The translations under genes and the position numbers were made by a program. A stretch of 64,000 nt of DNA from Chitinophaga pinensis (lineage in GTDB: Bacteria > Bacteroidota > Bacteroidia > Chitinophagales > Chitinophagaceae). Where the stretch lies: contig CALRKF020000002.1 of the NCBI GenBank assembly GCA_943367825.1, forward strand, positions 54,249-118,248, read 5' to 3'. The notes beneath the pieces were generated by a model. The model searched no databases. It saw nothing but the letters and a program-made list of their open reading frames with translations, and had not been told where the DNA came from. Shown here piece by piece: positions 1-64,000 of this stretch; positions within the stretch are counted from its first letter, which is position 1, and the number at the start of each line of letters is the position of its first letter.

Positions 1-363
1 TTTATACCAGGCATCGCCTGGTTTTTTATTATCCTGGTATTGATTTGTTTGCCCGGTGAGGATTTGCCCAAAGTTGATAATTGGTTTACTCTCATTTATG
101 GTGACAAACTCATTCATATCGGCATTTTTGCCTTATTGGCTTATTTGTTCATGCAACCCCTGAGCAAAACAGCCCTCAAAGGCTATGAATTACGTAATTT
201 CTTCATTAAAATAGCAGTTTCTGTAGCCATTTGGGGGCTTGCTACCGAATTCATACAGAAGTATTTTGTGCCAGGTCGCAGTTTCGATTTACTTGATTTT
301 GCTGCTGATAGTGCTGGCGCTTTTTTGGCACTTTGGGTGTCCGCAAAGCAATTTTTAAAATAA
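1..363 (+). CDS. VanZ-family membrane protein, 5'-truncated by the window edge
   Basis: Frame is open from base 1 (FIPGIAWFFIILVLICLPG...). It has DKLIHIGIFALLAY, EFIQ..VPGRSFDLLDFAAD, typical VanZ motifs. Confidence 0.75.
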   Translation, partial: FIPGIAWFFIILVLICLPGEDLPKVDNWFTLIYGDKLIHIGIFALLAYLFMQPLSKTALKGYELRNFFIKIAVSVAIWGLATEFIQKYFVPGRSFDLLDFAADSAGAFLALWVSAKQFLK

Positions 364-366
364 CCT

Positions 367-374
367 TACATTTG
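367..374 (+). promoter_or_regulatory. Bacteroidota sigma-A -7 element TACATTTG
   Basis: Exact TAnnTTTG match 22 nt upstream of ATG 397. Confidence 0.5.
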
Positions 375-396
375 TATTATGCAGAATGTCGAAAAC

Positions 397-1140
397 ATGG
401 AGTACAATACTACCAGAAATCATTTAATCATGAAGGAATATGGTCGCCATATCCAAAAAATGGTAGAGTATTTACTTTCATTAGAAAATAAAGAGGAAAG
501 ACAAAAAAACGCTTATGCAGTTATTGAATTGATGGGCTTTTTAAATCCGCACCTTAAAAATGTGGAGGATTTCCGACACAAATTATGGGATCACCTTTTC
601 CTAATCAGCGATTTTACACTTGATGTAGAAAGTCCTTATCCCATCCCGACCAGAGAAACATTAAAAGCCAGGCCTGAACGCCTTCGTTATCCAAAAAGAT
701 ATCCTAAGTTTAATCACCTAGGTAAGAATATTGAAATTGTTATCGACAAAGCTTTGCATGAAGAAAATCCAGAGAAAAAACAAGGATTTGCCAATGCTGT
801 AGCTTATTATATGAAGCTTACTTACAGTAACTGGCACAAAGAATTAGTGCATGATGAAAATATACAGGCCGAACTGCAAAGTATTACAGATGGCGAACTG
901 GAATTCAATAACCGCCCATTTGTAAAACACCGTACCGATAACCGTCCGGAAAGAGATGATTATGGTAATAATAACAACGGAAGGAATAATTTCAGAAAGA
1001 ATTTTGGTGGACGCAACAATGGTGGGGGCAGGGACAATGCAGGTGGCAATAGGGAAAATCGCGGCGGCGGCGGCAGAGACAATCGCGGCGGCGGCAGGGA
1101 CAATAGAAACAACAACCGTAATTTCAAAAAGAGATATTAA
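397..1140 (+). CDS. DUF4290-family protein with Gly/Arg/Asn-rich low-complexity C-terminal tail
   Basis: MEYNTTRNHLIMKEYGRHIQKM and HKLWDHL motifs. Start moved from 379 to the second ATG (397) because 379 lies only 4 nt after the -7 element. Confidence 0.8.
   Translation: MEYNTTRNHLIMKEYGRHIQKMVEYLLSLENKEERQKNAYAVIELMGFLNPHLKNVEDFRHKLWDHLFLISDFTLDVESPYPIPTRETLKARPERLRYPKRYPKFNHLGKNIEIVIDKALHEENPEKKQGFANAVAYYMKLTYSNWHKELVHDENIQAELQSITDGELEFNNRPFVKHRTDNRPERDDYGNNNNGRNNFRKNFGGRNNGGGRDNAGGNRENRGGGGRDNRGGGRDNRNNNRNFKKRY
1018..1104 (+). repeat. In-frame imperfect tandem repeat encoding N(R)GGG(G)RD units
   Basis: aatcgcggcggcggcggcagagac (1057-1080) is followed by aatcgcggcggcggcagggac (1081-1101), with an earlier degenerate copy at 1018-1035. 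Confidence 0.85.
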
Positions 1141-1161
1141 TCTGATTGTTATTCATAAAAG

Positions 1162-1196
1162 AAAAAGGTTGAAAATTGTTTCAACCTTTTTTGTTT
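1162..1196 (+). terminator. Intrinsic terminator after the DUF4290 gene
   Basis: aaaaaggttgaaa-attg-tttcaaccttttt hairpin followed by a T tract. Confidence 0.8.
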
Positions 1197-1236
1197 TTAC
1201 CTTGCAAGCACTTTACAAATCATTAAATTCAACTAC

Positions 1237-2538
1237 ATGGGCTCTTTTGAAGTAAGAGGAGGCAATATTTTATCAGGCAATATCAGCCCGCAAGGTGCCA
1301 AAAATGAAGCACTGCAAATCATTTCAGCAGTTTTGTTGAGTGCCGAAAAAATAACCATTCACAATATTCCGGATATTATTGATGTCAACTTACTGATTGA
1401 ATTATTGTCGGAAATGAATGTAAAAATTGTACGCATCGATCGCAATACCTGCAGTTTTCAGGCCGATGATGTTGCAGTAGACTACCTGCAGAGCGAAGCC
1501 TACCATAAAAAAAGTGGTCGTCTACGCGGCTCCGTTATGTTGGCAGGTCCGTTGTTATCCAGGTTTAAAAAAGCATTTATTCCCAAACCTGGCGGAGATA
1601 AAATAGGCAGAAGAAGATTGGATACCCATATTATTGGCTTTGAAAAATTGGGTGCTCGGTATGCTTATAGTGAGGACGGTTTTTTTCATTTGACAGCAGA
1701 TGAACTCAAGGGCACCAATATATTGCTCGATGAGCCCAGTGTAACCGGCACTGCCAATATTATAATGGCGGCGGTATTGGCAAATGGCACCACCAGCATT
1801 TACAATGCAGCCTGCGAACCCTATATACAGCAACTCTGTCGAATGCTTATCCGAATGGGTGCCAATATCAAAGGAATTGGTAGTAACCTGCTTATTATTG
1901 AGGGGGTAGCATCCCTTAGAGGCACAGAACATACCATTTTGCCCGATATGATTGAAGTGGGTAGTTTTATTGGATTGGCTGCAATGACCCAAAGTGCCAT
2001 TACCATCAAAAATGCAGGCATCGAACACCTTGGAATCATTCCCGATAAATTTAAATTATTAGGTATTGAAATGGAGTTCAGAGGGGATGATATTTTCGTT
2101 CCTGCACAAGATCATTATGAAATCCAGAAATATATGGATGGAGGTGTTCTTACCATTTATGATCACCCTTGGCCAGGGTTTACCCCTGATTTATTAAGTA
2201 TTATTTTGGTTACAGCTATACAAGCGCATGGCAGTGTGCTCATTCATCAGAAAATGTTTGAAAGTCGTCTATTCTTTACCGATAAGCTCATTGAGATGGG
2301 TGCTCAAATTATTCTCTGCGATCCGCATAGGGCGGTGGTAATCGGACTGGAAAGAGCACAGCACTTAAGGGGCATAACAATGAGTAGTCCGGATATACGG
2401 GCAGGAGTAGCCCTGCTGATTGCAGCATTGAGTGCAAAAGGAAAGAGTACCATTCAAAATATCGAACAAATAGACCGTGGTTATCAGAATATAGATGGTA
2501 GACTGCGTGCTTTGGGTGCCGATATTATAAGAATATAA
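1237..2538 (+). CDS. murA: UDP-N-acetylglucosamine 1-carboxyvinyltransferase
   Basis: GAKNEAL, LRGSVML, PGGDKIGRRRLDTH, PSVTGT, PGFTPD, DIRAG and IDRGY motifs. Confidence 0.97.
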   Translation: MGSFEVRGGNILSGNISPQGAKNEALQIISAVLLSAEKITIHNIPDIIDVNLLIELLSEMNVKIVRIDRNTCSFQADDVAVDYLQSEAYHKKSGRLRGSVMLAGPLLSRFKKAFIPKPGGDKIGRRRLDTHIIGFEKLGARYAYSEDGFFHLTADELKGTNILLDEPSVTGTANIIMAAVLANGTTSIYNAACEPYIQQLCRMLIRMGANIKGIGSNLLIIEGVASLRGTEHTILPDMIEVGSFIGLAAMTQSAITIKNAGIEHLGIIPDKFKLLGIEMEFRGDDIFVPAQDHYEIQKYMDGGVLTIYDHPWPGFTPDLLSIILVTAIQAHGSVLIHQKMFESRLFFTDKLIEMGAQIILCDPHRAVVIGLERAQHLRGITMSSPDIRAGVALLIAALSAKGKSTIQNIEQIDRGYQNIDGRLRALGADIIRI

Positions 2539-2584
2539 TTGCTGTCACTGCTTCCATTTTCGTTTTTTCTTTCTTTCTTTGCAA

Positions 2585-3157
2585 ATGGCTTTTCCGCATA
2601 AACTCATTATTATTACGGCTCCCTCAGGAGCGGGTAAAACCAGCATCACGCAGCACTTGATGCAACATTTTCCGCAATTGGCATTTTCCGTATCCGCCGC
2701 TACCCGCCCTGCTAGAGGAAAAGAAGTAGACGGGGTAGACTATCATTTTATTTCAGAAGCAGCTTTCAAACAAAAAATTCAGGAAGAAGCTTTTATCGAA
2801 TGGGAAATGGTATATGAAGGAAAATATTATGGTACTTTAAAAACGGAGTTGGAGCGTATTTGGCTTCAAAACAAAATTCCTGTTTTAGACATTGATGTAA
2901 AAGGAGCCATTCATGTACAACAACAATTTCCAACTACCAGCCTATCACTTTTTATACAACCCCCCTCCGTAGAGGAACTTAAAAAAAGATTGCTGGGCCG
3001 AGGCACCGAATCAGAAGCCTCGTTGCAAGCTCGGCTCAATAAAGCCACTTATGAACTTTCCTTCAAGCACCATTTCAATGAAATCATCATCAATGATCAA
3101 TTGGAAAAAGCATGTAGAGAAGCTGAAAAAATAGTTGGGCGGTTTATATTAGAATAA
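2585..3157 (+). CDS. gmk: Guanylate kinase
   Basis: P-loop APSGAGKT, SAATRPARGKEVDGVDYHF, YYGT and LDIDVKGA. ATG 2585 preferred over TTG 2579. Confidence 0.96.
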   Translation: MAFPHKLIIITAPSGAGKTSITQHLMQHFPQLAFSVSAATRPARGKEVDGVDYHFISEAAFKQKIQEEAFIEWEMVYEGKYYGTLKTELERIWLQNKIPVLDIDVKGAIHVQQQFPTTSLSLFIQPPSVEELKKRLLGRGTESEASLQARLNKATYELSFKHHFNEIIINDQLEKACREAEKIVGRFILE

Positions 3158-3208
3158 GAACAGATCGAAGTAAAATAGCATTAATAAAATCTTTCTTACT
3201 TTTATAGC

Positions 3209-4480
3209 ATGGACTGGATGGCGCTTTTAGCAATTATTACCTCCCTATTATTGATTGGTTTTTTTGCAGGTATCGAACTGGCATTTGTATCGGCCAATAA
3301 ATTATCTATAGAACTCAATAGAAAACAGGGGACTTATGCAGGTAAAACCTGGGGAAGCTTTGCGGATAACCCTGCACGATTTATAGGCACCACATTGATT
3401 GGCTTCAATGTAATACTGGTAGTGTATGGATTACTTTGGAGTAGTTTTATGGAAGGCATATGGTATAATAAATTCTGGCGAATCGACAACCCCTACTTAC
3501 ACCTGATTATCGAAACCCTTGCTTCTACTTTTATCTTATTGGTTTTTGAATTTATTTTTAAGGCTTTTTTTAAAGCCCGAAACAATGCCATCCTCAGTAA
3601 TGGCTTCCTTACTTATATTGTAGCATTCTTCTTTTATATTTTTTCTAGCATTGCTGCACTCTTTGTAAGTATTGCTGAATGGATTTTAAAATATTTCTTT
3701 AATGTAAACCTCACCGAAAGAAAAGAAGTCTTTTCAAAAGTCGACCTCGAACATTACCTGATGCAAAACAAAAACAACGGGGAAGAAGAAGAAAATAAAG
3801 AAATTAATAAAGAACTTTTTGAAAATGCACTTTCTTTAAGTGAAATAAAACTCAGGGAATGCCTGGTTCCAAGAAGAGAAATTGAATCCATCAATATAGA
3901 CACGCCTGTAGAAGAAGTGCGGCAGAAATTCATTCATACACAATTGAGCAAACTCGTAGTTTATGAAAATAATATTGATTCCATTGTAGGCTATATACAC
4001 CAACTCGATCTATTTAAAAACCCTTCTAGCATCAAGGAAGTTTTGTTGCCTATACCGACCGTGCCGGAAAGTATGAGTGCAACCGACCTAATGAATAAAT
4101 TCAGTAAGGAAAGAAAAAGCATTGCTTGGGTAATAGATGAATTTGGTGGCACTGCAGGCATTGTTACTATGGAGGATATCTTGGAAGAAATATTCGGTGA
4201 TATCAAAGACGAATACGATACCGAAGAGTTTGTAGAGAAACAATTAGCCAGCAACGAATTCATCTTCAGTGGCCGTATAGAATTAGATTATATCACAGAG
4301 AAATTTAAATTGTATTTCCCAGGAGAAGAAAATGCTGAAACCTTAAGCGGTTATATTATTGAAAACAATGGGGAAATACCCAAAGAAAAACAAAGCATCA
4401 TCATTGGCAATTACGAATTTGTAGTGTTGCATGTAAGCGATACCAGGATAGAAACTGTCAAGATTAAAATCCTTAAATAA
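3209..4480 (+). CDS. Hemolysin/CNNM-CorC family protein (DUF21 + CBS pair + CorC_HlyC)
   Basis: GFFAGIELAFVS N-terminal TM domain, IDEFGGTAGIVTMEDILEEIFGDIKDEYD and ETLSGYI. Confidence 0.92.
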   Translation: MDWMALLAIITSLLLIGFFAGIELAFVSANKLSIELNRKQGTYAGKTWGSFADNPARFIGTTLIGFNVILVVYGLLWSSFMEGIWYNKFWRIDNPYLHLIIETLASTFILLVFEFIFKAFFKARNNAILSNGFLTYIVAFFFYIFSSIAALFVSIAEWILKYFFNVNLTERKEVFSKVDLEHYLMQNKNNGEEEENKEINKELFENALSLSEIKLRECLVPRREIESINIDTPVEEVRQKFIHTQLSKLVVYENNIDSIVGYIHQLDLFKNPSSIKEVLLPIPTVPESMSATDLMNKFSKERKSIAWVIDEFGGTAGIVTMEDILEEIFGDIKDEYDTEEFVEKQLASNEFIFSGRIELDYITEKFKLYFPGEENAETLSGYIIENNGEIPKEKQSIIIGNYEFVVLHVSDTRIETVKIKILK

Positions 4481-4523
4481 TTGTAGACAGTAGCCTACAG
4501 ATTTTCGTCTTAATTATTGATTT

Positions 4524-5657
4524 ATGATTATTGCCGTTAACACCCGTTTTTTATTAAATGATTATTTAGAAGGATATGGCAATTTCATATTAGAAACTTG
4601 TAGCCAACTGGCCAATAATCATCCTGAACATCAATTCATTTATATTTTTGATAGACCATTTGACCCCCAATTTATTACTGCTAAAAATATTACTCCTGTT
4701 GTAATCGGCCCGGCTGCCCGTCACCCATTGCTTTGGCAGTATTGGTACAATTACAAATTGCCGGCAGTATTAAGAAAATATAAAGCAACTGTTTTATTAA
4801 GTCCTGACGGATTTTGTTCATTGCGTACCCGCATTCCTCAATGCCTGGTAGTACATGACCTTGCATTTTTACATTACCCCGGCTTTATTAAGAAAAGTCA
4901 TCTTCGCTACTATAAAAAAAATACTCCTTTATTTGCTAATAAAGCAGCGAGCATCGCAACTGTATCTGAATTTTCAAAAAATGACTTGGTTAAACAATAT
5001 GCAATTCCTGCTTCCAAAATAACAGTAGTATATAATGGCGTAGCATCATTATTTCAACCATTGAATTGGACTGAAAAAGAAAATATCAAAACAAGATTTA
5101 CAGAAGGCAAAGAATATTTTATATATGTAGGGGCTATCCATCCTAGAAAAAACCTAATGAACTTGCTCAAAGCTTTTTCACTATTTAAGAAAAGGCAAAA
5201 AAGCAATATGCAATTATTAATTGCAGGGAGACTGGCTTGGGATTATGAAAGTTTTACTGAAAGTTTGAAAACCTATAAGTACCGCCAGGATGTACATTTA
5301 TTAGGTTATTTGCCTCAAGATCAATTGGCAAGCCTGATAGCTGCTGCCTATGCCCTGGTATACCCAAGTTATTTTGAAGGATTTGGAGCACCAATTGTAG
5401 AAGCCATGCAATCGGGCGTACCAGTGATTACAAGCAATACTAGTAGCATGCCAGAAATAGCAGGAACAGCGGCTTTATTGGCAGACCCGCAATCAATTTC
5501 GGATATTGCTGAGCAAATGATGAGGATCTTCAAGGACGAAACCCATAGAAATGAACTCATAGAAGCAGGCTTAGAACAAGCTAAAAAATTCAGTTGGAAG
5601 AAAACTGCTGATTTGCTATGGAAGTCAATTTTACAAGCCGTTGAAACCAAAAAATAA
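4524..5657 (+). CDS. Glycosyltransferase family 4 (GT-B)
   Basis: VGAIHPRKN, YPSYFEGFGAPIVEAMQSG and FSW motifs. Confidence 0.92.
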   Translation: MIIAVNTRFLLNDYLEGYGNFILETCSQLANNHPEHQFIYIFDRPFDPQFITAKNITPVVIGPAARHPLLWQYWYNYKLPAVLRKYKATVLLSPDGFCSLRTRIPQCLVVHDLAFLHYPGFIKKSHLRYYKKNTPLFANKAASIATVSEFSKNDLVKQYAIPASKITVVYNGVASLFQPLNWTEKENIKTRFTEGKEYFIYVGAIHPRKNLMNLLKAFSLFKKRQKSNMQLLIAGRLAWDYESFTESLKTYKYRQDVHLLGYLPQDQLASLIAAAYALVYPSYFEGFGAPIVEAMQSGVPVITSNTSSMPEIAGTAALLADPQSISDIAEQMMRIFKDETHRNELIEAGLEQAKKFSWKKTADLLWKSILQAVETKK

Positions 5658-5751
5658 AGTAATATTCAAGCTCCCATTCTATAAAAATACGGCCGCTAAA
5701 AATCAAATTGAGTAACTTTACCCATCATTTAAAAAAAGACTTTTTACGTAT

Positions 5752-6099
5752 ATGAACAAATCAACCATCACCATTGATGTATTACTGGATGCCAATAAAA
5801 TTCCTGAAAAAATAAGCTGGAAAGCCAGTGATAAAAATGCTGATATGGCACATATTGCCAAGGCCATGTCGGTTGCATTTTGGGATGGTACCGATAAAAC
5901 TGCACTTAGTATTGACTTATGGAGTAAGGACATGATGGTAGACGAAATGGCTGATTTTTATTACCAGATGTTGATGACCATGGCCGATACCTTTCATCGC
6001 GCTACCCAATACCAGGACATGAGTGATGATATGAAAAAATTTGCCAAGGCCTTTTTTGAAAAATTCAGGGAAAAGCAAATCCAGGAACAATCGAAATAA
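5752..6099 (+). CDS. gldC: Gliding motility protein GldC
   Basis: LDANKIPEKISWKASD and IDLWSKDMMVDEM match GldC; 115 aa. Confidence 0.85.
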   Translation: MNKSTITIDVLLDANKIPEKISWKASDKNADMAHIAKAMSVAFWDGTDKTALSIDLWSKDMMVDEMADFYYQMLMTMADTFHRATQYQDMSDDMKKFAKAFFEKFREKQIQEQSK

Positions 6100-6123
6100 A
6101 TATAAAAATTAAAATAAATTGAT

Positions 6124-6576
6124 ATGGGATTAGAACAACAGATCATGGAGGAAATGAAAACAGCCATGAAAACAAAAAACGAAGCAGTACTCAGAAGTTT
6201 GCGTGCTATTAAAGCAGAGATTATCAAAGCTAAAACCGACCCTGGAGCAGGTGGTGTAATTGATGAAAGCACTGAACAAAAATTTCTTCAAAAAATGATG
6301 AAGCAGCGTAAGGATTCCTTTGAAATTTATCAACAACAAGGAAGGACTGATTTGGCTACCAAAGAAAAAGAAGAAATGGAAGTGATTGAAAGATTCTTGC
6401 CCAAACAGCTAAGTGAAGAAGCTATCAGAGAAGCTGTATCTAAAATCATCACTGCAACCGGCGCTGCAAGCCCTGCGGACATGGGTAAAGTAATGGGGGT
6501 TGCTAGTAAAGAACTAGCAGGCCAGGCCGATGGAAAAACCATTAGTGCTTTTGTAAAAGAATTGCTGGCTAAATAA
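6124..6576 (+). CDS. GatB/YqeY domain protein
   Basis: MKTAMK..LRSLRAIK, KQRKDS, FLPKQLS and ADMGKVMG..GQADGK motifs. Confidence 0.93.
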   Translation: MGLEQQIMEEMKTAMKTKNEAVLRSLRAIKAEIIKAKTDPGAGGVIDESTEQKFLQKMMKQRKDSFEIYQQQGRTDLATKEKEEMEVIERFLPKQLSEEAIREAVSKIITATGAASPADMGKVMGVASKELAGQADGKTISAFVKELLAK

Positions 6577-6631
6577 TTCATTGAATGCTATGATTGTTTA
6601 AAACCTATACTTCAAATACAAAAATTATATT

Positions 6632-7159
6632 ATGCTCATTGATGCCTGTTTTTTTGTATTACTTGTTTTAGCAATCATTAAAGGATATAACAAGGGTCTT
6701 ATCGTGGCCCTTTTTTCCATTATCGCCTTTATTATTGGGCTGGCTGCGGCCCTTAAATTATCCATCTTGGTAGCAGGATGGTTATCGGGCAATAGCAGTA
6801 TTAATACCAAATGGATTCCCTTTATTTCCTTTGCTATTGTTTTTGTGGTAATAGTAATATTAATCAATTGGGCAGGTCGGCTCATCCAAAAAACAGTAGA
6901 AACCTTATTGCTTGGCTGGGCCAATCGCATAGGAGGAATACTACTTTATATAGCACTCTACACTATCATTTTCAGTATTGTATTATTTTATGCGACACAA
7001 CTGCATTTCTTGGATAACAGTACCATTCAGGCATCTCTGAGCTATCCCTTTATACGACCATGGGGACCCGCAATTATGGATGGAATAGGTAGTGTTATTC
7101 CTTTCTTCAAGGATATGTTCGGAGAATTGGAATCCTTTTTTGGAGAACTGGCAAAATAA
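6632..7159 (+). CDS. CvpA (colicin V production) family membrane protein
   Basis: Four hydrophobic segments, IKGYNKGLI and LGWANRIGG. Confidence 0.88.
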   Translation: MLIDACFFVLLVLAIIKGYNKGLIVALFSIIAFIIGLAAALKLSILVAGWLSGNSSINTKWIPFISFAIVFVVIVILINWAGRLIQKTVETLLLGWANRIGGILLYIALYTIIFSIVLFYATQLHFLDNSTIQASLSYPFIRPWGPAIMDGIGSVIPFFKDMFGELESFFGELAK

Positions 7160-7204
7160 ATTCCCTTTATTTTTTTAATTTTTTCCTCTTTTGTTGTGAT
7201 TTTA

Positions 7205-7212
7205 TATATTTG
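7205..7212 (+). promoter_or_regulatory. -7 element TATATTTG
   Basis: Exact TAnnTTTG match 39 nt upstream of ATG 7252. Confidence 0.55.
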
Positions 7213-7251
7213 CAATAGTCTACCAATTCAATAGACTATTAAAAGATAATC

Positions 7252-8469
7252 ATGCAACATCCGGTCTACCTTGCTTTTGCCATACCTTTTTTTCTGTTCT
7301 TTATTGGACTTGAGTATTGGTATACGCGAAAAAAAGGAAGAAAGCTATTCCATTTCGCAGAATCGATTGCCAATTTGAATATTGGCATTGCCGAAAGGCT
7401 TACTGACCTGTTTACCATGGTGCCCTTTTATTATTTTTTTGATTTCCTACACCGCCACTATGCATTATTTAATTTTCACCCCGGGGTGCTTTCATGGATA
7501 AGTCTATTTTTATTAACCGATTTCGTATGGTATTGGTATCACAGAATGGGCCACAAAGTCAATTTGTTCTGGGCTGCACATGTGGTACATCACCAAAGTG
7601 AGGACTTCAATTATACCACTTCTGCTCGAATTACAGTCTTTCAATCGATTGCCCGTTGCCTATTCTGGTCAGTTTTACCGCTAGCCGGTTTTCCTGCCGA
7701 AATGATAGCATTGTTTTTATTGATTCATGGTGCCTATCCATTTTTTACACACACACAAAGTATCGGTAAACTGGGTTGGGCTGAAAAAATATTTGTAACC
7801 CCTACCCACCACGGTGTTCATCATTCTTCCAATCCTGAATATCTAGATAAGAATTATGGAGATATTTTGATTGTTTGGGACAAAATTTTTGGAACTTTTG
7901 CAGAAGAAACTGTGAAGCCAGTTTATGGCCTTACTAAACCGCTAAACAGCCATAGTTTTCTGTGGCAACATTTTCATTACCCACTAGAATTGTTCTTTGC
8001 CATTAGAAGAGAAAAAAGCCTGAAACAAAAGATTAAACTATTGTTTGGCACCCCCGACACACTAGACCCAAGGATTCGTACAGTATTAGAAAAAAAATTA
8101 ATTTCAAGATCAACTCCTGAAGAAACTAATGCAAGGCTCAAAAATTATGTAGGCATTCAAACAGGATTCTCCTTGTTATTGATCTTCTATCTGGCATTGA
8201 GTTTTAGCTCATTAAATCCATTAACAGTGAGCTTTATTTCAATTTTCCTACTACTCAGTCTTATCAATACAGGTGCAATTTTGGAAAAAAAGTCATGGGT
8301 ATTTTACCTAGAGTTCTTAAGATTATTAATCCCACTTATATGGATAGCTATTTACTACCCTCACGTGGCTACTTTCTGCAGCCTGGTTCTGGTAATACTG
8401 TTACTGGCTATATTTTTCCGGACAATTGAAAAAAACTATTGGAAATTGCTATATCCTGCAACAACCTGA
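7252..8469 (+). CDS. Sterol desaturase / fatty-acid hydroxylase family, alkylglycerol-monooxygenase-like
   Basis: His boxes WYHRMGH, HVVHHQSE, FTH and HHGVHH, plus NYG..LIVWDKIFGTF and extra C-terminal TM helices. Confidence 0.88.
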   Translation: MQHPVYLAFAIPFFLFFIGLEYWYTRKKGRKLFHFAESIANLNIGIAERLTDLFTMVPFYYFFDFLHRHYALFNFHPGVLSWISLFLLTDFVWYWYHRMGHKVNLFWAAHVVHHQSEDFNYTTSARITVFQSIARCLFWSVLPLAGFPAEMIALFLLIHGAYPFFTHTQSIGKLGWAEKIFVTPTHHGVHHSSNPEYLDKNYGDILIVWDKIFGTFAEETVKPVYGLTKPLNSHSFLWQHFHYPLELFFAIRREKSLKQKIKLLFGTPDTLDPRIRTVLEKKLISRSTPEETNARLKNYVGIQTGFSLLLIFYLALSFSSLNPLTVSFISIFLLLSLINTGAILEKKSWVFYLEFLRLLIPLIWIAIYYPHVATFCSLVLVILLLAIFFRTIEKNYWKLLYPATT

Positions 8470-8594
8470 AATCCCTGCCAATCCCTTGCCCCAAACCTTG
8501 TATCTTTACAAGGTAAGTTTATGGGTAAACTTTATTAATTGGCGCAAATAAATTATTTTAGCAGCTGAAATCGGTGCTATACCATTACTATCAA

Positions 8595-9371
8595 ATGAGT
8601 TACGAAATACAACAAGACGGGAAATACAAATTTATTGAAGTAGGACAGGGAGAACCCCTGATGCTATTACATGGCCTATTTGGTGCCATCAGCAATTTTG
8701 ATGCAGTGATTACGCATTTTAGTAAAAACTATAAAGTTATTGTTCCCATTCTTCCTTTACTAGATCTTGATCTTTTACATACTTCCGTTGGTGGACTTCA
8801 AAAATTTCTATTGCGTTTCATTGAACATCGAAACCTGAACAATATTCATTTAATGGGCAATTCACTGGGAGGACATGTAGCACTAGTACATATTTTAAAG
8901 CACCCAGAAAGAATCAAATCCCTGATTTTAGCAGGCAGTAGTGGCCTTTATGAAAATGGCATGGGCGACAGCTATCCCAAACGTGGTGATAAAGAATATA
9001 TCAGAAAGAAAACAAGTCTTACTTTTTACGACCCGGCTATAGCAACAGAAGAATTGGTCAATGAAGTATTTGAAATCACCAATAACAGATTGAAAGTCAT
9101 CAAAATTATTGCACTGGCAAAAAGCGCTATTCGTAATAATCTAGGTGAAGAACTTAGAAAAGTACAGCAACCTACCTGTTTAATCTGGGGCACCAACGAT
9201 ACCATCACACCTCCATTTGTAGGAAAAGAATTCAATCGGCTGATTCCGAATAGTGAATTACATTTTATCGAAAAATGTGGTCATGCTCCAATGCTGGAAG
9301 TGCCAGAAACATTCAATGCTATTCTGGAAGGCTTTTTACAAAAATTAAAAACACCTGCTGCAACAGTTTGA
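8595..9371 (+). CDS. Alpha/beta hydrolase
   Basis: LLHGLFG, nucleophile elbow GNSLGG, WGTND and CGHAP. Start ATG 8595 (MSYEIQQDG) preferred over GTG 8574. Confidence 0.92.
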   Translation: MSYEIQQDGKYKFIEVGQGEPLMLLHGLFGAISNFDAVITHFSKNYKVIVPILPLLDLDLLHTSVGGLQKFLLRFIEHRNLNNIHLMGNSLGGHVALVHILKHPERIKSLILAGSSGLYENGMGDSYPKRGDKEYIRKKTSLTFYDPAIATEELVNEVFEITNNRLKVIKIIALAKSAIRNNLGEELRKVQQPTCLIWGTNDTITPPFVGKEFNRLIPNSELHFIEKCGHAPMLEVPETFNAILEGFLQKLKTPAATV

Positions 9372-9452
9372 TAAATTTTTTTGTCCTGATACTTAATACC
9401 CAATTTGCCCGTTATCAGTTGAAACATTGAACAATTAAAGTATTCAGCAGAA

Positions 9453-10115
9453 ATGTTAACAGTAGAACTCATCAATCAAAGTATTCCTCAACTACAATTG
9501 CAGGACAGTGTCAAAAAAGCACTGCAGCTGATTAATGATTTTAAGGTTACCCATTTACCTGTTGTCGCGGATGACAAATTTCTTGGTCTTGTAAGCGAAG
9601 ATGATTTACTGGATGCTGAAGAAGTAAAATTGCCCATTCAAATATTACAGGATACCTTTTTAAAAGTAGCAGTGCAAGAAAATGAACATTTCTTAAAAGC
9701 GATTCATATTTGCAATGAATATAATACCAGCATTGTGCCAGTGATAGGAGAAGAAAGTGAATTAATGGGTGTCATTACCTCCCCCGACCTTTTGAAAATC
9801 ATTGGCGAATTCAATGGTGCCAACGAAATAGGAGGCTTGATTGTGTTGGAAATGGAAAGAAGTAAGTTCAGCATCAGCGAAATCAGCCGAATTACCGAAA
9901 GCAACGATGCCACCATCTTGCACCTTAATACAATCATTCACCCCGAAACCGGAATGCTTACAGTTACCCTGCATATCAATAAAAAGGAAATAGCCAGTAC
10001 AGTTGCTACTTTTGAACGGTATGATTATGACGTGATTTACTTTTTTGGAAACGAGCAATTTGAGAATGAAATTCACAGTAATTACAGGCATCTCATGAAT
10101 TATTTAGATATTTAA
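9453..10115 (+). CDS. CBS domain protein
   Basis: Two CBS repeats (HLPVV..KFLGLVSEDDL; IVPVI..LMGVIT..DLL) and a C-terminal ACT-like region (FERYDY). Confidence 0.88.
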   Translation: MLTVELINQSIPQLQLQDSVKKALQLINDFKVTHLPVVADDKFLGLVSEDDLLDAEEVKLPIQILQDTFLKVAVQENEHFLKAIHICNEYNTSIVPVIGEESELMGVITSPDLLKIIGEFNGANEIGGLIVLEMERSKFSISEISRITESNDATILHLNTIIHPETGMLTVTLHINKKEIASTVATFERYDYDVIYFFGNEQFENEIHSNYRHLMNYLDI

Positions 10116-10199
10116 CTACGAATTAATTTCAGCCTGTCTCTTTATGCTTTATATCAGTTATTTTTACAAGCGCTCCTCCTGAAATAAAGCGATGTTTTG

Positions 10200-11645
10200 A
10201 TGATGCATTTAAAGAAAATATTTTGCGGTTGCTGTTTACTGCTTTTTTGCATTACAGGTTTTACACAAATTACTTATAATACCGACAGTCTTACACTGAA
10301 TAGTCATCTGCATGTACGCAATATCATCATCAAAGGGAATAAAAACACAAAGACTTATCTGATTGAGCGCGAAATGCAACTAAAAAGAAATGACTCCATT
10401 CCTGCCATCAAACTAATTGATGCATTAAAACTGGCCAAACAACTTATTTATAATACCTCTTTATTTACCGAGGTAAAAGTGGATGTAAGTGTGGTAACAG
10501 CCTATGATATCGATTTAATAGTAGAAGTAAAAGAACGTTGGTATATTTTTCCAGTTCCCCAGTTTCAGTTAATTGATCGCAACCTAAATGACTGGATAAA
10601 AACCTTTAATGCCAGTCTGAGCAGGGTGAACTATGGATTAAAATTCGTTCACTATAATCTAAGTGGAAGAAGAGATCAATTGCGCATCTTCCTATTGAAT
10701 GGTTATAGCCGCAATTTCTCTTTCAGCTACACAGCCCCTTATAGCAATTCGGCTCTCACAGAGGGATTCACTATCGGTGCAGGCTATACGCAAAATAGAG
10801 AAATCTCCTACAAGACCGATTACAACAATAAGGTATTGTTTTATCCGGTAGATTCTATCCGCAAAGAAGTAGGCGATTTTGTAAGAAATGGATTTAATAT
10901 AAACGCTGCTTATTCCATTAGACGAGGATATTACAGAAAGCATAATTTTTACTTTAACTACAATTATTTAAAAGTATATGACTCAATAGTAACCAATAAA
11001 TTCAACCCCAATTACTTTAATGAACCTACGAATGCCAAAGGGTTTGTAGACTTATCTTACGCTTATCAATACCTTAATGTCAACAATGTGGCATACCCTT
11101 TAAAAGGAACGGCTTTTGGCTATGGCATATCTAAAAGGGGCCTTCGATTTACTGGCAGTATCAATTCACTTTCCATTAATGGTAATTTTAGCAAGTTTTA
11201 TGACCTTGGCAAATTTTGGTATAGTAGTTTTCAATTATCTGGCTCGGTAAAAGTTCCCTTTCGCCAAGCCTATATCAATCAACGAGGGCTTGGTTATGGT
11301 GATACCTATCTCCGGGGATTAGAATACTATGTGATTGATGGAATAGTAACGGGACTGGCAAAAACAACGCTAAAATATAAATTACTTCAGTTTAAAATCC
11401 CTTTCCCTTTTAAATCAAAATCGCATCCCTACATTCCTTTCACTTTTTTCGCTAAAACCTTTGGTGACTTAGGTTACTGTTTTAATAAAAATGAATTTAA
11501 GGCATCACTCAATAATAAATTATTATACTCAGGCGGAATTGGCATCGACTTACTTACATTATATGATGTAAATCTACGATTTGAATACAGTTTTAACCAA
11601 TTAGGAGAAAAGGGTTTATTTTTACATACACAGGGCGGGTTTTAA
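10200..11645 (+). CDS. Omp85 (BamA/TamA-like) outer-membrane protein with one POTRA domain
   Basis: Signal peptide, POTRA (IIIKGNKNTKTYLIEREM..LFTEV..VKERWY), Tyr/Gly-rich beta strands, LRGLEYYVIDG (VRGY-like) and terminal Phe. Start may be 10197, 10200 or 10203. Confidence 0.8.
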   Translation: MMHLKKIFCGCCLLLFCITGFTQITYNTDSLTLNSHLHVRNIIIKGNKNTKTYLIEREMQLKRNDSIPAIKLIDALKLAKQLIYNTSLFTEVKVDVSVVTAYDIDLIVEVKERWYIFPVPQFQLIDRNLNDWIKTFNASLSRVNYGLKFVHYNLSGRRDQLRIFLLNGYSRNFSFSYTAPYSNSALTEGFTIGAGYTQNREISYKTDYNNKVLFYPVDSIRKEVGDFVRNGFNINAAYSIRRGYYRKHNFYFNYNYLKVYDSIVTNKFNPNYFNEPTNAKGFVDLSYAYQYLNVNNVAYPLKGTAFGYGISKRGLRFTGSINSLSINGNFSKFYDLGKFWYSSFQLSGSVKVPFRQAYINQRGLGYGDTYLRGLEYYVIDGIVTGLAKTTLKYKLLQFKIPFPFKSKSHPYIPFTFFAKTFGDLGYCFNKNEFKASLNNKLLYSGGIGIDLLTLYDVNLRFEYSFNQLGEKGLFLHTQGGF

Positions 11646-11679
11646 AATCAAATATAATTAGCAGAAAAGGATATAGTTT

Positions 11680-12558
11680 ATGAAAATTGCAATCTATAGC
11701 AGGGGCATTGAAAACAATCAGCAAAACGACATGCAATTGTTATTAGAAGAACTGGCTGCGCATAAGATTGAACCTGTTTTTTATCAGGACTTTTTCAATC
11801 AATTCTATTCAGCCTTCAATATTACACAAAAATATTCCACCTTCAATTCCTATGAAGACTTGGATGAAAGCATTGACAGCATTATAAGTTTGGGTGGTGA
11901 TGGCACTTTACTAGACACGGTAACACTTGTAAGGGATAAAGGCACTCCTGTACTCGGTATTAATTATGGAAGGCTTGGATTTCTTGCCAGTATTGGTAAA
12001 GAAGAATTAAAAAATGCAATCACTGCTTTAGTCAACAGAACTTTTGTAACAGATAAAAGATCATTGATACACCTCGATGCCAATATGCCTTTATTCGGCG
12101 AAACGCCTTATGCCTTGAATGAATTTTCTTTACACAAAAAGGACTCCTCTCCTATGATAAAAATCCATACTTATCTGAATGGTGAGTTCTTGAATTCTTA
12201 TTGGGCAGACGGCCTCATAGTTGCTACCCCTACCGGTAGTACAGGTTATTCATTGAGTTGTCAGGGGCCAGTTATTTTTCCCGATAATGAGTGTTTTGTT
12301 ATTACACCTGTATCACCACACAATTTAAATATCCGGCCCATTGTAGTACCAGACAGTAATATCATCTCATTCGAAATTGAGGGCAGAACAGATGGATTTC
12401 TTTGTACCTTGGATAGTCGCAGAGAAATTGTAACCAAAGAAATACAGTTGGCCGTAAAAAAAGAAAACTTTGGAATCAACCTGATTCGCCTGAATGAAAA
12501 TAATTTTTTACAAACACTCCGTAACAAATTGAGTTGGGGATTGGACAAAAGAAATTAA
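11680..12558 (+). CDS. nadK: NAD kinase
   Basis: GGDGT, GINYGRLGFL, ALNE, DGLIVATPTGSTGYSLS and LSWGLDKRN. Confidence 0.96.
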   Translation: MKIAIYSRGIENNQQNDMQLLLEELAAHKIEPVFYQDFFNQFYSAFNITQKYSTFNSYEDLDESIDSIISLGGDGTLLDTVTLVRDKGTPVLGINYGRLGFLASIGKEELKNAITALVNRTFVTDKRSLIHLDANMPLFGETPYALNEFSLHKKDSSPMIKIHTYLNGEFLNSYWADGLIVATPTGSTGYSLSCQGPVIFPDNECFVITPVSPHNLNIRPIVVPDSNIISFEIEGRTDGFLCTLDSRREIVTKEIQLAVKKENFGINLIRLNENNFLQTLRNKLSWGLDKRN

Positions 12559-12594
12559 TATACCAGTATTTTATAGATTTAATCAATAGGCATC

Positions 12595-13578
12595 ATGCAT
12601 TTACGGGCCAAACATCTCAGATACATCTATTTTTTTTACTGGTTTTTACTGGCATATATCCTTGCAGCCCTTGCCTGGTGGTTTATTGCATTAAATACCC
12701 AGAATCACCAAATGGCCAATTACAAACTCAATGAATTGAATCCCACTAGTGCCCAATACGAAGGCTATGCTAATAAGATTAAGGATGCAGAAAAAAGAAA
12801 AACAGCTCAATACCTCGGCGAAGGATCCATCTTTTTTTTATTGATAATGGCTGGGGCCGTATTTATTTTTGGGGCCGTACGCAATCAACTCAAACAAAGC
12901 CATGAACAACAAAATTTCATGATGGCCATCACACATGAATTAAAAACGCCCATAGCAGTTGCCAAATTAAATTTGGAGACCCTCCAAATAAGAAAATTGG
13001 ATGAAGAGCAACAAAAAAAATTAATACAAAATACTTTACAAGAAGCTAACAGATTGAATGCACTTTGCAATAACCTGTTGCTTTCCTCACAAATGGAAGC
13101 AGGTGGATATAAACTTAATATGGAAGAAACTGATTTTAGTGAATTAGTCAGCCAATGCGCCCATGACTTCAATGTACGTTTTCCGCAAAGAATCATCCAT
13201 ACCGATATTCAAAAAGAAGTTTATGTAATGGGCGATTTGCTTTTATTACAAATGGCTGTGAATAATTTAATAGACAATGCACTGAAGTATTCTCCTAAAG
13301 AAATGCCCATAACAATTCAATTAACCGAATCCAACGGAAAACCCTCCTTGTTGGTTATGGATGAAGGAAAAGGAATTGCCGCGGAAGAAAAAAACAAGGT
13401 ATTTCATAAATTCTATCGAATAGGCAATGCCTCTACTAAGGCAGCCAAAGGGACAGGATTAGGCCTATATTTAACAAAGAAGATTGTATTGCAACACAAT
13501 GGAAATATCTATTTGACCGATAACCAACCAAAGGGAAGTATTTTTACTATTCAATTAAATACAGCCAACGCAACATGA
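12595..13578 (+). CDS. Two-component sensor histidine kinase
   Basis: Two TM helices, H-box ITHELKTP, N-box NLIDNALKYS and G-boxes DEGKGI / GTGLGL. Confidence 0.95.
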   Translation: MHLRAKHLRYIYFFYWFLLAYILAALAWWFIALNTQNHQMANYKLNELNPTSAQYEGYANKIKDAEKRKTAQYLGEGSIFFLLIMAGAVFIFGAVRNQLKQSHEQQNFMMAITHELKTPIAVAKLNLETLQIRKLDEEQQKKLIQNTLQEANRLNALCNNLLLSSQMEAGGYKLNMEETDFSELVSQCAHDFNVRFPQRIIHTDIQKEVYVMGDLLLLQMAVNNLIDNALKYSPKEMPITIQLTESNGKPSLLVMDEGKGIAAEEKNKVFHKFYRIGNASTKAAKGTGLGLYLTKKIVLQHNGNIYLTDNQPKGSIFTIQLNTANAT

Positions 13579-14276
13579 GCAAGAAATCCATTTTACTAGT
13601 AGAAGACGAGGAGAACCTACAGGAAGCCTTGAAGCTAAACCTTGAATTAGAAAATTATGAAGTTACCAGTGCCTATGATGGCGCAGAGGCTTTAAAAGCA
13701 GTTGTATCAGAGCACTTCGATTTAATTGTACTAGATGTAATGCTACCTGAGATAGATGGTATCACAGTATGCGAAACCATCAGGCTTAGCAATCCCGACA
13801 TACCCATTTTAATTTTAAGCGCTAAAAACAGTAGTGCAGACAGAATTCTTGGACTAAAAAAAGGAGCCGATGATTACCTGACCAAACCCTTTAACTTAGA
13901 GGAATTATTATTAAGGGTGAATAAATTGATTAGAAAAAGTGAGAAATTAGGCAGTAAAATTCCTGTGCCCGATGTGTATATTTTTGGTAAAAACAAAATA
14001 GATTTTAATGCTTCGGAAGGATTTGATAAAGATGGACATAAATTTTCTCTGACCAAGAAAGAATTAATGCTATTGAAATTATTAATTGAAAACAAGAACG
14101 AAACAGTAGCCCGCGAAAAAATATTGCATACTGTTTGGGGTTACAATGTTTATCCTACCACCAGAACAATTGATAATTTTGTATTAAGCTTCAGAAGATA
14201 TTTTGAAGCGGATAGTCGCAATCCAAAATATTTCCACAGTGTTAGAGGAGTGGGCTATAAATTTACCGATGCTTAA
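13575..14276 (+). CDS. OmpR/PhoB-family response regulator
   Basis: LLVEDE, LDVMLP, GADDYLTKPF and winged-helix RTIDNF..VRGVGY. Overlaps the kinase by 4 nt (ATGA). Confidence 0.96.
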   Translation: MSKKSILLVEDEENLQEALKLNLELENYEVTSAYDGAEALKAVVSEHFDLIVLDVMLPEIDGITVCETIRLSNPDIPILILSAKNSSADRILGLKKGADDYLTKPFNLEELLLRVNKLIRKSEKLGSKIPVPDVYIFGKNKIDFNASEGFDKDGHKFSLTKKELMLLKLLIENKNETVAREKILHTVWGYNVYPTTRTIDNFVLSFRRYFEADSRNPKYFHSVRGVGYKFTDA

Positions 14277-16164
14277 TCTTGTAAGTGTCTAATAAGCCAA
14301 TCATGTCTTCAGCGCGGTTATAAAATCCTTGCATATTTTCAGCTACTGGAAAGGGAGTGTATAATTGCCATTCCAATTCATCCATTAACTGCTGTAATTG
14401 TAAACTAACATTAATGCTTACTCCCATATTATCCAAATGAGTTGCTATTATTTTTTTATTCAAAACTGCAGCTGGTATTGATAACCAATTGGCCAGATAA
14501 TTTTTCAAACCTGTATTGATGGCCAAATAAAAGGCTGCAGGATCAGCATTGTCTATACTTTTAGCGGCTTCCAATAATGGATTGACATTTTCAATCATTA
14601 TATTTTCTTCCTCGATGGCAATAGGTGTAACGGATTTATCTGGGTCTACTATAGTAGCATTGTGAATTTTTTCCTTTTTGTTTTCTCTTCCCACATAAAA
14701 CAATAAACCTATAATTATAATGGAAGCAATGACCAACACAATCATCCAACGATTATTAAATAATTTATTTAAAAACCTCACTTGATTATTAGCATCAGAA
14801 GCTTGCTCCATTTTTTTACCCAACCCTTTAGATACATAAAATTTTAAGGGGACGGTAGATGTCGTTTTATATTGTTGACTTACTACATCAAAATAACTCA
14901 TTTCAATTGGAGCCAAGGTATATAGCCCAGGCTGATTGACAGTAAAGGGATATTCAACCAACTTTCTTCCACTCAAAGGCACATTCAATTTATTGATATC
15001 ATCACTTATTTTAGGATCAAATCCCTCCATGCCCGCAGGCCAATTGATATCCGGGGCATTCACTAATTGCATATTTCCCTCGCCTTTAATCAGCAACAAA
15101 ATTTTTCCGGCATCATCGGTACTAAAACTATCCTTATCCAGTGCGGCACTAATTTGAAACTTCCCTACCGCCGATTTAAAGCTAGCAGGCTTATTTACCG
15201 ACGGCAATTCCTTTACTTGAATATCAATCGGATCACTTTTCAAACTTACCTTATGGTCTTCAAATGCTTCGGCAGGTAATTGAATCTCTCCAAAAAGATC
15301 GGCTAGGTCTCCGCTGCGCTGCCGACGATTGATATACTCTTCTTTAATTAAATGAACAGTATTTTCTATCTCCGCCGACTGCAAGGTTAAGATGCCAGAC
15401 TGCAATGGATACAATTGCGATTTCCGAATAACATACACATTGTACTCTTTGCCATTCAGTTTTTCCTGAGTATAATTTATATTATCAGGCAACTGAAGAT
15501 CCACAACACTAAATCCATTGAAAGATGGATTTTTCGTTAGACTACTTTCACTTTTTAATCTGGTATATAATTTATAGGTTACTACAACGGGTTCACCTAC
15601 ATAACAGGATGTTTTATTTACTTCCGCCCTAACAACCAAATTTTGCTTTATTTTATCCAGTACATTTTCTCCTTTCCGTAAAACCGACTCACTGTATTGT
15701 AAAGAAGGCCTTGTATCTTCAAAAGGATCCATACCCCCAAAACCCGGTGTAAATATGCTGTTGGTATTATTATTTCCCTGCGGATCCTTCACCACTTTCA
15801 ATTGAATAGGATTACTTCGCAATAATTTACCATCTGCTTTTGCTGTTGCAGATTCAATTTTAAAATTACCAACAGACTTAGGCTGAATAGTAAAACTGAT
15901 AGATATATATTGCTTTACTACCCCATTGATGGTGTTGACCCCATTCGCCTGATTGGGGCCGCTTACCACTACAAAATCTTTTAAGGAAGGAGGATTAATC
16001 CGCTCAACTTGTTGAGCATTTTCTACCACAAACTCAAGATTGGCATATTCGTTTTTACCAATGGTAGTAGGTGAAACAGCTGCGCTAAAACGTAACTGTG
16101 CAGTTGTCTGCAAAGCAGTCTGTATGAATAGAAAAACCAATAACTTTTGTAAAAAATATTTCAT
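14263..16164 (-). CDS. BatD-family protein
   Basis: Signal peptide ending TTA-Q, repeated Ig-like BatD segments (VVSGPNQ, YVGEPV, SAVGKFQI, GEGN) and a C-terminal TM helix. Confidence 0.8.
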   Translation of the reverse strand: MKYFLQKLLVFLFIQTALQTTAQLRFSAAVSPTTIGKNEYANLEFVVENAQQVERINPPSLKDFVVVSGPNQANGVNTINGVVKQYISISFTIQPKSVGNFKIESATAKADGKLLRSNPIQLKVVKDPQGNNNTNSIFTPGFGGMDPFEDTRPSLQYSESVLRKGENVLDKIKQNLVVRAEVNKTSCYVGEPVVVTYKLYTRLKSESSLTKNPSFNGFSVVDLQLPDNINYTQEKLNGKEYNVYVIRKSQLYPLQSGILTLQSAEIENTVHLIKEEYINRRQRSGDLADLFGEIQLPAEAFEDHKVSLKSDPIDIQVKELPSVNKPASFKSAVGKFQISAALDKDSFSTDDAGKILLLIKGEGNMQLVNAPDINWPAGMEGFDPKISDDINKLNVPLSGRKLVEYPFTVNQPGLYTLAPIEMSYFDVVSQQYKTTSTVPLKFYVSKGLGKKMEQASDANNQVRFLNKLFNNRWMIVLVIASIIIIGLLFYVGRENKKEKIHNATIVDPDKSVTPIAIEEENIMIENVNPLLEAAKSIDNADPAAFYLAINTGLKNYLANWLSIPAAVLNKKIIATHLDNMGVSINVSLQLQQLMDELEWQLYTPFPVAENMQGFYNRAEDMIGLLDTYKIKHR

Positions 16165-16175
16165 TTCGAATGCAG

Positions 16176-16183
16176 CAAAAATA
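16176..16183 (-). promoter_or_regulatory. -7 element TATTTTTG for the BatD-family gene
   Basis: Reverse-strand TAnnTTTG 11 nt upstream of ATG 16164. Confidence 0.5.
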
Positions 16184-16261
16184 CTTCAATACTTGCTTTT
16201 TTTAAATAGCCTATTGTATGAATGGATGCAAGAAATTGTTAATTATAAATACCTGCATGTT

Positions 16262-16957
16262 TTAAAGATCTCCTAATTGAGGCCGAAGAATAATTTCCTC
16301 CACACAGGCAGCAGCAGAAAGTTGTGTAGCAGCATAAATCATGCTAGCTATATCCGTGGCCTCCATGATTCGAGCAGTTGAATTATTATAATCACCCCAA
16401 CTATCGGTAAACACAGCCCCAGGAAATACAGCAGTCACCTTAATATGATGAGGCATCATTTCCATTCTTAGATTTTGACTAAACCCATTCAAAGCAAATT
16501 TGCTAATACTATAAGCCCCACCATTGGGATAGCCCTTCAAAGAAGCAATTGAGCAAATATTAAAAATATGCCCCGTTTTTCGGTTAATCATTGAAGGCAA
16601 TAATTTTCTTGTAAGATGGTAGGCACTTAATAAATTCGTCGCCAATTGTTGCTCTAACAAACCTTCCGGCTCATCCTGTACCTGACCTGGCGCAAAACTT
16701 CCAGCATTGTTTACCAATACATCCACAGCAATCCCCTTGCCCAATAACCATTCGCCAAAACCAGCAGCATCTTTACTCAAATCATAAGATTTGTATTCGA
16801 TAGTAACTGTTGGAAAATCATGCATCAATGCCTGAACAGTATTTTGTAATTTTTCCTCATTCTTACTGGTTAAAAACAAAGAATGACCTTGGGCAGCAAA
16901 AATTGCTGCAATGGCCTTACCTATCCCCCTGGAAGCGCCTGTAATTACTACATTCAT
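16262..16957 (-). CDS. SDR family oxidoreductase
   Basis: TGASRGIG, VNNAG, SIAS and catalytic YSISK. Confidence 0.93.
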   Translation of the reverse strand: MNVVITGASRGIGKAIAAIFAAQGHSLFLTSKNEEKLQNTVQALMHDFPTVTIEYKSYDLSKDAAGFGEWLLGKGIAVDVLVNNAGSFAPGQVQDEPEGLLEQQLATNLLSAYHLTRKLLPSMINRKTGHIFNICSIASLKGYPNGGAYSISKFALNGFSQNLRMEMMPHHIKVTAVFPGAVFTDSWGDYNNSTARIMEATDIASMIYAATQLSAAACVEEIILRPQLGDL

Positions 16958-16977
16958 TGTAAGTAGATTAATGGTTG

Positions 16978-16985
16978 CAAAGCTA
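16978..16985 (-). promoter_or_regulatory. -7 element TAGCTTTG for the SDR gene
   Basis: Reverse-strand TAnnTTTG 20 nt upstream of ATG 16957. Confidence 0.5.
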
Positions 16986-17076
16986 AATGAAATTTATTCC
17001 CTGACTCACTACACAATTTCAAATTCTAAAATTTTACAAGTAGCTTGCAGGCTTTATAAATAAGCAAGCTATTTGC

Positions 17077-17772
17077 ATGAAATACAAAGATATTTTTTTC
17101 GACCTCGATCATACATTATGGGACTTTGAAACAAACTCATCGCTAACGCTGAAAGCGCTATTTAAGGAATATGATCTCACCGCCAGAGGCATCCACTCCT
17201 TTGTCGATTTTCATGCAGTATACAAAGAGCACAATCATCGACTTTGGGATAAATACAGCAAGGGACTAATTAAACAAGATGAATTAAGATGGAAACGAAT
17301 GTGGCATACCTTACTTGACTTTAAAATCGGAGACGAAAAGCTTGCCAAAGAAATGAGTGCCCGTTACCTGACCATTTTACCTGATCAGAAAGCCCTGTTT
17401 GATTATAGTATTGAAATACTGAATTATCTTCAAAATAAAGCCTATCGCTTGCATATCATTAGCAATGGATTTGAAGATGTACAACACAATAAACTCATCA
17501 AATCGGGCATTAAAAAATATTTTAACGCCATCATTACTAGCGAAGGCTGCAATGCCACTAAACCCAATAAAGAAATTTTTGAAGCAGCATTGACTGCAGC
17601 TGGAGCCAGGCTGGAAGAAAGCATCATGATTGGCGACAATCCTGAAGCAGATATACAAGGTGCTATCAATGCTGGCATGGACTCTATTCTGGTAAATCAT
17701 ACCAATATTTCCACCATCATTCCTTCAACTTATACTGTTAAGCATTTAAAAGAACTGGAAGAGATATTATAA
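17077..17772 (+). CDS. YjjG-family HAD pyrimidine nucleotidase
   Basis: FFDLDHTLWDF, ISNGF, KP..IF and MIGDNPEADIQGA. Confidence 0.9.
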   Translation: MKYKDIFFDLDHTLWDFETNSSLTLKALFKEYDLTARGIHSFVDFHAVYKEHNHRLWDKYSKGLIKQDELRWKRMWHTLLDFKIGDEKLAKEMSARYLTILPDQKALFDYSIEILNYLQNKAYRLHIISNGFEDVQHNKLIKSGIKKYFNAIITSEGCNATKPNKEIFEAALTAAGARLEESIMIGDNPEADIQGAINAGMDSILVNHTNISTIIPSTYTVKHLKELEEIL

Positions 17773-17796
17773 AAAAGCCCCCGTTTTCACGGAGGC
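17771..17796 (-). terminator. Minus-strand intrinsic terminator downstream of the small Cys-rich gene
   Basis: Minus strand reads gcctccgt-GAAA-acgggggc-tttttt. The G-U pair only works on this strand. Confidence 0.8.
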
Positions 17797-17817
17797 GGAT
17801 CTTAATCTGATGGAAAA

Positions 17818-17997
17818 TTACATTTCTACAGTTTTTGACTTGTCTTTGCAGCAAGATTTAGTAGCTCCTTCTGCTTTAGTGCAACAAGTTTTTCCTTTAG
17901 CACATTTCTTTTTCTTTTTGCCTTTGTCGCTGTTGTTAGCAAAACTTACGCCGGCAATAAAAAGCGCTGCTGTAGCAAATAAAATTAGTTTTTTCAT
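17818..17997 (-). CDS. 59-aa secreted Cys/Lys-rich peptide (absent from ORF track)
   Basis: Manual translation: MKKLILFATAALFIAGVSFA-NNSDKGKKKKKCAKGKTCCTKAEGATKSCCKDKSKTVEM*. Classic signal peptide, A-rich start context and own terminator. Confidence 0.8.
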   Translation of the reverse strand: MKKLILFATAALFIAGVSFANNSDKGKKKKKCAKGKTCCTKAEGATKSCCKDKSKTVEM

Positions 17998-18102
17998 TAT
18001 GACTTGTTTTTTGTTTTTTTTATAGACTGTAAAAATAACCTACCAGATGCTTATTACCAAGAGCTTATTGTTAAAATTTGATGAATGGCAGTACCACCAT
18101 TC

Positions 18103-18759
18103 TCACCAGGATGCGACGACAGTTACCCCCCCCTTTACCACCTGATTTAACTCAACATGTAGTTTAGTTCCTACAGGCAATAGTAAATCTACCCTGCTTC
18201 CAAACTTAATAAAGCCCATTTCTTCTGTCTGATTCACCTTTTGACCCACCTGCAAATAGTTAACAATACGCTTAGCCAAGGCCCCGGCAATTTGTTTTAC
18301 CAATACTTCCTTATCACCATTTTTTATTACTACACTATGTCTTTCATTTTCTGTTGATGACTTGGGATTCCAAGCTACTAAGTATTTTCCCTTGTGATAT
18401 TGATTGTATACCACTTCGCCACTTAATGGGTTACGGTTTACATGCACATTGGCAGGGCTCATAAAAATCGACACCTGCAATCGCTTGGTCTTGAAATATT
18501 CGGGGTCAACGGTTTCTTCAATAACCACCACCTTGCCATCAGCAGGCGCTATAATAGCATTTTCATTGATGGTCAACCTACGATTAGGCACCCGAAAAAA
18601 TGAAACCAGGAATAATAATAAAAATAAAGTTGCGGCAAAAACAGCCCATGTTAACCATGGCAAGTCGGCACTGAAAAAATAAAAGAAAGAATAATTGATA
18701 GCGCCAAATATTAAAGTACCAATGGCAATGGATTTATAACCCTCCCTGTGAATTGTCAT
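18103..18759 (-). CDS. psd: Phosphatidylserine decarboxylase proenzyme
   Basis: FFRVP, APADGKV, IFMSPANVHVNR, QIAG and cleavage motif GFIKFGSRVD. Start MTIHREG at 18759 preferred over 18846. Confidence 0.95.
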   Translation of the reverse strand: MTIHREGYKSIAIGTLIFGAINYSFFYFFSADLPWLTWAVFAATLFLLLFLVSFFRVPNRRLTINENAIIAPADGKVVVIEETVDPEYFKTKRLQVSIFMSPANVHVNRNPLSGEVVYNQYHKGKYLVAWNPKSSTENERHSVVIKNGDKEVLVKQIAGALAKRIVNYLQVGQKVNQTEEMGFIKFGSRVDLLLPVGTKLHVELNQVVKGGVTVVASW

Positions 18760-18815
18760 GCTTGATAGAATTAAAATGCAAATGTACAGCAGGAGCGGGC
18801 AAATAGAACAGACCG

Positions 18816-19496
18816 TTAATATTTGATATAGCCAAATTTTTCCCACTGAGCCAGGGCAAAATCCTGTATAGGCTTCGCCGCCCTTGCAAATTGGGCATCG
18901 GGCTTTTTTTCACCCCCTTCCCGATTTTGATCGTATTCAATAATCGTGCTTCCACGGATAGCATATTTGTTGGACCCTTCGTATAGTATTAGTTTTTTTT
19001 CATCCGGACTAACATCCCCCTTGCAAGACAATTTATACAAAAAGCTGACTTCCCCTACCTGATTACTATCCATGTCTGTGATGCTAAAAGAGCCGGGAAA
19101 AAACTCGCAAGTAGCGTCTACTTCGCATGCATCAATTCTATCCTGTACCATCCATTTCTTCAGCCAACTATCGCCTATTTTATCAAAACAATAGGCATAC
19201 AAGGAACCAGACTGCCCATTATTTTCACTCATTTTAACGGGTATGGCTGAAAACAGGGCAAGATGATCCCCATTCAAATCCATCCAAGAAAGACCTTCTA
19301 ATAATTCACCTTTTATACTATCCCGCAAAGGGTTATTTCCTTTGTCGAAAGAAGCTAATTTGAATTTTTTTTGCAGGGTCTTGTCTTCCTGCTGCAAATT
19401 ATCTGTTGTAGCTTTTGCTACTGAGGGCTGTTCAGAACCGGAGTTAGTACATGATACAAATAATAGCAAACCTACAATTAGGGAGTAATATTTCAT
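18816..19496 (-). CDS. Lipoprotein of unknown function, resembling the M949_RS01915 family
   Basis: Lipobox FVS-C, plus C-x4-C, ITDMD, YKLSCKGDVSP and KYAIRG motifs recalled for this family. Confidence 0.6.
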   Translation of the reverse strand: MKYYSLIVGLLLFVSCTNSGSEQPSVAKATTDNLQQEDKTLQKKFKLASFDKGNNPLRDSIKGELLEGLSWMDLNGDHLALFSAIPVKMSENNGQSGSLYAYCFDKIGDSWLKKWMVQDRIDACEVDATCEFFPGSFSITDMDSNQVGEVSFLYKLSCKGDVSPDEKKLILYEGSNKYAIRGSTIIEYDQNREGGEKKPDAQFARAAKPIQDFALAQWEKFGYIKY

Positions 19497-19524
19497 ATAA
19501 ATATTTAATTAAATATAAAATGTA

Positions 19525-20223
19525 TCAAGTAAATAGCTCCACATAAAGCCAAACCACTGGAGTTGCAATGAGCAAACTATCAAATCGGTCTAAAAATCCT
19601 CCATGCCCTGGCATTATATTCCCACTATCTTTTACATTGGCCATTCGCTTTAATTTACTTTCAATTAAATCGCCAATAGTGCCGAATACTGCAGCAATGG
19701 CTGCAGCAATAAAATAGTGATAAGATGCTGGCAAATAATTTCTTCCATATTGAGTGCCCAGCCAGCCCATCAATAGAGCGCACAATAATGCACCACCAAT
19801 GGTTCCTTCCCATGTTTTTTTAGGAGATATTTTACTGAAAGGGGTTTTGCCAATCAAGGAACCTACAAAATAGGCCATCGTATCATTCACCCACATACAA
19901 GCAATGATAAAAATAGGCATGACCAAATATTGTAGTGCATCATAATTTATTGTAATTGTAAGGGATAAATACTCAAGCCTAAAAGCAATCAAAAGCAATA
20001 CCGGTAGTGTGATATAAACGATACCAAGTCCAAGATATTTCCAGTAATTTTTACGATCGATTATTTTCAGCAATTTGACAAATTCATACCAACACCCGAA
20101 ATGAATAATTGCAAAAAGCACAACAAAACTTGTTGCATTCAACAAAAGACCCAATGCCATCAGTAATACAAATACCAATGCAGATAGTGACCTAGTTTTT
20201 AAAGTTTGAATATTTAATGCCAT
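19525..20223 (-). CDS. cdsA: Phosphatidate cytidylyltransferase
   Basis: WVNDTMAYFVG, ISPKKTWEG, GDLIESKLKR..KDSG..PGHGGFLDRFDS. Confidence 0.96.
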   Translation of the reverse strand: MALNIQTLKTRSLSALVFVLLMALGLLLNATSFVVLFAIIHFGCWYEFVKLLKIIDRKNYWKYLGLGIVYITLPVLLLIAFRLEYLSLTITINYDALQYLVMPIFIIACMWVNDTMAYFVGSLIGKTPFSKISPKKTWEGTIGGALLCALLMGWLGTQYGRNYLPASYHYFIAAAIAAVFGTIGDLIESKLKRMANVKDSGNIMPGHGGFLDRFDSLLIATPVVWLYVELFT

Positions 20224-20229
20224 ACAATA

Positions 20230-21213
20230 TTATTCATATGCTGCAAATGGATTGGCAGCTTCCAATAATTGATTTTCTTTTGCAATGATGGCTGTTTTAC
20301 GGGAAAAACTCTGGTGCTTATAAAATAAAAATAAGCTTATGAGTATTGTTCCAGTAATTGCCAAACTCCAAACTGGCAAAACGGTATCAACATTACCCAG
20401 TCCTGATTTAACAGCATGTGTATTTGTATAAAACAATCCTGCCAAGGCCAGTAAATTATTAATAAAATGCGCCAGAATACTTACCCACAAATTTTGACTA
20501 TAATAAAATAGAAGGCCTAGTGCAAAACCTAAAACCAGGCGACTTAAAAACAGATAGTAAGACCCATGAATAAGGCTAAATAAAATAGAAACAAATAATA
20601 TTGCCAATAGTGGCCTTTTCCACCAACGTACCAATAAATTTTGCAAGACGCCTCTGAAAAATAACTCCTCAAACAAAGCAGGCAAAAAAGCTACTATAAA
20701 AATGGCGGCAAAAAACTGCGACCAGGTTTTCAAAGCACTCATACTGCCTATGGCTTTTTTATACAATTCTTCAGCCTCTTTGCCCAATTTATCCCATGCT
20801 GGAAAATGTTGTAAAATACTTTTAGTGATTTGCTCAAACGGGGCCGCAAAATAATTGGCAATAAAAATGATTCCGAATGCAATCAGTACCTGTGTGAGAT
20901 TGAATTGCTTATTAAACCCCACCCAAAAAAACTTTTTATGACAAACCAATACAAACAATAAGGCTGGAATAAACAACATCGCCATGGTACCAAATACCTG
21001 GGTTAACTGCGCATAATTTTCATTTCCGGGAAGCATTAATGCATCAAAGCCAGCCTTCACTTTATCTTGCCAGGGCAAATTACTGGGACCTAATGCCTTT
21101 AGCGCAAAAAAATATTGAATCATTGCAGCCAGCACCATGCCAAATCCTGTAAAGGCAGTAATGATTCCCAATTGACTCCAGCCTGTATAACCCTTTACTG
21201 ACTTGTATTGCAT
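20230..21213 (-). CDS. CPBP (CAAX/Abi) family intramembrane metalloprotease
   Basis: EELFFRG, FSLIH and ILAHFINN motifs; multiple TM helices. Confidence 0.92.
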   Translation of the reverse strand: MQYKSVKGYTGWSQLGIITAFTGFGMVLAAMIQYFFALKALGPSNLPWQDKVKAGFDALMLPGNENYAQLTQVFGTMAMLFIPALLFVLVCHKKFFWVGFNKQFNLTQVLIAFGIIFIANYFAAPFEQITKSILQHFPAWDKLGKEAEELYKKAIGSMSALKTWSQFFAAIFIVAFLPALFEELFFRGVLQNLLVRWWKRPLLAILFVSILFSLIHGSYYLFLSRLVLGFALGLLFYYSQNLWVSILAHFINNLLALAGLFYTNTHAVKSGLGNVDTVLPVWSLAITGTILISLFLFYKHQSFSRKTAIIAKENQLLEAANPFAAYE

Positions 21214-21299
21214 AATAATCTCTTATAAGTGTGTAAATTTACGGCAAATGTGGAGATAGTTCATGGTTCACAGAGGGACATAAAATTTATTAATGCAAT

Positions 21300-22340
21300 A
21301 TGGTCAAAATAGATAAAATAACACTTCCTGATTTTCCTTTATTACTAGCGCCGATGGAGGACGTTAGCGACCCGCCTTTCAGAGCTGTTTGTAAAGACAA
21401 GGGCGCCGACCTTATGTATACTGAATTTATATCCTCCGAAGGGTTGATTAGAGATGCTATAAAGAGTAGAAAAAAGCTGGATATTTTCGACTATGAACGA
21501 CCGGTAGGCATTCAGATTTTTGGAGGAGATGAAGAAAGCCTGTCTATGGCTGCCAAAATTGTAGAAGTTACTAACCCCGATTTATTAGACATCAACTTTG
21601 GTTGCCCTGTAAAAAAAGTGGCGCTTAAAGGAGCTGGAGCTGGGGTATTAAAGGACCTCGACCTAATGGTAAGACTTACCAGCGCTGTAGTAAAATCTAC
21701 TTCCTTGCCTGTAACTGTTAAAACCCGATTGGGTTGGGATGAGTATACCAAAAATATTGAAGAAGTTGCCGAAAGATTACAGGATGTGGGCATCAAGGCT
21801 TTGGCCATTCATGGACGTACACGTACTCAAATGTATAAAGGACAAGCCGATTGGGAACTGATTGGTAAAGTAAAAAATAATCCGCGCATCACAATCCCCA
21901 TTTTTGGCAATGGAGATATTGATAGCGCAGAAAAAGCAGTAGCCTATAAAAACAGGTATGGCGTAGATGGCATTATGATTGGAAGAGCCGCTATTGGTTA
22001 TCCCTGGATTTTTAATGAAATCAAACATTTCTATAAAACGGGGGAACACTTGCCAGCTCCAACGATAGAAGACCGTATTGCTGTTTGTAAAAAACATTTA
22101 CAACTGTCGTATGAATGGAAAGGACCCAAAGTGGGGATATTTGAAATGAGACGGCATTATACCAACTACTTAAAGGGAATGCCTGGCATCAAAGATTATC
22201 GCTATAAATTAGTCACACTAGGAAGCCTGGAAGAGATTAACGAAGTGCTGGATGAAATCGCCATCAAATACAAAGATTTTCAATTTGAAAAAACTGCTAT
22301 AGAATTAATTGACTACCACGAAAAATGCCCCATTAACTAA
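21300..22340 (+). CDS. dusB: tRNA dihydrouridine synthase DusB
   Basis: LAPMEDVSD, DINFGCP, GAG, VTVKTRLG, HGRT, GNGD and MIGRAA. Confidence 0.93.
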   Translation: MVKIDKITLPDFPLLLAPMEDVSDPPFRAVCKDKGADLMYTEFISSEGLIRDAIKSRKKLDIFDYERPVGIQIFGGDEESLSMAAKIVEVTNPDLLDINFGCPVKKVALKGAGAGVLKDLDLMVRLTSAVVKSTSLPVTVKTRLGWDEYTKNIEEVAERLQDVGIKALAIHGRTRTQMYKGQADWELIGKVKNNPRITIPIFGNGDIDSAEKAVAYKNRYGVDGIMIGRAAIGYPWIFNEIKHFYKTGEHLPAPTIEDRIAVCKKHLQLSYEWKGPKVGIFEMRRHYTNYLKGMPGIKDYRYKLVTLGSLEEINEVLDEIAIKYKDFQFEKTAIELIDYHEKCPIN

Positions 22341-22368
22341 TCGAATAAGTATAACATAAACATTGGAT

Positions 22369-23301
22369 ATGCAAACCATTCTTGGCTCTACTGGCATCAT
22401 CGGTACTGAATTAGCAAAAGCATTAGCAACTTATACCAATGAAATTAGATTGGTAAGTCGTCATCCCCAAAAAGTAAATGAACAGGATGAATTAGTAATA
22501 GCCAACTTATTAGATGCCGAAGAAACAGCAGCTGCAGTAAAAGGTTCCTCCATTGTTTACCTATGTGCCGGCCTGATTTACAAATACAGCATTTGGAAAA
22601 TAGAATGGCCTGTTATCATGAAAAATGTGGTAGATGCTTGCATTCAGCATAAAGCAAAACTTGTTTTTTTTGATAATGTGTATGCATATGGACCAGTAGC
22701 GGGTGCCATGAAAGAAAATACAGTTTTCCAGCCGACTAGCAAGAAAGGCCAGGTTAGGGCGGAAATTGCCAATATGATTTTAGCGGCTATACAAAATGGA
22801 AGCCTTACCGCACTAATCGCAAGGGCTCCAGAATTTTATGGTCCCGGCAAAACCAATAGTGGTGTAAATGCCACTGTATTTGATAATATTAAAAAAGGCA
22901 AAAGAATTCAATGGTTGGTAAACGACCAAGTAAAAAGAACAATGATATATACGCCTGATGCTGCTAGGGCTACTGCATTATTGGGAAATACTCCCACTGC
23001 TTATAATAAAACCTGGCACTTGCCCTGCAGTAATGAAGATATCAATGGGAAAAAATTCATAGCCCTCATCGGTGCCATGGAAGGCAAACCAATGCAGTAT
23101 ACCGTACTAAGCAAATGGATGATGCATTTAGCAGGGCTATTTATTCCTGCTGTAAAAGAATCTTTGGAATTAATGTACCAATTTGACCGGCCTTATGATT
23201 TCAATAGCGACCAATTTAAAAGTGCTTTTTCGGATTTCAAGATTACTACTTATCAAAAAGGTATTGAAGAAATATTGAAAGAAATTAAATCCAATCACTA
23301 A
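22369..23301 (+). CDS. NAD-dependent epimerase/dehydratase family (atypical SDR)
   Basis: ILGSTGIIG, FFDNVYAYG, SKKGQVR and RAPEFYGP. Confidence 0.85.
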   Translation: MQTILGSTGIIGTELAKALATYTNEIRLVSRHPQKVNEQDELVIANLLDAEETAAAVKGSSIVYLCAGLIYKYSIWKIEWPVIMKNVVDACIQHKAKLVFFDNVYAYGPVAGAMKENTVFQPTSKKGQVRAEIANMILAAIQNGSLTALIARAPEFYGPGKTNSGVNATVFDNIKKGKRIQWLVNDQVKRTMIYTPDAARATALLGNTPTAYNKTWHLPCSNEDINGKKFIALIGAMEGKPMQYTVLSKWMMHLAGLFIPAVKESLELMYQFDRPYDFNSDQFKSAFSDFKITTYQKGIEEILKEIKSNH

Positions 23302-23819
23302 CGCGGAGCATTAATCGTAAATTCTTTTAACCCCTTTAGGTAGATATGGCCTCTTTCTTCTGCAAAGAAATCAGCTACCAGCGCAATCATGGCCATTGCA
23401 GCAAGGCCAAGCCCCATCCCCTTCCAAAAAACTTGAAGTGGATTATTTTTGAAATACACAAAAAGAAGTATACCTGCTAATATCAATCCCATTTCAACAT
23501 AACGGTAAAGGACAAAGTTTTTCATCACCGTTTGCATACGCGGCAGTTCTTTATCTTTTAATTCAGATGGATTCATATCATAGGCATATACATTCCTGAT
23601 TCTGTCAGCATCTGATCTTTTAAACACGATAAAACCAACTATGGCTAATAATAAACCTATCACTAAAAGAGGAATAGCAGCACCTTTATAAAAGGGGGAT
23701 TTCACTACAAAATAGCAGGTGGCTGCTCCAACTACTCCAAACAGGCCAATTAAAACAAAAACCAAACTTTCTGCTTTTTCGGCAATAAAATATTTTTCGA
23801 TTTCAATTTTTGTAAGCAT
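23298..23819 (-). CDS. Hypothetical membrane protein (4 TM)
   Basis: Long ORF with four hydrophobic segments. ATG 23819 lies 3 nt after a perfect -7 element. Confidence 0.8.
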   Translation of the reverse strand: MLTKIEIEKYFIAEKAESLVFVLIGLFGVVGAATCYFVVKSPFYKGAAIPLLVIGLLLAIVGFIVFKRSDADRIRNVYAYDMNPSELKDKELPRMQTVMKNFVLYRYVEMGLILAGILLFVYFKNNPLQVFWKGMGLGLAAMAMIALVADFFAEERGHIYLKGLKEFTINAPR

Positions 23820-23872
23820 CCGCAAATTTAATTATTTCAAACTATTTGCCAGCAGTCAGAACTTAAATTAAA

Positions 23873-24553
23873 TTATTGCTCCACCGCGTTTTTCATATCG
23901 GTACCCATGGGCGTAATAGTAGGTCCAAAATAATTAACCAATCTTCCCTCCTCATCAATTAAGAATTTAGTGAAATTCCAGGAAGGCGCAGCATTATTCC
24001 ACCCGTTTTGGTTTGAGTTGGTTAGCCATTCAAAAACTGGATGCTGACCTGCTTTTTTAACTACAATGGACTTTTGCATCAGCGGAAATTTAACCCCAAA
24101 ATTCAAACGGCAAAAACTGGCTATCTCTTCATTGCTGCCCTTTTCTTGTTCTTTAAAATCATTGGCTGGAAATCCCAAGACAATTAATTTGCCTTGATAG
24201 CTATCCGATAATTTTTGCAAATCATCATATTGATTGGTATAACCACAATCACTGGCTGTATTTACTATTAATACCTTTTTACCTCGTAGCGTATTAAAAT
24301 CCAATTTTTCGCCATTGGTCAGCAAGGCCGACAATTGATAAAACGAAACCGGAGGGTTTTGTTTTGCACTCAGTATTTTGGAATTGCTCTTTGTAACCTT
24401 TGATAGCCACATAAAGGCCGGATAAACAGCCTTTAGTATTTTTTGCCTATATGTCATATTGATTGAATTTCGGTTGACCATCTCTACATAAGTAAAAAAA
24501 GCAACCAGTAATACAGTAATAACAATTAAAAAGCGCTTTAGTTTTTTACTCAT
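23873..24553 (-). CDS. Glutathione peroxidase-family (Cys-type) peroxidase with N-terminal anchor
   Basis: VNTASDCGYT, LGFPANDF..QE and WNFTKFL. The active-site codon is TGT. Confidence 0.93.
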   Translation of the reverse strand: MSKKLKRFLIVITVLLVAFFTYVEMVNRNSINMTYRQKILKAVYPAFMWLSKVTKSNSKILSAKQNPPVSFYQLSALLTNGEKLDFNTLRGKKVLIVNTASDCGYTNQYDDLQKLSDSYQGKLIVLGFPANDFKEQEKGSNEEIASFCRLNFGVKFPLMQKSIVVKKAGQHPVFEWLTNSNQNGWNNAAPSWNFTKFLIDEEGRLVNYFGPTITPMGTDMKNAVEQ

Positions 24554-24568
24554 CAGTTTACATTTACA

Positions 24569-25942
24569 TTAGCGAATGACCCATTTAAATAATTTTAATT
24601 TTCCTTTAAAAGGAGGATATTTTATGGAAGGATCAAACCAGGTGGGCGTTTTCATGATTGACTTTTGATGACTGAAACAATCAAATGATTTTTTACCATG
24701 ATATCCTCCCGTACCACTGAATCCTCTTCCGCCAAATGGCAAATGAGGATTGGTCAAATGCCAGCTCGCATTGTTTACACAACCGCCCCCAAAAGGAACT
24801 GCAGACAACCATTCTTTTTCTTTTGCAGTGCTGGAAGTAAAAATATAGAAGGCAAGTGGGTTCTTATGCTTTGCGATAATTTCCAATGCAGCGGCCTTGG
24901 TTGAAAATGAAATCAATGGCAAAATGGGCCCAAAAATTTCCTCCTTCATCAATTGTGCTTCTATTGATACCTCATCCATAATCGTTGGTTCAATAAACAA
25001 TTTGCTTCTGTCTGTTCTTCCTCCACACACAATTTTTCCTTCTGTTAAATAGGAAACCAGTCTATCAAATTGTTTTTCATTGATGATTTTTCCATAATTA
25101 TAACTATCCTCTGCATGCATGCTAAAAAACTGCTGTATTGTTTCGCACATGGCTTTTAACAAAGCGTCTTTTTTACTTTCATGGACCAATACATAATCGG
25201 GTGCCACACACATTTGACCAGCATTACTAAATTTGGTCATCACTATTCTTTTGGCTGCCACTTTAATATTGGCATCCGACTCTACAACACAGGGACTTTT
25301 ACCGCCCAATTCCAGCGTAACTGGCACCAGGTTTTCTGCCGCCATTTTATATATTATTTTTCCAACAGCCGTACTGCCTGTATAAAATACATGGTCGAAA
25401 GTAAATGCATTCATCATCGCAGGAATAACAGTAGCACCATCGCCTTCTGTAAATAAAATATATTCGGGTGCAAAATTTTGTTCTATTAGTTCTTTCATAA
25501 CGGCCCCTGTGGCAGGAGCAAATTCAGATGCTTTCACCACTATACAATTGCCTGCTGCAATAGCACCCGTTAATGGTGTAAATAATAATTGCAAAGGATA
25601 ATTCCAGGGACCAATAATCAACACTGTACCCAGCGGCTCCTTCATTACAAAACTCGAAGAAGGCATATTCAATAAATTGGTTGGCACCTGATCTGCCTGC
25701 ATCCATTCCTTTAAATGCTTTATGGTAAAATTAATTTCGCTGAGTAAAAATCCTGTTTCTGTAACCCATGACTCTTCCGGGCTCTTTTTTAAATCCTGAT
25801 AAAGGGCTGCATGAAAAGGAGCTTCACGTTCCAGCAAAGCTTTTCTTAATTTTTTCAACTGGGCAATACGGAAAGCATAGGACTTGGTTGCACCGGATTC
25901 AAAATAGCGTCGCATGGACTCCAACTGATTTATATCTGCCAT
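24569..25942 (-). CDS. Aldehyde dehydrogenase (family 3-like)
   Basis: PWNYP, FYTGST, LELGGKSP, NAGQMCVAPDY, EEIFGP and PFGG. Confidence 0.96.
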   Translation of the reverse strand: MADINQLESMRRYFESGATKSYAFRIAQLKKLRKALLEREAPFHAALYQDLKKSPEESWVTETGFLLSEINFTIKHLKEWMQADQVPTNLLNMPSSSFVMKEPLGTVLIIGPWNYPLQLLFTPLTGAIAAGNCIVVKASEFAPATGAVMKELIEQNFAPEYILFTEGDGATVIPAMMNAFTFDHVFYTGSTAVGKIIYKMAAENLVPVTLELGGKSPCVVESDANIKVAAKRIVMTKFSNAGQMCVAPDYVLVHESKKDALLKAMCETIQQFFSMHAEDSYNYGKIINEKQFDRLVSYLTEGKIVCGGRTDRSKLFIEPTIMDEVSIEAQLMKEEIFGPILPLISFSTKAAALEIIAKHKNPLAFYIFTSSTAKEKEWLSAVPFGGGCVNNASWHLTNPHLPFGGRGFSGTGGYHGKKSFDCFSHQKSIMKTPTWFDPSIKYPPFKGKLKLFKWVIR

Positions 25943-25948
25943 TAGAAC

Positions 25949-25956
25949 TAAATTTG
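25949..25956 (+). promoter_or_regulatory. -7 element TAAATTTG for tadA
   Basis: Exact match in the 38-nt divergent gap, 24 nt upstream of ATG 25981. Confidence 0.55.
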
Positions 25957-25980
25957 TCTCAAGTTAATAAATACAGCGGT

Positions 25981-26418
25981 ATGACAGACGAACAATACAT
26001 GCAATTGGCTTTACAGGAAGCACAAAAAGCCTTTGATGCAGGAGAAGTTCCCGTAGGCGCTATCATTGTGATGAACAATCGCATTATTGCCCGTGCACAC
26101 AATCAGGTAGAGCTATTAACTGATAGTACAGCACATGCGGAAATTATTGCCCTTACAACGGCCTTTCAATTTTTGGGTAGTAAATATTTGCCAGATGCTA
26201 CGCTATATGTTACCCTTGAGCCCTGCTTAATGTGTTGTGGTGCCTTGTATTGGAGTAAAATTGGAAAAATTGTATGGGCTGCATCAGACGAAAAAAATGG
26301 TTTCAAAAAAACTGCAGGAGATAAAAATCCCTTTCATCCCAAAACAACATTACTTAATGGAATACTAGCGGATGAATCGGCCAAGTTAATGAAGGATTTT
26401 TTTAAAGCCAGGCGATGA
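25981..26418 (+). CDS. tadA: tRNA adenosine(34) deaminase
   Basis: GEVPVGA, HAE and TLEPCLMC Zn motifs. Start 25981; the track's 25768 extension overlaps the aldehyde dehydrogenase gene. Confidence 0.88.
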   Translation: MTDEQYMQLALQEAQKAFDAGEVPVGAIIVMNNRIIARAHNQVELLTDSTAHAEIIALTTAFQFLGSKYLPDATLYVTLEPCLMCCGALYWSKIGKIVWAASDEKNGFKKTAGDKNPFHPKTTLLNGILADESAKLMKDFFKARR

Positions 26419-26420
26419 TA

Positions 26421-26762
26421 TTATTGAACCAATAATTTCTTCTTTAGATTGACCAAACCTTGTCGTACCATTAATGAATAAATCCCCGAAGGCCATGCAA
26501 ACATTATAGTTACTTGGTCGTTATCACCAATAACCCATCTTTCTTCCTCCCTTACTATTTGCCCTTGCGCATCAACGACTTTAATATATATTTTTCCTGC
26601 CGCAAAATGATTCAATGCCAATACTGTTTTGTTATGTGCAGGATTTGGGAAAATATTCAAATTGGCGCTTTTTTTAAGGTTACCCAAGACAGAATCCCTA
26701 CTCTGTGCATACAGGTTATTACCAACTATTATTCCTACTAATAATCCAATTACAAGTTTCAT
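26421..26762 (-). CDS. Small protein consisting almost entirely of a signal peptide plus a T9SS type A C-terminal sorting domain
   Basis: NLYA-Q signal, then IFPNP..DAQGQ..WPSGIYSL..KKLLVQ; 113 aa in total. Confidence 0.8.
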   Translation of the reverse strand: MKLVIGLLVGIIVGNNLYAQSRDSVLGNLKKSANLNIFPNPAHNKTVLALNHFAAGKIYIKVVDAQGQIVREEERWVIGDNDQVTIMFAWPSGIYSLMVRQGLVNLKKKLLVQ

Positions 26763-26828
26763 TATCCACCAACGAAAAAAATCCTTCTTTCGTTTTCAGG
26801 AAATTGTAATGTTTTCACAAAGGAATTG

Positions 26829-26859
26829 TTGATTTCTAAACCTTTCAAGCCTACTTTTG
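26829..26859 (+). promoter_or_regulatory. sod promoter (-33 TTG, -7 TACTTTTG)
   Basis: TTG at 26829-31, 20-nt spacer, TACTTTTG at 26852-59. Confidence 0.6.
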
Positions 26860-26890
26860 TTAATTCATTAAACAATTTAAAAAAATAATT

Positions 26891-27490
26891 ATGGCATTTA
26901 CTTTACCGGCGCTACCTTATGCATACGAAGCTTTGGAGCCCCATATAGACAGTACCACCATGCAAATCCATCATGGTAAACATCATCAAGCTTATGTTGA
27001 CAATCTGAATAAAGCCATTGCTGGCACTGAAAACGAACATAAAAGCATTGAGGAATTGGTAAAAAATGCAGGCAGCATTTCACCTGCAGTAAGAAATAAT
27101 GGAGGTGGTCATTGGAACCATAGTTTTTTCTGGGAAAGCCTGGCGCCCCATGCAGGTGGAGCTCCTACTGGAAAATTGGCAGAAGCCATTGATGCAGCTT
27201 TTGGCTCTTTTGAGGCATTTAAAGAAAAATTTGCAGCAGCTGGAATGACCCGCTTTGGTAGTGGTTGGGCTTGGTTGATTGTAAAAGATGGTAAACTGGA
27301 AGTTTCCTCAACCCCTAATCAAGATAACCCATTGATGGAAATTGCAGATGTAAAAGGCCAGCCTATTTTAGGTTGTGATGTTTGGGAACATGCATATTAC
27401 CTGAAATATCAAAATCGTAGAGCTGATTACCTTGCTGCATTTTGGAACCTGGTAAATTGGGATAAAGTAGCCGCTCGTTTCGGTCATTAA
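26891..27490 (+). CDS. sodA: Superoxide dismutase, Mn-type signature
   Basis: [33 protein letters not shown] and [14 protein letters not shown] residues indicate Mn or cambialistic metal use. Confidence 0.93.
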
Positions 27491-27512
27491 TCAAATACAA
27501 AATAATTAATAT

Positions 27513-27538
27513 AGCTGCCCTGAGGCAGCTTTTTTTTT
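27513..27538 (+). terminator. Intrinsic terminator of sod
   Basis: agctgcc-ctga-ggcagct followed by T8. Confidence 0.9.
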
Positions 27539-27576
27539 GCTTATCTTCAAATCGTAAATGCCACCAATTATTTTTT

Positions 27577-28137
27577 ATGATAAAACAAAGTCTACTTATT
27601 CTAGCTTTTTTTATGCTCAGCTCAATAGCATGGGCCGATGTTCCAGGAAAAAGAGAAATGAAATCATGTACTATCCGTATTCAAGGTATCGCTACTTTTA
27701 ATGACTATCGTTTTTATTATGTCAATAATTATGGTGAGGAAAAAAATCTATTTCGGACTGATACAAATTTAATAATACCTGGGAGTGGTGGTGCTCCGTT
27801 CAGTTTGTTTGTATGGGCAATCAACAACAAATCCAACAAATCAACTGATACCCTTGTATTTGATAATTATTATTCTCCCAATAAGGTAGTCACTATCAGA
27901 AAAATTGAAAACGATTCCATAAAGTTGGAGGAAAGCGAATTTAGCAATGACAATAAAATTGTAGAAACAGTAAACGACCAAGAAATTGTAAATAAAGACA
28001 TCGCAACGGAAGCAAAAAAAGCTGAAAAAAAACAAAGCGTCACTATATTCATTTTCGGTGCTATAGGCATAATTGCGCTGGGAGGGATTGCATGGCTTTA
28101 TATGCGTTTGAAAAAGAATAAACAAAAGACAATTTAG
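27577..28137 (+). CDS. Hypothetical exported protein with C-terminal membrane anchor
   Basis: Signal peptide ending IAWA, a beta-rich domain, then a C-terminal TM helix and basic tail (RLKKNKQK). Confidence 0.75.
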
Positions 28138-28370
28138 GGTACCGGATCATGACCATGACTGCCCCATGGATGACAACGGGCAATCCTTTTAGCTGCCAGC
28201 CAAGTTCCTTTAATTGGTCCGTGTTTTTTCAATGCTTCTATCGCATAATGAGAACAAGTTGGCGTAAAACGACATTTGGGTCCCAACCAAGGAGATATTA
28301 TCAGTTGATACAACCTGATGATAAGAATAAAAGGAAAACTAGCTATTTGCTTCACTGTTTTCACTGGCAA
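28134..28370 (-). CDS. yidD: Membrane protein insertion efficiency factor YidD
   Basis: [32 protein letters not shown]. Confidence 0.95.
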
Positions 28371-28752
28371 ATTTTATTAATCGTTTTAAAATAGATCCTG
28401 TTTTTTCGGAAACCTCGGAAGAATCAGGCAATACATTGCCGGTATAAATAATAAAAACCAACAAGGATAAGTGCTTCTTTTTTAATGTTGCTGTCAACTT
28501 GTTTTTTTGCAACCTATACGCTTCCCGCATCAATCTTTTAACGCGATTACGATCCACTGCCTTCTTAAAATATCGGGTACTAACGGAGAAGCCTGCCTGA
28601 AGAGAAGATGTCTCCTGGGCAGGTGCTTGAAGATATACTACCCGAAAAGGGAAATTGGAGAAAGATTTCCCCTCCTTAAATACCCGTTCAATATCCTTGC
28701 GACTTTTCAGTCTTTCGGTTTTGCCGAGTGTATATCGTTCAATAACTGTCAA
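28339..28752 (-). CDS. rnpA: Ribonuclease P protein component
   Basis: [15 protein letters not shown] and RNR motif [21 protein letters not shown] start. Confidence 0.93.
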
Positions 28753-28760
28753 TACTACAA

Positions 28761-28793
28761 AATTAAAAAGTCCTGCTGAAGAACAGCAGGACT
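28761..28793 (-). terminator. Intrinsic terminator between rpmH and rnpA
   Basis: Minus strand agtcctgctg-ttctt-cagcaggact followed by ttttaatttt. Confidence 0.75.
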
Positions 28794-28833
28794 AAAGTAT
28801 ATAACCTCTCTATTATTCAAAAGAGGAATAGGT

Positions 28834-29001
28834 TTATTTTTTATCACCATGTTCGCTAGAAACAGTCAGTTTATGACGTCCTTTCTTACGGCGGCTTGCT
28901 AATACCTTACGGCCATTGGCTGATTCCATACGCTTACGAAAACCGTGAACAGTTTTTCTACGACGTTTATGTGGTTGATACGTTCTTTTTTTACCAGGCA
29001 T
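28834..29001 (-). CDS. rpmH: 50S ribosomal protein L34 (absent from ORF track)
   Basis: Manual translation: [55 protein letters not shown]. Confidence 0.97.
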
Positions 29002-29082
29002 TGTTTTAATTTTTTCCTTTTACAAAATAATTTTTCTAGAAACACCCACCAGGGCACCATCCCTGCTGTTTTGAAAGGACGG

Positions 29083-29090
29083 CAAAAGTA
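29083..29090 (-). promoter_or_regulatory. -7 element TACTTTTG for rpmH
   Basis: Exact match; the leader contains a caggg-atggtg-ccctg hairpin. Confidence 0.6.
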
Positions 29091-29136
29091 GGATAAAAAT
29101 GTTGATTTTAAATGGCTAATAAGGATTTTTTTAGCC

Positions 29137-29961
29137 TTAAAGAGACAAATGACTGGATTTTACGGTTTTACCAAAAAAAACTGCAGCATGACTGTCAAAA
29201 TCCTCTGTCGAATCGGTGGTGAAAAATTGGATTTCCCCTTTCTTACTACATTGCTCTTCAATGGCAGTATGGCGGGATAAATAGTCCTGCAGGCTTTGGG
29301 CTACAATAGCTCCTTGGCTGATAATTTGAATTTCAGGGGGAACAAATTGCCTGATTTTATCCATTAAAACCGGATAATGGGTACAGGCCAACAAAATACA
29401 ATCAATATGGCCTGATTTCTCTAATAATTGCTGCACATGCTTTTGAACAAAATAATCGGCCCCGGGTGATAAGTATTCATTGTTTTCAATCAATGGTACC
29501 CAAATCGGGCAGGCTTCCTGGAATACGTTGATATCGGGGAAAAATTTATTGATTTCAATGGGATAGGAATTGGAAACAACAGTACCAGTGGTACCTAAAA
29601 TCCCTACATTATTGCTTTGCGTGAATTGTCCAATAATTTCACTTGTGGGCCTGATTACCCCTAAAACTCGTTTATCAATACCTAATCTTGGCAGGTCTTT
29701 TTGCTGAATTGTTCTCAAGGCTTTAGCAGAAGCCGTATTACAGGCTAGAATAACTAACGGGCAACCTTGTTTAAAAAGCCACTCAACGCATTCTAAGGTA
29801 TATTGGTAAACCGTTTCGTAAGACCTGGTACCATAGGGAGCTCGGGCATTATCGCCCAGATAAAGATAATCGTACTGCGGTAACAGACGGCTAATCTCCT
29901 TTAGCACAGTAAGTCCACCATAACCACTGTCAAAAACCGCTATAGGACCAGTTTTAATCAT
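29137..29961 (-). CDS. murI: Glutamate racemase
   Basis: FDSGYGGL, PYG, ACNTAS and LLACTHYP. Confidence 0.96.
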   Translation of the reverse strand: MIKTGPIAVFDSGYGGLTVLKEISRLLPQYDYLYLGDNARAPYGTRSYETVYQYTLECVEWLFKQGCPLVILACNTASAKALRTIQQKDLPRLGIDKRVLGVIRPTSEIIGQFTQSNNVGILGTTGTVVSNSYPIEINKFFPDINVFQEACPIWVPLIENNEYLSPGADYFVQKHVQQLLEKSGHIDCILLACTHYPVLMDKIRQFVPPEIQIISQGAIVAQSLQDYLSRHTAIEEQCSKKGEIQFFTTDSTEDFDSHAAVFFGKTVKSSHLSL

Positions 29962-30016
29962 ACTTTAAAAATAAGAAAGCCGCAGGGCATTTCCTTTGAA
30001 ATTCCACCTTACTAGC

Positions 30017-30523
30017 TTATTTATTAATGCCCAGTTTCTTTTTAGCCAGCGGCATTATATCATCATTGGGAGGGGCAATAATAACCGAATTCAATTCAAG
30101 GATATAAAAATACCCATTTTCTTTGGCTATAAGTTTTACCAAATCCATCGCTTTTTTTCTAATTGGCATTAATAAGATTTCCTGTTTCTGCTGCAAAGCA
30201 GTTTCAGTCTGACTACTAAAATCGCGGATTTTACTATAGATTTCGATGAGTTTTTTACGGGCATCTGCTTTTTGCGTGGTATTCATCTTTATTGAATCAG
30301 CAATGAAACTGCTGTCGGCCTTACTCAATTCGTTTTGCAAACTGTCTAAATAAAATTGCATGTCAGCTTGAAAAGCTTTCAATTCTTTATCCGCTGCGGG
30401 TATATCAGGCATAATAGCTACCAATTCCTCTGTATTGATATAGCCTATTTTATTTTGTGCTTGTATAGAATTGGAAGCAAATATTCCAATACTCATAATA
30501 ATAACAAAAACTGCTTTTTTCAT
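30017..30523 (-). CDS. OmpH/Skp-family periplasmic chaperone (third copy)
   Basis: Signal ending IQA-Q, KIGYINTEEL..MP, coiled coil, IAKENGY and DDI..LAKKKLG. Confidence 0.9.
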   Translation of the reverse strand: MKKAVFVIIMSIGIFASNSIQAQNKIGYINTEELVAIMPDIPAADKELKAFQADMQFYLDSLQNELSKADSSFIADSIKMNTTQKADARKKLIEIYSKIRDFSSQTETALQQKQEILLMPIRKKAMDLVKLIAKENGYFYILELNSVIIAPPNDDIMPLAKKKLGINK

Positions 30524-30541
30524 ACTTGTACATTTTGCAGA

Positions 30542-30576
30542 TAAAAGAAAACCACCCTGACAACAGAATGGTTTTC
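30542..30576 (-). terminator. Minus-strand hairpin/terminator between ompH copies 2 and 3
   Basis: gaaaaccattctg-ttgt-cagggtggttttc, a 13-bp stem with two G-U pairs valid only on the minus strand, followed by ttttat. Confidence 0.7.
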
Positions 30577-30598
30577 CTTTATAAATATTATAGTTGTA

Positions 30599-31135
30599 TT
30601 AATTGGTTTTGCCAGGTACAGCTGGTTTAGGAGCAGGGACATCTTTAATACCTAATTTCTTTTTCACTAGGCCAATGATATCATCTCCTGGAGGGCCAAC
30701 AATTACAGAAGCATAATCTAACACATAAGCATACCCGTTTTCTTTGGCTACGGCTTTAATTGCTTCCATCGCTTTGTTACGGATGGGTACAAATTTTTGC
30801 TGTGCATACTGGTTAGCTTTGTCTTGTGCTTCTTGATTGTAATTTTGTACTCTTTGATACAAAGCAAGAATTTCACTTCTTTTGATTTCCTTCATACTAG
30901 GATTCAATTTTGCAGAATCTTCTACAAATTTGGCAGCTTTTTCATCAGCTTCTTTAGACAAATCATCTCCTTGTTTTTGCAAAGAATTTTGATATTCTGT
31001 CAACTCGCTGTCAGCCTTCGCTGCTTCAGGCATGAAGCCAATCAATTCCTGTGTATTGATGTAACCAATTTTGGTTTGTGCACTGGCAGTAAACATTCCC
31101 ATTGCCATCACCGCTACTACTAATAATTTTTTCAT
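30599..31135 (-). CDS. OmpH/Skp-family periplasmic chaperone (second copy)
   Basis: Signal MKKLLVVAVMAMGMFTASA-Q, KIGYINTQEL and VAKENGYAYVLD. Start 31135 preferred over 31183. Confidence 0.92.
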   Translation of the reverse strand: MKKLLVVAVMAMGMFTASAQTKIGYINTQELIGFMPEAAKADSELTEYQNSLQKQGDDLSKEADEKAAKFVEDSAKLNPSMKEIKRSEILALYQRVQNYNQEAQDKANQYAQQKFVPIRNKAMEAIKAVAKENGYAYVLDYASVIVGPPGDDIIGLVKKKLGIKDVPAPKPAVPGKTN

Positions 31136-31217
31136 TGTTGTGTTTTGAATTTTAATATACTTTTTTATTGGTTGATTTGCCAAGCAACATCGGCTTAAAC
31201 AATAGCTTTATTTCAAA

Positions 31218-31730
31218 TTATTTCACCCCCAGATTACGCAATACGTCTTCACTACGGTCTAATTTAGGGTCGGCAAAGATAACGGTAATTCCTTCACTTT
31301 TATCCAAAATGAAATCATAACTTTTCTCAATGGCCAGCTTTTGAACTGCGTTGTAAACCCTGTCCTGTATGGGTTTTATCAATTCCTGTCTTTTTTTAAA
31401 AAGATCACCTTCAAATCCAAAACGTTTTTTTTGTAGTTCTCTCAACTCCTTATCCTTATTGTAAATTTCATCTTCTCTTTTCTTTTTCAATTCATCACTT
31501 AACATAACTTGCTCTGCGTCATAATCCTTATACATTTTATCTACAATCGCTTGTTTTTGTTCAATCTCCTGTTGCCACTGATCGCTGAATTGATCCAGTT
31601 TTTTTTGAGCTTCTTTATATTCAGGCAGTTTTTCTAAAATAAATTTAGAGTCAATAACTGCATAGCGTTGTGCATTTCCCTGAAAAGAAACCATCAAAAA
31701 GGCAATGGCAATAAAAAGTATCTTTTTCAT
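31218..31730 (-). CDS. OmpH/Skp-family periplasmic chaperone (first copy)
   Basis: QRYAVIDSKFILEKLPEY, FGFEGDLFKKRQELIKPIQD and YDFILDK. Confidence 0.93.
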   Translation of the reverse strand: MKKILFIAIAFLMVSFQGNAQRYAVIDSKFILEKLPEYKEAQKKLDQFSDQWQQEIEQKQAIVDKMYKDYDAEQVMLSDELKKKREDEIYNKDKELRELQKKRFGFEGDLFKKRQELIKPIQDRVYNAVQKLAIEKSYDFILDKSEGITVIFADPKLDRSEDVLRNLGVK

Positions 31731-31775
31731 ATTCGTTGATTTTAGATTAAACTTAAAACATTTCAGGCATATTTT

Positions 31776-34508
31776 TTACTCGGGTTCCTGACCAAGCATA
31801 AACGTAAACTTAGCGGCCCCTTTCAATCCACCTGCCTGATTATACCTGTCAAAACCTATACCATAATCAAATCCTAGCAAGCCAAACATAGGTAAAAAGA
31901 ACCTCATCCCTACACCAGCACTTCTACGCAGTTTGAATGGATTGTAATCCTTGAAATTATACCAGCCATTGGCAGCTTCAAAGAATCCCAATGCATAAAT
32001 AGTACTACTGGCGCTTGTACTGAATGGATAACGGACTTCTAAAGTGTATTTGTTAAATATTGTAAAAAACTGTGAAGGAGTTCCATTATCAGGGTTAATC
32101 TTAGGATTGCTGGTCGAATAAACAGGATACCCTCTATGTGCAATAATATCATAGCCTAATAAAGCAAAATTATTACTTAGCCCTGCATCCCCTAATTGGA
32201 ATCGTTCAAATGGTGAAATATTTAAATCTGGATTGTATTTCCCGATAAAACCATATTTGGCCGCCACCTTAAGGATGAATTGTTTATTCTTTTCTGGTCC
32301 TCTTGCATTGCCAATTGGAATATACCATTCACCATTGAAACGCCATTTGTGAAATTCGGGCAAAGCATATTCATTATCCGCTTTGCTTTTGATTCCCATT
32401 AACGAATATGGCAATGTAAATTGTCCACTTAAAGAGAAATTGCTTCCGCTTGTAGGGAATATAGGATTAGGACCAGCGCTATTTCTAATTAATGCTATCT
32501 TCAAACTAATATTACTAGAAGTTCCATTTTTTAGTCCCTGAAACAATTGCCCGTAATTCTTCAGTTTATATTGTTGAAAATTCAAGGAATAAATCAAATT
32601 AAAATAATCATCTGGCCACTTTAACTGTTTACCTAAGGACACACCAACACCAATGGTTTTGATATAAGAAGTGTCGCCACATTTACGGCAATATTGTCCG
32701 AAATTATCATACGCATTGGCATACTTTGTATTAAAGTAGCTCACCGAAAATGAGTTTCTTTTCTTACCGCCTAACCAAGGTTCTGTAAAGGAGAAATTAT
32801 AAGAGCGGAAAGCACGTCCATTACTTTGAATACGAGCGCTTAGTTTTTGACCATCCCCGCTAGGCAATGGATCCCAGGTTGATTTTTTGTCAATATTTTT
32901 AAGCGAAAAATTATTAAAAGTTACACCCAAGGTTCCAGTAAGACCTATACCTCCTCCGAAGCCGGCTGAAAGTTCTAATTGGTCATTGGATTTTTCTTCT
33001 ACCTGCCAGTTAATATCAACTGTACCATCTGCTTGATTGGGTACTACCTGCGGATTAATTTTTTCAGGATTAAAATATCCTAATTGCGATAACTCACGCT
33101 GTGTACGAATGATATCGGCACGACTGAATTTTTCACCTGGCACTGTTCTCAATTCACGACGAATCACATAGTCCTTGGTTTTATCATTACCCGAAATAGT
33201 GATATTACCATATGTTGCTTGAGGACCTTCCCGCATTCTCAACTCAAAGTCGATCGTATCATTGTAAACGGCTGTTTCAATAGGATCTACCTGGAAGAAT
33301 AAATATCCATCATCCATAAATAAACTACCTATATCCCCACCCTCTGCAGACAATTGCTTGCCCAGTTTTTTATTCAACAATTCCAAATTATATACATCTC
33401 CTTTCTTAATTCCCAGAAAAAGATTGAGTATAGAATCTGTGTATTTAGTATTTCCTCTCCAAACGATATTGCCAAAATAGTATTTACGCCCTTCATTTAC
33501 TTTCACAAATACATTCAAATTGTTTTTTACACTTGTTTGAGTATCTGATACTATAAAAGCATCGCGATAACCCTGTGAATTGTAATAATCGAGTACACTC
33601 TCCTTATCTTCTGCATATTTTTTCTCGCTGAACTTAGAAGAACCGAAAAACTTTAATCTAAAATAAGGTTCAATAAAAGTTTTTGTTTTGGAGGGAGACA
33701 AATAACCATAATCTTGCAAATAAGATTTAAAGGATACTGATTTAGCAGAATCTCCATAAGGACTCACAATTTTGTCGGGTTTCAAACTAGCCCTGAACAT
33801 TTCCTTGGTGCCCTTCATCTGTTTTTTCAGCTTGGCTGATTCAACAAACTCATTACCAGAAAAATTAACAGAATTAACTTTTACTTTACTGCCTTTGTTG
33901 ATATAGAAAGTTAGAGAAATCGCATTGTTCAATTCGGGCATATCCTCTTCCTTCATTTCAATGGTTACATTTCTAAAACCTTTGTCATAGTAAAATTTAC
34001 GAATCGCTTCCACTGCACTCAGCTTCATATTTTCTGTTACTACTCTTTCTTTTGACAATGGAATCTTGCCTTCCAGATCATCTCTTTCGCCTTTTTTAGG
34101 TCCTATTAATTTAAAATTTGCCAATCTAGGCCTTTCTGTAATAGCTATTTCAATGGTCAGGTCGCGTCCAGTTAATTTCAGGAAATTAATTTCCACCTGA
34201 CTAATCAGGTTTTGTCTCCATAATTTGTTGATGGCTTTGCCAAATACATCTGTACCTGGAATCATTACTTTATCTCCAACAGCCAATCCTGATATAGAAA
34301 TTACCAAATTGGGGTCAAAAGCACGCGTACCGGTAACAACGATATCGGCAATAGTATATTCTTTAGGGACCTTGGTTTCAAAAATACCCATCAGGGCAGG
34401 GTCAATAGAAACAGGTATAGTATCGGTAGGATTTTGAGCATGAATTGCAGTAGCACCCAGCATCAACGTCATCAGCAATAAAACCCTTTTGTAAATAAGA
34501 AGCATCAA
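31776..34508 (-). CDS. bamA: Outer membrane protein assembly factor BamA
   Basis: Signal peptide, POTRA repeats (ISGNDKTKDYVIRREL..PGE), barrel with FTEPWL, HRGY (VRGF-like) and GVGMRFFLPMFGLLGFDYG. Confidence 0.96.
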   Translation of the reverse strand: MMLLIYKRVLLLMTLMLGATAIHAQNPTDTIPVSIDPALMGIFETKVPKEYTIADIVVTGTRAFDPNLVISISGLAVGDKVMIPGTDVFGKAINKLWRQNLISQVEINFLKLTGRDLTIEIAITERPRLANFKLIGPKKGERDDLEGKIPLSKERVVTENMKLSAVEAIRKFYYDKGFRNVTIEMKEEDMPELNNAISLTFYINKGSKVKVNSVNFSGNEFVESAKLKKQMKGTKEMFRASLKPDKIVSPYGDSAKSVSFKSYLQDYGYLSPSKTKTFIEPYFRLKFFGSSKFSEKKYAEDKESVLDYYNSQGYRDAFIVSDTQTSVKNNLNVFVKVNEGRKYYFGNIVWRGNTKYTDSILNLFLGIKKGDVYNLELLNKKLGKQLSAEGGDIGSLFMDDGYLFFQVDPIETAVYNDTIDFELRMREGPQATYGNITISGNDKTKDYVIRRELRTVPGEKFSRADIIRTQRELSQLGYFNPEKINPQVVPNQADGTVDINWQVEEKSNDQLELSAGFGGGIGLTGTLGVTFNNFSLKNIDKKSTWDPLPSGDGQKLSARIQSNGRAFRSYNFSFTEPWLGGKKRNSFSVSYFNTKYANAYDNFGQYCRKCGDTSYIKTIGVGVSLGKQLKWPDDYFNLIYSLNFQQYKLKNYGQLFQGLKNGTSSNISLKIALIRNSAGPNPIFPTSGSNFSLSGQFTLPYSLMGIKSKADNEYALPEFHKWRFNGEWYIPIGNARGPEKNKQFILKVAAKYGFIGKYNPDLNISPFERFQLGDAGLSNNFALLGYDIIAHRGYPVYSTSNPKINPDNGTPSQFFTIFNKYTLEVRYPFSTSASSTIYALGFFEAANGWYNFKDYNPFKLRRSAGVGMRFFLPMFGLLGFDYGIGFDRYNQAGGLKGAAKFTFMLGQEPE

Positions 34509-34626
34509 TTAGTTTTTTTACAAGCGGCAAATTAAGCCCTATTATTAAAAGTATTTGTTAAAGCATCTATCATCCTGTTTTGACGGTTTTTGATGCAAAA
34601 ATGTCTGTTTCCGATATAAAATGGCG

Positions 34627-35379
34627 TCATTTTGATTCCGCCTTTAGTTGTTCACTAGTCTTACCGAAGCGCCTTTCCCTGTTTTGAAAGTCCACAATCG
34701 CTTCATAAAGGTTTTCTTTTCTGAAATCGGGCCAGCGTGTATTGGTAAAATACAATTCAGCGTAGGCCAGTTGATACAGTAAGAAATTACTAATTCGGTA
34801 TTCACCACTGGTTCTAATCATCAATTCAGGATCTGGATAATCTTTGGTAGCCAGGTACTGCTGAAATGTTTTCTCATTTACCTCTGTTGATAGCAGTTTG
34901 CCCTTTTCTACATCAGCTGCAAGTTGCTGAATAGCATGAATGATTTCCCATCGGCTACTATAACTCAGTGCCATTATCAAGTGCATTCCGGTATTGACAC
35001 TAGTTTCATCCAAAGCAGCCTGCAATTCTTCTTTAGCAGTAATGGGCAACATATCGGTATCACCAATCACATGAAGGCGAATATTATTTTTATTTAAGGT
35101 GGGCACTTCCTTTCGGATTGTTTCTACCAATAATTCCATAAGGCCATTCACTTCATATTGAGGTCGATCCCAATTCTCGGTACTAAAAGCATATAGCGTG
35201 AGGTATTGTACCCCTAATTCGGCACAACCTTCTGTTATATTGCGAACGCTTTCTACCCCATGCAGATGCCCGAAAAGGCGGTCTTCCCCTTTTTCTTTCG
35301 CCCATCGCCCATTGCCATCCATAATAATAGCAATATGCTTTGGAAGTCGTTCTAAGTTTATGGAATCTTTTAGGCTCAT
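34627..35379 (-). CDS. uppS: Undecaprenyl diphosphate synthase (isoprenyl transferase)
   Basis: HIAIIMDGNGRWA, LYAFSTENWDRP, PDPELMIRTSGEYRISNFLLYQ and RERRFG. Confidence 0.97.
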   Translation of the reverse strand: MSLKDSINLERLPKHIAIIMDGNGRWAKEKGEDRLFGHLHGVESVRNITEGCAELGVQYLTLYAFSTENWDRPQYEVNGLMELLVETIRKEVPTLNKNNIRLHVIGDTDMLPITAKEELQAALDETSVNTGMHLIMALSYSSRWEIIHAIQQLAADVEKGKLLSTEVNEKTFQQYLATKDYPDPELMIRTSGEYRISNFLLYQLAYAELYFTNTRWPDFRKENLYEAIVDFQNRERRFGKTSEQLKAESK

Positions 35380-35395
35380 TAATACTAAAATAAGC

Positions 35396-35432
35396 AGTCA
35401 GGCACAGGGCCTGACTTTGGGCTGCGAAGGTA
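35396..35432 (-). promoter_or_regulatory. uppS operon promoter (-7 TACCTTCG) and 5' leader hairpin
   Basis: TACCTTCG at 35425-32 (one mismatch), then agtcaggc-cctgt-gcctgact 8-bp stem at 35396-35416. Confidence 0.5.
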
Positions 35433-35570
35433 GGGAAAATGCGGCAAACTTGAGGCTGGTAAAGCAAGTCCTTGTTTCTGGCTAACCATCTCCGATTCTA
35501 AAATCAGTTTTCCCTATTTACAAAATAAACTAAGCCCATGGTAATTGTCAGGACTACCTATTAACTAATA

Positions 35571-36992
35571 TTATAACATGGTTGTTGGGCAAACATATTC
35601 TGTCAATGAAAATGCATTGCTCGCCTTCATGGAATTGAATCCACCTCGTATATCTATCAATCTGTTATAGCCTCTTGCTTTTAATATAGAGGCAAAAATC
35701 ATTGACCGGTACCCGCCTGCGCAATAAACAAAATAGTTTTTGTTTTTATCTACCAGTTTCATGCTTTCGTTGATATAATCAAGTGGTGCATTTACCGCCC
35801 CCTCAACATGCTCGCTATCGAATTCACTTTTTTTACGAACATCTAATAGTTCAGCATTGGGCAATTTCTCCAGAATACTTGCCAATTCTGCTGCATCCAT
35901 CCTATAAATAGCATCGGTTTCTTTGCCGCTATCTTTCCAACTTGTAAATCCCCCTTTCAAAAAACCCAGGCAATAATCATATCCTACCCTTGCCAAGCGA
36001 CCAACCACTTCTTCTTCCTTTCCTGGTTCGGCTACTAATAATATTTGTGTTTTAACATCCGGTATCATGGCGCCTGCCCATGGTGCAAAACTGCCATTCA
36101 GTCCAATATTAATAGCGTTGGGTATAAATTCTCTTGCAAAAATATCAGCATCCCTTGTGTCGAGTATCAATGCGCCGGTTTCATTGGCAAGCGCTTCAAA
36201 AGCATCTGCAGTTAACTCTTTCAGTCCCCTTTCCATCACTTCTTCAATTGGATCATATCCTTTGATGTTTAATAAAACATTTAATGGAAAATAAGCAGGA
36301 GGTGGCGTTAACCCGTTCAATAAATTTTTTACAAACTGTTCCTTGCTTAGTTCAGGTTGCAATGCATAATTCACCGCTTTCTGATGTCCAAGACTATCAT
36401 AAGTTTCTTTGCTCATGTTTTTTCCACAGGCGCTTCCTGCGCCGTGAGCAGGATACACAATAACATCATCTGCCAGTGGCATTATTTTATTGTGTAAAGA
36501 TTCATATAGATGATTAGCCAACAAATCCTCTGTTAACTCGGCTTTTACTTTTTGCGCCAAATCAGGTCTCCCTACATCACCAATGAATAAGGTATCACCA
36601 CTGAATAAAGCGATGTCTTTCCCGGTTTCATCCTTTAGTAAATAACAACAGGACTCCATGGTATGACCTGGTGTATGTAAAACTGTAAAACTTATTTTTC
36701 CAACTTTGAATACTTCACCATCTGTGGCAACTTTTGCTTCAAAGTTAGGTACAGCTGTCGGCCCAAATACAATGGTAGCGCCAGTAGCCTTGGCCAAATC
36801 GAGATGCCCACTAACAAAATCGGCATGAAAATGAGTTTCAAAAACATACTTGATTTTTGAACCAGATTGGTTTTCTCTATCGAGATAAGGTTTTATTTCC
36901 CGAAGCGGGTCGATGACAACAGCTTCCCCATCACTTTCAATATAATATGCTCCCTGAGCCAAACAACCAGTATAGATTTGTTCTATTGTCAT
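35571..36992 (-). CDS. MBL-fold persulfide dioxygenase-like protein fused to two rhodanese domains (CstB/Blh-like)
   Basis: THFHADFVSGH, HTPGHT, GDTLF and PAHGAGSACG. First rhodanese lacks Cys; second has VYCAGGYRS. Confidence 0.88.
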   Translation of the reverse strand: MTIEQIYTGCLAQGAYYIESDGEAVVIDPLREIKPYLDRENQSGSKIKYVFETHFHADFVSGHLDLAKATGATIVFGPTAVPNFEAKVATDGEVFKVGKISFTVLHTPGHTMESCCYLLKDETGKDIALFSGDTLFIGDVGRPDLAQKVKAELTEDLLANHLYESLHNKIMPLADDVIVYPAHGAGSACGKNMSKETYDSLGHQKAVNYALQPELSKEQFVKNLLNGLTPPPAYFPLNVLLNIKGYDPIEEVMERGLKELTADAFEALANETGALILDTRDADIFAREFIPNAINIGLNGSFAPWAGAMIPDVKTQILLVAEPGKEEEVVGRLARVGYDYCLGFLKGGFTSWKDSGKETDAIYRMDAAELASILEKLPNAELLDVRKKSEFDSEHVEGAVNAPLDYINESMKLVDKNKNYFVYCAGGYRSMIFASILKARGYNRLIDIRGGFNSMKASNAFSLTEYVCPTTML

Positions 36993-37023
36993 AAATTATG
37001 TTTTGCAGCAAAAATGTAAAATG

Positions 37024-37051
37024 CAAAGGTAAAGGAAGGTGATATATATCA
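37024..37051 (-). promoter_or_regulatory. -7 element TACCTTTG with an FNR-like TGAT-N4-ATCA box in the promoter spacer
   Basis: TACCTTTG at 37024-31 (minus); TGATatatATCA at 37040-51. Confidence 0.55.
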
Positions 37052-37320
37052 GTTAGAGGGTTGATTCCCGATAGTAATGGGGGACTTTGGCACCTCTTTC
37101 CCAATGAAAAGCAGGAAAATTGCCTTTCATACAATGAATATTAGCAGCTGTTTTCCAATGCCATTCCCGCAAATACTAACCCAATTTTGAATTATCAGCT
37201 ACTGCTTTTTAGAACAAAAGTTGATAATTTAAGCACAAGCTGGATTGCATCAAATTTCAAAAAAGCAATTTTTCCCTATGAAATGTGCATTAAAAAAAAT
37301 AAAATTTCTCCGTTAAATGA

Positions 37321-37350
37321 TTGACTGGGTAAATAATTAATTTATATTTG
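37321..37350 (+). promoter_or_regulatory. Promoter of the H1/SWIB gene (-33 TTG, -7 TATATTTG)
   Basis: TTG at 37321-23, 19-nt spacer, TATATTTG at 37343-50. Confidence 0.6.
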
Positions 37351-37397
37351 ATACTGCAAATGCCGAACACTCATTAACATTCTAAATTTTAAACAAC

Positions 37398-37781
37398 ATG
37401 GCAACAAAAAAAGCAGCTCCTAAAAAAGCAGCAAAAAAAGCAGCTCCTAAAAAAGCAGTGAAGAAAGCGGCTCCTAAAAAAGCAGCAAAAAAAGCAGCTC
37501 CTAAAAAAGTAGCAAAAAAGAAATCTGCACGTAAACCTTCAGCAGCATTTATGAAACCACTTACTCCAAGTGCTGATTTAGCAGCTGTAGTAGGAAGCAA
37601 AGCATTACCACGTACAGAAGTGGTTAAAAAAATCTGGGTATATATTAAGGCGAACAAATTACAAGATGCAAAAAACAAACGCATGATTAATGCGGATGCA
37701 AAATTGAAACTTGTATTTGGTGGAAAAGGTCAGGTATCAATGTTTGATATGGCCAAATACCTTTCCAAGCACCTTAAATAA
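37398..37781 (+). CDS. SWIB/MDM2-domain protein with histone-H1-like Lys/Ala/Pro N-terminal tail
   Basis: (KKAAPKKAA)x4, then FMKPLTPSADLAAVVG..PRTEVVKKIWVYIK..LQD..NKRMINADAKL..F. Confidence 0.92.
   Translation: MATKKAAPKKAAKKAAPKKAVKKAAPKKAAKKAAPKKVAKKKSARKPSAAFMKPLTPSADLAAVVGSKALPRTEVVKKIWVYIKANKLQDAKNKRMINADAKLKLVFGGKGQVSMFDMAKYLSKHLK
37407..37514 (+). repeat. Four in-frame 27-nt tandem repeats encoding KKAAPKK(A/V)(A/V)
   Basis: Unit aaaaaagcagctcctaaaaaagcagca with few substitutions. Confidence 0.92.
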
Positions 37782-37794
37782 TTAAGGCATTACT

Positions 37795-37827
37795 AAAAAA
37801 AGGGATATCTACTGATGTCCCTTTTTT
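37795..37827 (+). terminator. Intrinsic terminator after the SWIB gene
   Basis: aaaaaaagggatatc-tact-gatgtccctttttt. Confidence 0.85.
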
Positions 37828-37928
37828 ATTTTCCCTCTACCGCTTGCTATCAATTCCAACCTATATAAACATTGGCATCTTATAAATGCCACATTCCTTC
37901 CCCCTCTGTCAATCAAATTCTTTATTAA

Positions 37929-37953
37929 TGATATGAATCAGTTTTAAAACTGA
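37929..37953. promoter_or_regulatory. FNR-like box TGATatgaATCA overlapping a perfect 16-bp palindrome TCAGTTTTAAAACTGA
   Basis: Read directly from sequence, upstream of the PFOR operon. Candidate -7 TAACTTTC at 37986-93. Confidence 0.5.
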
Positions 37954-38055
37954 AATAGGTCACATCCTATTGGCGGGCATCTTTCTAACTTTCAGCGTTT
38001 TTCCACTGTTCCATTTTTGACAGTCTATCAAATTTAAATTTTGAAATAATTTACC

Positions 38056-39705
38056 ATGGCGAATACAGATATTACAAAACCGGTGGACCTTACACTTCAT
38101 GCAGAAGGAACTGGTCCGCTCCGTTCAACCCGGCCTCTTTATGTTGATTTCATGCCTCCCTGTAATAGTGCTTGTCCTGCAGGAGAAAACATTCAGGCAT
38201 GGCTTTCACATGCACAAGCAGGCAATTATTTTGAGGCTTTTCAAGCATTAGTGGAGGACAACCCCTTTCCAGGATTGATGGGTCGTGTTTGCGTGAAGCC
38301 CTGCGAAACAGGATGCAATCGCAATCATATTGACAATACTGTCAATATTCATGCAGTAGAAAGATATATAGGAGATGAGGCCATCAAAGAACAGTGGCCC
38401 ATTCGATATACAGCTAAACCCAGTGGAAAACGTGTATTGATTGTAGGTGCTGGTCCTGGTGGACTATCTGCCGCATATCAATTGGCCCGTATGGGTCATA
38501 CCGTTGAAATTTTTGAAGCAGCTGGTCATGCAGGTGGCTTACTTTGGTCTGGTGTTCCCGATTATCGCTTACCAAAAGAAATATTGGATGCAGAAGTGCA
38601 ACGCATCGTAAATATGGGTGTTAAAATTCGACTCAACTATAAAGTAAAAGATTTATTAGAGGAAAAAGAAGCTGGTAAGTTTGATGCGGTATACCTCGCC
38701 ATTGGAGCACAATTGATTCATTCTGAAAATTTTCAACAAGACAATTCAGTTTATATCCGTGATGCATTTAGTTTCTTCCATGAAGTAAAAACTAATTCAT
38801 CGCCTTATCTACGGAAAAAAGTAGTGGTATATGGTGGAGGCAAATTGGCTTTGTATCTATCCCGTATCATCAAACGCTTTGGTTCCGAAGTAGCCGTTTA
38901 TTTCCCAGGGGATAAAAAATTAATGCCTGCCTATGATTATGAAACAGAAGATGCATTGGCAGAAGGTGTAGATGTACAGTTATTAAAATGCATTAATAAA
39001 ATTGAAAATAAAAAAATTACCCTTGAAAATACCAAGGTTGAAAAAGGAAAAGTTGTAGGGCTTGGCACTTTCGAAACCATTGATGCGGATGTTTTGATTA
39101 TGGCGAATCGCCAGGAATCAGATAGTGGATTCTTAAGAAGTATCAATGGCATCAAAGTAAATGAAGATGGCACCGTGCAAATAGATATTCAACGGATGAC
39201 TGGAGAAGAAGGTGTTTTTGCCGGGGGAGATATGTTGCCAGGTGAAAACAGAAGCTCTACTATCGCTATTGGACAAGGAAAAAAAGCTGCCAAGTATATT
39301 CATGGTTTTCTGTTGCAAGAACCTTATCAAAAACCAGATAAACATCCCACTGCAGGTTACCGCAAATTGCATATGTGGTACGAAACAGAAGCACCACAGA
39401 AAACACAAGAAAAACTGGCCCCTGCTGAAGCAATAAAAAGTTTTGATGAAATTATCGCCGGCCTTCCAGAAGCTGCTGTTCGTTTTGAAGCTCAACGCTG
39501 CCTCAGTTGTGGTAATTGCTTCGAATGCGATGGTTGCTTTGGTGCATGCCCTGAAGATGCCATCATTAAATTAGGAAAAGGCAACCGCTATAAATTTAAT
39601 TATAATGCTTGCACTGGCTGTGCAGTTTGCTATGAACAATGCCCCTGCCATGCAATAGAAATGATTCCTGAACCTGTTAATTCAACTAACGATGTCGAAA
39701 AATAA
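38056..39705 (+). CDS. GltD/NfnB/DsrL-like Fe-S flavoprotein with C-terminal ferredoxin domain
   Basis: N-terminal PPCNSACP..NPFP..GRVC..PCETGCNR, FAD motif VGAGPGGLSAA, GVPDYRLP, FAGGD, and C-terminal RCLSCGNCFECDGCFGACP / CTGCAVCYEQCPC. Confidence 0.88.
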   Translation: MANTDITKPVDLTLHAEGTGPLRSTRPLYVDFMPPCNSACPAGENIQAWLSHAQAGNYFEAFQALVEDNPFPGLMGRVCVKPCETGCNRNHIDNTVNIHAVERYIGDEAIKEQWPIRYTAKPSGKRVLIVGAGPGGLSAAYQLARMGHTVEIFEAAGHAGGLLWSGVPDYRLPKEILDAEVQRIVNMGVKIRLNYKVKDLLEEKEAGKFDAVYLAIGAQLIHSENFQQDNSVYIRDAFSFFHEVKTNSSPYLRKKVVVYGGGKLALYLSRIIKRFGSEVAVYFPGDKKLMPAYDYETEDALAEGVDVQLLKCINKIENKKITLENTKVEKGKVVGLGTFETIDADVLIMANRQESDSGFLRSINGIKVNEDGTVQIDIQRMTGEEGVFAGGDMLPGENRSSTIAIGQGKKAAKYIHGFLLQEPYQKPDKHPTAGYRKLHMWYETEAPQKTQEKLAPAEAIKSFDEIIAGLPEAAVRFEAQRCLSCGNCFECDGCFGACPEDAIIKLGKGNRYKFNYNACTGCAVCYEQCPCHAIEMIPEPVNSTNDVEK

Positions 39706-42700
39706 AAAATTAATCGCTACGATCGATGGTAATGAAGCAGCTGCGTATGTGGCTTACCGTACCAATGAAGTATGTGCCATCTATCCTATTACTCCTTCTT
39801 CTACCATGGCCGAATTGGCTGATGAGTGGGCGGCTAAAGGATTAAAAAATATTTGGGGTGCTGTACCAGATATTATGGAAATGCAAAGTGAAGCAGGTGC
39901 TGCAGGAACCGTACATGGTGCCTTACAAACCGGCTCACTAACAACCACTTTTACTGCATCGCAGGGCTTAATGCTGATGCTACCCAATATGTATAAAATT
40001 GCAGGAGAATTGACAGCTGCAGTATTTCATGTTGCAGCGCGTTCATTGGCTGCACAAGGATTATCCATCTTTGGCGATCACCAGGATGTTATGGCAGCAC
40101 GTACTACCGGCTTTGCCATGTTAAGTTCTGTTAGCGTACAAGAAGCCCACGACTTTGCTTTAATTGCACAGGTAGCTTCTTTAAAATCAAGAATACCCAT
40201 CATCCATTTCTTTGATGGCTTTAGAACTTCACATGAAGTAAATAAATTGGAATTGCTAAGCGATGACCAAATCAGATCGATGATTCCTGATGAATTGGTT
40301 TTTGCTCATCGGAGTAGAGGATTGAATCCTGAACATCCCTTCATTAGAGGTACCGCTCAAAACCCAGATATTTATTTTCAGGGAAGAGAAACAGTCAATA
40401 CATTTTACAATAACATGCCTGGCATCGTTGAAGACGTGATGAAGGATTTTGCTGCGATGACTGGAAGAAAATATGAACTTTTCCAATATACAGGAGCACC
40501 GGATGCTGAAAGAGTCATTATCATTATGGGCTCTGGAGGAGAAACCGTTGATGAAACCATGCAAGCACTCAATGCTGCAGGTGAAAAAACTGGCTTGGTG
40601 CAAGTAAGATTGTATCGCCCATTCTCATTGGAACATTTGATAAAAGCCATTCCTGCTAGTGTAAAATCTATTGCTATATTAGATCGCACTAAAGAATCAG
40701 GTGCATCTGGAGAACCAATGTATCAAGACGTACTAGCTGCATTAGTTGAAGCTTTACAAAAAGGCTTAATAAAAAAATTGCCGAACCTGGTTGGTGGCAG
40801 ATATGGACTTTCATCTAAAGAGTTTACTCCAGCAATGGTTAAAGCTGTGTATGATGAACTTAAGAAAGAGCATCCAAAAAATGGTTTCACCATTGGTATC
40901 AATGATGATGTAACACATACTAGTCTTAGTTATGACCCTAGCTATACATTGGATGAATCAGCCTGGAGACAAGGATTATTCTTTGGTTTAGGTGCTGATG
41001 GTACCGTGGGTGCTAATAAAAATACTATTAAAATCATTGGAGAAAATACCGACCTGTTTGCACAAGGGTATTTTGTTTATGATTCAAAAAAATCAGGTGC
41101 CAGAACCGTATCACATTTACGCTTTGGACCAAATCCTATTCGTGCTCCATATTTGATTACTAAAGCAGATTTTATTGCCTGCCATCAATTCAATTTTATT
41201 GAAAAAGTAGAGATGCTGGATTTTGCTAAGGAAGGTGCTACTTTCCTTATCAATAGTCCTTATGATAAAGCAGAAGTATGGAGTAAACTAACAGGACAGG
41301 TACAAAAAAGCATCATTGATAAAAAATTAAAGCTGTATGTGATTGATGCCACTGCTGTTGCCCGCGATACTGGTATGACAGGCCGCATCAACACCATCAT
41401 GCAAACCTGCTATTTTGCATTATCAGGTGTATTACCAAGAGAAGATGCCATCAAGCAAATTAAAAAAGCCATTGAAAAATCCTACTCTAGAAAAGGTCAG
41501 AAAGTAATTGATCAAAATTTTAAAGCGGTAGATGCCACTTTGGCTAATCTTTACGAAGTAGACTATCCTAAAACAGTATCTGCTGCAGTGAATGTATTGC
41601 AAATAGTTTCTGATAAAGCGCCCGATTTTGTAAAGGATATTACTGCCGTAATGATGGCTGGTCATGGTGATGATTTGCCAGTAAGTAAAATGCCTATCGA
41701 TGGCACTTATCCAAGTGGCACCACACAATGGGAAAAAAGAAATATATCAGACCTGGTACCTTTATGGGAACCTGATTTATGTATTCAATGTGGTAACTGT
41801 GCCTATGTTTGCCCACACAGTGTTATCCGTGCAAAATTTTATCACAAAGACCATTTGGAAAAAGCATCTGATGGATTTAAATCAGCTCCGATAAATGCAA
41901 GAGGTTTTCCTGAAACCAATTATACCTTGCAAGTATATGTAGAAGATTGTACAGGTTGCAATCTCTGCGTAGAGGTTTGTCCTTCTTCAGATCCGTCTAA
42001 CCGTAGCCGTAAGGCAATTAATTTGGGTGAAAAAGAACCCGTACTTGAAACAGAAAAGAAAAATATTGAATTTTTTGAAAATATTCCATGGAATGACCGC
42101 TCTAAAATTGATTTCTCCACTGTACATGGAGCACAGTTCCTCGAACCATTATTTGAATTCTCTGGCGCTTGTGCTGGTTGTGGCGAAACACCTTATTTGA
42201 AATTGTTATCACAATTATTCGGTGAGCGTTTATTAGTTGCCAATGCAACAGGTTGTTCGTCCATATATGGTGGTAACCTGCCCACAACTCCTTGGGCTGT
42301 CAACAAAGACGGACGTGGTCCGGCTTGGTCTAATTCCTTGTTTGAAGACAATGCCGAATTTGGTTTGGGTATGCGCATTACTGCTGACAAGCAATTAGGC
42401 TCTGCCAAACAATATTTACTCGAGCTTAAAAATGAATTAGGCGAAGCTCAGGTAGATGAAATACTCAATGCCAAACAAGTGCTGGAATCTGAATTAGCAA
42501 TACAGCATTTGAGGGTACAAAAACTAAAAGAACAATTGCGTACCATGAGTTCTTCTCCAGCACAGCATCTATTATCTGTAGCCGACCAATTGGTACGCCG
42601 CAGTGTATGGCTGATTGGTGGCGATGGTTGGGCTTATGATATTGGCTATGGTGGTTTGGATCATGCATTGGCAAGTGGAAGAAATATCAATATCCTGGTA

Positions 42701-43267
42701 CTCGATACCGAAGTGTATTCTAATACAGGTGGACAGTCATCCAAATCAACGCCAACAGCGGCCACTGCTAAATTCGCAGCAGGTGGTAAATCTGGAGGTA
42801 AAAAGGATTTGGCTATGCAAGCCATCTCTTACGGAAATGTATACGTTGCAAGAGTAGCATTTGGTGCTAATCCACAACAAACGCTTTTAGCAATGAGAGA
42901 AGCAGAAGCTTATGATGGACCATCACTGATACTTGCGTATAGCCATTGTATTGCACACGGCTATGATTTAAAAGATGGACTGAGCCAACAAAACAAAGCA
43001 GTTGCCAGTGGACATTGGCCTTTATTAAGATACAATCCTGTATTGAGGAAGAAAAATCAAAATCCTTTTGTACTGGATTCAACAAGGCCTACAATGGCAC
43101 TGAGGGATTATGCTTATAATGAGTTACGATATAAAGTACTCACTATGACTAATCCGGAAGTAGCTGAAAACTTAATGCAACATGCACAAGAATTGGTAAA
43201 CCTGAAATGGAAGAATTATGAGGAGCTGGCTACCAAAAAAGCAAGTGATTTTGTACCTATAGGTTAA
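39692..43267 (+). CDS. nifJ: Pyruvate:ferredoxin/flavodoxin oxidoreductase (single-chain PFOR)
   Basis: YPITPSS, MQSEAGAAG, GLGADGTVG, two CxxCxxCxxxCP motifs, FSGACAGCGETPY, GGDGWAYDIG and CIAHG. Overlaps the upstream gene by 14 nt. Confidence 0.97.
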   Translation: MSKNKKLIATIDGNEAAAYVAYRTNEVCAIYPITPSSTMAELADEWAAKGLKNIWGAVPDIMEMQSEAGAAGTVHGALQTGSLTTTFTASQGLMLMLPNMYKIAGELTAAVFHVAARSLAAQGLSIFGDHQDVMAARTTGFAMLSSVSVQEAHDFALIAQVASLKSRIPIIHFFDGFRTSHEVNKLELLSDDQIRSMIPDELVFAHRSRGLNPEHPFIRGTAQNPDIYFQGRETVNTFYNNMPGIVEDVMKDFAAMTGRKYELFQYTGAPDAERVIIIMGSGGETVDETMQALNAAGEKTGLVQVRLYRPFSLEHLIKAIPASVKSIAILDRTKESGASGEPMYQDVLAALVEALQKGLIKKLPNLVGGRYGLSSKEFTPAMVKAVYDELKKEHPKNGFTIGINDDVTHTSLSYDPSYTLDESAWRQGLFFGLGADGTVGANKNTIKIIGENTDLFAQGYFVYDSKKSGARTVSHLRFGPNPIRAPYLITKADFIACHQFNFIEKVEMLDFAKEGATFLINSPYDKAEVWSKLTGQVQKSIIDKKLKLYVIDATAVARDTGMTGRINTIMQTCYFALSGVLPREDAIKQIKKAIEKSYSRKGQKVIDQNFKAVDATLANLYEVDYPKTVSAAVNVLQIVSDKAPDFVKDITAVMMAGHGDDLPVSKMPIDGTYPSGTTQWEKRNISDLVPLWEPDLCIQCGNCAYVCPHSVIRAKFYHKDHLEKASDGFKSAPINARGFPETNYTLQVYVEDCTGCNLCVEVCPSSDPSNRSRKAINLGEKEPVLETEKKNIEFFENIPWNDRSKIDFSTVHGAQFLEPLFEFSGACAGCGETPYLKLLSQLFGERLLVANATGCSSIYGGNLPTTPWAVNKDGRGPAWSNSLFEDNAEFGLGMRITADKQLGSAKQYLLELKNELGEAQVDEILNAKQVLESELAIQHLRVQKLKEQLRTMSSSPAQHLLSVADQLVRRSVWLIGGDGWAYDIGYGGLDHALASGRNINILVLDTEVYSNTGGQSSKSTPTAATAKFAAGGKSGGKKDLAMQAISYGNVYVARVAFGANPQQTLLAMREAEAYDGPSLILAYSHCIAHGYDLKDGLSQQNKAVASGHWPLLRYNPVLRKKNQNPFVLDSTRPTMALRDYAYNELRYKVLTMTNPEVAENLMQHAQELVNLKWKNYEELATKKASDFVPIG

Positions 43268-43334
43268 TGTATAACATAATAAAGCAGGAGCCGCTTCGGT
43301 GGTGCCGGATTACTAAAAAATAAAAATTAAGAAA

Positions 43335-44324
43335 ATGAAAATGCAAGCAAAATACATGGGGTTAAATTTAAATTCCCCCATTATTGTATCCGCCTGTACA
43401 CTATCTGAACAATCAGATAATATTGTTAGAATGGAAGACAATGGTGCAGGTGCGGTGGTATTATTTTCTTTGTTTGAAGAACAAATAAGAAATGAAGAGG
43501 CAAAATTCAAATCAGTAATGTCGGAAACTTCTTATGCTTTTGCAGAAGCCTTGGATTATTTCCCCAATCTGGATGAGTTTAATATGGGCACTGATGACTA
43601 TTTGGAACATATCAGAAAAGCCAAGGAAAGGGTTAATATTCCCATCATTGGAAGTTTAAACGGAATAACCAACGAAGGTTGGATTGATTATTCTAAAATG
43701 ATGGAACAAGCAGGTGCCGATGCCATTGAAATTAATATCTTTTTCATTCCTGGTGATATTACCATGTCAACATCTGAAGTTGAGCACCGCTACTTGAATA
43801 TCATATCTAATATCAAGCAAACAGTAAAAATTCCAGTGGCAGTAAAGCTCAATCCTTATTTCAGTGCAATGGGTAATATGTCGTTGCGTATGAAAAATGC
43901 TGGCGCCGATGGTTTGGTATTCTTTAACAGGTTTTACCAACCCGATTTCGATATCAACGAACTTGTTTTGAAAACCGATTTACACTATAGTGAATCCAGT
44001 GAAATCCGACTCCCATTGCTTTGGATTGCCTTATTATATAATAAAGTACAATTGTCGCTTGCAGCTACTACTGGTGTACAAAGTGCAGTGGAAGTAATCA
44101 AATATATTCTCGCAGGAGCAGATGTGGTGATGACAGCTTCTTCTTTATACAAGAATGGCATTCCATATTTGAAAACCATGAATAAAGAATTGCAGGACTG
44201 GATGTATATGATGGGTTTCGATAATCTGGAAGCATTTAGAGGAAGTATGAGTCAGCAAAATATTTCCGACCCTACTGCCTATGAGCGGGCAAACTATATT
44301 AAGATACTTGAAAAGGCCAAGTAA
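43335..44324 (+). CDS. Dihydroorotate-dehydrogenase-like FMN TIM-barrel protein lacking the catalytic Cys
   Basis: PIIGSLNG, IEINIFFIP in place of ELNxSCPN, PVAVKL, GADGLVFFNRFYQPD, ATTGV and AGADVV. Confidence 0.88.
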   Translation: MKMQAKYMGLNLNSPIIVSACTLSEQSDNIVRMEDNGAGAVVLFSLFEEQIRNEEAKFKSVMSETSYAFAEALDYFPNLDEFNMGTDDYLEHIRKAKERVNIPIIGSLNGITNEGWIDYSKMMEQAGADAIEINIFFIPGDITMSTSEVEHRYLNIISNIKQTVKIPVAVKLNPYFSAMGNMSLRMKNAGADGLVFFNRFYQPDFDINELVLKTDLHYSESSEIRLPLLWIALLYNKVQLSLAATTGVQSAVEVIKYILAGADVVMTASSLYKNGIPYLKTMNKELQDWMYMMGFDNLEAFRGSMSQQNISDPTAYERANYIKILEKAK

Positions 44325-44355
44325 TCTCACAATTTTTTTTGTTGATCCTATACAC

Positions 44356-44390
44356 AAAAAGGGGATATACTTTTCGTATATCCCTTTCTG
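44356..44390. terminator. Bidirectional intrinsic terminator ending the PFOR operon
   Basis: aaaaag-gggatatac-ttttc-gtatatccc-tttctg; T tracts on both strands. Confidence 0.85.
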
Positions 44391-44758
44391 TTAGTAACGG
44401 TTATTCATGTAATTTTATCAAGCGCATTTCCTCGCTTTGGCTTTTTGCTCAACGGGCCTCCTAATCGTTAGGGTGTACCGATAGGCAGGGCCCTACTCGA
44501 ATAGCCACAAATCATTCTTCTCCAATTCCTGTACTTACCACCTAATCGATGCAGGCTTTCAATCCATTATAAGCAAGATTTGAATAACAAATTTATTTTT
44601 CCCCGTAAATACAAGTAAACACTACAACTAATGAAGGATTCGGCAGACCAGCGATAAGCACTAATGGTCATCTGCCAAAGATTTAACAACATTGCTGGGT
44701 TATAAAGGTTACCTTCCTTTAAATACCGGTAATACTGCCGGCATTCAAATCAACCATT

Positions 44759-45163
44759 ATGTCAAATATTACCCAGGTAGTGAACGTAGATAAAAACCTG
44801 AAAGCATTAAAAAAAGCCGTACACGCCTCTGATATAGATCAATTACTAAGCAGTACTGGCCCCTTTACCATTTTCTCTCCAACCGACCTGGCCTTTGAAA
44901 AATTAGAAAAAGGAATGATGGATAATTTACTAGAGCCTCAAAACAGAGCAAAACTCGCACACTTATTAAACAACCATATTGTACACGGTAAAATTTTATT
45001 CGCTGATCTTAAGAATGGCGATAAACTTACCAATTTGAATGGCAAAGAATTATTGATCCAGGAAAAGAATGGCAAAATAAGTATTGGCGAAATCAATATA
45101 CTTGCACGTGATGCCAAAATATCGAATGGTGCCATGCATGTAACAGATACAGTTATTATTTAA
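44759..45163 (+). CDS. Fasciclin (FAS1) domain protein, no signal peptide
   Basis: GPFTIFSPTDLAF (H1), LLNNHIV and SNGAMHVTDTVI (H2). Confidence 0.92.
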   Translation: MSNITQVVNVDKNLKALKKAVHASDIDQLLSSTGPFTIFSPTDLAFEKLEKGMMDNLLEPQNRAKLAHLLNNHIVHGKILFADLKNGDKLTNLNGKELLIQEKNGKISIGEINILARDAKISNGAMHVTDTVII

Positions 45164-45317
45164 CTGCTGATTTTTTGCAGGAATTTTCAGATAAAATCAA
45201 ATAGTCGGTTCTTGTAATTAGCCTGACCGGAGCATTGTAGTAAGTTAAAAGTTGAAATTACCCTTAACAGGGTATGGTTATTTTAACCAACTTACTTATT
45301 TTTAACAAAACCCGGCA

Positions 45318-46163
45318 GTGAAAAATTGTATTCTTTTTATATTATTAGGTTCCTTTAATATATGTATGGCGCAACCTCGTATGTGGCAGCCTGCAAATGC
45401 TGGCGCACCATTAAAGCCCATCGAGCAAACCATTTATTATTCATTGGGAGATGCACGTATTCCCATTAAGGTATTGCAGTATGGCGATAAAAAAGACATT
45501 GTTTATATCAATGTACATGATAGCGAACCCACTTCGGTGGCTGCAGCCAAGGCCATCCTTACCTATACAGGCGGCACCATCATTAAGCTAGTTAATAAAG
45601 GAAAAAGGAATATTAAATTCCGTTTAAAAAACAAATCCTATTCCTTTGATGCCAATCGAATTTATTCGAGGGCAGGTATAGAACAAACACTAAGAACCAG
45701 CGGAAGAATTAGTAAAGAAGCTATTGATGAAATTGAAAAATTTGGCAAACGTATCCTTCAGCTAATTCCTGATACAACTACCTGTATTGTTTCGCTACAC
45801 AATAATACCAATGGCGATTTCTCTATAAAAAATTACCTGCCAAAAGGCGACCGTCGCATTGATGCCAAAGCAGTTTATGTGGATAGCTTGCAAGACTTTG
45901 ACGACATTGCGCTTACCACAGATAGTGTATTGTATTTAAAAATGGTTGAAAACTGTTATAATTCTATTTGGCAAGACAATGCCAATGCAAGAAGAGATGG
46001 TTCATTAAGTGTGTATTTCGGTGAAAAAAATAGACGGTATATTAATATTGAAACAGAGAATGGAAAATTATTATTGCATATCGAAATGATTAAGAAGCTA
46101 CTTCAAATATTAGATGAAACAATTCCACCTGCCGGCAATAACAGTATTACGAATGCTGAATAA
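45318..46163 (+). CDS. Exported hypothetical protein, probable M14-like (carboxypeptidase/AstE-fold) zinc hydrolase
   Basis: Signal ending CMA-Q; HDSE, FDANR, SLHNN and INIE appear in M14 motif order. GTG start. Confidence 0.55.
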   Translation: MKNCILFILLGSFNICMAQPRMWQPANAGAPLKPIEQTIYYSLGDARIPIKVLQYGDKKDIVYINVHDSEPTSVAAAKAILTYTGGTIIKLVNKGKRNIKFRLKNKSYSFDANRIYSRAGIEQTLRTSGRISKEAIDEIEKFGKRILQLIPDTTTCIVSLHNNTNGDFSIKNYLPKGDRRIDAKAVYVDSLQDFDDIALTTDSVLYLKMVENCYNSIWQDNANARRDGSLSVYFGEKNRRYINIETENGKLLLHIEMIKKLLQILDETIPPAGNNSITNAE

Positions 46164-46199
46164 AGCCTAATCCTGCATTTTCTTTTGTATTTTTAATTC

Positions 46200-47261
46200 A
46201 TGCAAACAAATTCATTTCTACTCTATGGAGCCAATGGCTACACAGGCAAATTAATAGCACGCTATGCAAATGAATACCAACTTAAGCCAATACTAGCCGG
46301 AAGAACCCAAGCGCTTATCGAACCTTTGGCAAAAGAGCTGAACCTGCCTTTTCTTATTATTGATTTGGATAACAAGCCATCGCTTATTGAGGCACTGAAA
46401 TCTGTAAAGCTAGTTATCCATGCTGCTGGCCCATTTCAATTCACTGCCCGGCAAATGATTGAAGCTTGCCTGCAAACAGGTACCCACTATATCGATATCA
46501 ATGGTGATATAGCAGTATTTGAAATGATTCAATCCTGTCATGAAGCGGCCGTAAATGCGGGTATTTTATTAATGCCCGGCGCTGGATTTGATGTAGTGCC
46601 TACTGATTGTATTGCAATGGCATTAAAAAATAAAATGCCAGATGCCGTATCATTGGAATTGGCATTTGCAACACTGGGGGGAGCAATATCGCATGGAACG
46701 GCTATGACCATGGCAGGTAAATTAGGAGAAGGCGGAGCTGCCAGAGTGGGTGGAAAAATTATTCGTACCAACTTAGGACATACTGGTAAATGGATTGACT
46801 TTGGAATCAAAAAAATATTTGTGATGAGCATACCCTGGGGAGATATTTCTACTGCCTGGTTCAGCACCCGCATCCCTAATATCACTACCTATACCGGCAT
46901 TAAGCCATTTGTATATGTACTATTGAAACTCCAGCCCTTATTTAACTGGTTGCTGCGTACCAACTGGATGCGCAATTACATTAAAAAGAAGATTAATCAA
47001 CGTCCCGCCGGTCCAACTGATGAACAAAGGGCCAAAGCCATTAGCTTGGTTTGGGGTCAGGCAACAGATGCAAAGGGAAAAACAATCAGCTTACGGATAA
47101 GCGCACCCGAAGGGTATACGCTTACAACGCATAGCTCCTTATTGATTGCCAAAAAAATTCTCAGTGCTGAAGTAAAAACAGGCTATCAAACACCTGCAAC
47201 TGCTTATGGAGAAGGATTAATAGATGAAATACCAGGTGTACAACGGCTGGACAAACTTTAA
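46200..47261 (+). CDS. Saccharopine-dehydrogenase-like NADP-binding oxidoreductase
   Basis: LYGANGYTG, AGR, HAAGPF, HYIDINGD, GFDVVP.D and GYQTPA. Confidence 0.88.
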   Translation: MQTNSFLLYGANGYTGKLIARYANEYQLKPILAGRTQALIEPLAKELNLPFLIIDLDNKPSLIEALKSVKLVIHAAGPFQFTARQMIEACLQTGTHYIDINGDIAVFEMIQSCHEAAVNAGILLMPGAGFDVVPTDCIAMALKNKMPDAVSLELAFATLGGAISHGTAMTMAGKLGEGGAARVGGKIIRTNLGHTGKWIDFGIKKIFVMSIPWGDISTAWFSTRIPNITTYTGIKPFVYVLLKLQPLFNWLLRTNWMRNYIKKKINQRPAGPTDEQRAKAISLVWGQATDAKGKTISLRISAPEGYTLTTHSSLLIAKKILSAEVKTGYQTPATAYGEGLIDEIPGVQRLDKL

Positions 47262-47291
47262 CCCTGTTTACATTTTTTTAATATCAACCAT

Positions 47292-49013
47292 TTATTGTTT
47301 GATAAAAACAGTTTCCCCAATTCTTCTCCCTTTGTCAAAGAGATTTAGGAAATAAAGTCCGGCAGGAAAATCAGCCACCTGAGTATTAATTATGGATTGC
47401 CCTGACCTAATTTGACTCGTAAATATTTTTATTTCATGCCCGTCGCTGTTGTAAATTTTAGCAACTACAAATAGGTCATTTGCTGTGGTGCATTTTACAG
47501 AAAGCAAATCATGAACAGGATTGGGATACACACTCAACAGCAATGCAGGAACGTATTTATTAATAGCAATAATATTCGAATAAATAGTTCTTCCACTAAT
47601 ATCTACTTCCCTTAAGCGATAGTAATTAAGGCCGGCTGTTGGTTGTTTATCAATCATTGCATAATCCGTTCTGGTATTTGAATTATGAAATGTGCTGGGC
47701 ACCCTACCAATAGAACTGAAATGCTGGCCATCCAATGATCTTTCAATATCGAAATAATTGACCGACATTTCCTGTGCGGTGGCCCACTGTAATCCAATGC
47801 CTTCTTTGATTTCTTTTCCCGTGAAAGAAATTAAATCAATTGGAATAATTGTCAACGTTCTGGTAACCCAAATAGGAGAGGTCCAAATAATATCTCCATC
47901 CGTCTCCGTAATTTTTACAAAATAATAATACTGATCCCCAATATTAGTGGGATGTACATAGTTGAAAGTATTGCTACTAGTGGAGGAACTCAGTATTGTA
48001 GCGTTGAATCCAGAACCGGGAACACCATAATACAGTTCAATTTTATTGATAGGGTCAGCCGCACCAACATTATTCATGGCATCCACAATATTCACTGATA
48101 CAGATGTATTGAGATCGGTATTGATACTGGTGCCCATGACAGTGCCGTTAATAGTAAAATTTACCTGCGCATCCCAGTCATCGGAAGAATAATAACGCAT
48201 AGCCTTATACGCAGCCATAATACTATCCCTTTTTAGAGTGGTTGCCAATGCAACTGTTCGGGTATGATTGGTTCTCCCAAAAGTTGTATAATGGTTATCA
48301 TGATCTGCAGTAGGACCAACATGGTAACCCTTTGCCAATGCTTTTAAATAGGAAGATTCATATAAAGTAGGTGCAACATCAGAATAATCGGTGGTAACGG
48401 ACATAGCCGAACCACTTCTTATCGCCACGCCTGCTATTGCATTATCGGCAGTAGCAGAATAGGCAAGTGTGCCTAATAAATCGTTGTAATCGCCGTTTTG
48501 AGGATGCGCCAATGTGCAAAAAGCTGTGGGGTAAGAATTGATAATTGGCCAGAAACTGATATAGTCAGATTTTGCACAAAAGATATCATAGTTATTAGAA
48601 TTACCCCATGCCCCAGTTCCTGATTCCCATCCAACCAATGAAGGCATACCATAAGTAACTACATGCCCACCATTACTTATTACGCCCCATTCAAAACCAA
48701 ACATGCAAACAAAAGTCCCATCAACATTTGCAGTGTCTGCCTGTAATAATCCCTTACTATAATCTGCCACATGCATACCAGGATTATTATTGGAGCTATA
48801 ATGATTGTGTTCTGATATACCCAGATAATCCATATGATAACTACTTTTCGCAAAGTAGAAATCCTGACCAGGGTAAAAGCAGCCCGTGGTGGCACTGTCT
48901 TTATTCCCATCTGAATAAGAAGTATGCGCATGTATATTGCCAAAATAAAAATTGTATTGGCAATGGGCACTGAATGTAAAAATTAAAAAAACAATGACTA
49001 TGGTTGATTTCAT
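47292..49013 (-). CDS. T9SS-secreted PHP-family (CehA/McbA-like) metallohydrolase
   Basis: GNIHAHTSYSDG, GISEHNH, FEW..GHV, LAHP and ADHDNH, then Ig-like domain, PIDLISF segment and type A CTD (VYPNP..GLYFL..FIKQ). Confidence 0.82.
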   Translation of the reverse strand: MKSTIVIVFLIFTFSAHCQYNFYFGNIHAHTSYSDGNKDSATTGCFYPGQDFYFAKSSYHMDYLGISEHNHYSSNNNPGMHVADYSKGLLQADTANVDGTFVCMFGFEWGVISNGGHVVTYGMPSLVGWESGTGAWGNSNNYDIFCAKSDYISFWPIINSYPTAFCTLAHPQNGDYNDLLGTLAYSATADNAIAGVAIRSGSAMSVTTDYSDVAPTLYESSYLKALAKGYHVGPTADHDNHYTTFGRTNHTRTVALATTLKRDSIMAAYKAMRYYSSDDWDAQVNFTINGTVMGTSINTDLNTSVSVNIVDAMNNVGAADPINKIELYYGVPGSGFNATILSSSTSSNTFNYVHPTNIGDQYYYFVKITETDGDIIWTSPIWVTRTLTIIPIDLISFTGKEIKEGIGLQWATAQEMSVNYFDIERSLDGQHFSSIGRVPSTFHNSNTRTDYAMIDKQPTAGLNYYRLREVDISGRTIYSNIIAINKYVPALLLSVYPNPVHDLLSVKCTTANDLFVVAKIYNSDGHEIKIFTSQIRSGQSIINTQVADFPAGLYFLNLFDKGRRIGETVFIKQ

Positions 49014-49117
49014 TTCACCGAACATTTATTCGGTGTCTTTCCTGGTAGCTTGAACAGTTAAAGTTAGTTAAATCTACATTGAACAAGCTAATTCAATTAC
49101 CAAATTCTTTGTAGCAC

Positions 49118-49855
49118 TTATTTTACAAATGGCAGCATTTTCGGAGTTAACATTGCAGCCCATTTGGCGTATTCGAGCCCCGATGGATGTAATCCATCAG
49201 CAGCAACTAATGAAGGATCAACACTGGCCAATCTGCTGGAACTAGTTATGTCTGTATAATCGATACCTTGCCTAACACAAATATCTTTATTGATAGCATT
49301 AAACTGATCAATCTCCATCCCTATCTGGATCGCATTACTCATTCCAAACGGTGTAGCGCCATAATCAGGAATACTCAATACAAAAACTCGATTAGCTCGA
49401 TTGCCACTATAGGCAATGGCCTTATTCAAACATTGGGTAAATTGTATTCTATATTCGGCTGTATCTCTGTGTTGAAACTGATTGTTTACACCAATTAATA
49501 ATGTAACCAAATCATAGGTCCCAGCTAAACTAGCCCCATTGATAGCATTCAATAAATTTTGTGTTGTCCATCCAGTTTGTGCAATAATTTCGGCTGGATA
49601 TTTCATGGCAACGCCATCTGCCCTTAATCTTACAATGGTTTGATTAACGAAACGATCGGTTGCTGGTACAGATTGTCCATAGGTATAACTATCGCCAAGT
49701 GCAAGTAATCGCAAATTGCCGGAATCGGTAAAAGCAGGATTTCCATTGTTGACTACCCGTGTTGACGAATGTCCTGATTGCTTAGTACAGGAGTTAAAAA
49801 CAAATAATCCCATGCCTAATAGCAGGAAAAATAATTGCTGATATCGTTGAATCAT
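49118..49855 (-). CDS. SGNH/GDSL hydrolase lipoprotein
   Basis: Lipobox FNS-C, ALGDSYT, GWTT, IGVNN and DGLHPS. Start 49855 preferred over 49924. Confidence 0.9.
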   Translation of the reverse strand: MIQRYQQLFFLLLGMGLFVFNSCTKQSGHSSTRVVNNGNPAFTDSGNLRLLALGDSYTYGQSVPATDRFVNQTIVRLRADGVAMKYPAEIIAQTGWTTQNLLNAINGASLAGTYDLVTLLIGVNNQFQHRDTAEYRIQFTQCLNKAIAYSGNRANRVFVLSIPDYGATPFGMSNAIQIGMEIDQFNAINKDICVRQGIDYTDITSSSRLASVDPSLVAADGLHPSGLEYAKWAAMLTPKMLPFVK

Positions 49856-49972
49856 AAAATTCATATAACCAATGCTTTCTAACAAAAACATGGAATAATT
49901 GTTTTGAAATAAGGTGTATTTCAAAAAATGGCAACAAAGAAAAGGCGGGATATGAAAAAATTAATGCCTTTT

Positions 49973-51514
49973 TTATAATGGAATATTCCCATGTTTTTTT
50001 CTGGGCCTTTTGGCGACCTTGTTCTCCAACATGGCATATGCCTTAATTAATTTTGTACGGGTATCTTTCGGCTCTATAACTTCATCAATAAAACCTCTTT
50101 CAGCTGCGAGGTATGGCGTAGCAAATTTTTCGGCATAAGCCGCTTCTTTTTCTAATAGTTTTTTAGCAGGGTCTTCTGCTTCCGCTATTTCTTTTTTGAA
50201 AATGATTTCGCTGGCGCCCTTGGCACCCATGACGGCAATTTCGGCACTGGGCCAGGCATAATTCATATCGGCACCAATATGTTTTGAATTCATCACATCG
50301 TAGGCACCACCATAAGCCTTTCGTGTTATAACCGTTACTCTCGGCACTGTTGCTTCACTCAATGCATATAATAATTTAGCTCCGTTGGTAATAATACCAT
50401 TCCACTCCTGATCTGTTCCTGGTAAAAATCCAGGCACATCCACCAGCACTAATAATGGTATATTAAAGCAATCGCAGAACCGTGTGAATCTTGCTCCTTT
50501 CTTAGAACTATCAATATCTAACACCCCAGCCAGACAAAGTGGTTGGTTGGCTACAATTCCAATACTTCTACCGGCTAACCTGGCAAAACCTACCACTATG
50601 TTTTCTGCATAATTTTTGTGTACCTCAAAAAAACTATCCGCATCACATATACCATTAATTACAGTGCGCATATCGTAAGGCTGATGTGTATTGGCAGGAA
50701 TAATTGTCTCTAAGTTTGGTCTGGTTTCATCTACCAATGTATAAGGTAATTTTAAAACTATGTCCTCACAATTCTGGGGTAGATAACTTAATAACTTTTT
50801 AATCTGCAGAATACAATCCATGTCATTGGATGCAGTAAGATGAGTTACTCCCGACTTCACCGAATGGGTAGACGCACCACCCAATTCCTCAGCACTCACT
50901 TCCTCATTGGTGACCGTTTTTACAACATTAGGTCCGGTAACAAACATATAACTAGTATGTTCCACCATGATGGTAAAATCAGTGATGGCTGGAGAATAAA
51001 CAGCGCCACCTGCACAGGGGCCCATGATGGCAGATATTTGAGGGATAACACCAGAAGACAACACATTGCGGTAAAAAATATCAGCATATCCTCCGAGTGA
51101 ACGAACACCTTCCTGAATACGTGCGCCACCAGAATCATTGAGTCCAACAAGCGGTGCACCAGTTTTCATGGCAAGGTCCATAATCTTACAAATTTTTTCT
51201 GCATGCGTTTCCGATAAAGCGCCACCAAAAACGGTGAAGTCTTGCGCAAATACATATAACAATCTGCCGTTGACAGTACCATATCCTGTTATTACACCAT
51301 CTCCATAATATTGCTGATCTTCCATTCCAAAATCCTTGGTACGGTGCAAGACCAATGCGCCAATTTCTTCAAAACTACCTTCATCCATTAACAGGTATAT
51401 GCGTTCTCTTGCCGTAAGTTTTCCTTTCTTATGCTGTGTACTATTTCTTGCTTCTCCACCACCCTGCTTTCCTACCTCCAATTTTTCTCTGAGTATTTCA
51501 ATTCTTGATTTCAT
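49973..51514 (-). CDS. pccB: Acyl-CoA (propionyl-CoA-type) carboxylase carboxyltransferase beta subunit
   Basis: [44 protein letters not shown] and KKHGNIPL. Confidence 0.9.
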
Positions 51515-51567
51515 GTAATGCTATTTTTCATTCTTTAATAAGTGATGTCAATGGACCTCAGATAATA

Positions 51568-53040
51568 TTATGCTAGTCTTCTTTTCCAACTGGTTGTTTT
51601 ATGCTCAACTGGGCGGGCAATCGCCAATTGCTCCTTCCAATATTTCAAGGCTACTAAGGATGCAATCGCAGCATGCGCCCTTTGCTTTTCTACCAATGCC
51701 TCAGGAGTGTAATAATTCTTTACAAAATGTGTATCAAATTTTCCTGACACAAAAGCATCGTGCTCAAATACAAATGTTCCAAAGGTCAGTGTAGTAGCTA
51801 CCCCTTCTATTCTGTAAAGGCGAATCGCTTCCTTCATTTTTTGAATGGCTTCGTTTCGGTCTTTCCCATGAGTGGCCAATTTGGCAATCATTGGATCATA
51901 ATAAATTGGAATAGCCATTCCTTCTTCATAACCATCATCCACCCTTATTCCTTCGCCAATAGGCTTTTCGTATTTAGTAAGTGTTCCTATGGAAGGAAGA
52001 AAATTATTTAATGGATCTTCTGCATATACTCTCAATTCCAAGGCGTGCCCGTTAATTTGTAAATCATCTTGTGAAAAACTGAGTTTTTCGCCGCGTGCAA
52101 TTTTTATTTGTTCTGCTACCAGATCAATCCCAGTAATCATCTCCGTTACTGGATGTTCAACCTGCAAGCGGGTGTTCATTTCGAGGAAATAAAAATTCAA
52201 TTCCGCATCCATTAAAAATTCTACTGTACCGGTGCTGGTATAGTTGCAGGATTTTGCTACCATAACGGCTGCTTCTCCCATTTTTTTTCTTAACGCAGGA
52301 GTAAGTATCGAAGAGGGGGATTCTTCAACAACCTTCTGGTGCCTTCGCTGAATGCTGCATTCTCTTTCAAACAAGTGTACAACATTTCCATACTGATCGG
52401 CCAATACCTGTATTTCCACATGACGGGGCGAACTCACATACTTTTCAATGAAGACTGAACCATCTCCAAAAGAAGATTTTGCTTCACTAACGGCCCTTTG
52501 CATTTGTTCTTCTAGATCAGCTTCTTTTTCTACAATTCTCATTCCCTTGCCTCCTCCACCTGCAGAGGCTTTGATAAGTATCGGGTATCCTACTTGTGCA
52601 GCAATTTTTTTTGCTAGCACTACATCCTCAATGGCTTCATCAATGCCTGGCACCATGGGAATATTATATTTTTTCACGCACTCTTTTGCTGCCAATTTAG
52701 AACCCATGATACGCATGGCAGCAGCATCCGGTCCTATGAATACAATACCTGCTTCCTTTACAGCCTGGGCAAATGTTGCGTTTTCACTTAAAAATCCATA
52801 ACCAGGATGAATGCCATCTACCTGTAATGATTTTGCCAAGGCTATTATTTTTTCTCCATTCAGATAGGATTGTGCAGAGGGAGCAGGTCCCAAACAAACT
52901 GCTTCATCTGCATAGAGTACATGCGGACTTTTTCTATCTGCTTCAGAAAAAACTGCGACCGATTGAATGCCCATCGCACGAATGGTTCTCATTATTCTTA
53001 AGGCAATTTCGCCCCGGTTGGCTACTAATATTTTTTGCAT
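51568..53040 (-). CDS. accC: Biotin carboxylase subunit
   Basis: ANRGEIA, HPGYGFLSEN, KASAGGGGKGMR, RECSIQRRHQK, EMNTRLQVEH and YDPMIAK. Confidence 0.93.
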   Translation of the reverse strand: MQKILVANRGEIALRIMRTIRAMGIQSVAVFSEADRKSPHVLYADEAVCLGPAPSAQSYLNGEKIIALAKSLQVDGIHPGYGFLSENATFAQAVKEAGIVFIGPDAAAMRIMGSKLAAKECVKKYNIPMVPGIDEAIEDVVLAKKIAAQVGYPILIKASAGGGGKGMRIVEKEADLEEQMQRAVSEAKSSFGDGSVFIEKYVSSPRHVEIQVLADQYGNVVHLFERECSIQRRHQKVVEESPSSILTPALRKKMGEAAVMVAKSCNYTSTGTVEFLMDAELNFYFLEMNTRLQVEHPVTEMITGIDLVAEQIKIARGEKLSFSQDDLQINGHALELRVYAEDPLNNFLPSIGTLTKYEKPIGEGIRVDDGYEEGMAIPIYYDPMIAKLATHGKDRNEAIQKMKEAIRLYRIEGVATTLTFGTFVFEHDAFVSGKFDTHFVKNYYTPEALVEKQRAHAAIASLVALKYWKEQLAIARPVEHKTTSWKRRLA

Positions 53041-53075
53041 AAGATAAATTTATCTCTGTCTAATCAATTAATTAT

Positions 53076-53552
53076 TTACTCCAACTCAATCAACAATTGA
53101 CCTTTTTCAACAGCCTGGCCCGCAGTAACAGCTATTCTTTTAATGATGGCATTGGTTGGAAGTATGATGCTATTCTCCATTTTCATCGCTTCTAATACCA
53201 ATAATTTATGGCCTGCTTCTACCGATTCCCCCGCCTTTACGGCAATCTCCAAAACCAATCCTGGCATTGGTGCTTTGATTTCTTTAATTTGTTTTTCTGT
53301 GCTTTTTCCAAACCCCATACTATCCAACATGCTATCCAGTTCATCTTTGATGATTACTTCGTAACGAACGCCTTCCAATTCAACGAAAATTTTTTTTGCC
53401 ATCAAATCTGCACTTTTAACGGCAGCTTTTATGGAAGAATGATTGGATAGTACATGGTAATGTGCAGGTCCAATTTTCTCAATATCTGCCTGTTGAAGCG
53501 TTTCATCTGTATAGGCAAATTCAAAATCATTGGCTTTTACTGTATACTTCAT
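53076..53552 (-). CDS. Biotin carboxyl carrier protein
   Basis: IKAPMPG and biotinylation motif EAMKME. Confidence 0.95.
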   Translation of the reverse strand: MKYTVKANDFEFAYTDETLQQADIEKIGPAHYHVLSNHSSIKAAVKSADLMAKKIFVELEGVRYEVIIKDELDSMLDSMGFGKSTEKQIKEIKAPMPGLVLEIAVKAGESVEAGHKLLVLEAMKMENSIILPTNAIIKRIAVTAGQAVEKGQLLIELE

Positions 53553-53616
53553 AATTATTTAAATTAAATCATACATAAAAAATGGAGAAAAAAAAGTGGA
53601 ATGAAATTTTAGATAG

Positions 53617-54117
53617 TCAATGGCTCATTGAAACAAAGTCTGTTCTACTATATGTGCCAGGTGAAGCGTGCTCCCCTTCTTTGAATCGAATATCGACAAA
53701 ATTGACGCCACTAATTTCAGTGAGATTATAGGTCACTTCTGCCAAATAGGAATCTGCTCCATAGGAGCCCATTTGACGGGTGAGATAAGTGCTTTTCCGA
53801 ATAGCAATAAACACGGTGTCTTGAGATTGACGAACTGAATCAAGTTTTATTTCAGGATATGTCTCATTCAATAAATTTAGGATAGCACTCACCGTTAGTG
53901 AGTCCTTTGAAATTGGGCGTGTACGAATCATTGTTATACCCTTCTTTGCATTGGGGTCGGGCTCCCATAAATAGTGTTCATCCGTTTTAATATTGGGCGA
54001 ATCTGATTTAATAACAAAATCAGCTTCCTTTACTGCAGCGGCTTCTTTATCGGCTGTTTTTGTATTACACTGTAGCAAAAACAAGCAAGCAAAAATAGAA
54101 AGCAATCCAAATTTCAT
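53617..54117 (-). CDS. Lipoprotein of unknown function, GerMN-like C-terminus
   Basis: Lipobox LLQ-C; EVTYNLTEISGVNFVDIRF resembles the GerMN core. Confidence 0.6.
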   Translation of the reverse strand: MKFGLLSIFACLFLLQCNTKTADKEAAAVKEADFVIKSDSPNIKTDEHYLWEPDPNAKKGITMIRTRPISKDSLTVSAILNLLNETYPEIKLDSVRQSQDTVFIAIRKSTYLTRQMGSYGADSYLAEVTYNLTEISGVNFVDIRFKEGEHASPGTYSRTDFVSMSH

Positions 54118-54267
54118 AGCATTTTTTTTAACATCGTTGAACTGAATGCAGACAACAGCAGCCACTATACATTAAAATCATTCAGTAGATAAAGTTAAGA
54201 CTCTGTTGATTACCCGAAAATGATTCCCGTCATTATTGGCAATTTATTATCAAATGCTGGGGTATAT

Positions 54268-54825
54268 TTATTTGAGATGACGTAAATCCAAGGAAGGATC
54301 CTGCCCCTTAATTTCAGTGAAAAACGCAAGAATCGATTGCATGTCCGCTTCCTCAGAATCGCCAGGCCAGCAGGGGCTACCTATACGTAATAACTTATTT
54401 TCAAAATCGAGTCCAATTGGTACGATGGGCACTTTTGCGGCTTTTGCGATATAATAAAAACCTGACTTTAATTTGTCTACTTTTTTCCTTGTTCCCTCCG
54501 GTGCAATCCCTACAATAAATCGTTCATTTGCTTCAAAAGCAGCTGCAACCTGACTAACCATTCCATGCTTACTCGATCTATCTACGGGTGTGCCACCTAA
54601 CCATTTGAATAACCAACCAAATGGACCATCAAACAACTCTTTTTTCCCAACAAATTTTGCGTGGTGAATATTTAAGGCATTTCTAGCAGCAAATCCTACC
54701 AGTATATCTTTCCAACTAGTATGAGGGCCCACAGCCAAAACCATTTTTTTATACTCATAAGGGAAAGAACCAGCTATTTTCCATCCTGATAATTTCCAAT
54801 ACAATTTCCAAAACAAGCGAAGCAT
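54268..54825 (-). CDS. 1-acyl-sn-glycerol-3-phosphate acyltransferase family
   Basis: PHTSWKD (HX4D), GGTPVDR and PEGTR. Confidence 0.92.
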   Translation of the reverse strand: MLRLFWKLYWKLSGWKIAGSFPYEYKKMVLAVGPHTSWKDILVGFAARNALNIHHAKFVGKKELFDGPFGWLFKWLGGTPVDRSSKHGMVSQVAAAFEANERFIVGIAPEGTRKKVDKLKSGFYYIAKAAKVPIVPIGLDFENKLLRIGSPCWPGDSEEADMQSILAFFTEIKGQDPSLDLRHLK

Positions 54826-54879
54826 ATGGTAAGTTAAGTATAAACTAGGAATTGGTTTGATTAAAAAAATGGCTAGAGA

Positions 54880-57414
54880 CTACCTCCCATTATATTGACT
54901 AATCAATGTGTTTACTGATACCCTTACTTCTTTATTTGCCTCAGTATTGGGCAATAATTGAAGGTATTTTTGTAAATATTGTGTAGCTCTATTGACCTGA
55001 CCCATTTTATATTCTAGCAAACCAGCGTATAAATATACGATAGGCCAATCAGATGGATTTTCTTTTTCAATTAGGGTCTTAGCATAATTGCAGATTTGAA
55101 GCGCTGTAGTATAGGAGGTTTCTGGGTTAACCTGCTCAATCGCTTTTTGTACTGCTGCTAAGTAGAAATTGATATAATATGCATGCAAAATCGGATGATC
55201 TATTGATTTTGCATAATCAAACAGCACTTTATTATGATCTAATATGGTAGCAATGAATTGCTGATCCAATTGGCGATACATTCCAGTTGAAAAGAGCATT
55301 CTTTCTTCAGTTGTATCCAACCTTACACCATTACCAATCAATAAGCTAGCAGTTTTGCAATTTCTTTCAGCAAGAATTGGTGCTGTCTCTTTATTTTCTA
55401 TATACCGGTGAAGTACAGTTTTTATCAGGCTAATGGAGTCCCCAGTTTCTATAGCATAAGAATTGGCATTTAAATCCAGCCCAGCATTAATCAACAGTTC
55501 GATAAGGATTGGATCAATTGAAGATTTACAAATGACATGAGCAAATGTTTCACCAAATGGATTTCTACTATTAGGATCTGCGCCATTTTCCAACATAAAT
55601 GACAGCAAGGAAGCCTTGGCATTATCCTCAATAACATTATTTCCAACCAAAAAAATAACTGGATCTCTTCCTTCTATTGTAGCATTGATATCAGCACCTT
55701 GTTCTACTAATAAATCCAATATGCTGGAATCTTTTTGATTTATGATAGCTGCTTCCAATAAAGTTTGCTGCAAAGTATCCTTCACATTAACCTTGGCTCC
55801 ATATTGAAAAAGCAAAGCCATTCTTTGTAAACTTTCTTCAGTAGGTAAATCCAGGGCCCGAAATAGCGGCGGTTGTCCTTCGCTATTTTTCGCATTGGGA
55901 TCTGCACCATAAATTAACAAGAGCCTAACGGCTTCTTCGGATCCAAATGAAATTGCGCTATGAAGCAATGGGTTTTTATTTTCATCCAGCATATTTGGAT
56001 CCAAATCTTTTTGTAATCTTTTATATAAAGCAACTGTATCATTCATCTCAATTAGCTGCAATGGACTTGCTGCTCCTGTGATAGTAAAACCTGCACTATA
56101 CATTTCATTGCCATCTAGTAATAGTTTAACGGTATACTTGCCCGGATAAAAAGCACCAGCTTTTTTATCGCCGCAAGAAAAACGCACCACCTGTTTGATA
56201 ATGCCGGGTTTATATTTCAATAGTTGAACATCCCCAATAAAAGTTCTGCCATTTTCATGATACCAATTCAGCATTATCTCATGATCCTGTTGCTGTGCTT
56301 TATTTTCATTTTGTATTACAAGTTCACAGGAAATAAATCTCGTGACTTTTTTATCAAAGCTCGACGCAAATGCTTTTTTAGCATAAGCAGGCGGACCCGT
56401 TTCGTAAAAATTAGCACTTATTACTTTGAATGGTATTATTGGCCTAGCCACTGACTGAGTTCCTATTGCACTATTTTCCCTAATACGCCCAATATGATTT
56501 ACCATTGCCAACCCTAGTGTACCTTCGAAAAAAATATAAAGTTTGTCGTTTTGATAGGCCAGAGAATTGCCTGCATTGTTTAAAAAATGTATGGTAGTTC
56601 GATTATAGTAACTCGTAGAATAATCAGTGGAATAGTATATTCCACCCTGTTCATCCATTAGTATTTGCACAATTTCGGCATTCGGATATACGGGAACAGG
56701 CATGGGCAGGGTATCCTTTACCGACATACTCAACATTGTATTTCCAATAGCCAAAAAATGCTGGTATCCGTTACCGGTAGCTGCAGTTATTTTTTCCTTA
56801 GAAGTATACACTTTCCTAAACCCCCAGGAATTAGATGTATACTCTGGCGTTAAGCTATCGATGGCAGATTGAAGTACGTATACCGCATAACATACATTTG
56901 CCGAATCATACCCTATTAAATATAAGCTATTATTCAAGCCTTTACTCATATGGCAATTCGACATGGGCAAAGCACTAATAGGCTGAAACATTACTACCTG
57001 ACTATCCACTTTAAAAGAAGTGGTGATTGGTAACAGAATACCCAATTCATTTTCTGTTGTTATAAAAAGGCTTCCATTATCGGAATGAACCATATCTACA
57101 GGCGAGGCAGAAATTAAAAATCGATACCCTTTTACAGGATTCATAATATGATTTTGCTGATACAGAATCCAGGGGTCACCCATTTTGTCAATTGAAAATT
57201 TAATCTTAGTAGCATTTCCCCTAATATTTGTTACTCTTTCTTCCTGCAAAGGAGGAAGCACCCAGCTAACATTAATTAAACTATCCTTTTCCGGCAAAAT
57301 GAGCGTGGCGCCTGCTAATAGGTCTTCTATCTTAGTTTTTTGGGCATGTACTGGGCTACTGATCAACATAACCACCATTAGCATTACTAGCAATATAGAA
57401 TTAGATTTTATCAT
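54880..57414 (-). CDS. Large exported protein: beta-propeller-like + Ig-like + about 6 ankyrin repeats + terminal TPR-like helix pair
   Basis: Signal ending VHA-Q; xDxxGxL(Y/W)I blade motifs; GADPN/GADIN ankyrin repeats with PLLH.A-type starts; YAGLLEYKMGQ..A.QYLQKYL. Confidence 0.75.
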   Translation of the reverse strand: MIKSNSILLVMLMVVMLISSPVHAQKTKIEDLLAGATLILPEKDSLINVSWVLPPLQEERVTNIRGNATKIKFSIDKMGDPWILYQQNHIMNPVKGYRFLISASPVDMVHSDNGSLFITTENELGILLPITTSFKVDSQVVMFQPISALPMSNCHMSKGLNNSLYLIGYDSANVCYAVYVLQSAIDSLTPEYTSNSWGFRKVYTSKEKITAATGNGYQHFLAIGNTMLSMSVKDTLPMPVPVYPNAEIVQILMDEQGGIYYSTDYSTSYYNRTTIHFLNNAGNSLAYQNDKLYIFFEGTLGLAMVNHIGRIRENSAIGTQSVARPIIPFKVISANFYETGPPAYAKKAFASSFDKKVTRFISCELVIQNENKAQQQDHEIMLNWYHENGRTFIGDVQLLKYKPGIIKQVVRFSCGDKKAGAFYPGKYTVKLLLDGNEMYSAGFTITGAASPLQLIEMNDTVALYKRLQKDLDPNMLDENKNPLLHSAISFGSEEAVRLLLIYGADPNAKNSEGQPPLFRALDLPTEESLQRMALLFQYGAKVNVKDTLQQTLLEAAIINQKDSSILDLLVEQGADINATIEGRDPVIFLVGNNVIEDNAKASLLSFMLENGADPNSRNPFGETFAHVICKSSIDPILIELLINAGLDLNANSYAIETGDSISLIKTVLHRYIENKETAPILAERNCKTASLLIGNGVRLDTTEERMLFSTGMYRQLDQQFIATILDHNKVLFDYAKSIDHPILHAYYINFYLAAVQKAIEQVNPETSYTTALQICNYAKTLIEKENPSDWPIVYLYAGLLEYKMGQVNRATQYLQKYLQLLPNTEANKEVRVSVNTLISQYNGR

Positions 57415-58868
57415 TGTTCAATTCGCATCCATTTTTTAAATGCCGTATGACCAGTATTCAAATCATCCATTGTTTTAAATGTTTCAGTACGCATCTGCCC
57501 ACCTAATCCGTTGACCGATTTGGCAGTTTCTTCCATAAACTTATTGATGGTTTGCAGGAAAATATGGGAATAAATCCGGCCCCCATCTACAGCAATTCTA
57601 CTCTGTGGGGTAGTAATAAAACCAATCGCATAGTCAGCAGCTTCGGCCCTGGTAGCTGCAGCTCCTTCCGTAAAGGCTGTATAAGGAATTTTTACAAAAG
57701 CCAGAAATTGACTAAAATGTTCGCCGGCTTCTTCTCCCATTCTGCGTTGTACAAATTTTTCCATTTTATATTCCATCAACTGCTGACTTTTATCACTATT
57801 GTATTCACTCATCATTCCCAGCATTCTTGTTTGTCCGGGTATTAAGCTCAGTTCCTTTTTATTATTAATGGGAGGTACCATCATTTTCCATGCTTTCAAT
57901 TTTTCAGTTGGCACGGTATGGTATTCAGGTGAATTGGCCGTTAGGGAAGCCGTATATAATTTCAAACGCAATGAAGCTCTTTCATCAGCTGTAAGGCCAG
58001 GTATACTGATAGCCTTTTCCCATAATCGATTACGCTTAATAATTAGTTCATCCAACAGTTTGATATCTTTACCGGGTATTGGCCATTCTGTTTGAATCTT
58101 GTCAATAGCAGCTTGCATTTCACGTGCCTGCACCCATTCCTCTTCTGTTAATCCCCCTACATGTATGCCTGTTCCAGCAGCAGCAAAATATTGGGTAGCG
58201 GGAGGAACTACATTATTTGCTGGTAAGTAACTAGTTGAACTTGACCCAGCAATTTTACCTGCCCGATTAATCAATTGCAGCATGGCTAATTTGTCATCAT
58301 AAAACTTCCGTTGTTTTTCTGCTGCCATTTTTTTAAGTTCTGCTGCCCTTCTTCTCTCTTCCTCTTGTCGCAGCATTTCTAAACGTGCATTTTCAACCAA
58401 GGCTTTTGCGTTGGCCAGATTATTCTCAGCATTTTTTAAATTTTGTCTGATTACGCCATCGCTAGGAGATTTTTTTAATGCTTGTTTAAAATATTTGATG
58501 GCTGATTCCCAATCACGCTGATTGTATTTATTGATACCTAACTGGTTTAGTTCCCTTGCCCTTGTCAATCGCTGCTCAGCGATAGCTTCTTTTCTGGCTT
58601 GTATCCAGTTGTAACCGGAATTATTGCTACTACTACTGCTATTCTTGGAATAGGGACAACTAGAAGAATGCCCAGACCCACAGGGATAATTGCAATAAGC
58701 ACAAGCACATTGTGGAGTTGGGATTTGGGCATTTGCAGCTTGGTAAAATAGCAATTGAAAGCCAGTTAAAAAAAGGATTAAAATTATTCCCTTCCATTGT
58801 GGAGTGAAATAAAGTATCGAAAATTGATTTTTCGACTCATCGGTTTTAAAGCAAGCTGTAACTTTCAT
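57411..58868 (-). CDS. Exported TPR/coiled-coil protein with N-terminal Cys/His cluster
   Basis: Hydrophobic signal ending ANA-Q, CACAYCNYPCGSGHSSSC, Ser/Asn linker, TPR (GINKYNQRDWESAIKYFKQALKKSP) and charged coiled coil. Overlaps the next gene by 4 nt (ATGA). Confidence 0.75.
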   Translation of the reverse strand: MKVTACFKTDESKNQFSILYFTPQWKGIILILFLTGFQLLFYQAANAQIPTPQCACAYCNYPCGSGHSSSCPYSKNSSSSSNNSGYNWIQARKEAIAEQRLTRARELNQLGINKYNQRDWESAIKYFKQALKKSPSDGVIRQNLKNAENNLANAKALVENARLEMLRQEEERRRAAELKKMAAEKQRKFYDDKLAMLQLINRAGKIAGSSSTSYLPANNVVPPATQYFAAAGTGIHVGGLTEEEWVQAREMQAAIDKIQTEWPIPGKDIKLLDELIIKRNRLWEKAISIPGLTADERASLRLKLYTASLTANSPEYHTVPTEKLKAWKMMVPPINNKKELSLIPGQTRMLGMMSEYNSDKSQQLMEYKMEKFVQRRMGEEAGEHFSQFLAFVKIPYTAFTEGAAATRAEAADYAIGFITTPQSRIAVDGGRIYSHIFLQTINKFMEETAKSVNGLGGQMRTETFKTMDDLNTGHTAFKKWMRIEQ

Positions 58869-58969
58869 AGTCAACCTAATATAGCATTACAGCGTATCTA
58901 TCCAACACATACTGCTGCAATCACTAAATAATACTATAAATATAAACTGAATTGAGTGCTGTAAAAACA

Positions 58970-58982
58970 TGATTCTTATCAA
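58970..58982. promoter_or_regulatory. FNR-like box TGATtcttATCAA in the divergent TPR/iorA intergenic region
   Basis: One mismatch from TTGAT-N4-ATCAA. Confidence 0.45.
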
Positions 58983-59068
58983 CTATTTCATTTCGCTTAC
59001 GATTCTATTCAATAATTATATCAGTCTGAAATATCCTGCACCAGTAACTGTTTACACATTACCGAATA

Positions 59069-59098
59069 TTTGTAAATCGAAAAAAAATACTATCTTTC
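59069..59098 (+). promoter_or_regulatory. iorAB-like operon promoter (-33 TTTG, -7 TATCTTTC)
   Basis: TTTG at 59069-72, 18-nt spacer, near-consensus -7 at 59091-98. Confidence 0.45.
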
Positions 59099-59134
59099 TA
59101 TGTCACCCCAATTCAGTAGACCAAAACAACTGTT

Positions 59135-59599
59135 ATGTCCAGTTATACCATTGAAGTCAATACAAAATCTTATACGGTAGAAGCCGATGCAGCTATGCCC
59201 CTATTGTGGGTACTCCGGGATTTACTAAACCTTACCGGTACCAAATATGGATGCGGTGTAGCCAGTTGTGGAGCCTGCACTGTAATGCTTGATGGCAAGG
59301 CTGCCTTTGCTTGTCAGCGACCAATTTCAAAATGTGTAGGCAAAAAAATAACGACCATTGAAGGGCTATCGGAAGATGGATCACATCCCGTACAAAAAGC
59401 CTGGCAAAAAGCAGGTGTACCACAATGCGGCTATTGTCAACCAGGCCAAATGATGGCCGCCGCCGCCTTGCTTCAAAATAATAAAAAACCAAATGAAGAG
59501 GAGATAAAGGAAGCAATGAGTGAAAATTTATGCCGCTGCGGAACCTATCACCGTATTAAGGAAGCCATTCATTATGCCATTGAAGAAATCAATCAATAA
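59135..59599 (+). CDS. (2Fe-2S) subunit of a xanthine-oxidase-family enzyme (isoquinoline oxidoreductase alpha-like)
   Basis: [25 protein letters not shown] and NLCRCGTY. Confidence 0.95.
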
Positions 59600-59614
59600 A
59601 CCAGCCTTATCATC

Positions 59615-61822
59615 ATGAAGAAAGCAATAATTGACCGCAGACAATTCATCAAATTGGGTTCATTTGCGTCCGGAGGATTGGCCATTGGCTTCTTATTACC
59701 GGGCCTTCCAGCGCTGGCAGGCAGTCCTTTTGATTGTGAGTTTTTTCAACCCAATGCCTATTTGAAAATAGATAAAAAAGGCAAGGTTACCATTTTTGTT
59801 GCCAAACAGGAATCGGGGCAAGGTGTTGACACCGCACTTCCCATGATTGTAGCAGAAGAATTGGAAGTAGATTTTAAAAATGTAACTGTTGCTATTGCAC
59901 CCTACGGAACATTAACAGAGGGTGCACATGATACGGGTGGTAGTCAAAGTGTAATGACACTTTACAATACACTCCGACAAGCAGGCGCCATAGCCAAAAC
60001 AATGCTCATCAGCGCAGCGGCGGCTGTTTGGAAAATAAAGGAATCTTCCTGTGCTGCAGACAATGGTGAAGTGGTAAACACCATCACCATGCAGCGCATC
60101 AAATATGGAGCGCTGGTTTGCCAAGCAGCATTGTTACCTGTTCCAAAAGAAGTGGCTTTAAAAAATCCGAAAGATTTCAAAATCATAGGGAAATCTGAAA
60201 AAAGAGCCAACCTAAAAGACATCCTTACTGGCAAAACGAAATATGGTATCGATACAAAAGTAGAGGGCATGGTATATGCTGTTGCAGAAAGATGCCCCGT
60301 ACTGGATGGCAAACTCATTAGCGTGGATGATAGCGCTGCATTGAAAATACCCGGAGTATTAAAAGTAGTCAGCTATGAAGGTACGGGAGCACCCATGCAT
60401 GTTCGTGCAGGCGTTGCCGTTATTGCAGTCAATACCTGGACAGCCATCAAGGCAAGAAAATTATTGAAAATTGTTTGGGACGAAGGCGCACATAATAAGG
60501 AAAATACAGATGCCCTATTTGCGCAATTCAAGGATAAGGCAAACCAACCACCACAGTATGAAACCTATACCAAGGGTAAAGTGGAATCCGTTAAAGGCAA
60601 TAAGGAAATCACTGCTGCTTATGCAGCGCCCTTTTTAGCACACGCCACCATTGAGCCTATGAATTTTATAGCTGCTGTAAAGGGAGATCAATGTGAACTT
60701 TGGGGTGGATTACAATTACCAGATTGGGCAGTTAATACCATTGCGTCCGATTTTGGTTTTAAAAAAGAAAACATTAAAATGAACCTTACCCTTATGGGAG
60801 GAGCATTTGGTCGCAGGTTGCATTTTGAATTTGCCATGGAAGCAGTAAAGATTGCTAAACAAATAGACAAACCTGTTCAACTTGTATGGGAAAGAACTGA
60901 TGATACTAAGTTTTCCCCATACCGACCTGCCAATTATCATTTTTTAAAAGCAACCATAGATGATCAATGCAATGTACTGGCTTGGCAACACCATGTGCTG
61001 GGTACTCCTGTAGCCACTATGACGGAAGGGCCTAATACCAAAAATGCCCCGGAAATGAGTGGACTTGACAAGAGTTTCTGCTACGATTTCCCCAATATAA
61101 AAACTGGTTATACAGGACTTGAATTTAACATTAACCGTGGTTGGTTAAGGGCAGTGGATATTTGCGCCAATACTTTTCCTGTAGAATGTTTTATTGATGA
61201 AATTGCCACTATTTGTAAGAAAGATCCTCTTGCATATCGGTTATCCTTACTCGAAAATAGGCCAGATTTTAAAACAGGCGATGACCCCGCTGCTATCGTA
61301 CAATCTCCCGCTAGAATTGCCGGGGTATTAAAATTAGCTGCAGAAAAAATAGGATGGGAAAATTCCCGCAGTCCTAATCATTTTATAGGACTGGCTACCC
61401 ATAGTTTTGTTTTTGCAAAAGCCTATGCTGCTCATGCAATTGAAATAGAATTAGTAGGACCCAAAAAATTTAAAATCACAAGAGTGGTGGCTACAATTGA
61501 TTGTGGTCAGGTTATTAATCCAGATGGGTTACTTAACCAAATGCAAGGTGCACTGGCTTTTGGGCTATCACAAACGCTGATGGGAGAAATAACAGTAATG
61601 GATAGTCGAGTTGAGCAGGACGGCTTTTATGGCTACGAAATACTTCGATACAAAGAAATGCCACCAGTGGAAGTATATATTGTAGAAAGTAAAGAAGAAC
61701 CAGGAGGTGTTGGTGAAGTGGGCTTACCAACTGTATCACCGGCACTGTGTAACGCATTGGCCGCAGCGGGTTATCGTCCTCGCCTATTACCCATTCGAAA
61801 AGATGGCTTTACCTGGGTATAA
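59615..61822 (+). CDS. Molybdopterin-binding subunit (isoquinoline oxidoreductase beta-like) with Tat signal
   Basis: DRRQFIK twin-arginine, ESGQG, TGGSQS, HATIEP, GGAFGRR, QMQGA and GGVGE. Confidence 0.93.
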   Translation: MKKAIIDRRQFIKLGSFASGGLAIGFLLPGLPALAGSPFDCEFFQPNAYLKIDKKGKVTIFVAKQESGQGVDTALPMIVAEELEVDFKNVTVAIAPYGTLTEGAHDTGGSQSVMTLYNTLRQAGAIAKTMLISAAAAVWKIKESSCAADNGEVVNTITMQRIKYGALVCQAALLPVPKEVALKNPKDFKIIGKSEKRANLKDILTGKTKYGIDTKVEGMVYAVAERCPVLDGKLISVDDSAALKIPGVLKVVSYEGTGAPMHVRAGVAVIAVNTWTAIKARKLLKIVWDEGAHNKENTDALFAQFKDKANQPPQYETYTKGKVESVKGNKEITAAYAAPFLAHATIEPMNFIAAVKGDQCELWGGLQLPDWAVNTIASDFGFKKENIKMNLTLMGGAFGRRLHFEFAMEAVKIAKQIDKPVQLVWERTDDTKFSPYRPANYHFLKATIDDQCNVLAWQHHVLGTPVATMTEGPNTKNAPEMSGLDKSFCYDFPNIKTGYTGLEFNINRGWLRAVDICANTFPVECFIDEIATICKKDPLAYRLSLLENRPDFKTGDDPAAIVQSPARIAGVLKLAAEKIGWENSRSPNHFIGLATHSFVFAKAYAAHAIEIELVGPKKFKITRVVATIDCGQVINPDGLLNQMQGALAFGLSQTLMGEITVMDSRVEQDGFYGYEILRYKEMPPVEVYIVESKEEPGGVGEVGLPTVSPALCNALAAAGYRPRLLPIRKDGFTWV

Positions 61823-61850
61823 TAATTGCTTTAAAAGTCTCAAAAAAATA

Positions 61851-63539
61851 TTATCCAACCGCTGTCAATGCCAATTTGGAAGCAAGTGCTAATTCAGTAT
61901 CTGCTGCTTTCCAACTAACGTATCCGCCTGAGAGATTATATACTTCGTCAAAACCTTCCTGACGCAGGATACGATGTGCCAGGTATCCCCTCAACCCTGC
62001 TTCGCAGTAAATATATATTTTCTTATCCCTTGGCAACTCATGTAATCTTTCACGAATTTCATCTATTGGAATATTAATTGCCTGGCCAATGGCCCCTGCT
62101 TCAAATTCCTTTACAGTTCGTACATCAAGCAGTAAATTTTCTGGAGACAAGTCTTTTACTTCATTCCAATAAAACACTTTCAACCGATTGGTCATAATAT
62201 TCTCAGCCACAAAACCAGCCATATTTACTGGATCTTTTGCTGATGAATAAGGCGGTGCATAAGCATGCTCAAACTCTGTTAATTCAATAATATCACTACC
62301 CCGTTGAATAATCGAAGATAAAATATCAATGCGCTTATCCACGCCTTCATATCCTGCTATCTGTGCACTTAACAATTTGCCATCGATAGGAGAAAAAGCA
62401 ATTTGTATCGCCATTTGTTGGGCCCCTGGATAATAGCCTGCATGTGATCCGCTATGATTGGTTGAAACAGTATGAGGTATTTTTGCAGCAGTCAAATGCT
62501 TGGATGCTGTACCTGCAGTAGCCACCGTCATGTCAAAAACCTTTACAATGGCGGTATTAATGGCTCCTTTATAAACATATTTATTTCCCAAAAAAATATT
62601 GTTTGCACAAATCCTTCCTTGCTTATTAGCTGGTCCTGCCAAGTAGGTAGACATCGATTGTTTTGTTATAGGATTAGCAAATTCAATCGCATCTCCCACT
62701 GCATAAATAGAAGGATTGGATGTTTGAAGGTATTCATTTACAAATATCCCTTTGGCTGGTCCTAACTCCAGCCCTGCCATTAGAGCCAATCTGGTGTCGG
62801 GTCTTACTCCAATGGATAATAAAACGATATCTGCAGATAATTGTTCTCCATCTTTAAACTGTACATTAATTCCATCAGCTGATTTTTCAAATCCACTAAC
62901 GGTGGTACCTAATCGTAAATCAACCCCTTTTGAACGAATATGTTGTTGCACCAAAGCAGCTACAGGAAAATCTAAAGGAGCCAAAATTTGATTCCCCATT
63001 TCAACAATACTCACTTGCATTCCGAGTGCATGTAAGTTCTCCGCCATTTCAAGACCTATAAAACCTGCGCCGATTATAACTGCTTTACCAAATTTACGTT
63101 CGGTTACATACTTTTTAATGGTATCTGTATCGGCTACATTTCGAAGGGTAAAAATGCCGGGTAATTGAATACCAGGCAAAGGTGGCCGAATGGGTTCTGC
63201 ACCTGGTGATAAGACCAGTTTATCATAGGTTTCCTCATATTGTTCACCGGTAATACGATTGATAGCGGTTATTTTTTTAGTACTAGCATCCACCCCAATC
63301 ACTTCTGTTGAAATGCGAACATCAATATTAAATCTTTGGCGAAAGGAACTGGCAGTTTGAACAAATAACTTATTACGGTCTTTAATAACTTCTCCAATAT
63401 AGTAAGGGAGGCCGCAATTGGCATAGGAGATATATTCCCCTTTTTCAAAAATGACGATTTCGGCTTTTTCATCTAATCTTCTAAGGCGGGCAGCTGTACT
63501 GGCACCTCCTGCTACTGCGCCGATAATAATGTATTTCAT
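61851..63539 (-). CDS. CoA-disulfide reductase-rhodanese fusion (CoADR-RHD / Npsr-like)
   Basis: IIGAVAGG, SYANCGLPY, GAGFIGLEMAE, YAPPYS and rhodanese YCEAGLRG. Start 63539 preferred over 63572. Confidence 0.92.
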   Translation of the reverse strand: MKYIIIGAVAGGASTAARLRRLDEKAEIVIFEKGEYISYANCGLPYYIGEVIKDRNKLFVQTASSFRQRFNIDVRISTEVIGVDASTKKITAINRITGEQYEETYDKLVLSPGAEPIRPPLPGIQLPGIFTLRNVADTDTIKKYVTERKFGKAVIIGAGFIGLEMAENLHALGMQVSIVEMGNQILAPLDFPVAALVQQHIRSKGVDLRLGTTVSGFEKSADGINVQFKDGEQLSADIVLLSIGVRPDTRLALMAGLELGPAKGIFVNEYLQTSNPSIYAVGDAIEFANPITKQSMSTYLAGPANKQGRICANNIFLGNKYVYKGAINTAIVKVFDMTVATAGTASKHLTAAKIPHTVSTNHSGSHAGYYPGAQQMAIQIAFSPIDGKLLSAQIAGYEGVDKRIDILSSIIQRGSDIIELTEFEHAYAPPYSSAKDPVNMAGFVAENIMTNRLKVFYWNEVKDLSPENLLLDVRTVKEFEAGAIGQAINIPIDEIRERLHELPRDKKIYIYCEAGLRGYLAHRILRQEGFDEVYNLSGGYVSWKAADTELALASKLALTAVG

Positions 63540-63673
63540 TGTATAAATTTTTGTGTTCCTAATAGAACACAAAGAAAATTAGAATAATAACCAATGATTG
63601 TAACATTAGTTACGGTAGTAAATGATTTGCATTTGCCTTAATCTCAACCTTTATCTCAACCTCTACTTACACC

Positions 63674-64000
63674 TCACTCCTTCCCTTTTTCAGCCTTTCC
63701 CCAACTAATCTCATAACTAAAGCCTGCCAACAAGAATTGCTGATTAAGGTGCCCCCAGGTATAATTGTATTCAATATGAGGAGAAATTCTACCCCATTGT
63801 GCCAACAAGCCAGCACCTGTATTAAAAGACCAAAATTTTTCCTTGATATAGCTGATCTGATTATCTGTTTTTAGCACCTCTTTTTCAGAAGTATGGCTAA
63901 AGCCAGTAAGTGGGTAAAATTTCCATTTTTTATTCAAAGGCATGAGATAGTGAAAATTAAAATCAAAATCCCAGGCCGACATTTCGGATTCCTCTGTTCC
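63674..64000 (-). CDS. Small outer-membrane beta-barrel protein, 5'-truncated by the window edge
   Basis: Frame is open to base 64000; alternating amphipathic strands (FDFNFHYL, FYPLTG, FNTGAG, PHIEYNY, GFSYEI). Confidence 0.7.
   Translation of the reverse strand, partial: GTEESEMSAWDFDFNFHYLMPLNKKWKFYPLTGFSHTSEKEVLKTDNQISYIKEKFWSFNTGAGLLAQWGRISPHIEYNYTWGHLNQQFLLAGFSYEISWGKAEKGKE

Follow-up and report, generated by a model that had tools for sequence, protein, structure and literature searches.

A pyruvate:ferredoxin oxidoreductase flanked by two candidate electron-accepting flavoproteins in an operon of a lake-water Chitinophagaceae bacterium

A three-gene operon from a lake-water Chitinophagaceae bacterium, in the order g1-PFOR-g3, encodes an Fe-S flavoprotein (g1), a single-chain pyruvate:ferredoxin (flavodoxin) oxidoreductase (PFOR) and a dihydroorotate dehydrogenase (DHODH)-like barrel (g3). 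The sequence evidence favors a reading, to which a probability of about 0.5 is attached, in which PFOR is served by two separate and dedicated electron-accepting partners, with g1 delivering electrons to NAD(P)+ and g3 to another acceptor. By analogy, g1 and PFOR together are probably a pyruvate:NAD(P)+ oxidoreductase, because the architecture of g1 is that of the flavoprotein encoded beside genes of the 2-oxoglutarate:NADP+ oxidoreductase (KGOR) type. The operon is a new member of an already described but uncharacterized triad, and its interest is moderate.

The operon spans positions 38056-44324 of the window, the 64-kb stretch of DNA that was analyzed, and all three open reading frames lie on the + strand, with terminator hairpins on either side. 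The features are as follows.

37796..37827, + strand: upstream terminator hairpin from the terminator scan, ending a SWIB-domain gene and forming the 5' boundary of the transcription unit
38010..38055, + strand: possible promoter and short leader, read by eye
38056..39705, + strand: g1, 549 aa, Fe-S flavoprotein of the NF009410/PRK12771 family
39692..43267, + strand: PFOR, 1191 aa, single-chain pyruvate:ferredoxin (flavodoxin) oxidoreductase
43268..43334, + strand: PFOR-g3 spacer, 67 nt, fold z −0.95
43335..44324, + strand: g3, 329 aa, DHODH-like TIM barrel of the NF005741/PRK07565 family
44359..44386, + strand: downstream terminator hairpin, stem GGGGATATAC...GTATATCCCC-like, then TTTCTGTT, forming the 3' boundary of the operon

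The initial annotation had described a three-gene operon at 38056-44324 with overlapping g1 and PFOR genes and a terminator at its end, and the open reading frames were found at exactly these positions, with an overlap of 14 nt. Both hairpins have a T run after the stem; the upstream one folds at −18.5 kcal/mol (z −5.7) and the downstream one at −19.4 kcal/mol (z −4.2), with 0 of 200 shuffles being equally stable in each case; the downstream hairpin could act bidirectionally. No terminator and no significant structure were found in the PFOR-g3 spacer. Upstream of g1, TTTG at 38016-38019 and TAAATTTTG at 38035-38043 weakly suggest, on a by-eye reading, Bacteroidota −33 and −7 elements when set against the Bacteroides promoter consensus, and a sigma-70 scan gave nothing better than shuffles. 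Scans of open reading frame length and of Cys motifs across the 64 kb agreed with the earlier statement that the window holds neither gltB nor a stand-alone ferredoxin: no open reading frame is long enough for gltB, and only four CxxCxxCxxxCP motifs occur, two in g1 and two in PFOR. Pyrimidine-degradation genes were not found near the operon. No dsrAB-like neighbors were seen, and no model for DsrL, presumably an architectural lookalike of g1, was among the profile matches listed.

The g1 protein matched NF009410 ("NAD(P)-binding protein") over residues 5-539 with 624.8 bits against a cut-off of 516, and contains the Pfam domains Fer4_20 (34-113), Pyr_redox_2 (126-408) and Fer4_21/Fer4 (487-536). 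Cluster ligands of the GltD/NfnB type are present as C36, C40, C79, C83 and C87 together with C482 and C485, the latter two belonging to a permuted "EAxRCLSCG" motif, and the C-terminal ferredoxin domain contributes two CxxCxxCxxxCP motifs (C488-C498 and C519-C529). The ligand set amounts to four [4Fe-4S] clusters, alongside an FAD Rossmann motif (GAGPGG, residues 131-136) and a second Rossmann fold (GGGKLA...YFPGD), and these features, the Cys columns of the orthologue alignment included, are invariant among orthologues of only 45-50% identity. The extra C-terminal ferredoxin domain previously assigned to g1 is thus supported by its two CxxCxxCxxxCP motifs, but the "EAxRCLSCG" part does not belong to it, being the N-terminal motif of NfnB and GltD in a permuted position. 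Residues 487-539 match the PFOR delta subunit 9bt4_G, and g1 is homologous in its core to NfnB (5jca_L, E 5e-51) and also to the NfnB-like module of the bifurcating protein StnC (8oh5).

Assignment of g1 as GltD was rejected on scores of 170 bits against 448 (TIGR01317) and 177 against 483 (TIGR01318), together with the lack of a gltB-sized open reading frame in the window. NfnB is distinguished from the non-bifurcating Fnor by an upstream nfnA, an extended N terminus with RCLxC and Arg333, and for NfnB-like proteins that stand alone, ferredoxin:NADP+ oxidoreductase activity is proven (PMC12221290). Directly upstream of g1 there is no nfnA but a SWIB-domain gene behind a terminator; RCLSCG is located at residues 481-486, after the flavin domains, with no extended N terminus; and Arg333 (P. 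furiosus numbering) is replaced by Tyr, so g1 was also rejected as NfnB. Arg171, which corresponds to NfnB R201, is kept. Chitinophagaceae g1 proteins have YF[PA]GD where the NADPH motif (YRRT) has its Arg pair, and NAD+ may therefore be the acceptor there; alternatively, the divergent motif GGGKLALY...YFPGD could reflect weakened nucleotide binding and no switch to NADH.

The description of PFOR as intact was confirmed by a full-length match to TIGR02176 (1776 bits against a cut-off of 911) and by end-to-end alignment to the solved PFORs 6CIN and 1B0P. Its set of Pfam domains is complete, comprising POR_N, PFOR_II, POR, EKR, Fer4 (2x[4Fe-4S]) and TPP_enzyme_C, and the internal 2x[4Fe-4S] ferredoxin-like domain is found at approximately residues 690-765. 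It lacks the C-terminal extension, protective in role, that is carried by the PFOR of Desulfovibrio africanus. In a neighbor-joining tree, the PFORs linked to g1 formed one clade.

That g3 is a DHODH-like barrel, presumably of the FMN type, as first proposed, is upheld by its match to NF005741 ("dihydroorotate dehydrogenase-like protein"; 450.2 bits against a cut-off of 303, residues 1-328; Pfam DHO_dh, 57 bits) and by an AlphaFold2 model (pLDDT 90, pTM 0.88) that is a TIM barrel. A Foldseek search with this model returned domain IV of pig dihydropyrimidine dehydrogenase (DPD) as the best match, followed by class 1B and 1A DHODH (1ep1, 1dor), at a TM score of ∼0.68. The residues of the presumed FMN site are kept, K171 being invariant and N134 nearly so, along with N198. 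At the position of the catalytic Cys/Ser, however, g3 has F136-F137 (loop EINIFFIPG, compared with "ELNxSCPN" in DHODH), and the loop consensus E-L-N-[ILV]-[YF]-x contains no conserved Cys or Ser anywhere in the family. The family-specific "SLFEEQ" motif is present; the PN insertion with its further substrate Asn is absent from g3, which also has no Cys-rich domain and no membrane or quinone-binding N-terminal domain. As a DHODH of class 1A, 1B or 2, g3 was rejected on scores of 91 bits against 270 (TIGR01037) and 88 against 269 (PRK07259) and on the missing catalytic Cys/Ser; as PreA, on a score of 71 bits against 335 (NF006183), on the lack of a 2x[4Fe-4S] domain and catalytic Cys, and on the position of PFOR between g1 and g3. 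The family comprises 907 clusters at 50% identity (E ≤ 1e-30) and is routinely mis-annotated as "dihydroorotate dehydrogenase (fumarate)". Given that the PyrD, PreA and GltD equivalogs all score far below their cut-offs and that the g3 family lacks the Cys/Ser, the original placement of both flanking genes outside ordinary pyrimidine and glutamate metabolism is sustained.

Conserved synteny across phyla links both flanking genes to PFOR, in agreement with the initial annotation. Among loci extending far enough upstream, the order g1-PFOR-g3 is kept in 56/56 from Chitinophagaceae and 66/66 from Actinomycetota, and the arrangement is therefore no chance product; the full triad is also present on two alphaproteobacterial plasmids. 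A metagenome survey that began from g1 revealed that all 74 g1 genes adjoin a 2-oxoacid:ferredoxin oxidoreductase (OFOR). A PFOR starts no more than 700 nt downstream in 66 of these loci, and in the other 8 a two-subunit OFOR without a ferredoxin subunit lies immediately upstream. Relatives of g1 in PLSDB at ≥47% identity adjoin PFOR in 3/3 cases. PFOR was found directly upstream of g3 in 74/75, 78/79 and 70/76 loci of three clades covering at least eight phyla, but PFOR adjoins g3 in 0/73 loci of a g3 clade from anaerobes (Bacteroidales, Spirochaetales, Desulfuromonadales). On gene order, therefore, the function of the g3 family has no intrinsic tie to PFOR. The expectation that neither gene would usually occur without PFOR thus held for g1, never seen away from a 2-oxoacid oxidoreductase, and for g3 of the orthologous clades in 222/230 loci, but failed for the anaerobe clade. 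A GltD-type gene precedes the g3 relative in 4/80 loci of that clade. One Bacteroidales locus has a g3 relative after nfnA-like and nfnB-like genes, and one deltaproteobacterial locus has a g3 relative after an StnC-like protein.

Each partner also occurs without the other. PFOR and g3 without g1 were observed in, among others, cyanobacteria (the Synechocystis nifJ operon being one case), Acidobacteriota and Verrucomicrobiota, and in 51/51 loci of the largest g3 clade; g1 and PFOR without g3 were observed in Aeromonas and in 13/35 metagenome loci. Each partner therefore works with PFOR alone, and g1 and g3 behave as independent PFOR-linked modules and not as an obligate split DPD. The earlier proposal that the two proteins together rebuild DPD as a necessary unit is contradicted by these loci.

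In the favored model, g1 would be a ferredoxin domain fused to an NAD(P)+ reductase of the NfnB/GltD type. Its C-terminal 2x[4Fe-4S] domain, similar to the delta subunit found in multi-subunit 2-oxoacid oxidoreductases, would dock on PFOR and replace soluble ferredoxin, and electrons would pass from this domain through the two GltD-type [4Fe-4S] clusters to FAD, where two would be gathered for the reduction of NAD(P)+. PFOR and g1 would then be the pyruvate counterpart of the three-subunit KGOR of Azoarcus evansii. With lower confidence than for g1, g3 is viewed as an FMN-containing TIM barrel without the acid/base residue on which dihydroorotate and dihydrouracil chemistry depends. It would partner primarily PFOR rather than g1, most likely taking single electrons from a [4Fe-4S] cluster of the ferredoxin-like domain of PFOR, or of that of g1, and handing them on pairwise to a further acceptor; such uptake would parallel the feeding of DPD domain IV from domain V. 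Against the model, the cluster chain inside PFOR is already complete, and the normal acceptors of the enzyme are free ferredoxin or flavodoxin, the genes for which could lie in another part of the genome. Moreover, if g1 alone reaches NAD(P)+, the need of the triad for g3 is left unexplained, and if cyanobacteria can do with g3 alone, g1 seems superfluous. Only tentatively can it be suggested that the DHODH-like barrel is an undescribed PFOR subunit of multiple phyla, providing a flavin exit to a non-ferredoxin acceptor (NAD(P)+, quinone or O2), and that with g1 a new bifurcating or confurcating pyruvate oxidoreductase could form.

It is unlikely that the triad is one flavin-based electron-bifurcating or -confurcating complex, in which bifurcation would take place at the FAD of g1 as it does in NfnB, PFOR would give or take the low-potential electron and the FMN of g3 would serve the high-potential branch (NADH, quinol or another couple). 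The hypothesis put forward for Propionibacterium is of this kind, and it amounts to an Nfn with PFOR in place of ferredoxin and a PyrD-like barrel in place of the PyrK-like NfnA. Homology of g1 to NfnB and to the StnC module (8oh5), with Arg171 (NfnB R201) kept, is consistent with such a complex, as are the g3 relatives that follow nfnA/nfnB-like genes in Bacteroidales or the StnC-like protein in the deltaproteobacterial locus; in addition, the 180 mV drop in potential between pyruvate and NAD(P)+ would otherwise go unused. The triad is, furthermore, co-transcribed and identically regulated in Propionibacterium (PMC7650540). However, g1 lacks all three of the NfnB features of PMC12221290 (nfnA, N-terminal RCLxC and Arg333), g3 lacks an N-terminal domain for membrane or quinone binding, and separation of the parts in many lineages (PFOR and g3 without g1, 51/51; g1 and PFOR without g3, 13/35) speaks against a machine that needs all three. 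A true split DPD-like reductase, the earlier rebuilt-DPD proposal taken at its word, is distinctly unlikely. The FMN of g3 would here be the site at which g1 and g3, which together would hold FAD, four clusters and FMN, reduce a small unsaturated substrate, pyrimidine-like or other, with PFOR and/or NAD(P)H as the donor. Their joint domain inventory is that of DPD, the best structural match of the g3 model is DPD domain IV, GltD-type genes precede g3 relatives in 4/80 anaerobe-clade loci, and PydAc provides an example of a ferredoxin-dependent DPD (PMC7332683). Nevertheless, in most phyla g3 accompanies PFOR without any g1, no pyrimidine-degradation genes are nearby, and the PreA model gives 71 bits against a cut-off of 335. 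Although two pyrimidine-site Asn residues are kept in g3 (N134 and N198), the catalytic Cys/Ser has given way to aromatic or variable residues family-wide and the PN insertion is absent.

Alternatively, g3 could be a protective or overflow valve whose FMN drains the PFOR clusters to O2 or another oxidant, or keeps them reduced, for survival of PFOR under oxic or microoxic conditions, with g1 as the productive exit. Judged from names only, the g3 clades next to PFOR belong to groups that are mostly aerobic or exposed to oxygen (cyanobacteria, Acidobacteriota, Verrucomicrobiota, Chitinophagaceae, Actinomycetota) and the non-adjacent clade to anaerobes (Bacteroidales, Spirochaetales, Desulfuromonadales). 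The present PFOR is without the D. africanus C-terminal extension, and the Synechocystis operon is induced upon a microoxic shift (PMC11368403). A valve is very unlikely; this argument is purely correlative and no oxidase motif supports it. Finally, it is scarcely credible that the flanking genes are a housekeeping glutamate synthase small subunit and PyrD that neighbor PFOR by accident. Automatic annotations in several sources do read "dihydroorotate dehydrogenase (fumarate)" and "glutamate synthase small chain", but equivalog scores are far below cut-offs while the dedicated NF009410 and NF005741 models are passed, the window is without gltB, g3 is without the catalytic base, and the g1-PFOR-g3 order is conserved across phyla and on plasmids.

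PFOR is central to carbon metabolism under anaerobic and microoxic conditions, is targeted in metabolic engineering, and is usually drawn reducing free ferredoxin or flavodoxin. The survey shows two PFOR sub-clades, spread over hundreds of genomes, to be accompanied by flavoprotein partners dedicated to them, in Actinomycetota, cyanobacteria (including the model Synechocystis), Acidobacteriota, Verrucomicrobiota and Chitinophagaceae and on plasmids. Should g1 indeed let PFOR pass electrons from pyruvate directly to NAD(P)+, the metabolism of these bacteria, most of them aerobic or facultative, would have to be modeled differently. Synechocystis and Propionibacterium are tractable organisms that carry the PFOR-g3 pair and the triad, respectively.

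The closest known system is that of Propionibacterium and Acidipropionibacterium, in which PFOR stands between a "glutamate synthase small chain-like" gene and a "DHODH-like" one (McCubbin et al. 2020, PMC7650540). The three genes are co-transcribed and co-regulated there, knockout of this PFOR cripples growth, and the published function, a confurcating complex that uses ferredoxin and quinol to form NAD(P)H, is a hypothesis only (PMC7650540). The same three families occur in the same order in a different host phylum, and the identity of the actinobacterial orthologues to the proteins of the window is 47% for g1, 62% for PFOR and 44% for g3. The YRRT signature for NADPH is kept by actinobacterial g1 but lost from that of Chitinophagaceae. 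The initial view that no biochemical function is assigned to the triad agrees with the literature searched, but the triad itself had already been described in 2020 (PMC7650540).

For g1, the purified 2-oxoglutarate:NADP+ oxidoreductase of A. evansii is informative: according to PMC10134865, its flavoprotein subunit is a GltD/NfnB homologue, and the purified enzyme, in work cited there, reduces NADP+ directly. In Aromatoleum aromaticum EbN1, a protein of g1 architecture (E 2e-50) precedes the OFOR alpha and beta genes. This KGOR-type flavoprotein shares with g1 a length of ∼550-600 aa, Fer4_20, the FAD and NAD(P) folds, the permuted RCLxC and a C-terminal 2x[4Fe-4S] domain; however, identity is only 27%, the oxidoreductase is a two-subunit 2-oxoglutarate enzyme and not a single-chain PFOR, and the EbN1 cluster has no DHODH-like gene. 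By its architecture and neighborhood, g1 is a candidate KGOR-type NAD(P)+-coupled flavoprotein subunit.

For g3, the counterpart is the nifJ operon of Synechocystis sp. PCC 6803 (sll0741-sll0743-sll0744), one transcription unit whose genes are induced together under microoxic conditions (PMC11368403). As in PFOR-g3, a PFOR gene is followed by one for a "dihydroorotate dehydrogenase (fumarate)", and the surveyed cyanobacterial loci show the same pair, but g1 is missing and a small hypothetical gene lies between PFOR and sll0744, the function of which is not addressed in the literature searched. Pig DPD, E. coli PreT/PreA and PydAc share with g1 and g3 the inventory of GltD-type clusters, FAD, NAD(P) fold, 2x[4Fe-4S] domain and FMN barrel, and PydAc, being driven by ferredoxin, indicates that ferredoxin can feed a DPD-type barrel (PMC7332683). 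In DPD and PreA, however, the ferredoxin domain is on the barrel, whereas here it is on g1, the catalytic Cys of DPD is missing from g3, and either of g1 and g3 can occur without the other.

Compared with NfnAB and the Cac_0764-type ferredoxin:NADP+ oxidoreductases (PMC12221290), g1 resembles the non-bifurcating Fnor class in being without nfnA and Arg333. It differs from both NfnB and Fnor in its extra ferredoxin domain, its permuted cluster motif and its constant position beside a 2-oxoacid oxidoreductase. A direct coupling of PFOR to an NADP+-reducing flavoprotein is found in the pyruvate:NADP+ oxidoreductase (PNO) of Euglena and Cryptosporidium. PNO is PFOR fused to an FMN/FAD module of the cytochrome P450 reductase type, with other folds and no Fe-S flavoprotein, and is an analogy without kinship; its logic, however, is that of g1 and PFOR.

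The triad comprises g1, a GltD/NfnB-type Fe-S flavoprotein with a C-terminal ferredoxin domain, followed by PFOR and by g3, a DHODH-like FMN barrel. Open reading frames were present where the initial annotation had placed a three-gene operon, with a hairpin on either side:

37796-37827, hairpin followed by a T run just 5′ of the triad (fold z −5.7)
38056-39705, + strand, g1, ORF of 549 aa
39692-43267, + strand, PFOR, ORF of 1191 aa
43335-44324, + strand, g3, ORF of 329 aa
44359-44386, hairpin followed by a T run just 3′ of g3 (fold z −4.2)

Given these matching coordinates, the flanking hairpins, the 14-nt overlap between g1 and PFOR, and the unstructured nature of the 67-nt spacer between PFOR and g3 (fold z −0.95), the triad is a three-gene operon. 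A σ70 promoter scan performed no better on the real sequence than on shuffled sequence, and the single match obtained when RNA support for co-transcription was sought in public runs was a DNA run from a lake-water metagenome. The window is Chitinophagaceae DNA, and its best match was a MAG contig, with proteins 94–98% identical.

No gltB-sized ORF was found in the 64-kb window, within which CxxCxxCxxxCP ferredoxin-type motifs are confined to g1 and PFOR; the absence of gltB and of a stand-alone ferredoxin noted previously thus holds for this stretch. The flanking genes encode a SWIB-domain protein, an MBL-rhodanese fusion, UppS, a fasciclin-domain protein, and a saccharopine dehydrogenase-like protein, and no functional link between the triad and its neighbors in the window was obvious. 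The SWIB protein (127 aa, 37398-37781, + strand) joins a SWIB/MDM2 domain to a histone H1-like repeat tail rich in Lys and Ala (KKAAPKKAA...), and an antisense ORF of 100 aa at 37382-37684 is an artifact of that repeat. The fusion protein (473 aa, 35571-36992, − strand) combines a metallo-β-lactamase fold with two rhodanese domains and is persulfide dioxygenase-sulfurtransferase-like. Acyl-CoA carboxylase genes (carboxyltransferase and biotin carboxylase; 49973-53040, − strand) lie ∼5.6 kb downstream, outside the operon.

PFOR is canonical, scoring 1776 bits against TIGR02176 and aligning along its entire length with the structures from Moorella and Desulfovibrio. The g1 protein exceeded the cut-off of NCBIfam model NF009410 (625 versus 516 bits) and fell below every equivalog model for GltD, NfnB-like, AegA, and YgfK proteins. 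Its features, from N to C terminus, are as follows:

C36, C40, C79, C83, and C87, N-terminal GltD-type cluster domain
FAD-binding Rossmann fold, then a second Rossmann fold
residues 478-486, EAxRCLSCG motif
C-terminal, two complete CxxCxxCxxxCP motifs

The EAxRCLSCG motif (window 39496-39516, g1 residues 481-487) follows the flavin domains, and its counterpart is N-terminal in NfnB, GltD, and dihydropyrimidine dehydrogenase (DPD). Since the RCLSCG stretch aligned with the N terminus of Pyrococcus furiosus NfnB in HMMER searches, two of the 11 C-terminal cysteines most likely complete the GltD-type clusters through circular permutation, a placement common to g1, StnC (8oh5), 9bov, and 9n5u. The remaining eight make up a genuine ferredoxin domain, for which a PFOR delta subunit (9bt4_G) was a further match. 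All cluster cysteines are invariant among orthologues of just 45–50% identity.

The second Rossmann fold of actinobacterial and most proteobacterial g1 orthologues bears the NADPH-type signature GGGNTAMD...YRRT. All Chitinophagaceae g1 proteins have GGGKLALY...YF[PA]GD (window 38818-38940, residues ∼255–295), and the Phenylobacterium plasmid protein has FVSD in place of YRRT. The altered Chitinophagaceae motif suggests a changed nucleotide specificity or weaker binding, with a shift toward NADH being probable.

To establish the context of g3, four scans of species-representative genomes were performed, yielding 320 loci. The counts for each g3 clade are listed below.

Neighborhood of g3 by clade (PFOR directly upstream of g3; g1 directly upstream of PFOR)
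Chitinophagaceae: 74/75; 56/56
Actinomycetota (Propionibacteriales, Solirubrobacterales, Thermoleophilia, Acidimicrobiia, and others): 78/79; 66/66
Largest clade (cyanobacteria, Acidobacteriota, Verrucomicrobiota, Chloroflexota, Ignavibacteriota, Cytophagia, and others): 70/76; 0/51
Anaerobe clade (Spirochaetales, Bacteroidales, Chlorobiota, Desulfuromonadales): 0/73; not applicable

No conserved neighbor was found for g3 of the anaerobe clade, which lies among housekeeping genes except for a GltD-type gene directly upstream in 4 of 80 loci. In two of these four (L300 5587-8999 and L286 4979-9092, in their own coordinates), the genes ahead of the g3 relative are nfnA-like and nfnB-like in a Bacteroidales genome and, in a deltaproteobacterial one, a gene for a 920-aa StnC-like Fe-S flavoprotein beside a BcrAD/BadFG-type ATPase gene. 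Because of these arrangements, g3-type barrels may serve several GltD-type electron-transfer enzymes. The PFOR-g3 pair, which lacks g1, had no third conserved neighbor; an ADP-forming acetyl-CoA synthetase-like gene in a few loci (L104 7-1536 and seven other pair-clade loci) fits an ATP-yielding conversion of pyruvate to acetate via acetyl-CoA. About one-fourth of related Chitinophagaceae loci (L042 10237-10458 and ∼19 others) carry a 73-aa ferredoxin-like gene (CIGCGVC...CP) two genes 3′ of g3, which the window lacks. In two actinobacterial loci (L212 and L218, ∼9150-13850, minus strand), another cluster, lying a few kb 3′ of the triad, contains a multi-subunit 2-oxoacid:ferredoxin oxidoreductase (OFOR) alpha-like gene and a GltD-like gene, 29–30% identical.

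Metagenome contigs were also scanned starting from g1, which yielded 74 informative loci. PFOR started within 700 nt downstream of g1 in 66 of these, and a two-subunit OFOR without a ferredoxin subunit lay immediately upstream of g1 in the other eight (L360 5641-9614, L374, L380, L390, L394, L398, L401, and L402), where g1 directly follows the alpha and beta genes with no delta subunit. The g1 ferredoxin domain may substitute for this missing subunit. Of the 35 g1-PFOR metagenome loci with enough downstream sequence, g3 was present in 22 and absent from 13. Only three PLSDB proteins were at least 47% identical to g1, and all adjoin PFOR; the Aeromonas locus has g1 and PFOR without g3. The triad is complete on the conjugative plasmid NC_011143 of Phenylobacterium zucineum HLK1 (L321 7986-14275), beside an alcohol dehydrogenase gene and upstream of a type II GAPDH gene, and on a plasmid of Methylovirgula sp. 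HY1 (L323 7944-14270), flanked by IS elements and a toxin-antitoxin pair. Being plasmid-borne in both organisms, the triad is a mobile unit that is transferred horizontally as a whole. In a neighbor-joining tree, g1-linked PFORs formed one clade and pair-clade PFORs another.

Thus, adjacency to a 2-oxoacid oxidoreductase gene held for g1 in all 74 metagenome loci and for g3 in nearly all loci of three clades, and failed for g3 in the anaerobe clade. The initial annotation had treated g1 and g3 as a DPD re-partitioned around PFOR. That organizing principle was rejected because in many lineages PFOR has g1 but no g3, and in many others g3 but no g1; g1 and g3 are independent add-ons, and the triad is better described as PFOR with two separate partners, A and B. 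The suggestion that they are partners of PFOR rather than enzymes of pyrimidine or glutamate metabolism is upheld by the conserved synteny and by equivalog model scores, which rule out an ordinary GltD role for g1 and a PyrD role for g3. Overall, the original observation was confirmed and its interpretation partly supported.

The g3 protein exceeded the cut-off for NF005741, “DHODH-like protein” (450 versus 303 bits), and fell below all PyrD and PreA equivalog models. An AlphaFold2 model built from a diverse alignment (pLDDT 90, pTM 0.88) was confident except for loop 67–83; its nearest structures were pig DPD domain IV, then DHODH 1B and 1A (TM ∼0.68, 15–20% identity). A literal DPD-like reductase acting on some other substrate is improbable. 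The flavin/substrate-site lysine and two asparagines are kept (K171, N134, and N198), and the loop EINIFFIPG replaces ELNxSCPN. Among 137 representatives of the family, an aromatic or variable residue occupies the catalytic position and the PN insertion is missing; therefore, an acid/base step of the type known for dihydroorotate or dihydrouracil chemistry is predicted to be impossible in this family. The family comprises 907 clusters at 50% identity (E ≤ 1e-30), nearly all stand-alone proteins of ∼330 aa, and a search of the 150 best representatives for fusion to g1, PFOR, or a ferredoxin domain turned up spurious extensions only. That g3 is an oxygen-protection valve is slightly less probable still. 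A bifurcating or confurcating three-part complex, the Propionibacterium hypothesis, is the least improbable of these alternatives, although unlikely: by published criteria that distinguish bifurcating NfnB from non-bifurcating ferredoxin:NADP+ oxidoreductases (PMC12221290), g1 falls on the non-bifurcating side, with no nfnA, no long N terminus, and Tyr in place of Arg333. The same features exclude a canonical NfnB identity.

We propose instead that PFOR and g1 constitute a pyruvate:NAD(P)+ oxidoreductase, because NfnB-like proteins that stand alone have been proven to act as ferredoxin:NADP+ oxidoreductases (PMC12221290), the 2-oxoacid oxidoreductase neighbor is constant, and g1 resembles 2-oxoglutarate:NADP+ oxidoreductase (KGOR) components. 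An Aromatoleum aromaticum EbN1 protein shares the whole-length g1 architecture (27% identity, E 2e-50) and precedes OFOR alpha and beta genes, and the flavoprotein subunit of the KGOR purified from the related Azoarcus evansii is ranked among GltD/NfnB homologues in PMC10134865. Electrons would pass from the PFOR clusters to the g1 ferredoxin domain, then to its GltD-type clusters, and through FAD to NAD(P)+. The predicted role of g3 is that of an FMN-barrel partner of PFOR, probably fed by a [4Fe-4S] cluster.

The association itself is already known, the window operon being a further example, since the triad was described in Propionibacterium, where it is co-transcribed and co-regulated and where the PFOR it flanks was knocked out (PMC7650540), and the nifJ transcription unit annotated in Synechocystis includes the PFOR-g3 pair (PMC11368403). 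The literature searched yielded nothing further on the triad, sll0744, or PFOR-linked “DHODH-like” proteins and gave no biochemical function for any of them, in agreement with the initial annotation; curated NCBIfam models exist for both families under deliberately non-committal names. New here are the modular distribution of g1 and g3 around PFOR, the tie of g1 to KGOR-type enzymes, the loss of the catalytic residue across the whole g3 family, and the changed nucleotide motif of Chitinophagaceae g1. The g3 protein emerges as a very widespread PFOR partner whose function is amenable to direct test. Its electron supply from a [4Fe-4S] cluster is probably like that of DPD domain IV and of PydAc, which is ferredoxin-dependent (PMC7332683). 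The g1 half of the association has good biochemical precedent, g1 appearing to be the same kind of protein as the stand-alone NfnB-like ferredoxin:NADP+ oxidoreductases but with an attached ferredoxin domain.

Follow-up and report, generated by a model that had tools for sequence, protein, structure and literature searches.

Two overlapping genes in a 64-kb window (the whole stretch of DNA analysed) encode exported proteins whose homologues stay side by side in at least six bacterial phyla, at 20-30% identity and with every other neighbour different. Because the unit is kept over this range, the two genes clearly do something together. The best explanation, put slightly below an even balance, is that they specify an obligate exported two-protein complex serving as an accessory envelope scaffold or adaptor. 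The proteins would be co-produced stoichiometrically, exported by the Sec route and act as one cell-envelope complex, residing, we infer, in the periplasm. The mature gene 1 product would be elongated and all-helical, running from a Cys/His motif through a spacer to two conserved helical domains, the last of which (C) would dock onto the β-propeller-like N-terminal domain of gene 2. The remainder of gene 2 would be a platform for protein binding that varies by lineage (Ig-like, ankyrin and TPR-like here; PDZ in Proteobacteria and Geobacter; absent in some lineages). As a whole, the complex would bind other proteins as a strain-variable accessory and would not be enzyme-like or housekeeping-machine-like.

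Gene 1 (57411..58868; the pair and all its features lie on the minus strand) encodes an exported helical 'stalk' protein of 485 aa from its ATG, with an alternative TTG start at 58874 (ORF 57411..58874). Gene 2 (54880..57414) encodes an exported multi-domain repeat protein of 844 aa. The gene 1 stop and gene 2 start overlap in an ATGA (57411..57414), giving translational coupling; in homologous pairs the databases' gene calls show an overlap of 4-17 nt or a gap of 13 nt. The database call for gene 2 (P0002, 832 aa) is 12 residues shorter and would cut off the n-region of the signal peptide; the ATG at 57414 was favoured because M1, N5, L9 and V10 are invariant among homologues. Downstream of the pair is a PlsC-type acyltransferase gene (54268-54825), and upstream, divergently oriented, are the [2Fe-2S] and molybdenum subunits of a xanthine-dehydrogenase/aldehyde-oxidase-family enzyme (59135-61822). 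Both the ORFs and their neighbours were confirmed as set out in the preliminary description, which had placed two ATGA-overlapping minus-strand genes between plsC and a molybdoenzyme operon. A 266-bp intergenic region (58869..59134) is common to the pair and the divergent operon and is presumed to contain the promoter of the pair; a sigma-70-type promoter scan of this region gave nothing exceeding shuffled background, and an Rfam search of it gave no match. No paralogue of either gene was found elsewhere within the window.

Sec signals were identified by reading the N-terminal sequences of both window proteins and of their homologues. The gene 1 signal peptide (residues 1-47; 58728..58868) has a long n-region, an h-region at residues 27-42 and cleavage at A-N-A↓Q48 (...LLFYQAANA↓QIPTPQC), with equivalent AxA↓Q/G sites in homologues. 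That of gene 2 (residues 1-24; 57343..57414) ends in V-H-A↓Q25 (...LISSPVHA↓QKTK) and is conserved in homologues. Gln at +1 in both proteins agrees with the Bacteroidetes 'Q-rule' (PMC5837995). A lipobox is absent, with Cys at +1 in neither protein (ANA↓Q, VHA↓Q), which rules out bacterial lipoproteins; in gene 1 no Cys occurs until 7 residues past the predicted cleavage site. Pfam and NCBIfam searches at E up to 1 found no T9SS C-terminal sorting domain (Por_Secre_tail or type-B CTD) in either protein, and T9SS cargo was ruled out on this ground. These N-termini and scans bear out the initial report of Sec-type signals ending in A-Q, lacking both a lipobox and a T9SS CTD.

Directly after IPTPQ, gene 1 carries a Cys/His cluster (C54-x-C56-x2-C59-x3-C63-x3-H67-x3-C71; 58656..58709) that is disordered in the AlphaFold2 model. 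The cluster is one case of a recurrent post-signal motif, (I/V)P(E/D)xxxPxC..., which is nearly identical in P0116 and P0076 and has variants in many gene 1 family members. A single TPR (residues 104-137; 58458..58559) was matched by Pfam TPR_2 with E 8.3e-6, at 26 bits against a cut-off of 27. Next comes a spacer, a single long helix or coiled coil (residues 138-203; 58260..58457; AlphaFold2 helix, block pLDDT 90-98). Pro-rich or Ala/Glu/Lys-rich linkers occupy the spacer position in other family members, so that in the alignments the linkers vary in nature and the ends are conserved. The cluster, TPR and coiled coil had all been listed in the preliminary description and were recovered here.

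Two conserved helical domains make up the rest of gene 1. The 'M' domain (residues ~232-305; 57954..58175) has the pattern GGLTxxEW...WP...RNxLWxKAxSxPGLTxxERxxLRLKL, with W283 and R297 at least 90% conserved in 60 sequences, and gave no match in Pfam or PDB. The 'C' domain (residues 344-485; 57414..57839) has the pattern ...PQAxxAVxGGRxY...FM...FDxxxFW..., in which the Q, R, Y, F, M, D and W positions are invariant in the alignment. This domain is the proposed point of contact with gene 2; alternatively, its conserved Q, R, Y, D and W could mark an unrecognised active site. In the AlphaFold2 model of gene 1 (mean pLDDT 78), the long helix covers residues 138-203, and residues 242-303 and 344-481 fold into all-helical domains. 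Hydropathy in a 19-residue window rises above 1.0 at window centres 24-40 only, which is the signal peptide, and beyond it no window reaches 1.0; the gene 1 product is a soluble helical protein.

The mature gene 2 protein begins with a beta-rich, propeller-like domain (residues ~40-325; 56440..57297) that is conserved in every homologue (15-sequence alignment; HMM matches in paired loci at E 1e-38 to 1e-224). Residues 25-325 are beta-rich and poorly modelled by AlphaFold2, and the domain has no relative among PDB sequences; a propeller is a plausible fold, predicted at low confidence. An Ig-like beta-sandwich follows (residues 329-446; 56077..56430; AlphaFold2 strands, block pLDDT 57-86), then ankyrin repeats forming a lineage-specific extension (residues ~450-655; 55450..56067; Pfam Ank_2 across ~460-650, E 1.5e-17) and a C-terminal helical TPR-like domain (residues 660-843; 54886..55437; model helices, weak TPR_9/TPR_2 matches at 786-829). 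All PDB profile and Foldseek matches of gene 2 were ankyrin proteins. Of the domains first sketched for gene 2, the Ig, ankyrin and TPR-like regions thus stand on Pfam and AlphaFold2, and the propeller is retained as plausible. Homologues in Proteobacteria and Geobacter have a PDZ domain close to the C-terminus. Short homologues of 332-349 aa have none of the Ig, ankyrin and TPR regions and keep their pairing; whole lineages have only this form, and a Pfam scan of two such proteins found no domain. Judged from these comparisons, the Ig/ankyrin/TPR tail is lineage-specific and not core. That gene 2 is made of protein-binding repeats was counted for the scaffold or adaptor reading; the term denotes a generic role.

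Gene 1 appeared to be an orphan by word-indexed search, and its family was revealed by a full HMMER scan. Informative related loci were gathered from both directions, via gene 1 and via gene 2, and in 35/35 a gene 1 homologue is immediately followed by a gene 2 homologue. The hosts are Bacteroidota, Gallionella, Thiobacillus, Geobacter hydrogenophilus DSM 13691, Planctomycetota/Phycisphaerales and Riflebacteria. By homology, the pair is not a chance arrangement, both proteins having homologues that keep the adjacency. With co-occurrence all but absolute in searches from either gene, the view of the two as cognate partners is supported. Distance matrices of the gene 1 core and the gene 2 propeller are correlated over 22 pairs (Mantel Pearson r 0.91, a value reached by 0/5000 permutations; Spearman 0.46); the two parts diverge alike, both sharing 20-31% identity with their window copies. 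Any tightly linked operon, a toxin-immunity pair included, would be expected to show such adjacency and co-divergence. The invariant core consists of the gene 1 M and C domains plus the gene 2 propeller-like domain. A minimal Planctomycetota gene 1 of 115 aa retains just a signal peptide and the final ~60 C-domain residues, and gene 2 still comes after it. Co-transcription of two non-interacting proteins with separate envelope roles is highly improbable, even more so than any other rival considered here, given that adjacency and coupling persist over at least six phyla while all other neighbours change. A further gene-2-like ORF is present upstream of gene 1 in a single locus, L008.

The pair is accessory, because a sister MAG whose flanking proteins are 82-96% identical has none and carries a small unrelated ORF in its place; the patchy distribution foreseen at the outset is supported by this genome. 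Plasmid, phage and viral collections gave no match.

A gene-1-like N-terminal module (signal, Cys motif, S/G linker, TPR) recurs before unrelated C-termini. P0076, P0116 and P0072 have this module with other C-termini and other downstream genes, at identities of only 30-45% (P0076 and gene 1 share 45% across residues 47-189). The genes downstream of P0076 and P0116 encode a WG protein of 18 repeats and a propeller-like protein of 300 aa, both exported beta-repeat proteins, and the gene adjoining P0072 encodes a TPR+PDZ protein.

Such an architecture, with differing partners, may resemble that of polymorphic toxins (PMC3482391), and a toxin-immunity-like pair had been proposed for these genes from the outset. 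As an effector-inhibitor pair, gene 1 would supply a novel all-helical C-terminal effector directed at the envelope or at neighbouring cells, and gene 2, produced right after it and sent to the same compartment, would bind and neutralise it. The gene order is the usual one, with the effector first and a coupled, co-directional partner directly downstream (35/35 loci), and the accessory, patchy distribution would also fit. However, Pfam and NCBIfam gave no toxin or enzyme family match and no catalytic-looking motif for gene 1, which has neither a toxin fold nor a pore-forming, membrane-grade hydrophobic hairpin, and the proposal found no positive support. The partner is a multi-domain protein of 844 aa, two of the three partners beside alternative C-termini are likewise exported beta-repeat proteins as opposed to the unrelated folds typical of immunity genes, and plasmid, phage and viral collections gave no match. 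We saw neither orphan immunity cassettes nor a nearby delivery system, and Pfam and NCBIfam scans found no T5/T6/T7/Rhs marker in the two proteins, which also lack a T9SS CTD, or in their immediate neighbours. We consider this reading unlikely.

The closest precedent for an effector with an ankyrin inhibitor is Bdellovibrio Bd3459/Bd3460, in which a Sec-exported DD-endopeptidase is followed by a periplasmic ankyrin self-protection protein that binds it in the periplasm (PMC4686830). As here, the genes are adjacent and co-directional, both products have signal peptides, and ankyrin repeats are in the second (PMC4686830). Bd3459, however, is a recognisable enzyme, and no enzyme or toxin domain is present in gene 1; Bd3460 (23 kDa) consists purely of ankyrin repeats, and these provide the interface, whereas in gene 2 the ankyrin part is dispensable and the propeller-like part is conserved. 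An ankyrin of this type as the conserved partner-binding element was rejected, since the 332-349 aa homologues stay paired. The argument that ankyrins are recurrent immunity proteins, on which the toxin-immunity proposal had leaned, is weakened because the ankyrin region is lineage-specific and missing from these propeller-only forms.

Polymorphic toxin systems whose immunity proteins are of the Imm-ank type (Zhang et al. 2012; PMC3482391) and T6SS Tle/Tli pairs in which a periplasmic ankyrin protein confers immunity (bioRxiv 10.1101/2023.03.28.534661) share with the present loci a partner directly downstream, an accessory distribution and what may be a conserved N-terminal region before alternative C-termini. 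Unlike them, the pair has no known toxin domain, dedicated secretion marker or cassette arrays, and the partner protein is exported and of very large size. Among the proteins with alternative C-termini, the N-terminal regions are only ~30-45% similar, in contrast to the near-identity left by recent cassette swapping. The putative periplasmic scaffold offered earlier as the other possibility fits better than toxin-immunity does.

Two neighbours recur beside the pair but are not universal: a small SHOCT protein with two TM segments, at 7 pair loci in Bacteroidota and Betaproteobacteria, and a metallophosphoesterase, exported or in the membrane, at 5 pair loci including Geobacter. Both are absent from the 64-kb window. 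Their recurrence, the accessory locus and the repeat-built, sensor-like proteins could suggest an envelope defence or surveillance module against phage or predators, in which the repeats would sense a foreign periplasmic protein and the complex would signal or block entry with membrane partners. This is a poor prospect: the core has no NTPase, nuclease or other effector, the window has neither accessory neighbour, and known defence genes were not seen in the annotated flanks of related loci. In PADLOC-DB, gene 1 had no match and gene 2 was matched via its ankyrin region 451-588 only; a known anti-phage defence system was rejected on these generic repeats.

It is slightly less probable again that the proteins are secreted towards eukaryotic cells (grazers or hosts), their 'eukaryote-like' repeats acting outside the bacterium. 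Ankyrin, TPR, WD40 and WG-repeat proteins do cluster in these loci, and the source was lake water. Yet Sec signals are the only ones present and provide no route through the outer membrane, the family core has no ankyrin part, and the hosts include free-living Geobacter, Gallionella and Thiobacillus.

For the envelope scaffold or adaptor, the nearest architectural parallel is the Tol-Pal system, in which TolB is a periplasmic beta-propeller, CpoB/YbgF combines a coiled coil with a TPR, and TolA and TonB have rod-like spacers. The likeness is one of architecture only (exported proteins, a coiled-coil/TPR/Pro-rich spacer, a propeller partner, side-by-side genes): neither gene 1 nor gene 2 matched TolB, CpoB, TolA, TonB or Pal in sequence or fold, and unlike Tol-Pal the pair is accessory and not housekeeping.

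The core domains (gene 1 M and C, gene 2 propeller) had no match in Pfam, NCBIfam, PADLOC, PDB sequences or Foldseek, nor did gene 1 beyond its TPR; they have no Pfam or NCBIfam model, solved relative or named member. All named homologues that were looked up are labelled 'hypothetical protein', and the earlier view that no family name explains the combination held in all five resources. 'New' here means no match to any described family or system, as distinct from a demonstrated new mechanism.

On a broader reading, possible but rather improbable, the pair would be the core of an undescribed envelope system of periplasmic conflict or surveillance modules, joining a stalk protein, a beta-repeat partner and frequent accessories. 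The exported partner would be a propeller, WG or WD40 protein, often with the two-TM SHOCT protein, a small two-Cys exported protein and the metallophosphoesterase. If so, the mature N-terminal (I/V)PExxxPxC or Cys/His motif might be a new anchoring, metal-binding or sorting signal, and the M/C domains plus propeller would represent one version among several 'head + partner' combinations that can replace one another. Defining the module yields two new domain families and a testable interaction, and experiments are feasible in the cultured strain Geobacter hydrogenophilus DSM 13691, which has the module, if genetic tools apply there. It also offers an entry point to a much larger exported set sharing the N-terminal Cys-motif/TPR module, which is present in ~90 of the best 150 matches.

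Gene 1 (57411-58868, minus strand; 485 aa from ATG, with a TTG start two codons upstream possible) and gene 2 (54880-57414, minus strand; 844 aa) have an ATGA at 57411-57414 in common, which holds the stop of the first and the start of the second. The public call of gene 2 (P0002, 832 aa) leaves out the first 12 residues encoded from the ATG at 57414 (window 57379-57414), and its start would drop the charged n-region of the signal peptide and mask the overlap. The longer form was favoured because M1, N5, L9 and V10 are conserved. Downstream of the pair lie a PlsC-type acyltransferase and then a biotin-dependent carboxylase cluster. Upstream, in divergent orientation, lie the genes for two subunits, [2Fe-2S] and molybdenum, of a xanthine-dehydrogenase/aldehyde-oxidase-family enzyme. 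The N-terminus of the molybdenum subunit (window 59615-59720), MKKAIIDRRQFIKLG..., resembles a twin-arginine (Tat) signal, and this molybdoenzyme is probably periplasmic as well.

The gene 1 signal has a long n-region, a hydrophobic core at residues 27-42 and the end A-N-A before Q48; that of gene 2 is of the textbook type and ends V-H-A before Q25. Both carry Gln at +1, as in the Bacteroidetes 'Q-rule' (PMC5837995), which agrees with the source, a Chitinophagaceae/Ferruginibacter-like bacterium from lake water. Identity as T9SS cargo or lipoproteins was ruled out, since a lipobox is absent from both proteins and neither matched a T9SS C-terminal domain in Pfam or NCBIfam. Secretion of the pair directed at eukaryotes was kept as a minor alternative.

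Immediately past the cleavage site, gene 1 carries a Cys/His cluster (Cys54/56/59/63/71 and His67), followed by a single TPR (residues 104-137). An AlphaFold2 model built with 60 homologues as input (mean pLDDT 78) placed a 66-residue helix at 138-203 and two helical domains, M and C, at 242-303 and 344-481. Gene 2 has a poorly modelled beta-rich N-terminal region (residues 25-325). A modelled beta-sandwich (329-446) comes next, then ankyrin repeats (Pfam Ank_2 E 1.5e-17) over about 450-655, and the model ends in a helical TPR-like tail (660-843). The domain content given in the preliminary description was borne out overall, with the 'propeller' of gene 2 a low-confidence assignment from a model built on three sequences. 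A profile search of the PDB for this region, using a 15-sequence alignment, gave zero matches. Foldseek with the gene 2 model returned ankyrin proteins only, because the ankyrin region dominates the model.

Word-indexed search with gene 1, also with a three-sequence profile, returned nothing besides the query protein. That gene 1 is an orphan was refuted by a full HMMER scan of 1.84 billion representatives, with 443 matches at E<=1e-3 (70 at E<=1e-10); its apparent orphan status was an artefact of the index, which coiled-coil and TPR words had overloaded. Of the best 149 matches, 59 had the M and/or C domain, with lengths of 280-585 aa. Two conserved blocks were read from the alignment, GGLTxxEW...WP...RNxLWxKAxSxPGLTxxERxxLRLKL and ...KIAxAYKxGG...DFLVGKIPxPQAxxAVEGGRxY...FMxDAM...FDxxxFW...GQKAVxEW. 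The linker between signal peptide and blocks varied freely, being TPR plus coiled coil, an Ala/Glu/Lys-rich helix or a Pro-rich rod. Pfam found only TPR or occasional weak chance matches on the M/C-domain relatives, family profiles had zero matches in the PDB, and Foldseek of the gene 1 model against PDB and BFVD gave no match past TPR. All named members looked up were labelled 'hypothetical protein'. A colicin-like or pore-forming C-terminus was ruled out, there being neither a hydrophobic hairpin nor a fold match. In one locus (L046 547-1829) two ORFs, of 293 and 118 aa, make up the gene 1 homologue; the break reflects a frameshift, a pseudogene or misassembly.

Linkage of the two genes was followed from both sides. 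The two full-length gene 2 relatives (~29% identity; the only ones in the word search) each had an overlapping gene 1 homologue immediately upstream. Gene 1-side loci were HMM-searched (contigs of four gene 1 relatives, one GTDB match, 15 JGI metagenome loci and 10 further GTDB loci), and a gene 2-family ORF directly followed the gene 1-family ORF in every one. The reciprocal gene 2-side scan yielded four genomes, with gene 1 upstream in all; a GTDB scan with a three-sequence gene 2 alignment gave zero matches, and narrower alignments gave the loci. Co-occurrence, as expected for the cognate partners first proposed, was found from both genes in 35/35 informative loci, counts that do not measure prevalence, the genome and metagenome scans relying on short exact patterns. 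One further locus (L006) was left out, as its contig stops at the gene 1 stop codon. Named hosts were a Bacteroidota MAG, Gallionella, Thiobacillus, Geobacter hydrogenophilus DSM 13691, Phycisphaerales/Planctomycetota and Riflebacteria/Ozemobacteraceae. Identity to the window copies was 20-31% for gene 1 and gene 2 alike. Distances of the gene 1 core and the gene 2 propeller were correlated over 22 pairs (Mantel Pearson r 0.91, 0/5000 permutations; Spearman 0.46). The pair is a co-produced, co-inherited, exported two-protein unit; that its proteins do not interact was weighed as a minor alternative beside this linkage. In one locus (L008 2-1867) the gene 1 homologue is directly preceded by a second gene 2-like ORF (621+ aa, truncated at the contig end), giving the order gene 2', gene 1, gene 2.

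Both proteins occur in reduced forms. Gene 2 partners in Riflebacteria-type loci are 332-349 aa and comprise the propeller-like domain alone, with zero Pfam domains in the two scanned (one such short pair is L042 9686-10864 with 10812-11810); additions are Ig, ankyrin and TPR in Bacteroidota, and ankyrin and a PDZ domain in Proteobacteria and Geobacter. The smallest gene 1, of 115 aa, was found in two Planctomycetota MAGs (L022 2167-2514 and L050 1646-1993) as a hydrophobic leader with the last ~60 C-domain residues, and gene 2 still follows it. It lies directly downstream of a putative NUDIX-like gene (by-eye reading) and is a minimal but functional version or else the remnant of a deletion. 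Since the short gene 2 and the 115-aa gene 1 are still paired, the invariant partnership is that of the gene 1 C-terminal helical domain with the gene 2 propeller. The unit thus conserves one helical C-terminal and one beta-propeller-like domain, and varies in its spacers and its classic protein-binding repeats. As the simplest mechanism, held tentatively and at somewhat less than even chances, the gene 1 C domain would dock onto the gene 2 propeller in a heteromeric envelope complex, which would serve other proteins as an accessory scaffold or adaptor.

The pair is missing from a sister MAG (CAIOIZ010000045, L029) in which flanking proteins are 82-96% identical to those of the window and gene order is the same (CoA-disulfide reductase, molybdenum subunit, FeS subunit, gap, PlsC, 182-aa protein, BCCP, biotin carboxylase), so the pair is accessory and the patchy distribution anticipated earlier holds. 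The gap between FeS subunit and PlsC (L029 9317-10000) is 685 bp vs the 4.3-kb pair slot of the window (54826-59134). No trace of the pair is present in this gap, which carries a small ORF of roughly 165 codons, cupin/DUF985-like on a by-eye reading. More distant Chitinophagaceae loci, reached via PlsC, had no pair near plsC. The site is a replacement hotspot without repeats or mobile-element marks. Mobile-element cargo was ruled out: tblastn with both genes against plasmids and phages gave zero matches, IMG/VR held no relative, no tRNA gene was present in the window, Rfam found no element around the pair, notable direct or inverted repeats were absent from its flanks, and GC content showed no compositional anomaly.

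Patchy distribution, gene order and module shuffling would also suit an effector-inhibitor pair, akin to the toxin and immunity protein of the preliminary description. This was considered unlikely, as gene 1 has neither a toxin signature nor a membrane-active segment, no delivery route other than Sec was seen, and the gene 2 partner is much larger than known immunity proteins. The immunity argument had been based on the ankyrin region, and that basis is weakened: ankyrins are optional and missing from the 332-349 aa forms. In the closest precedent, Bd3459/Bd3460, ankyrin forms the interface, whereas the ankyrin region of gene 2 is dispensable. An envelope defence or surveillance module was a minor alternative; a known defence system was rejected, PADLOC matches being limited to ankyrin repeats. 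No membership test against known kinds placed the pair, and the core domains matched nothing described by sequence or predicted fold. On these grounds the pair was rated as outside known kinds.

Neighbours of the pair differed from locus to locus and few recurred. These were a small two-TM SHOCT-domain protein (7 pair loci, Bacteroidota and Betaproteobacteria), an exported two-Cys protein of ~115 aa just downstream of gene 2 (3 loci), an exported or membrane metallophosphoesterase (5 loci, Geobacter among them) and a WD40 protein of ~930 aa (two loci); none lies within the 64-kb window. In Geobacter hydrogenophilus DSM 13691 the locus is on contig NZ_JAHCZI010000001, within 445665-466708. Just upstream of the pair (L041 6245-9488) stand a radical-SAM/SPASM enzyme, a methyltransferase and, as a separate gene, an ankyrin protein of 281 aa; the same ankyrin gene is also in Thiobacillus (L040).

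About 90 of the best 150 gene 1 matches (among P0072-P0209; loci L023-L028) had in common only the N-module and carried unrelated C-termini. This module comprises a signal peptide, a (I/V)PExxxPxC or CxxC..H..C motif, an S/G-rich linker and a particular TPR ('NxxGxxAYNxxDWxxA...PxDxxIxxNLxNA'). The proteins formed clusters, including ones of 28 and 17 members, and GGLDF repeats were present in those read whole (P0122, P0128, P0145); Pfam gave nothing besides TPR. The two closest such relatives, P0076 and P0116, have C-termini unrelated to gene 1, and the same SHOCT protein is in both loci, with the two-Cys protein also in the first. Next after P0076 comes an exported WG protein of 18 repeats, and next after P0116 a 300-aa protein aligning with the gene 2 propeller profile (hhalign probability 71%). 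In some loci (L001 1126-2184 and 6056-8827; the JGI contig of P0062; L024 9407-11632) the pair or N-module relatives have WG_beta_rep proteins (7 and 18 repeats) or WD40 proteins of ~930 aa as direct neighbours. Taken together, these arrangements hint that the window's pair is one version of a larger modular system. In a separate locus (L027 1-11320; ENA bin.30 NODE_16) seven co-directional genes for large proteins (1387+, 331, 546, 416, 509, 418 and 439 aa) stand in a row, with the N-module protein P0145 in seventh place. Pfam gave zero matches on this row, save TPR in P0145, and it may be another undescribed envelope system.
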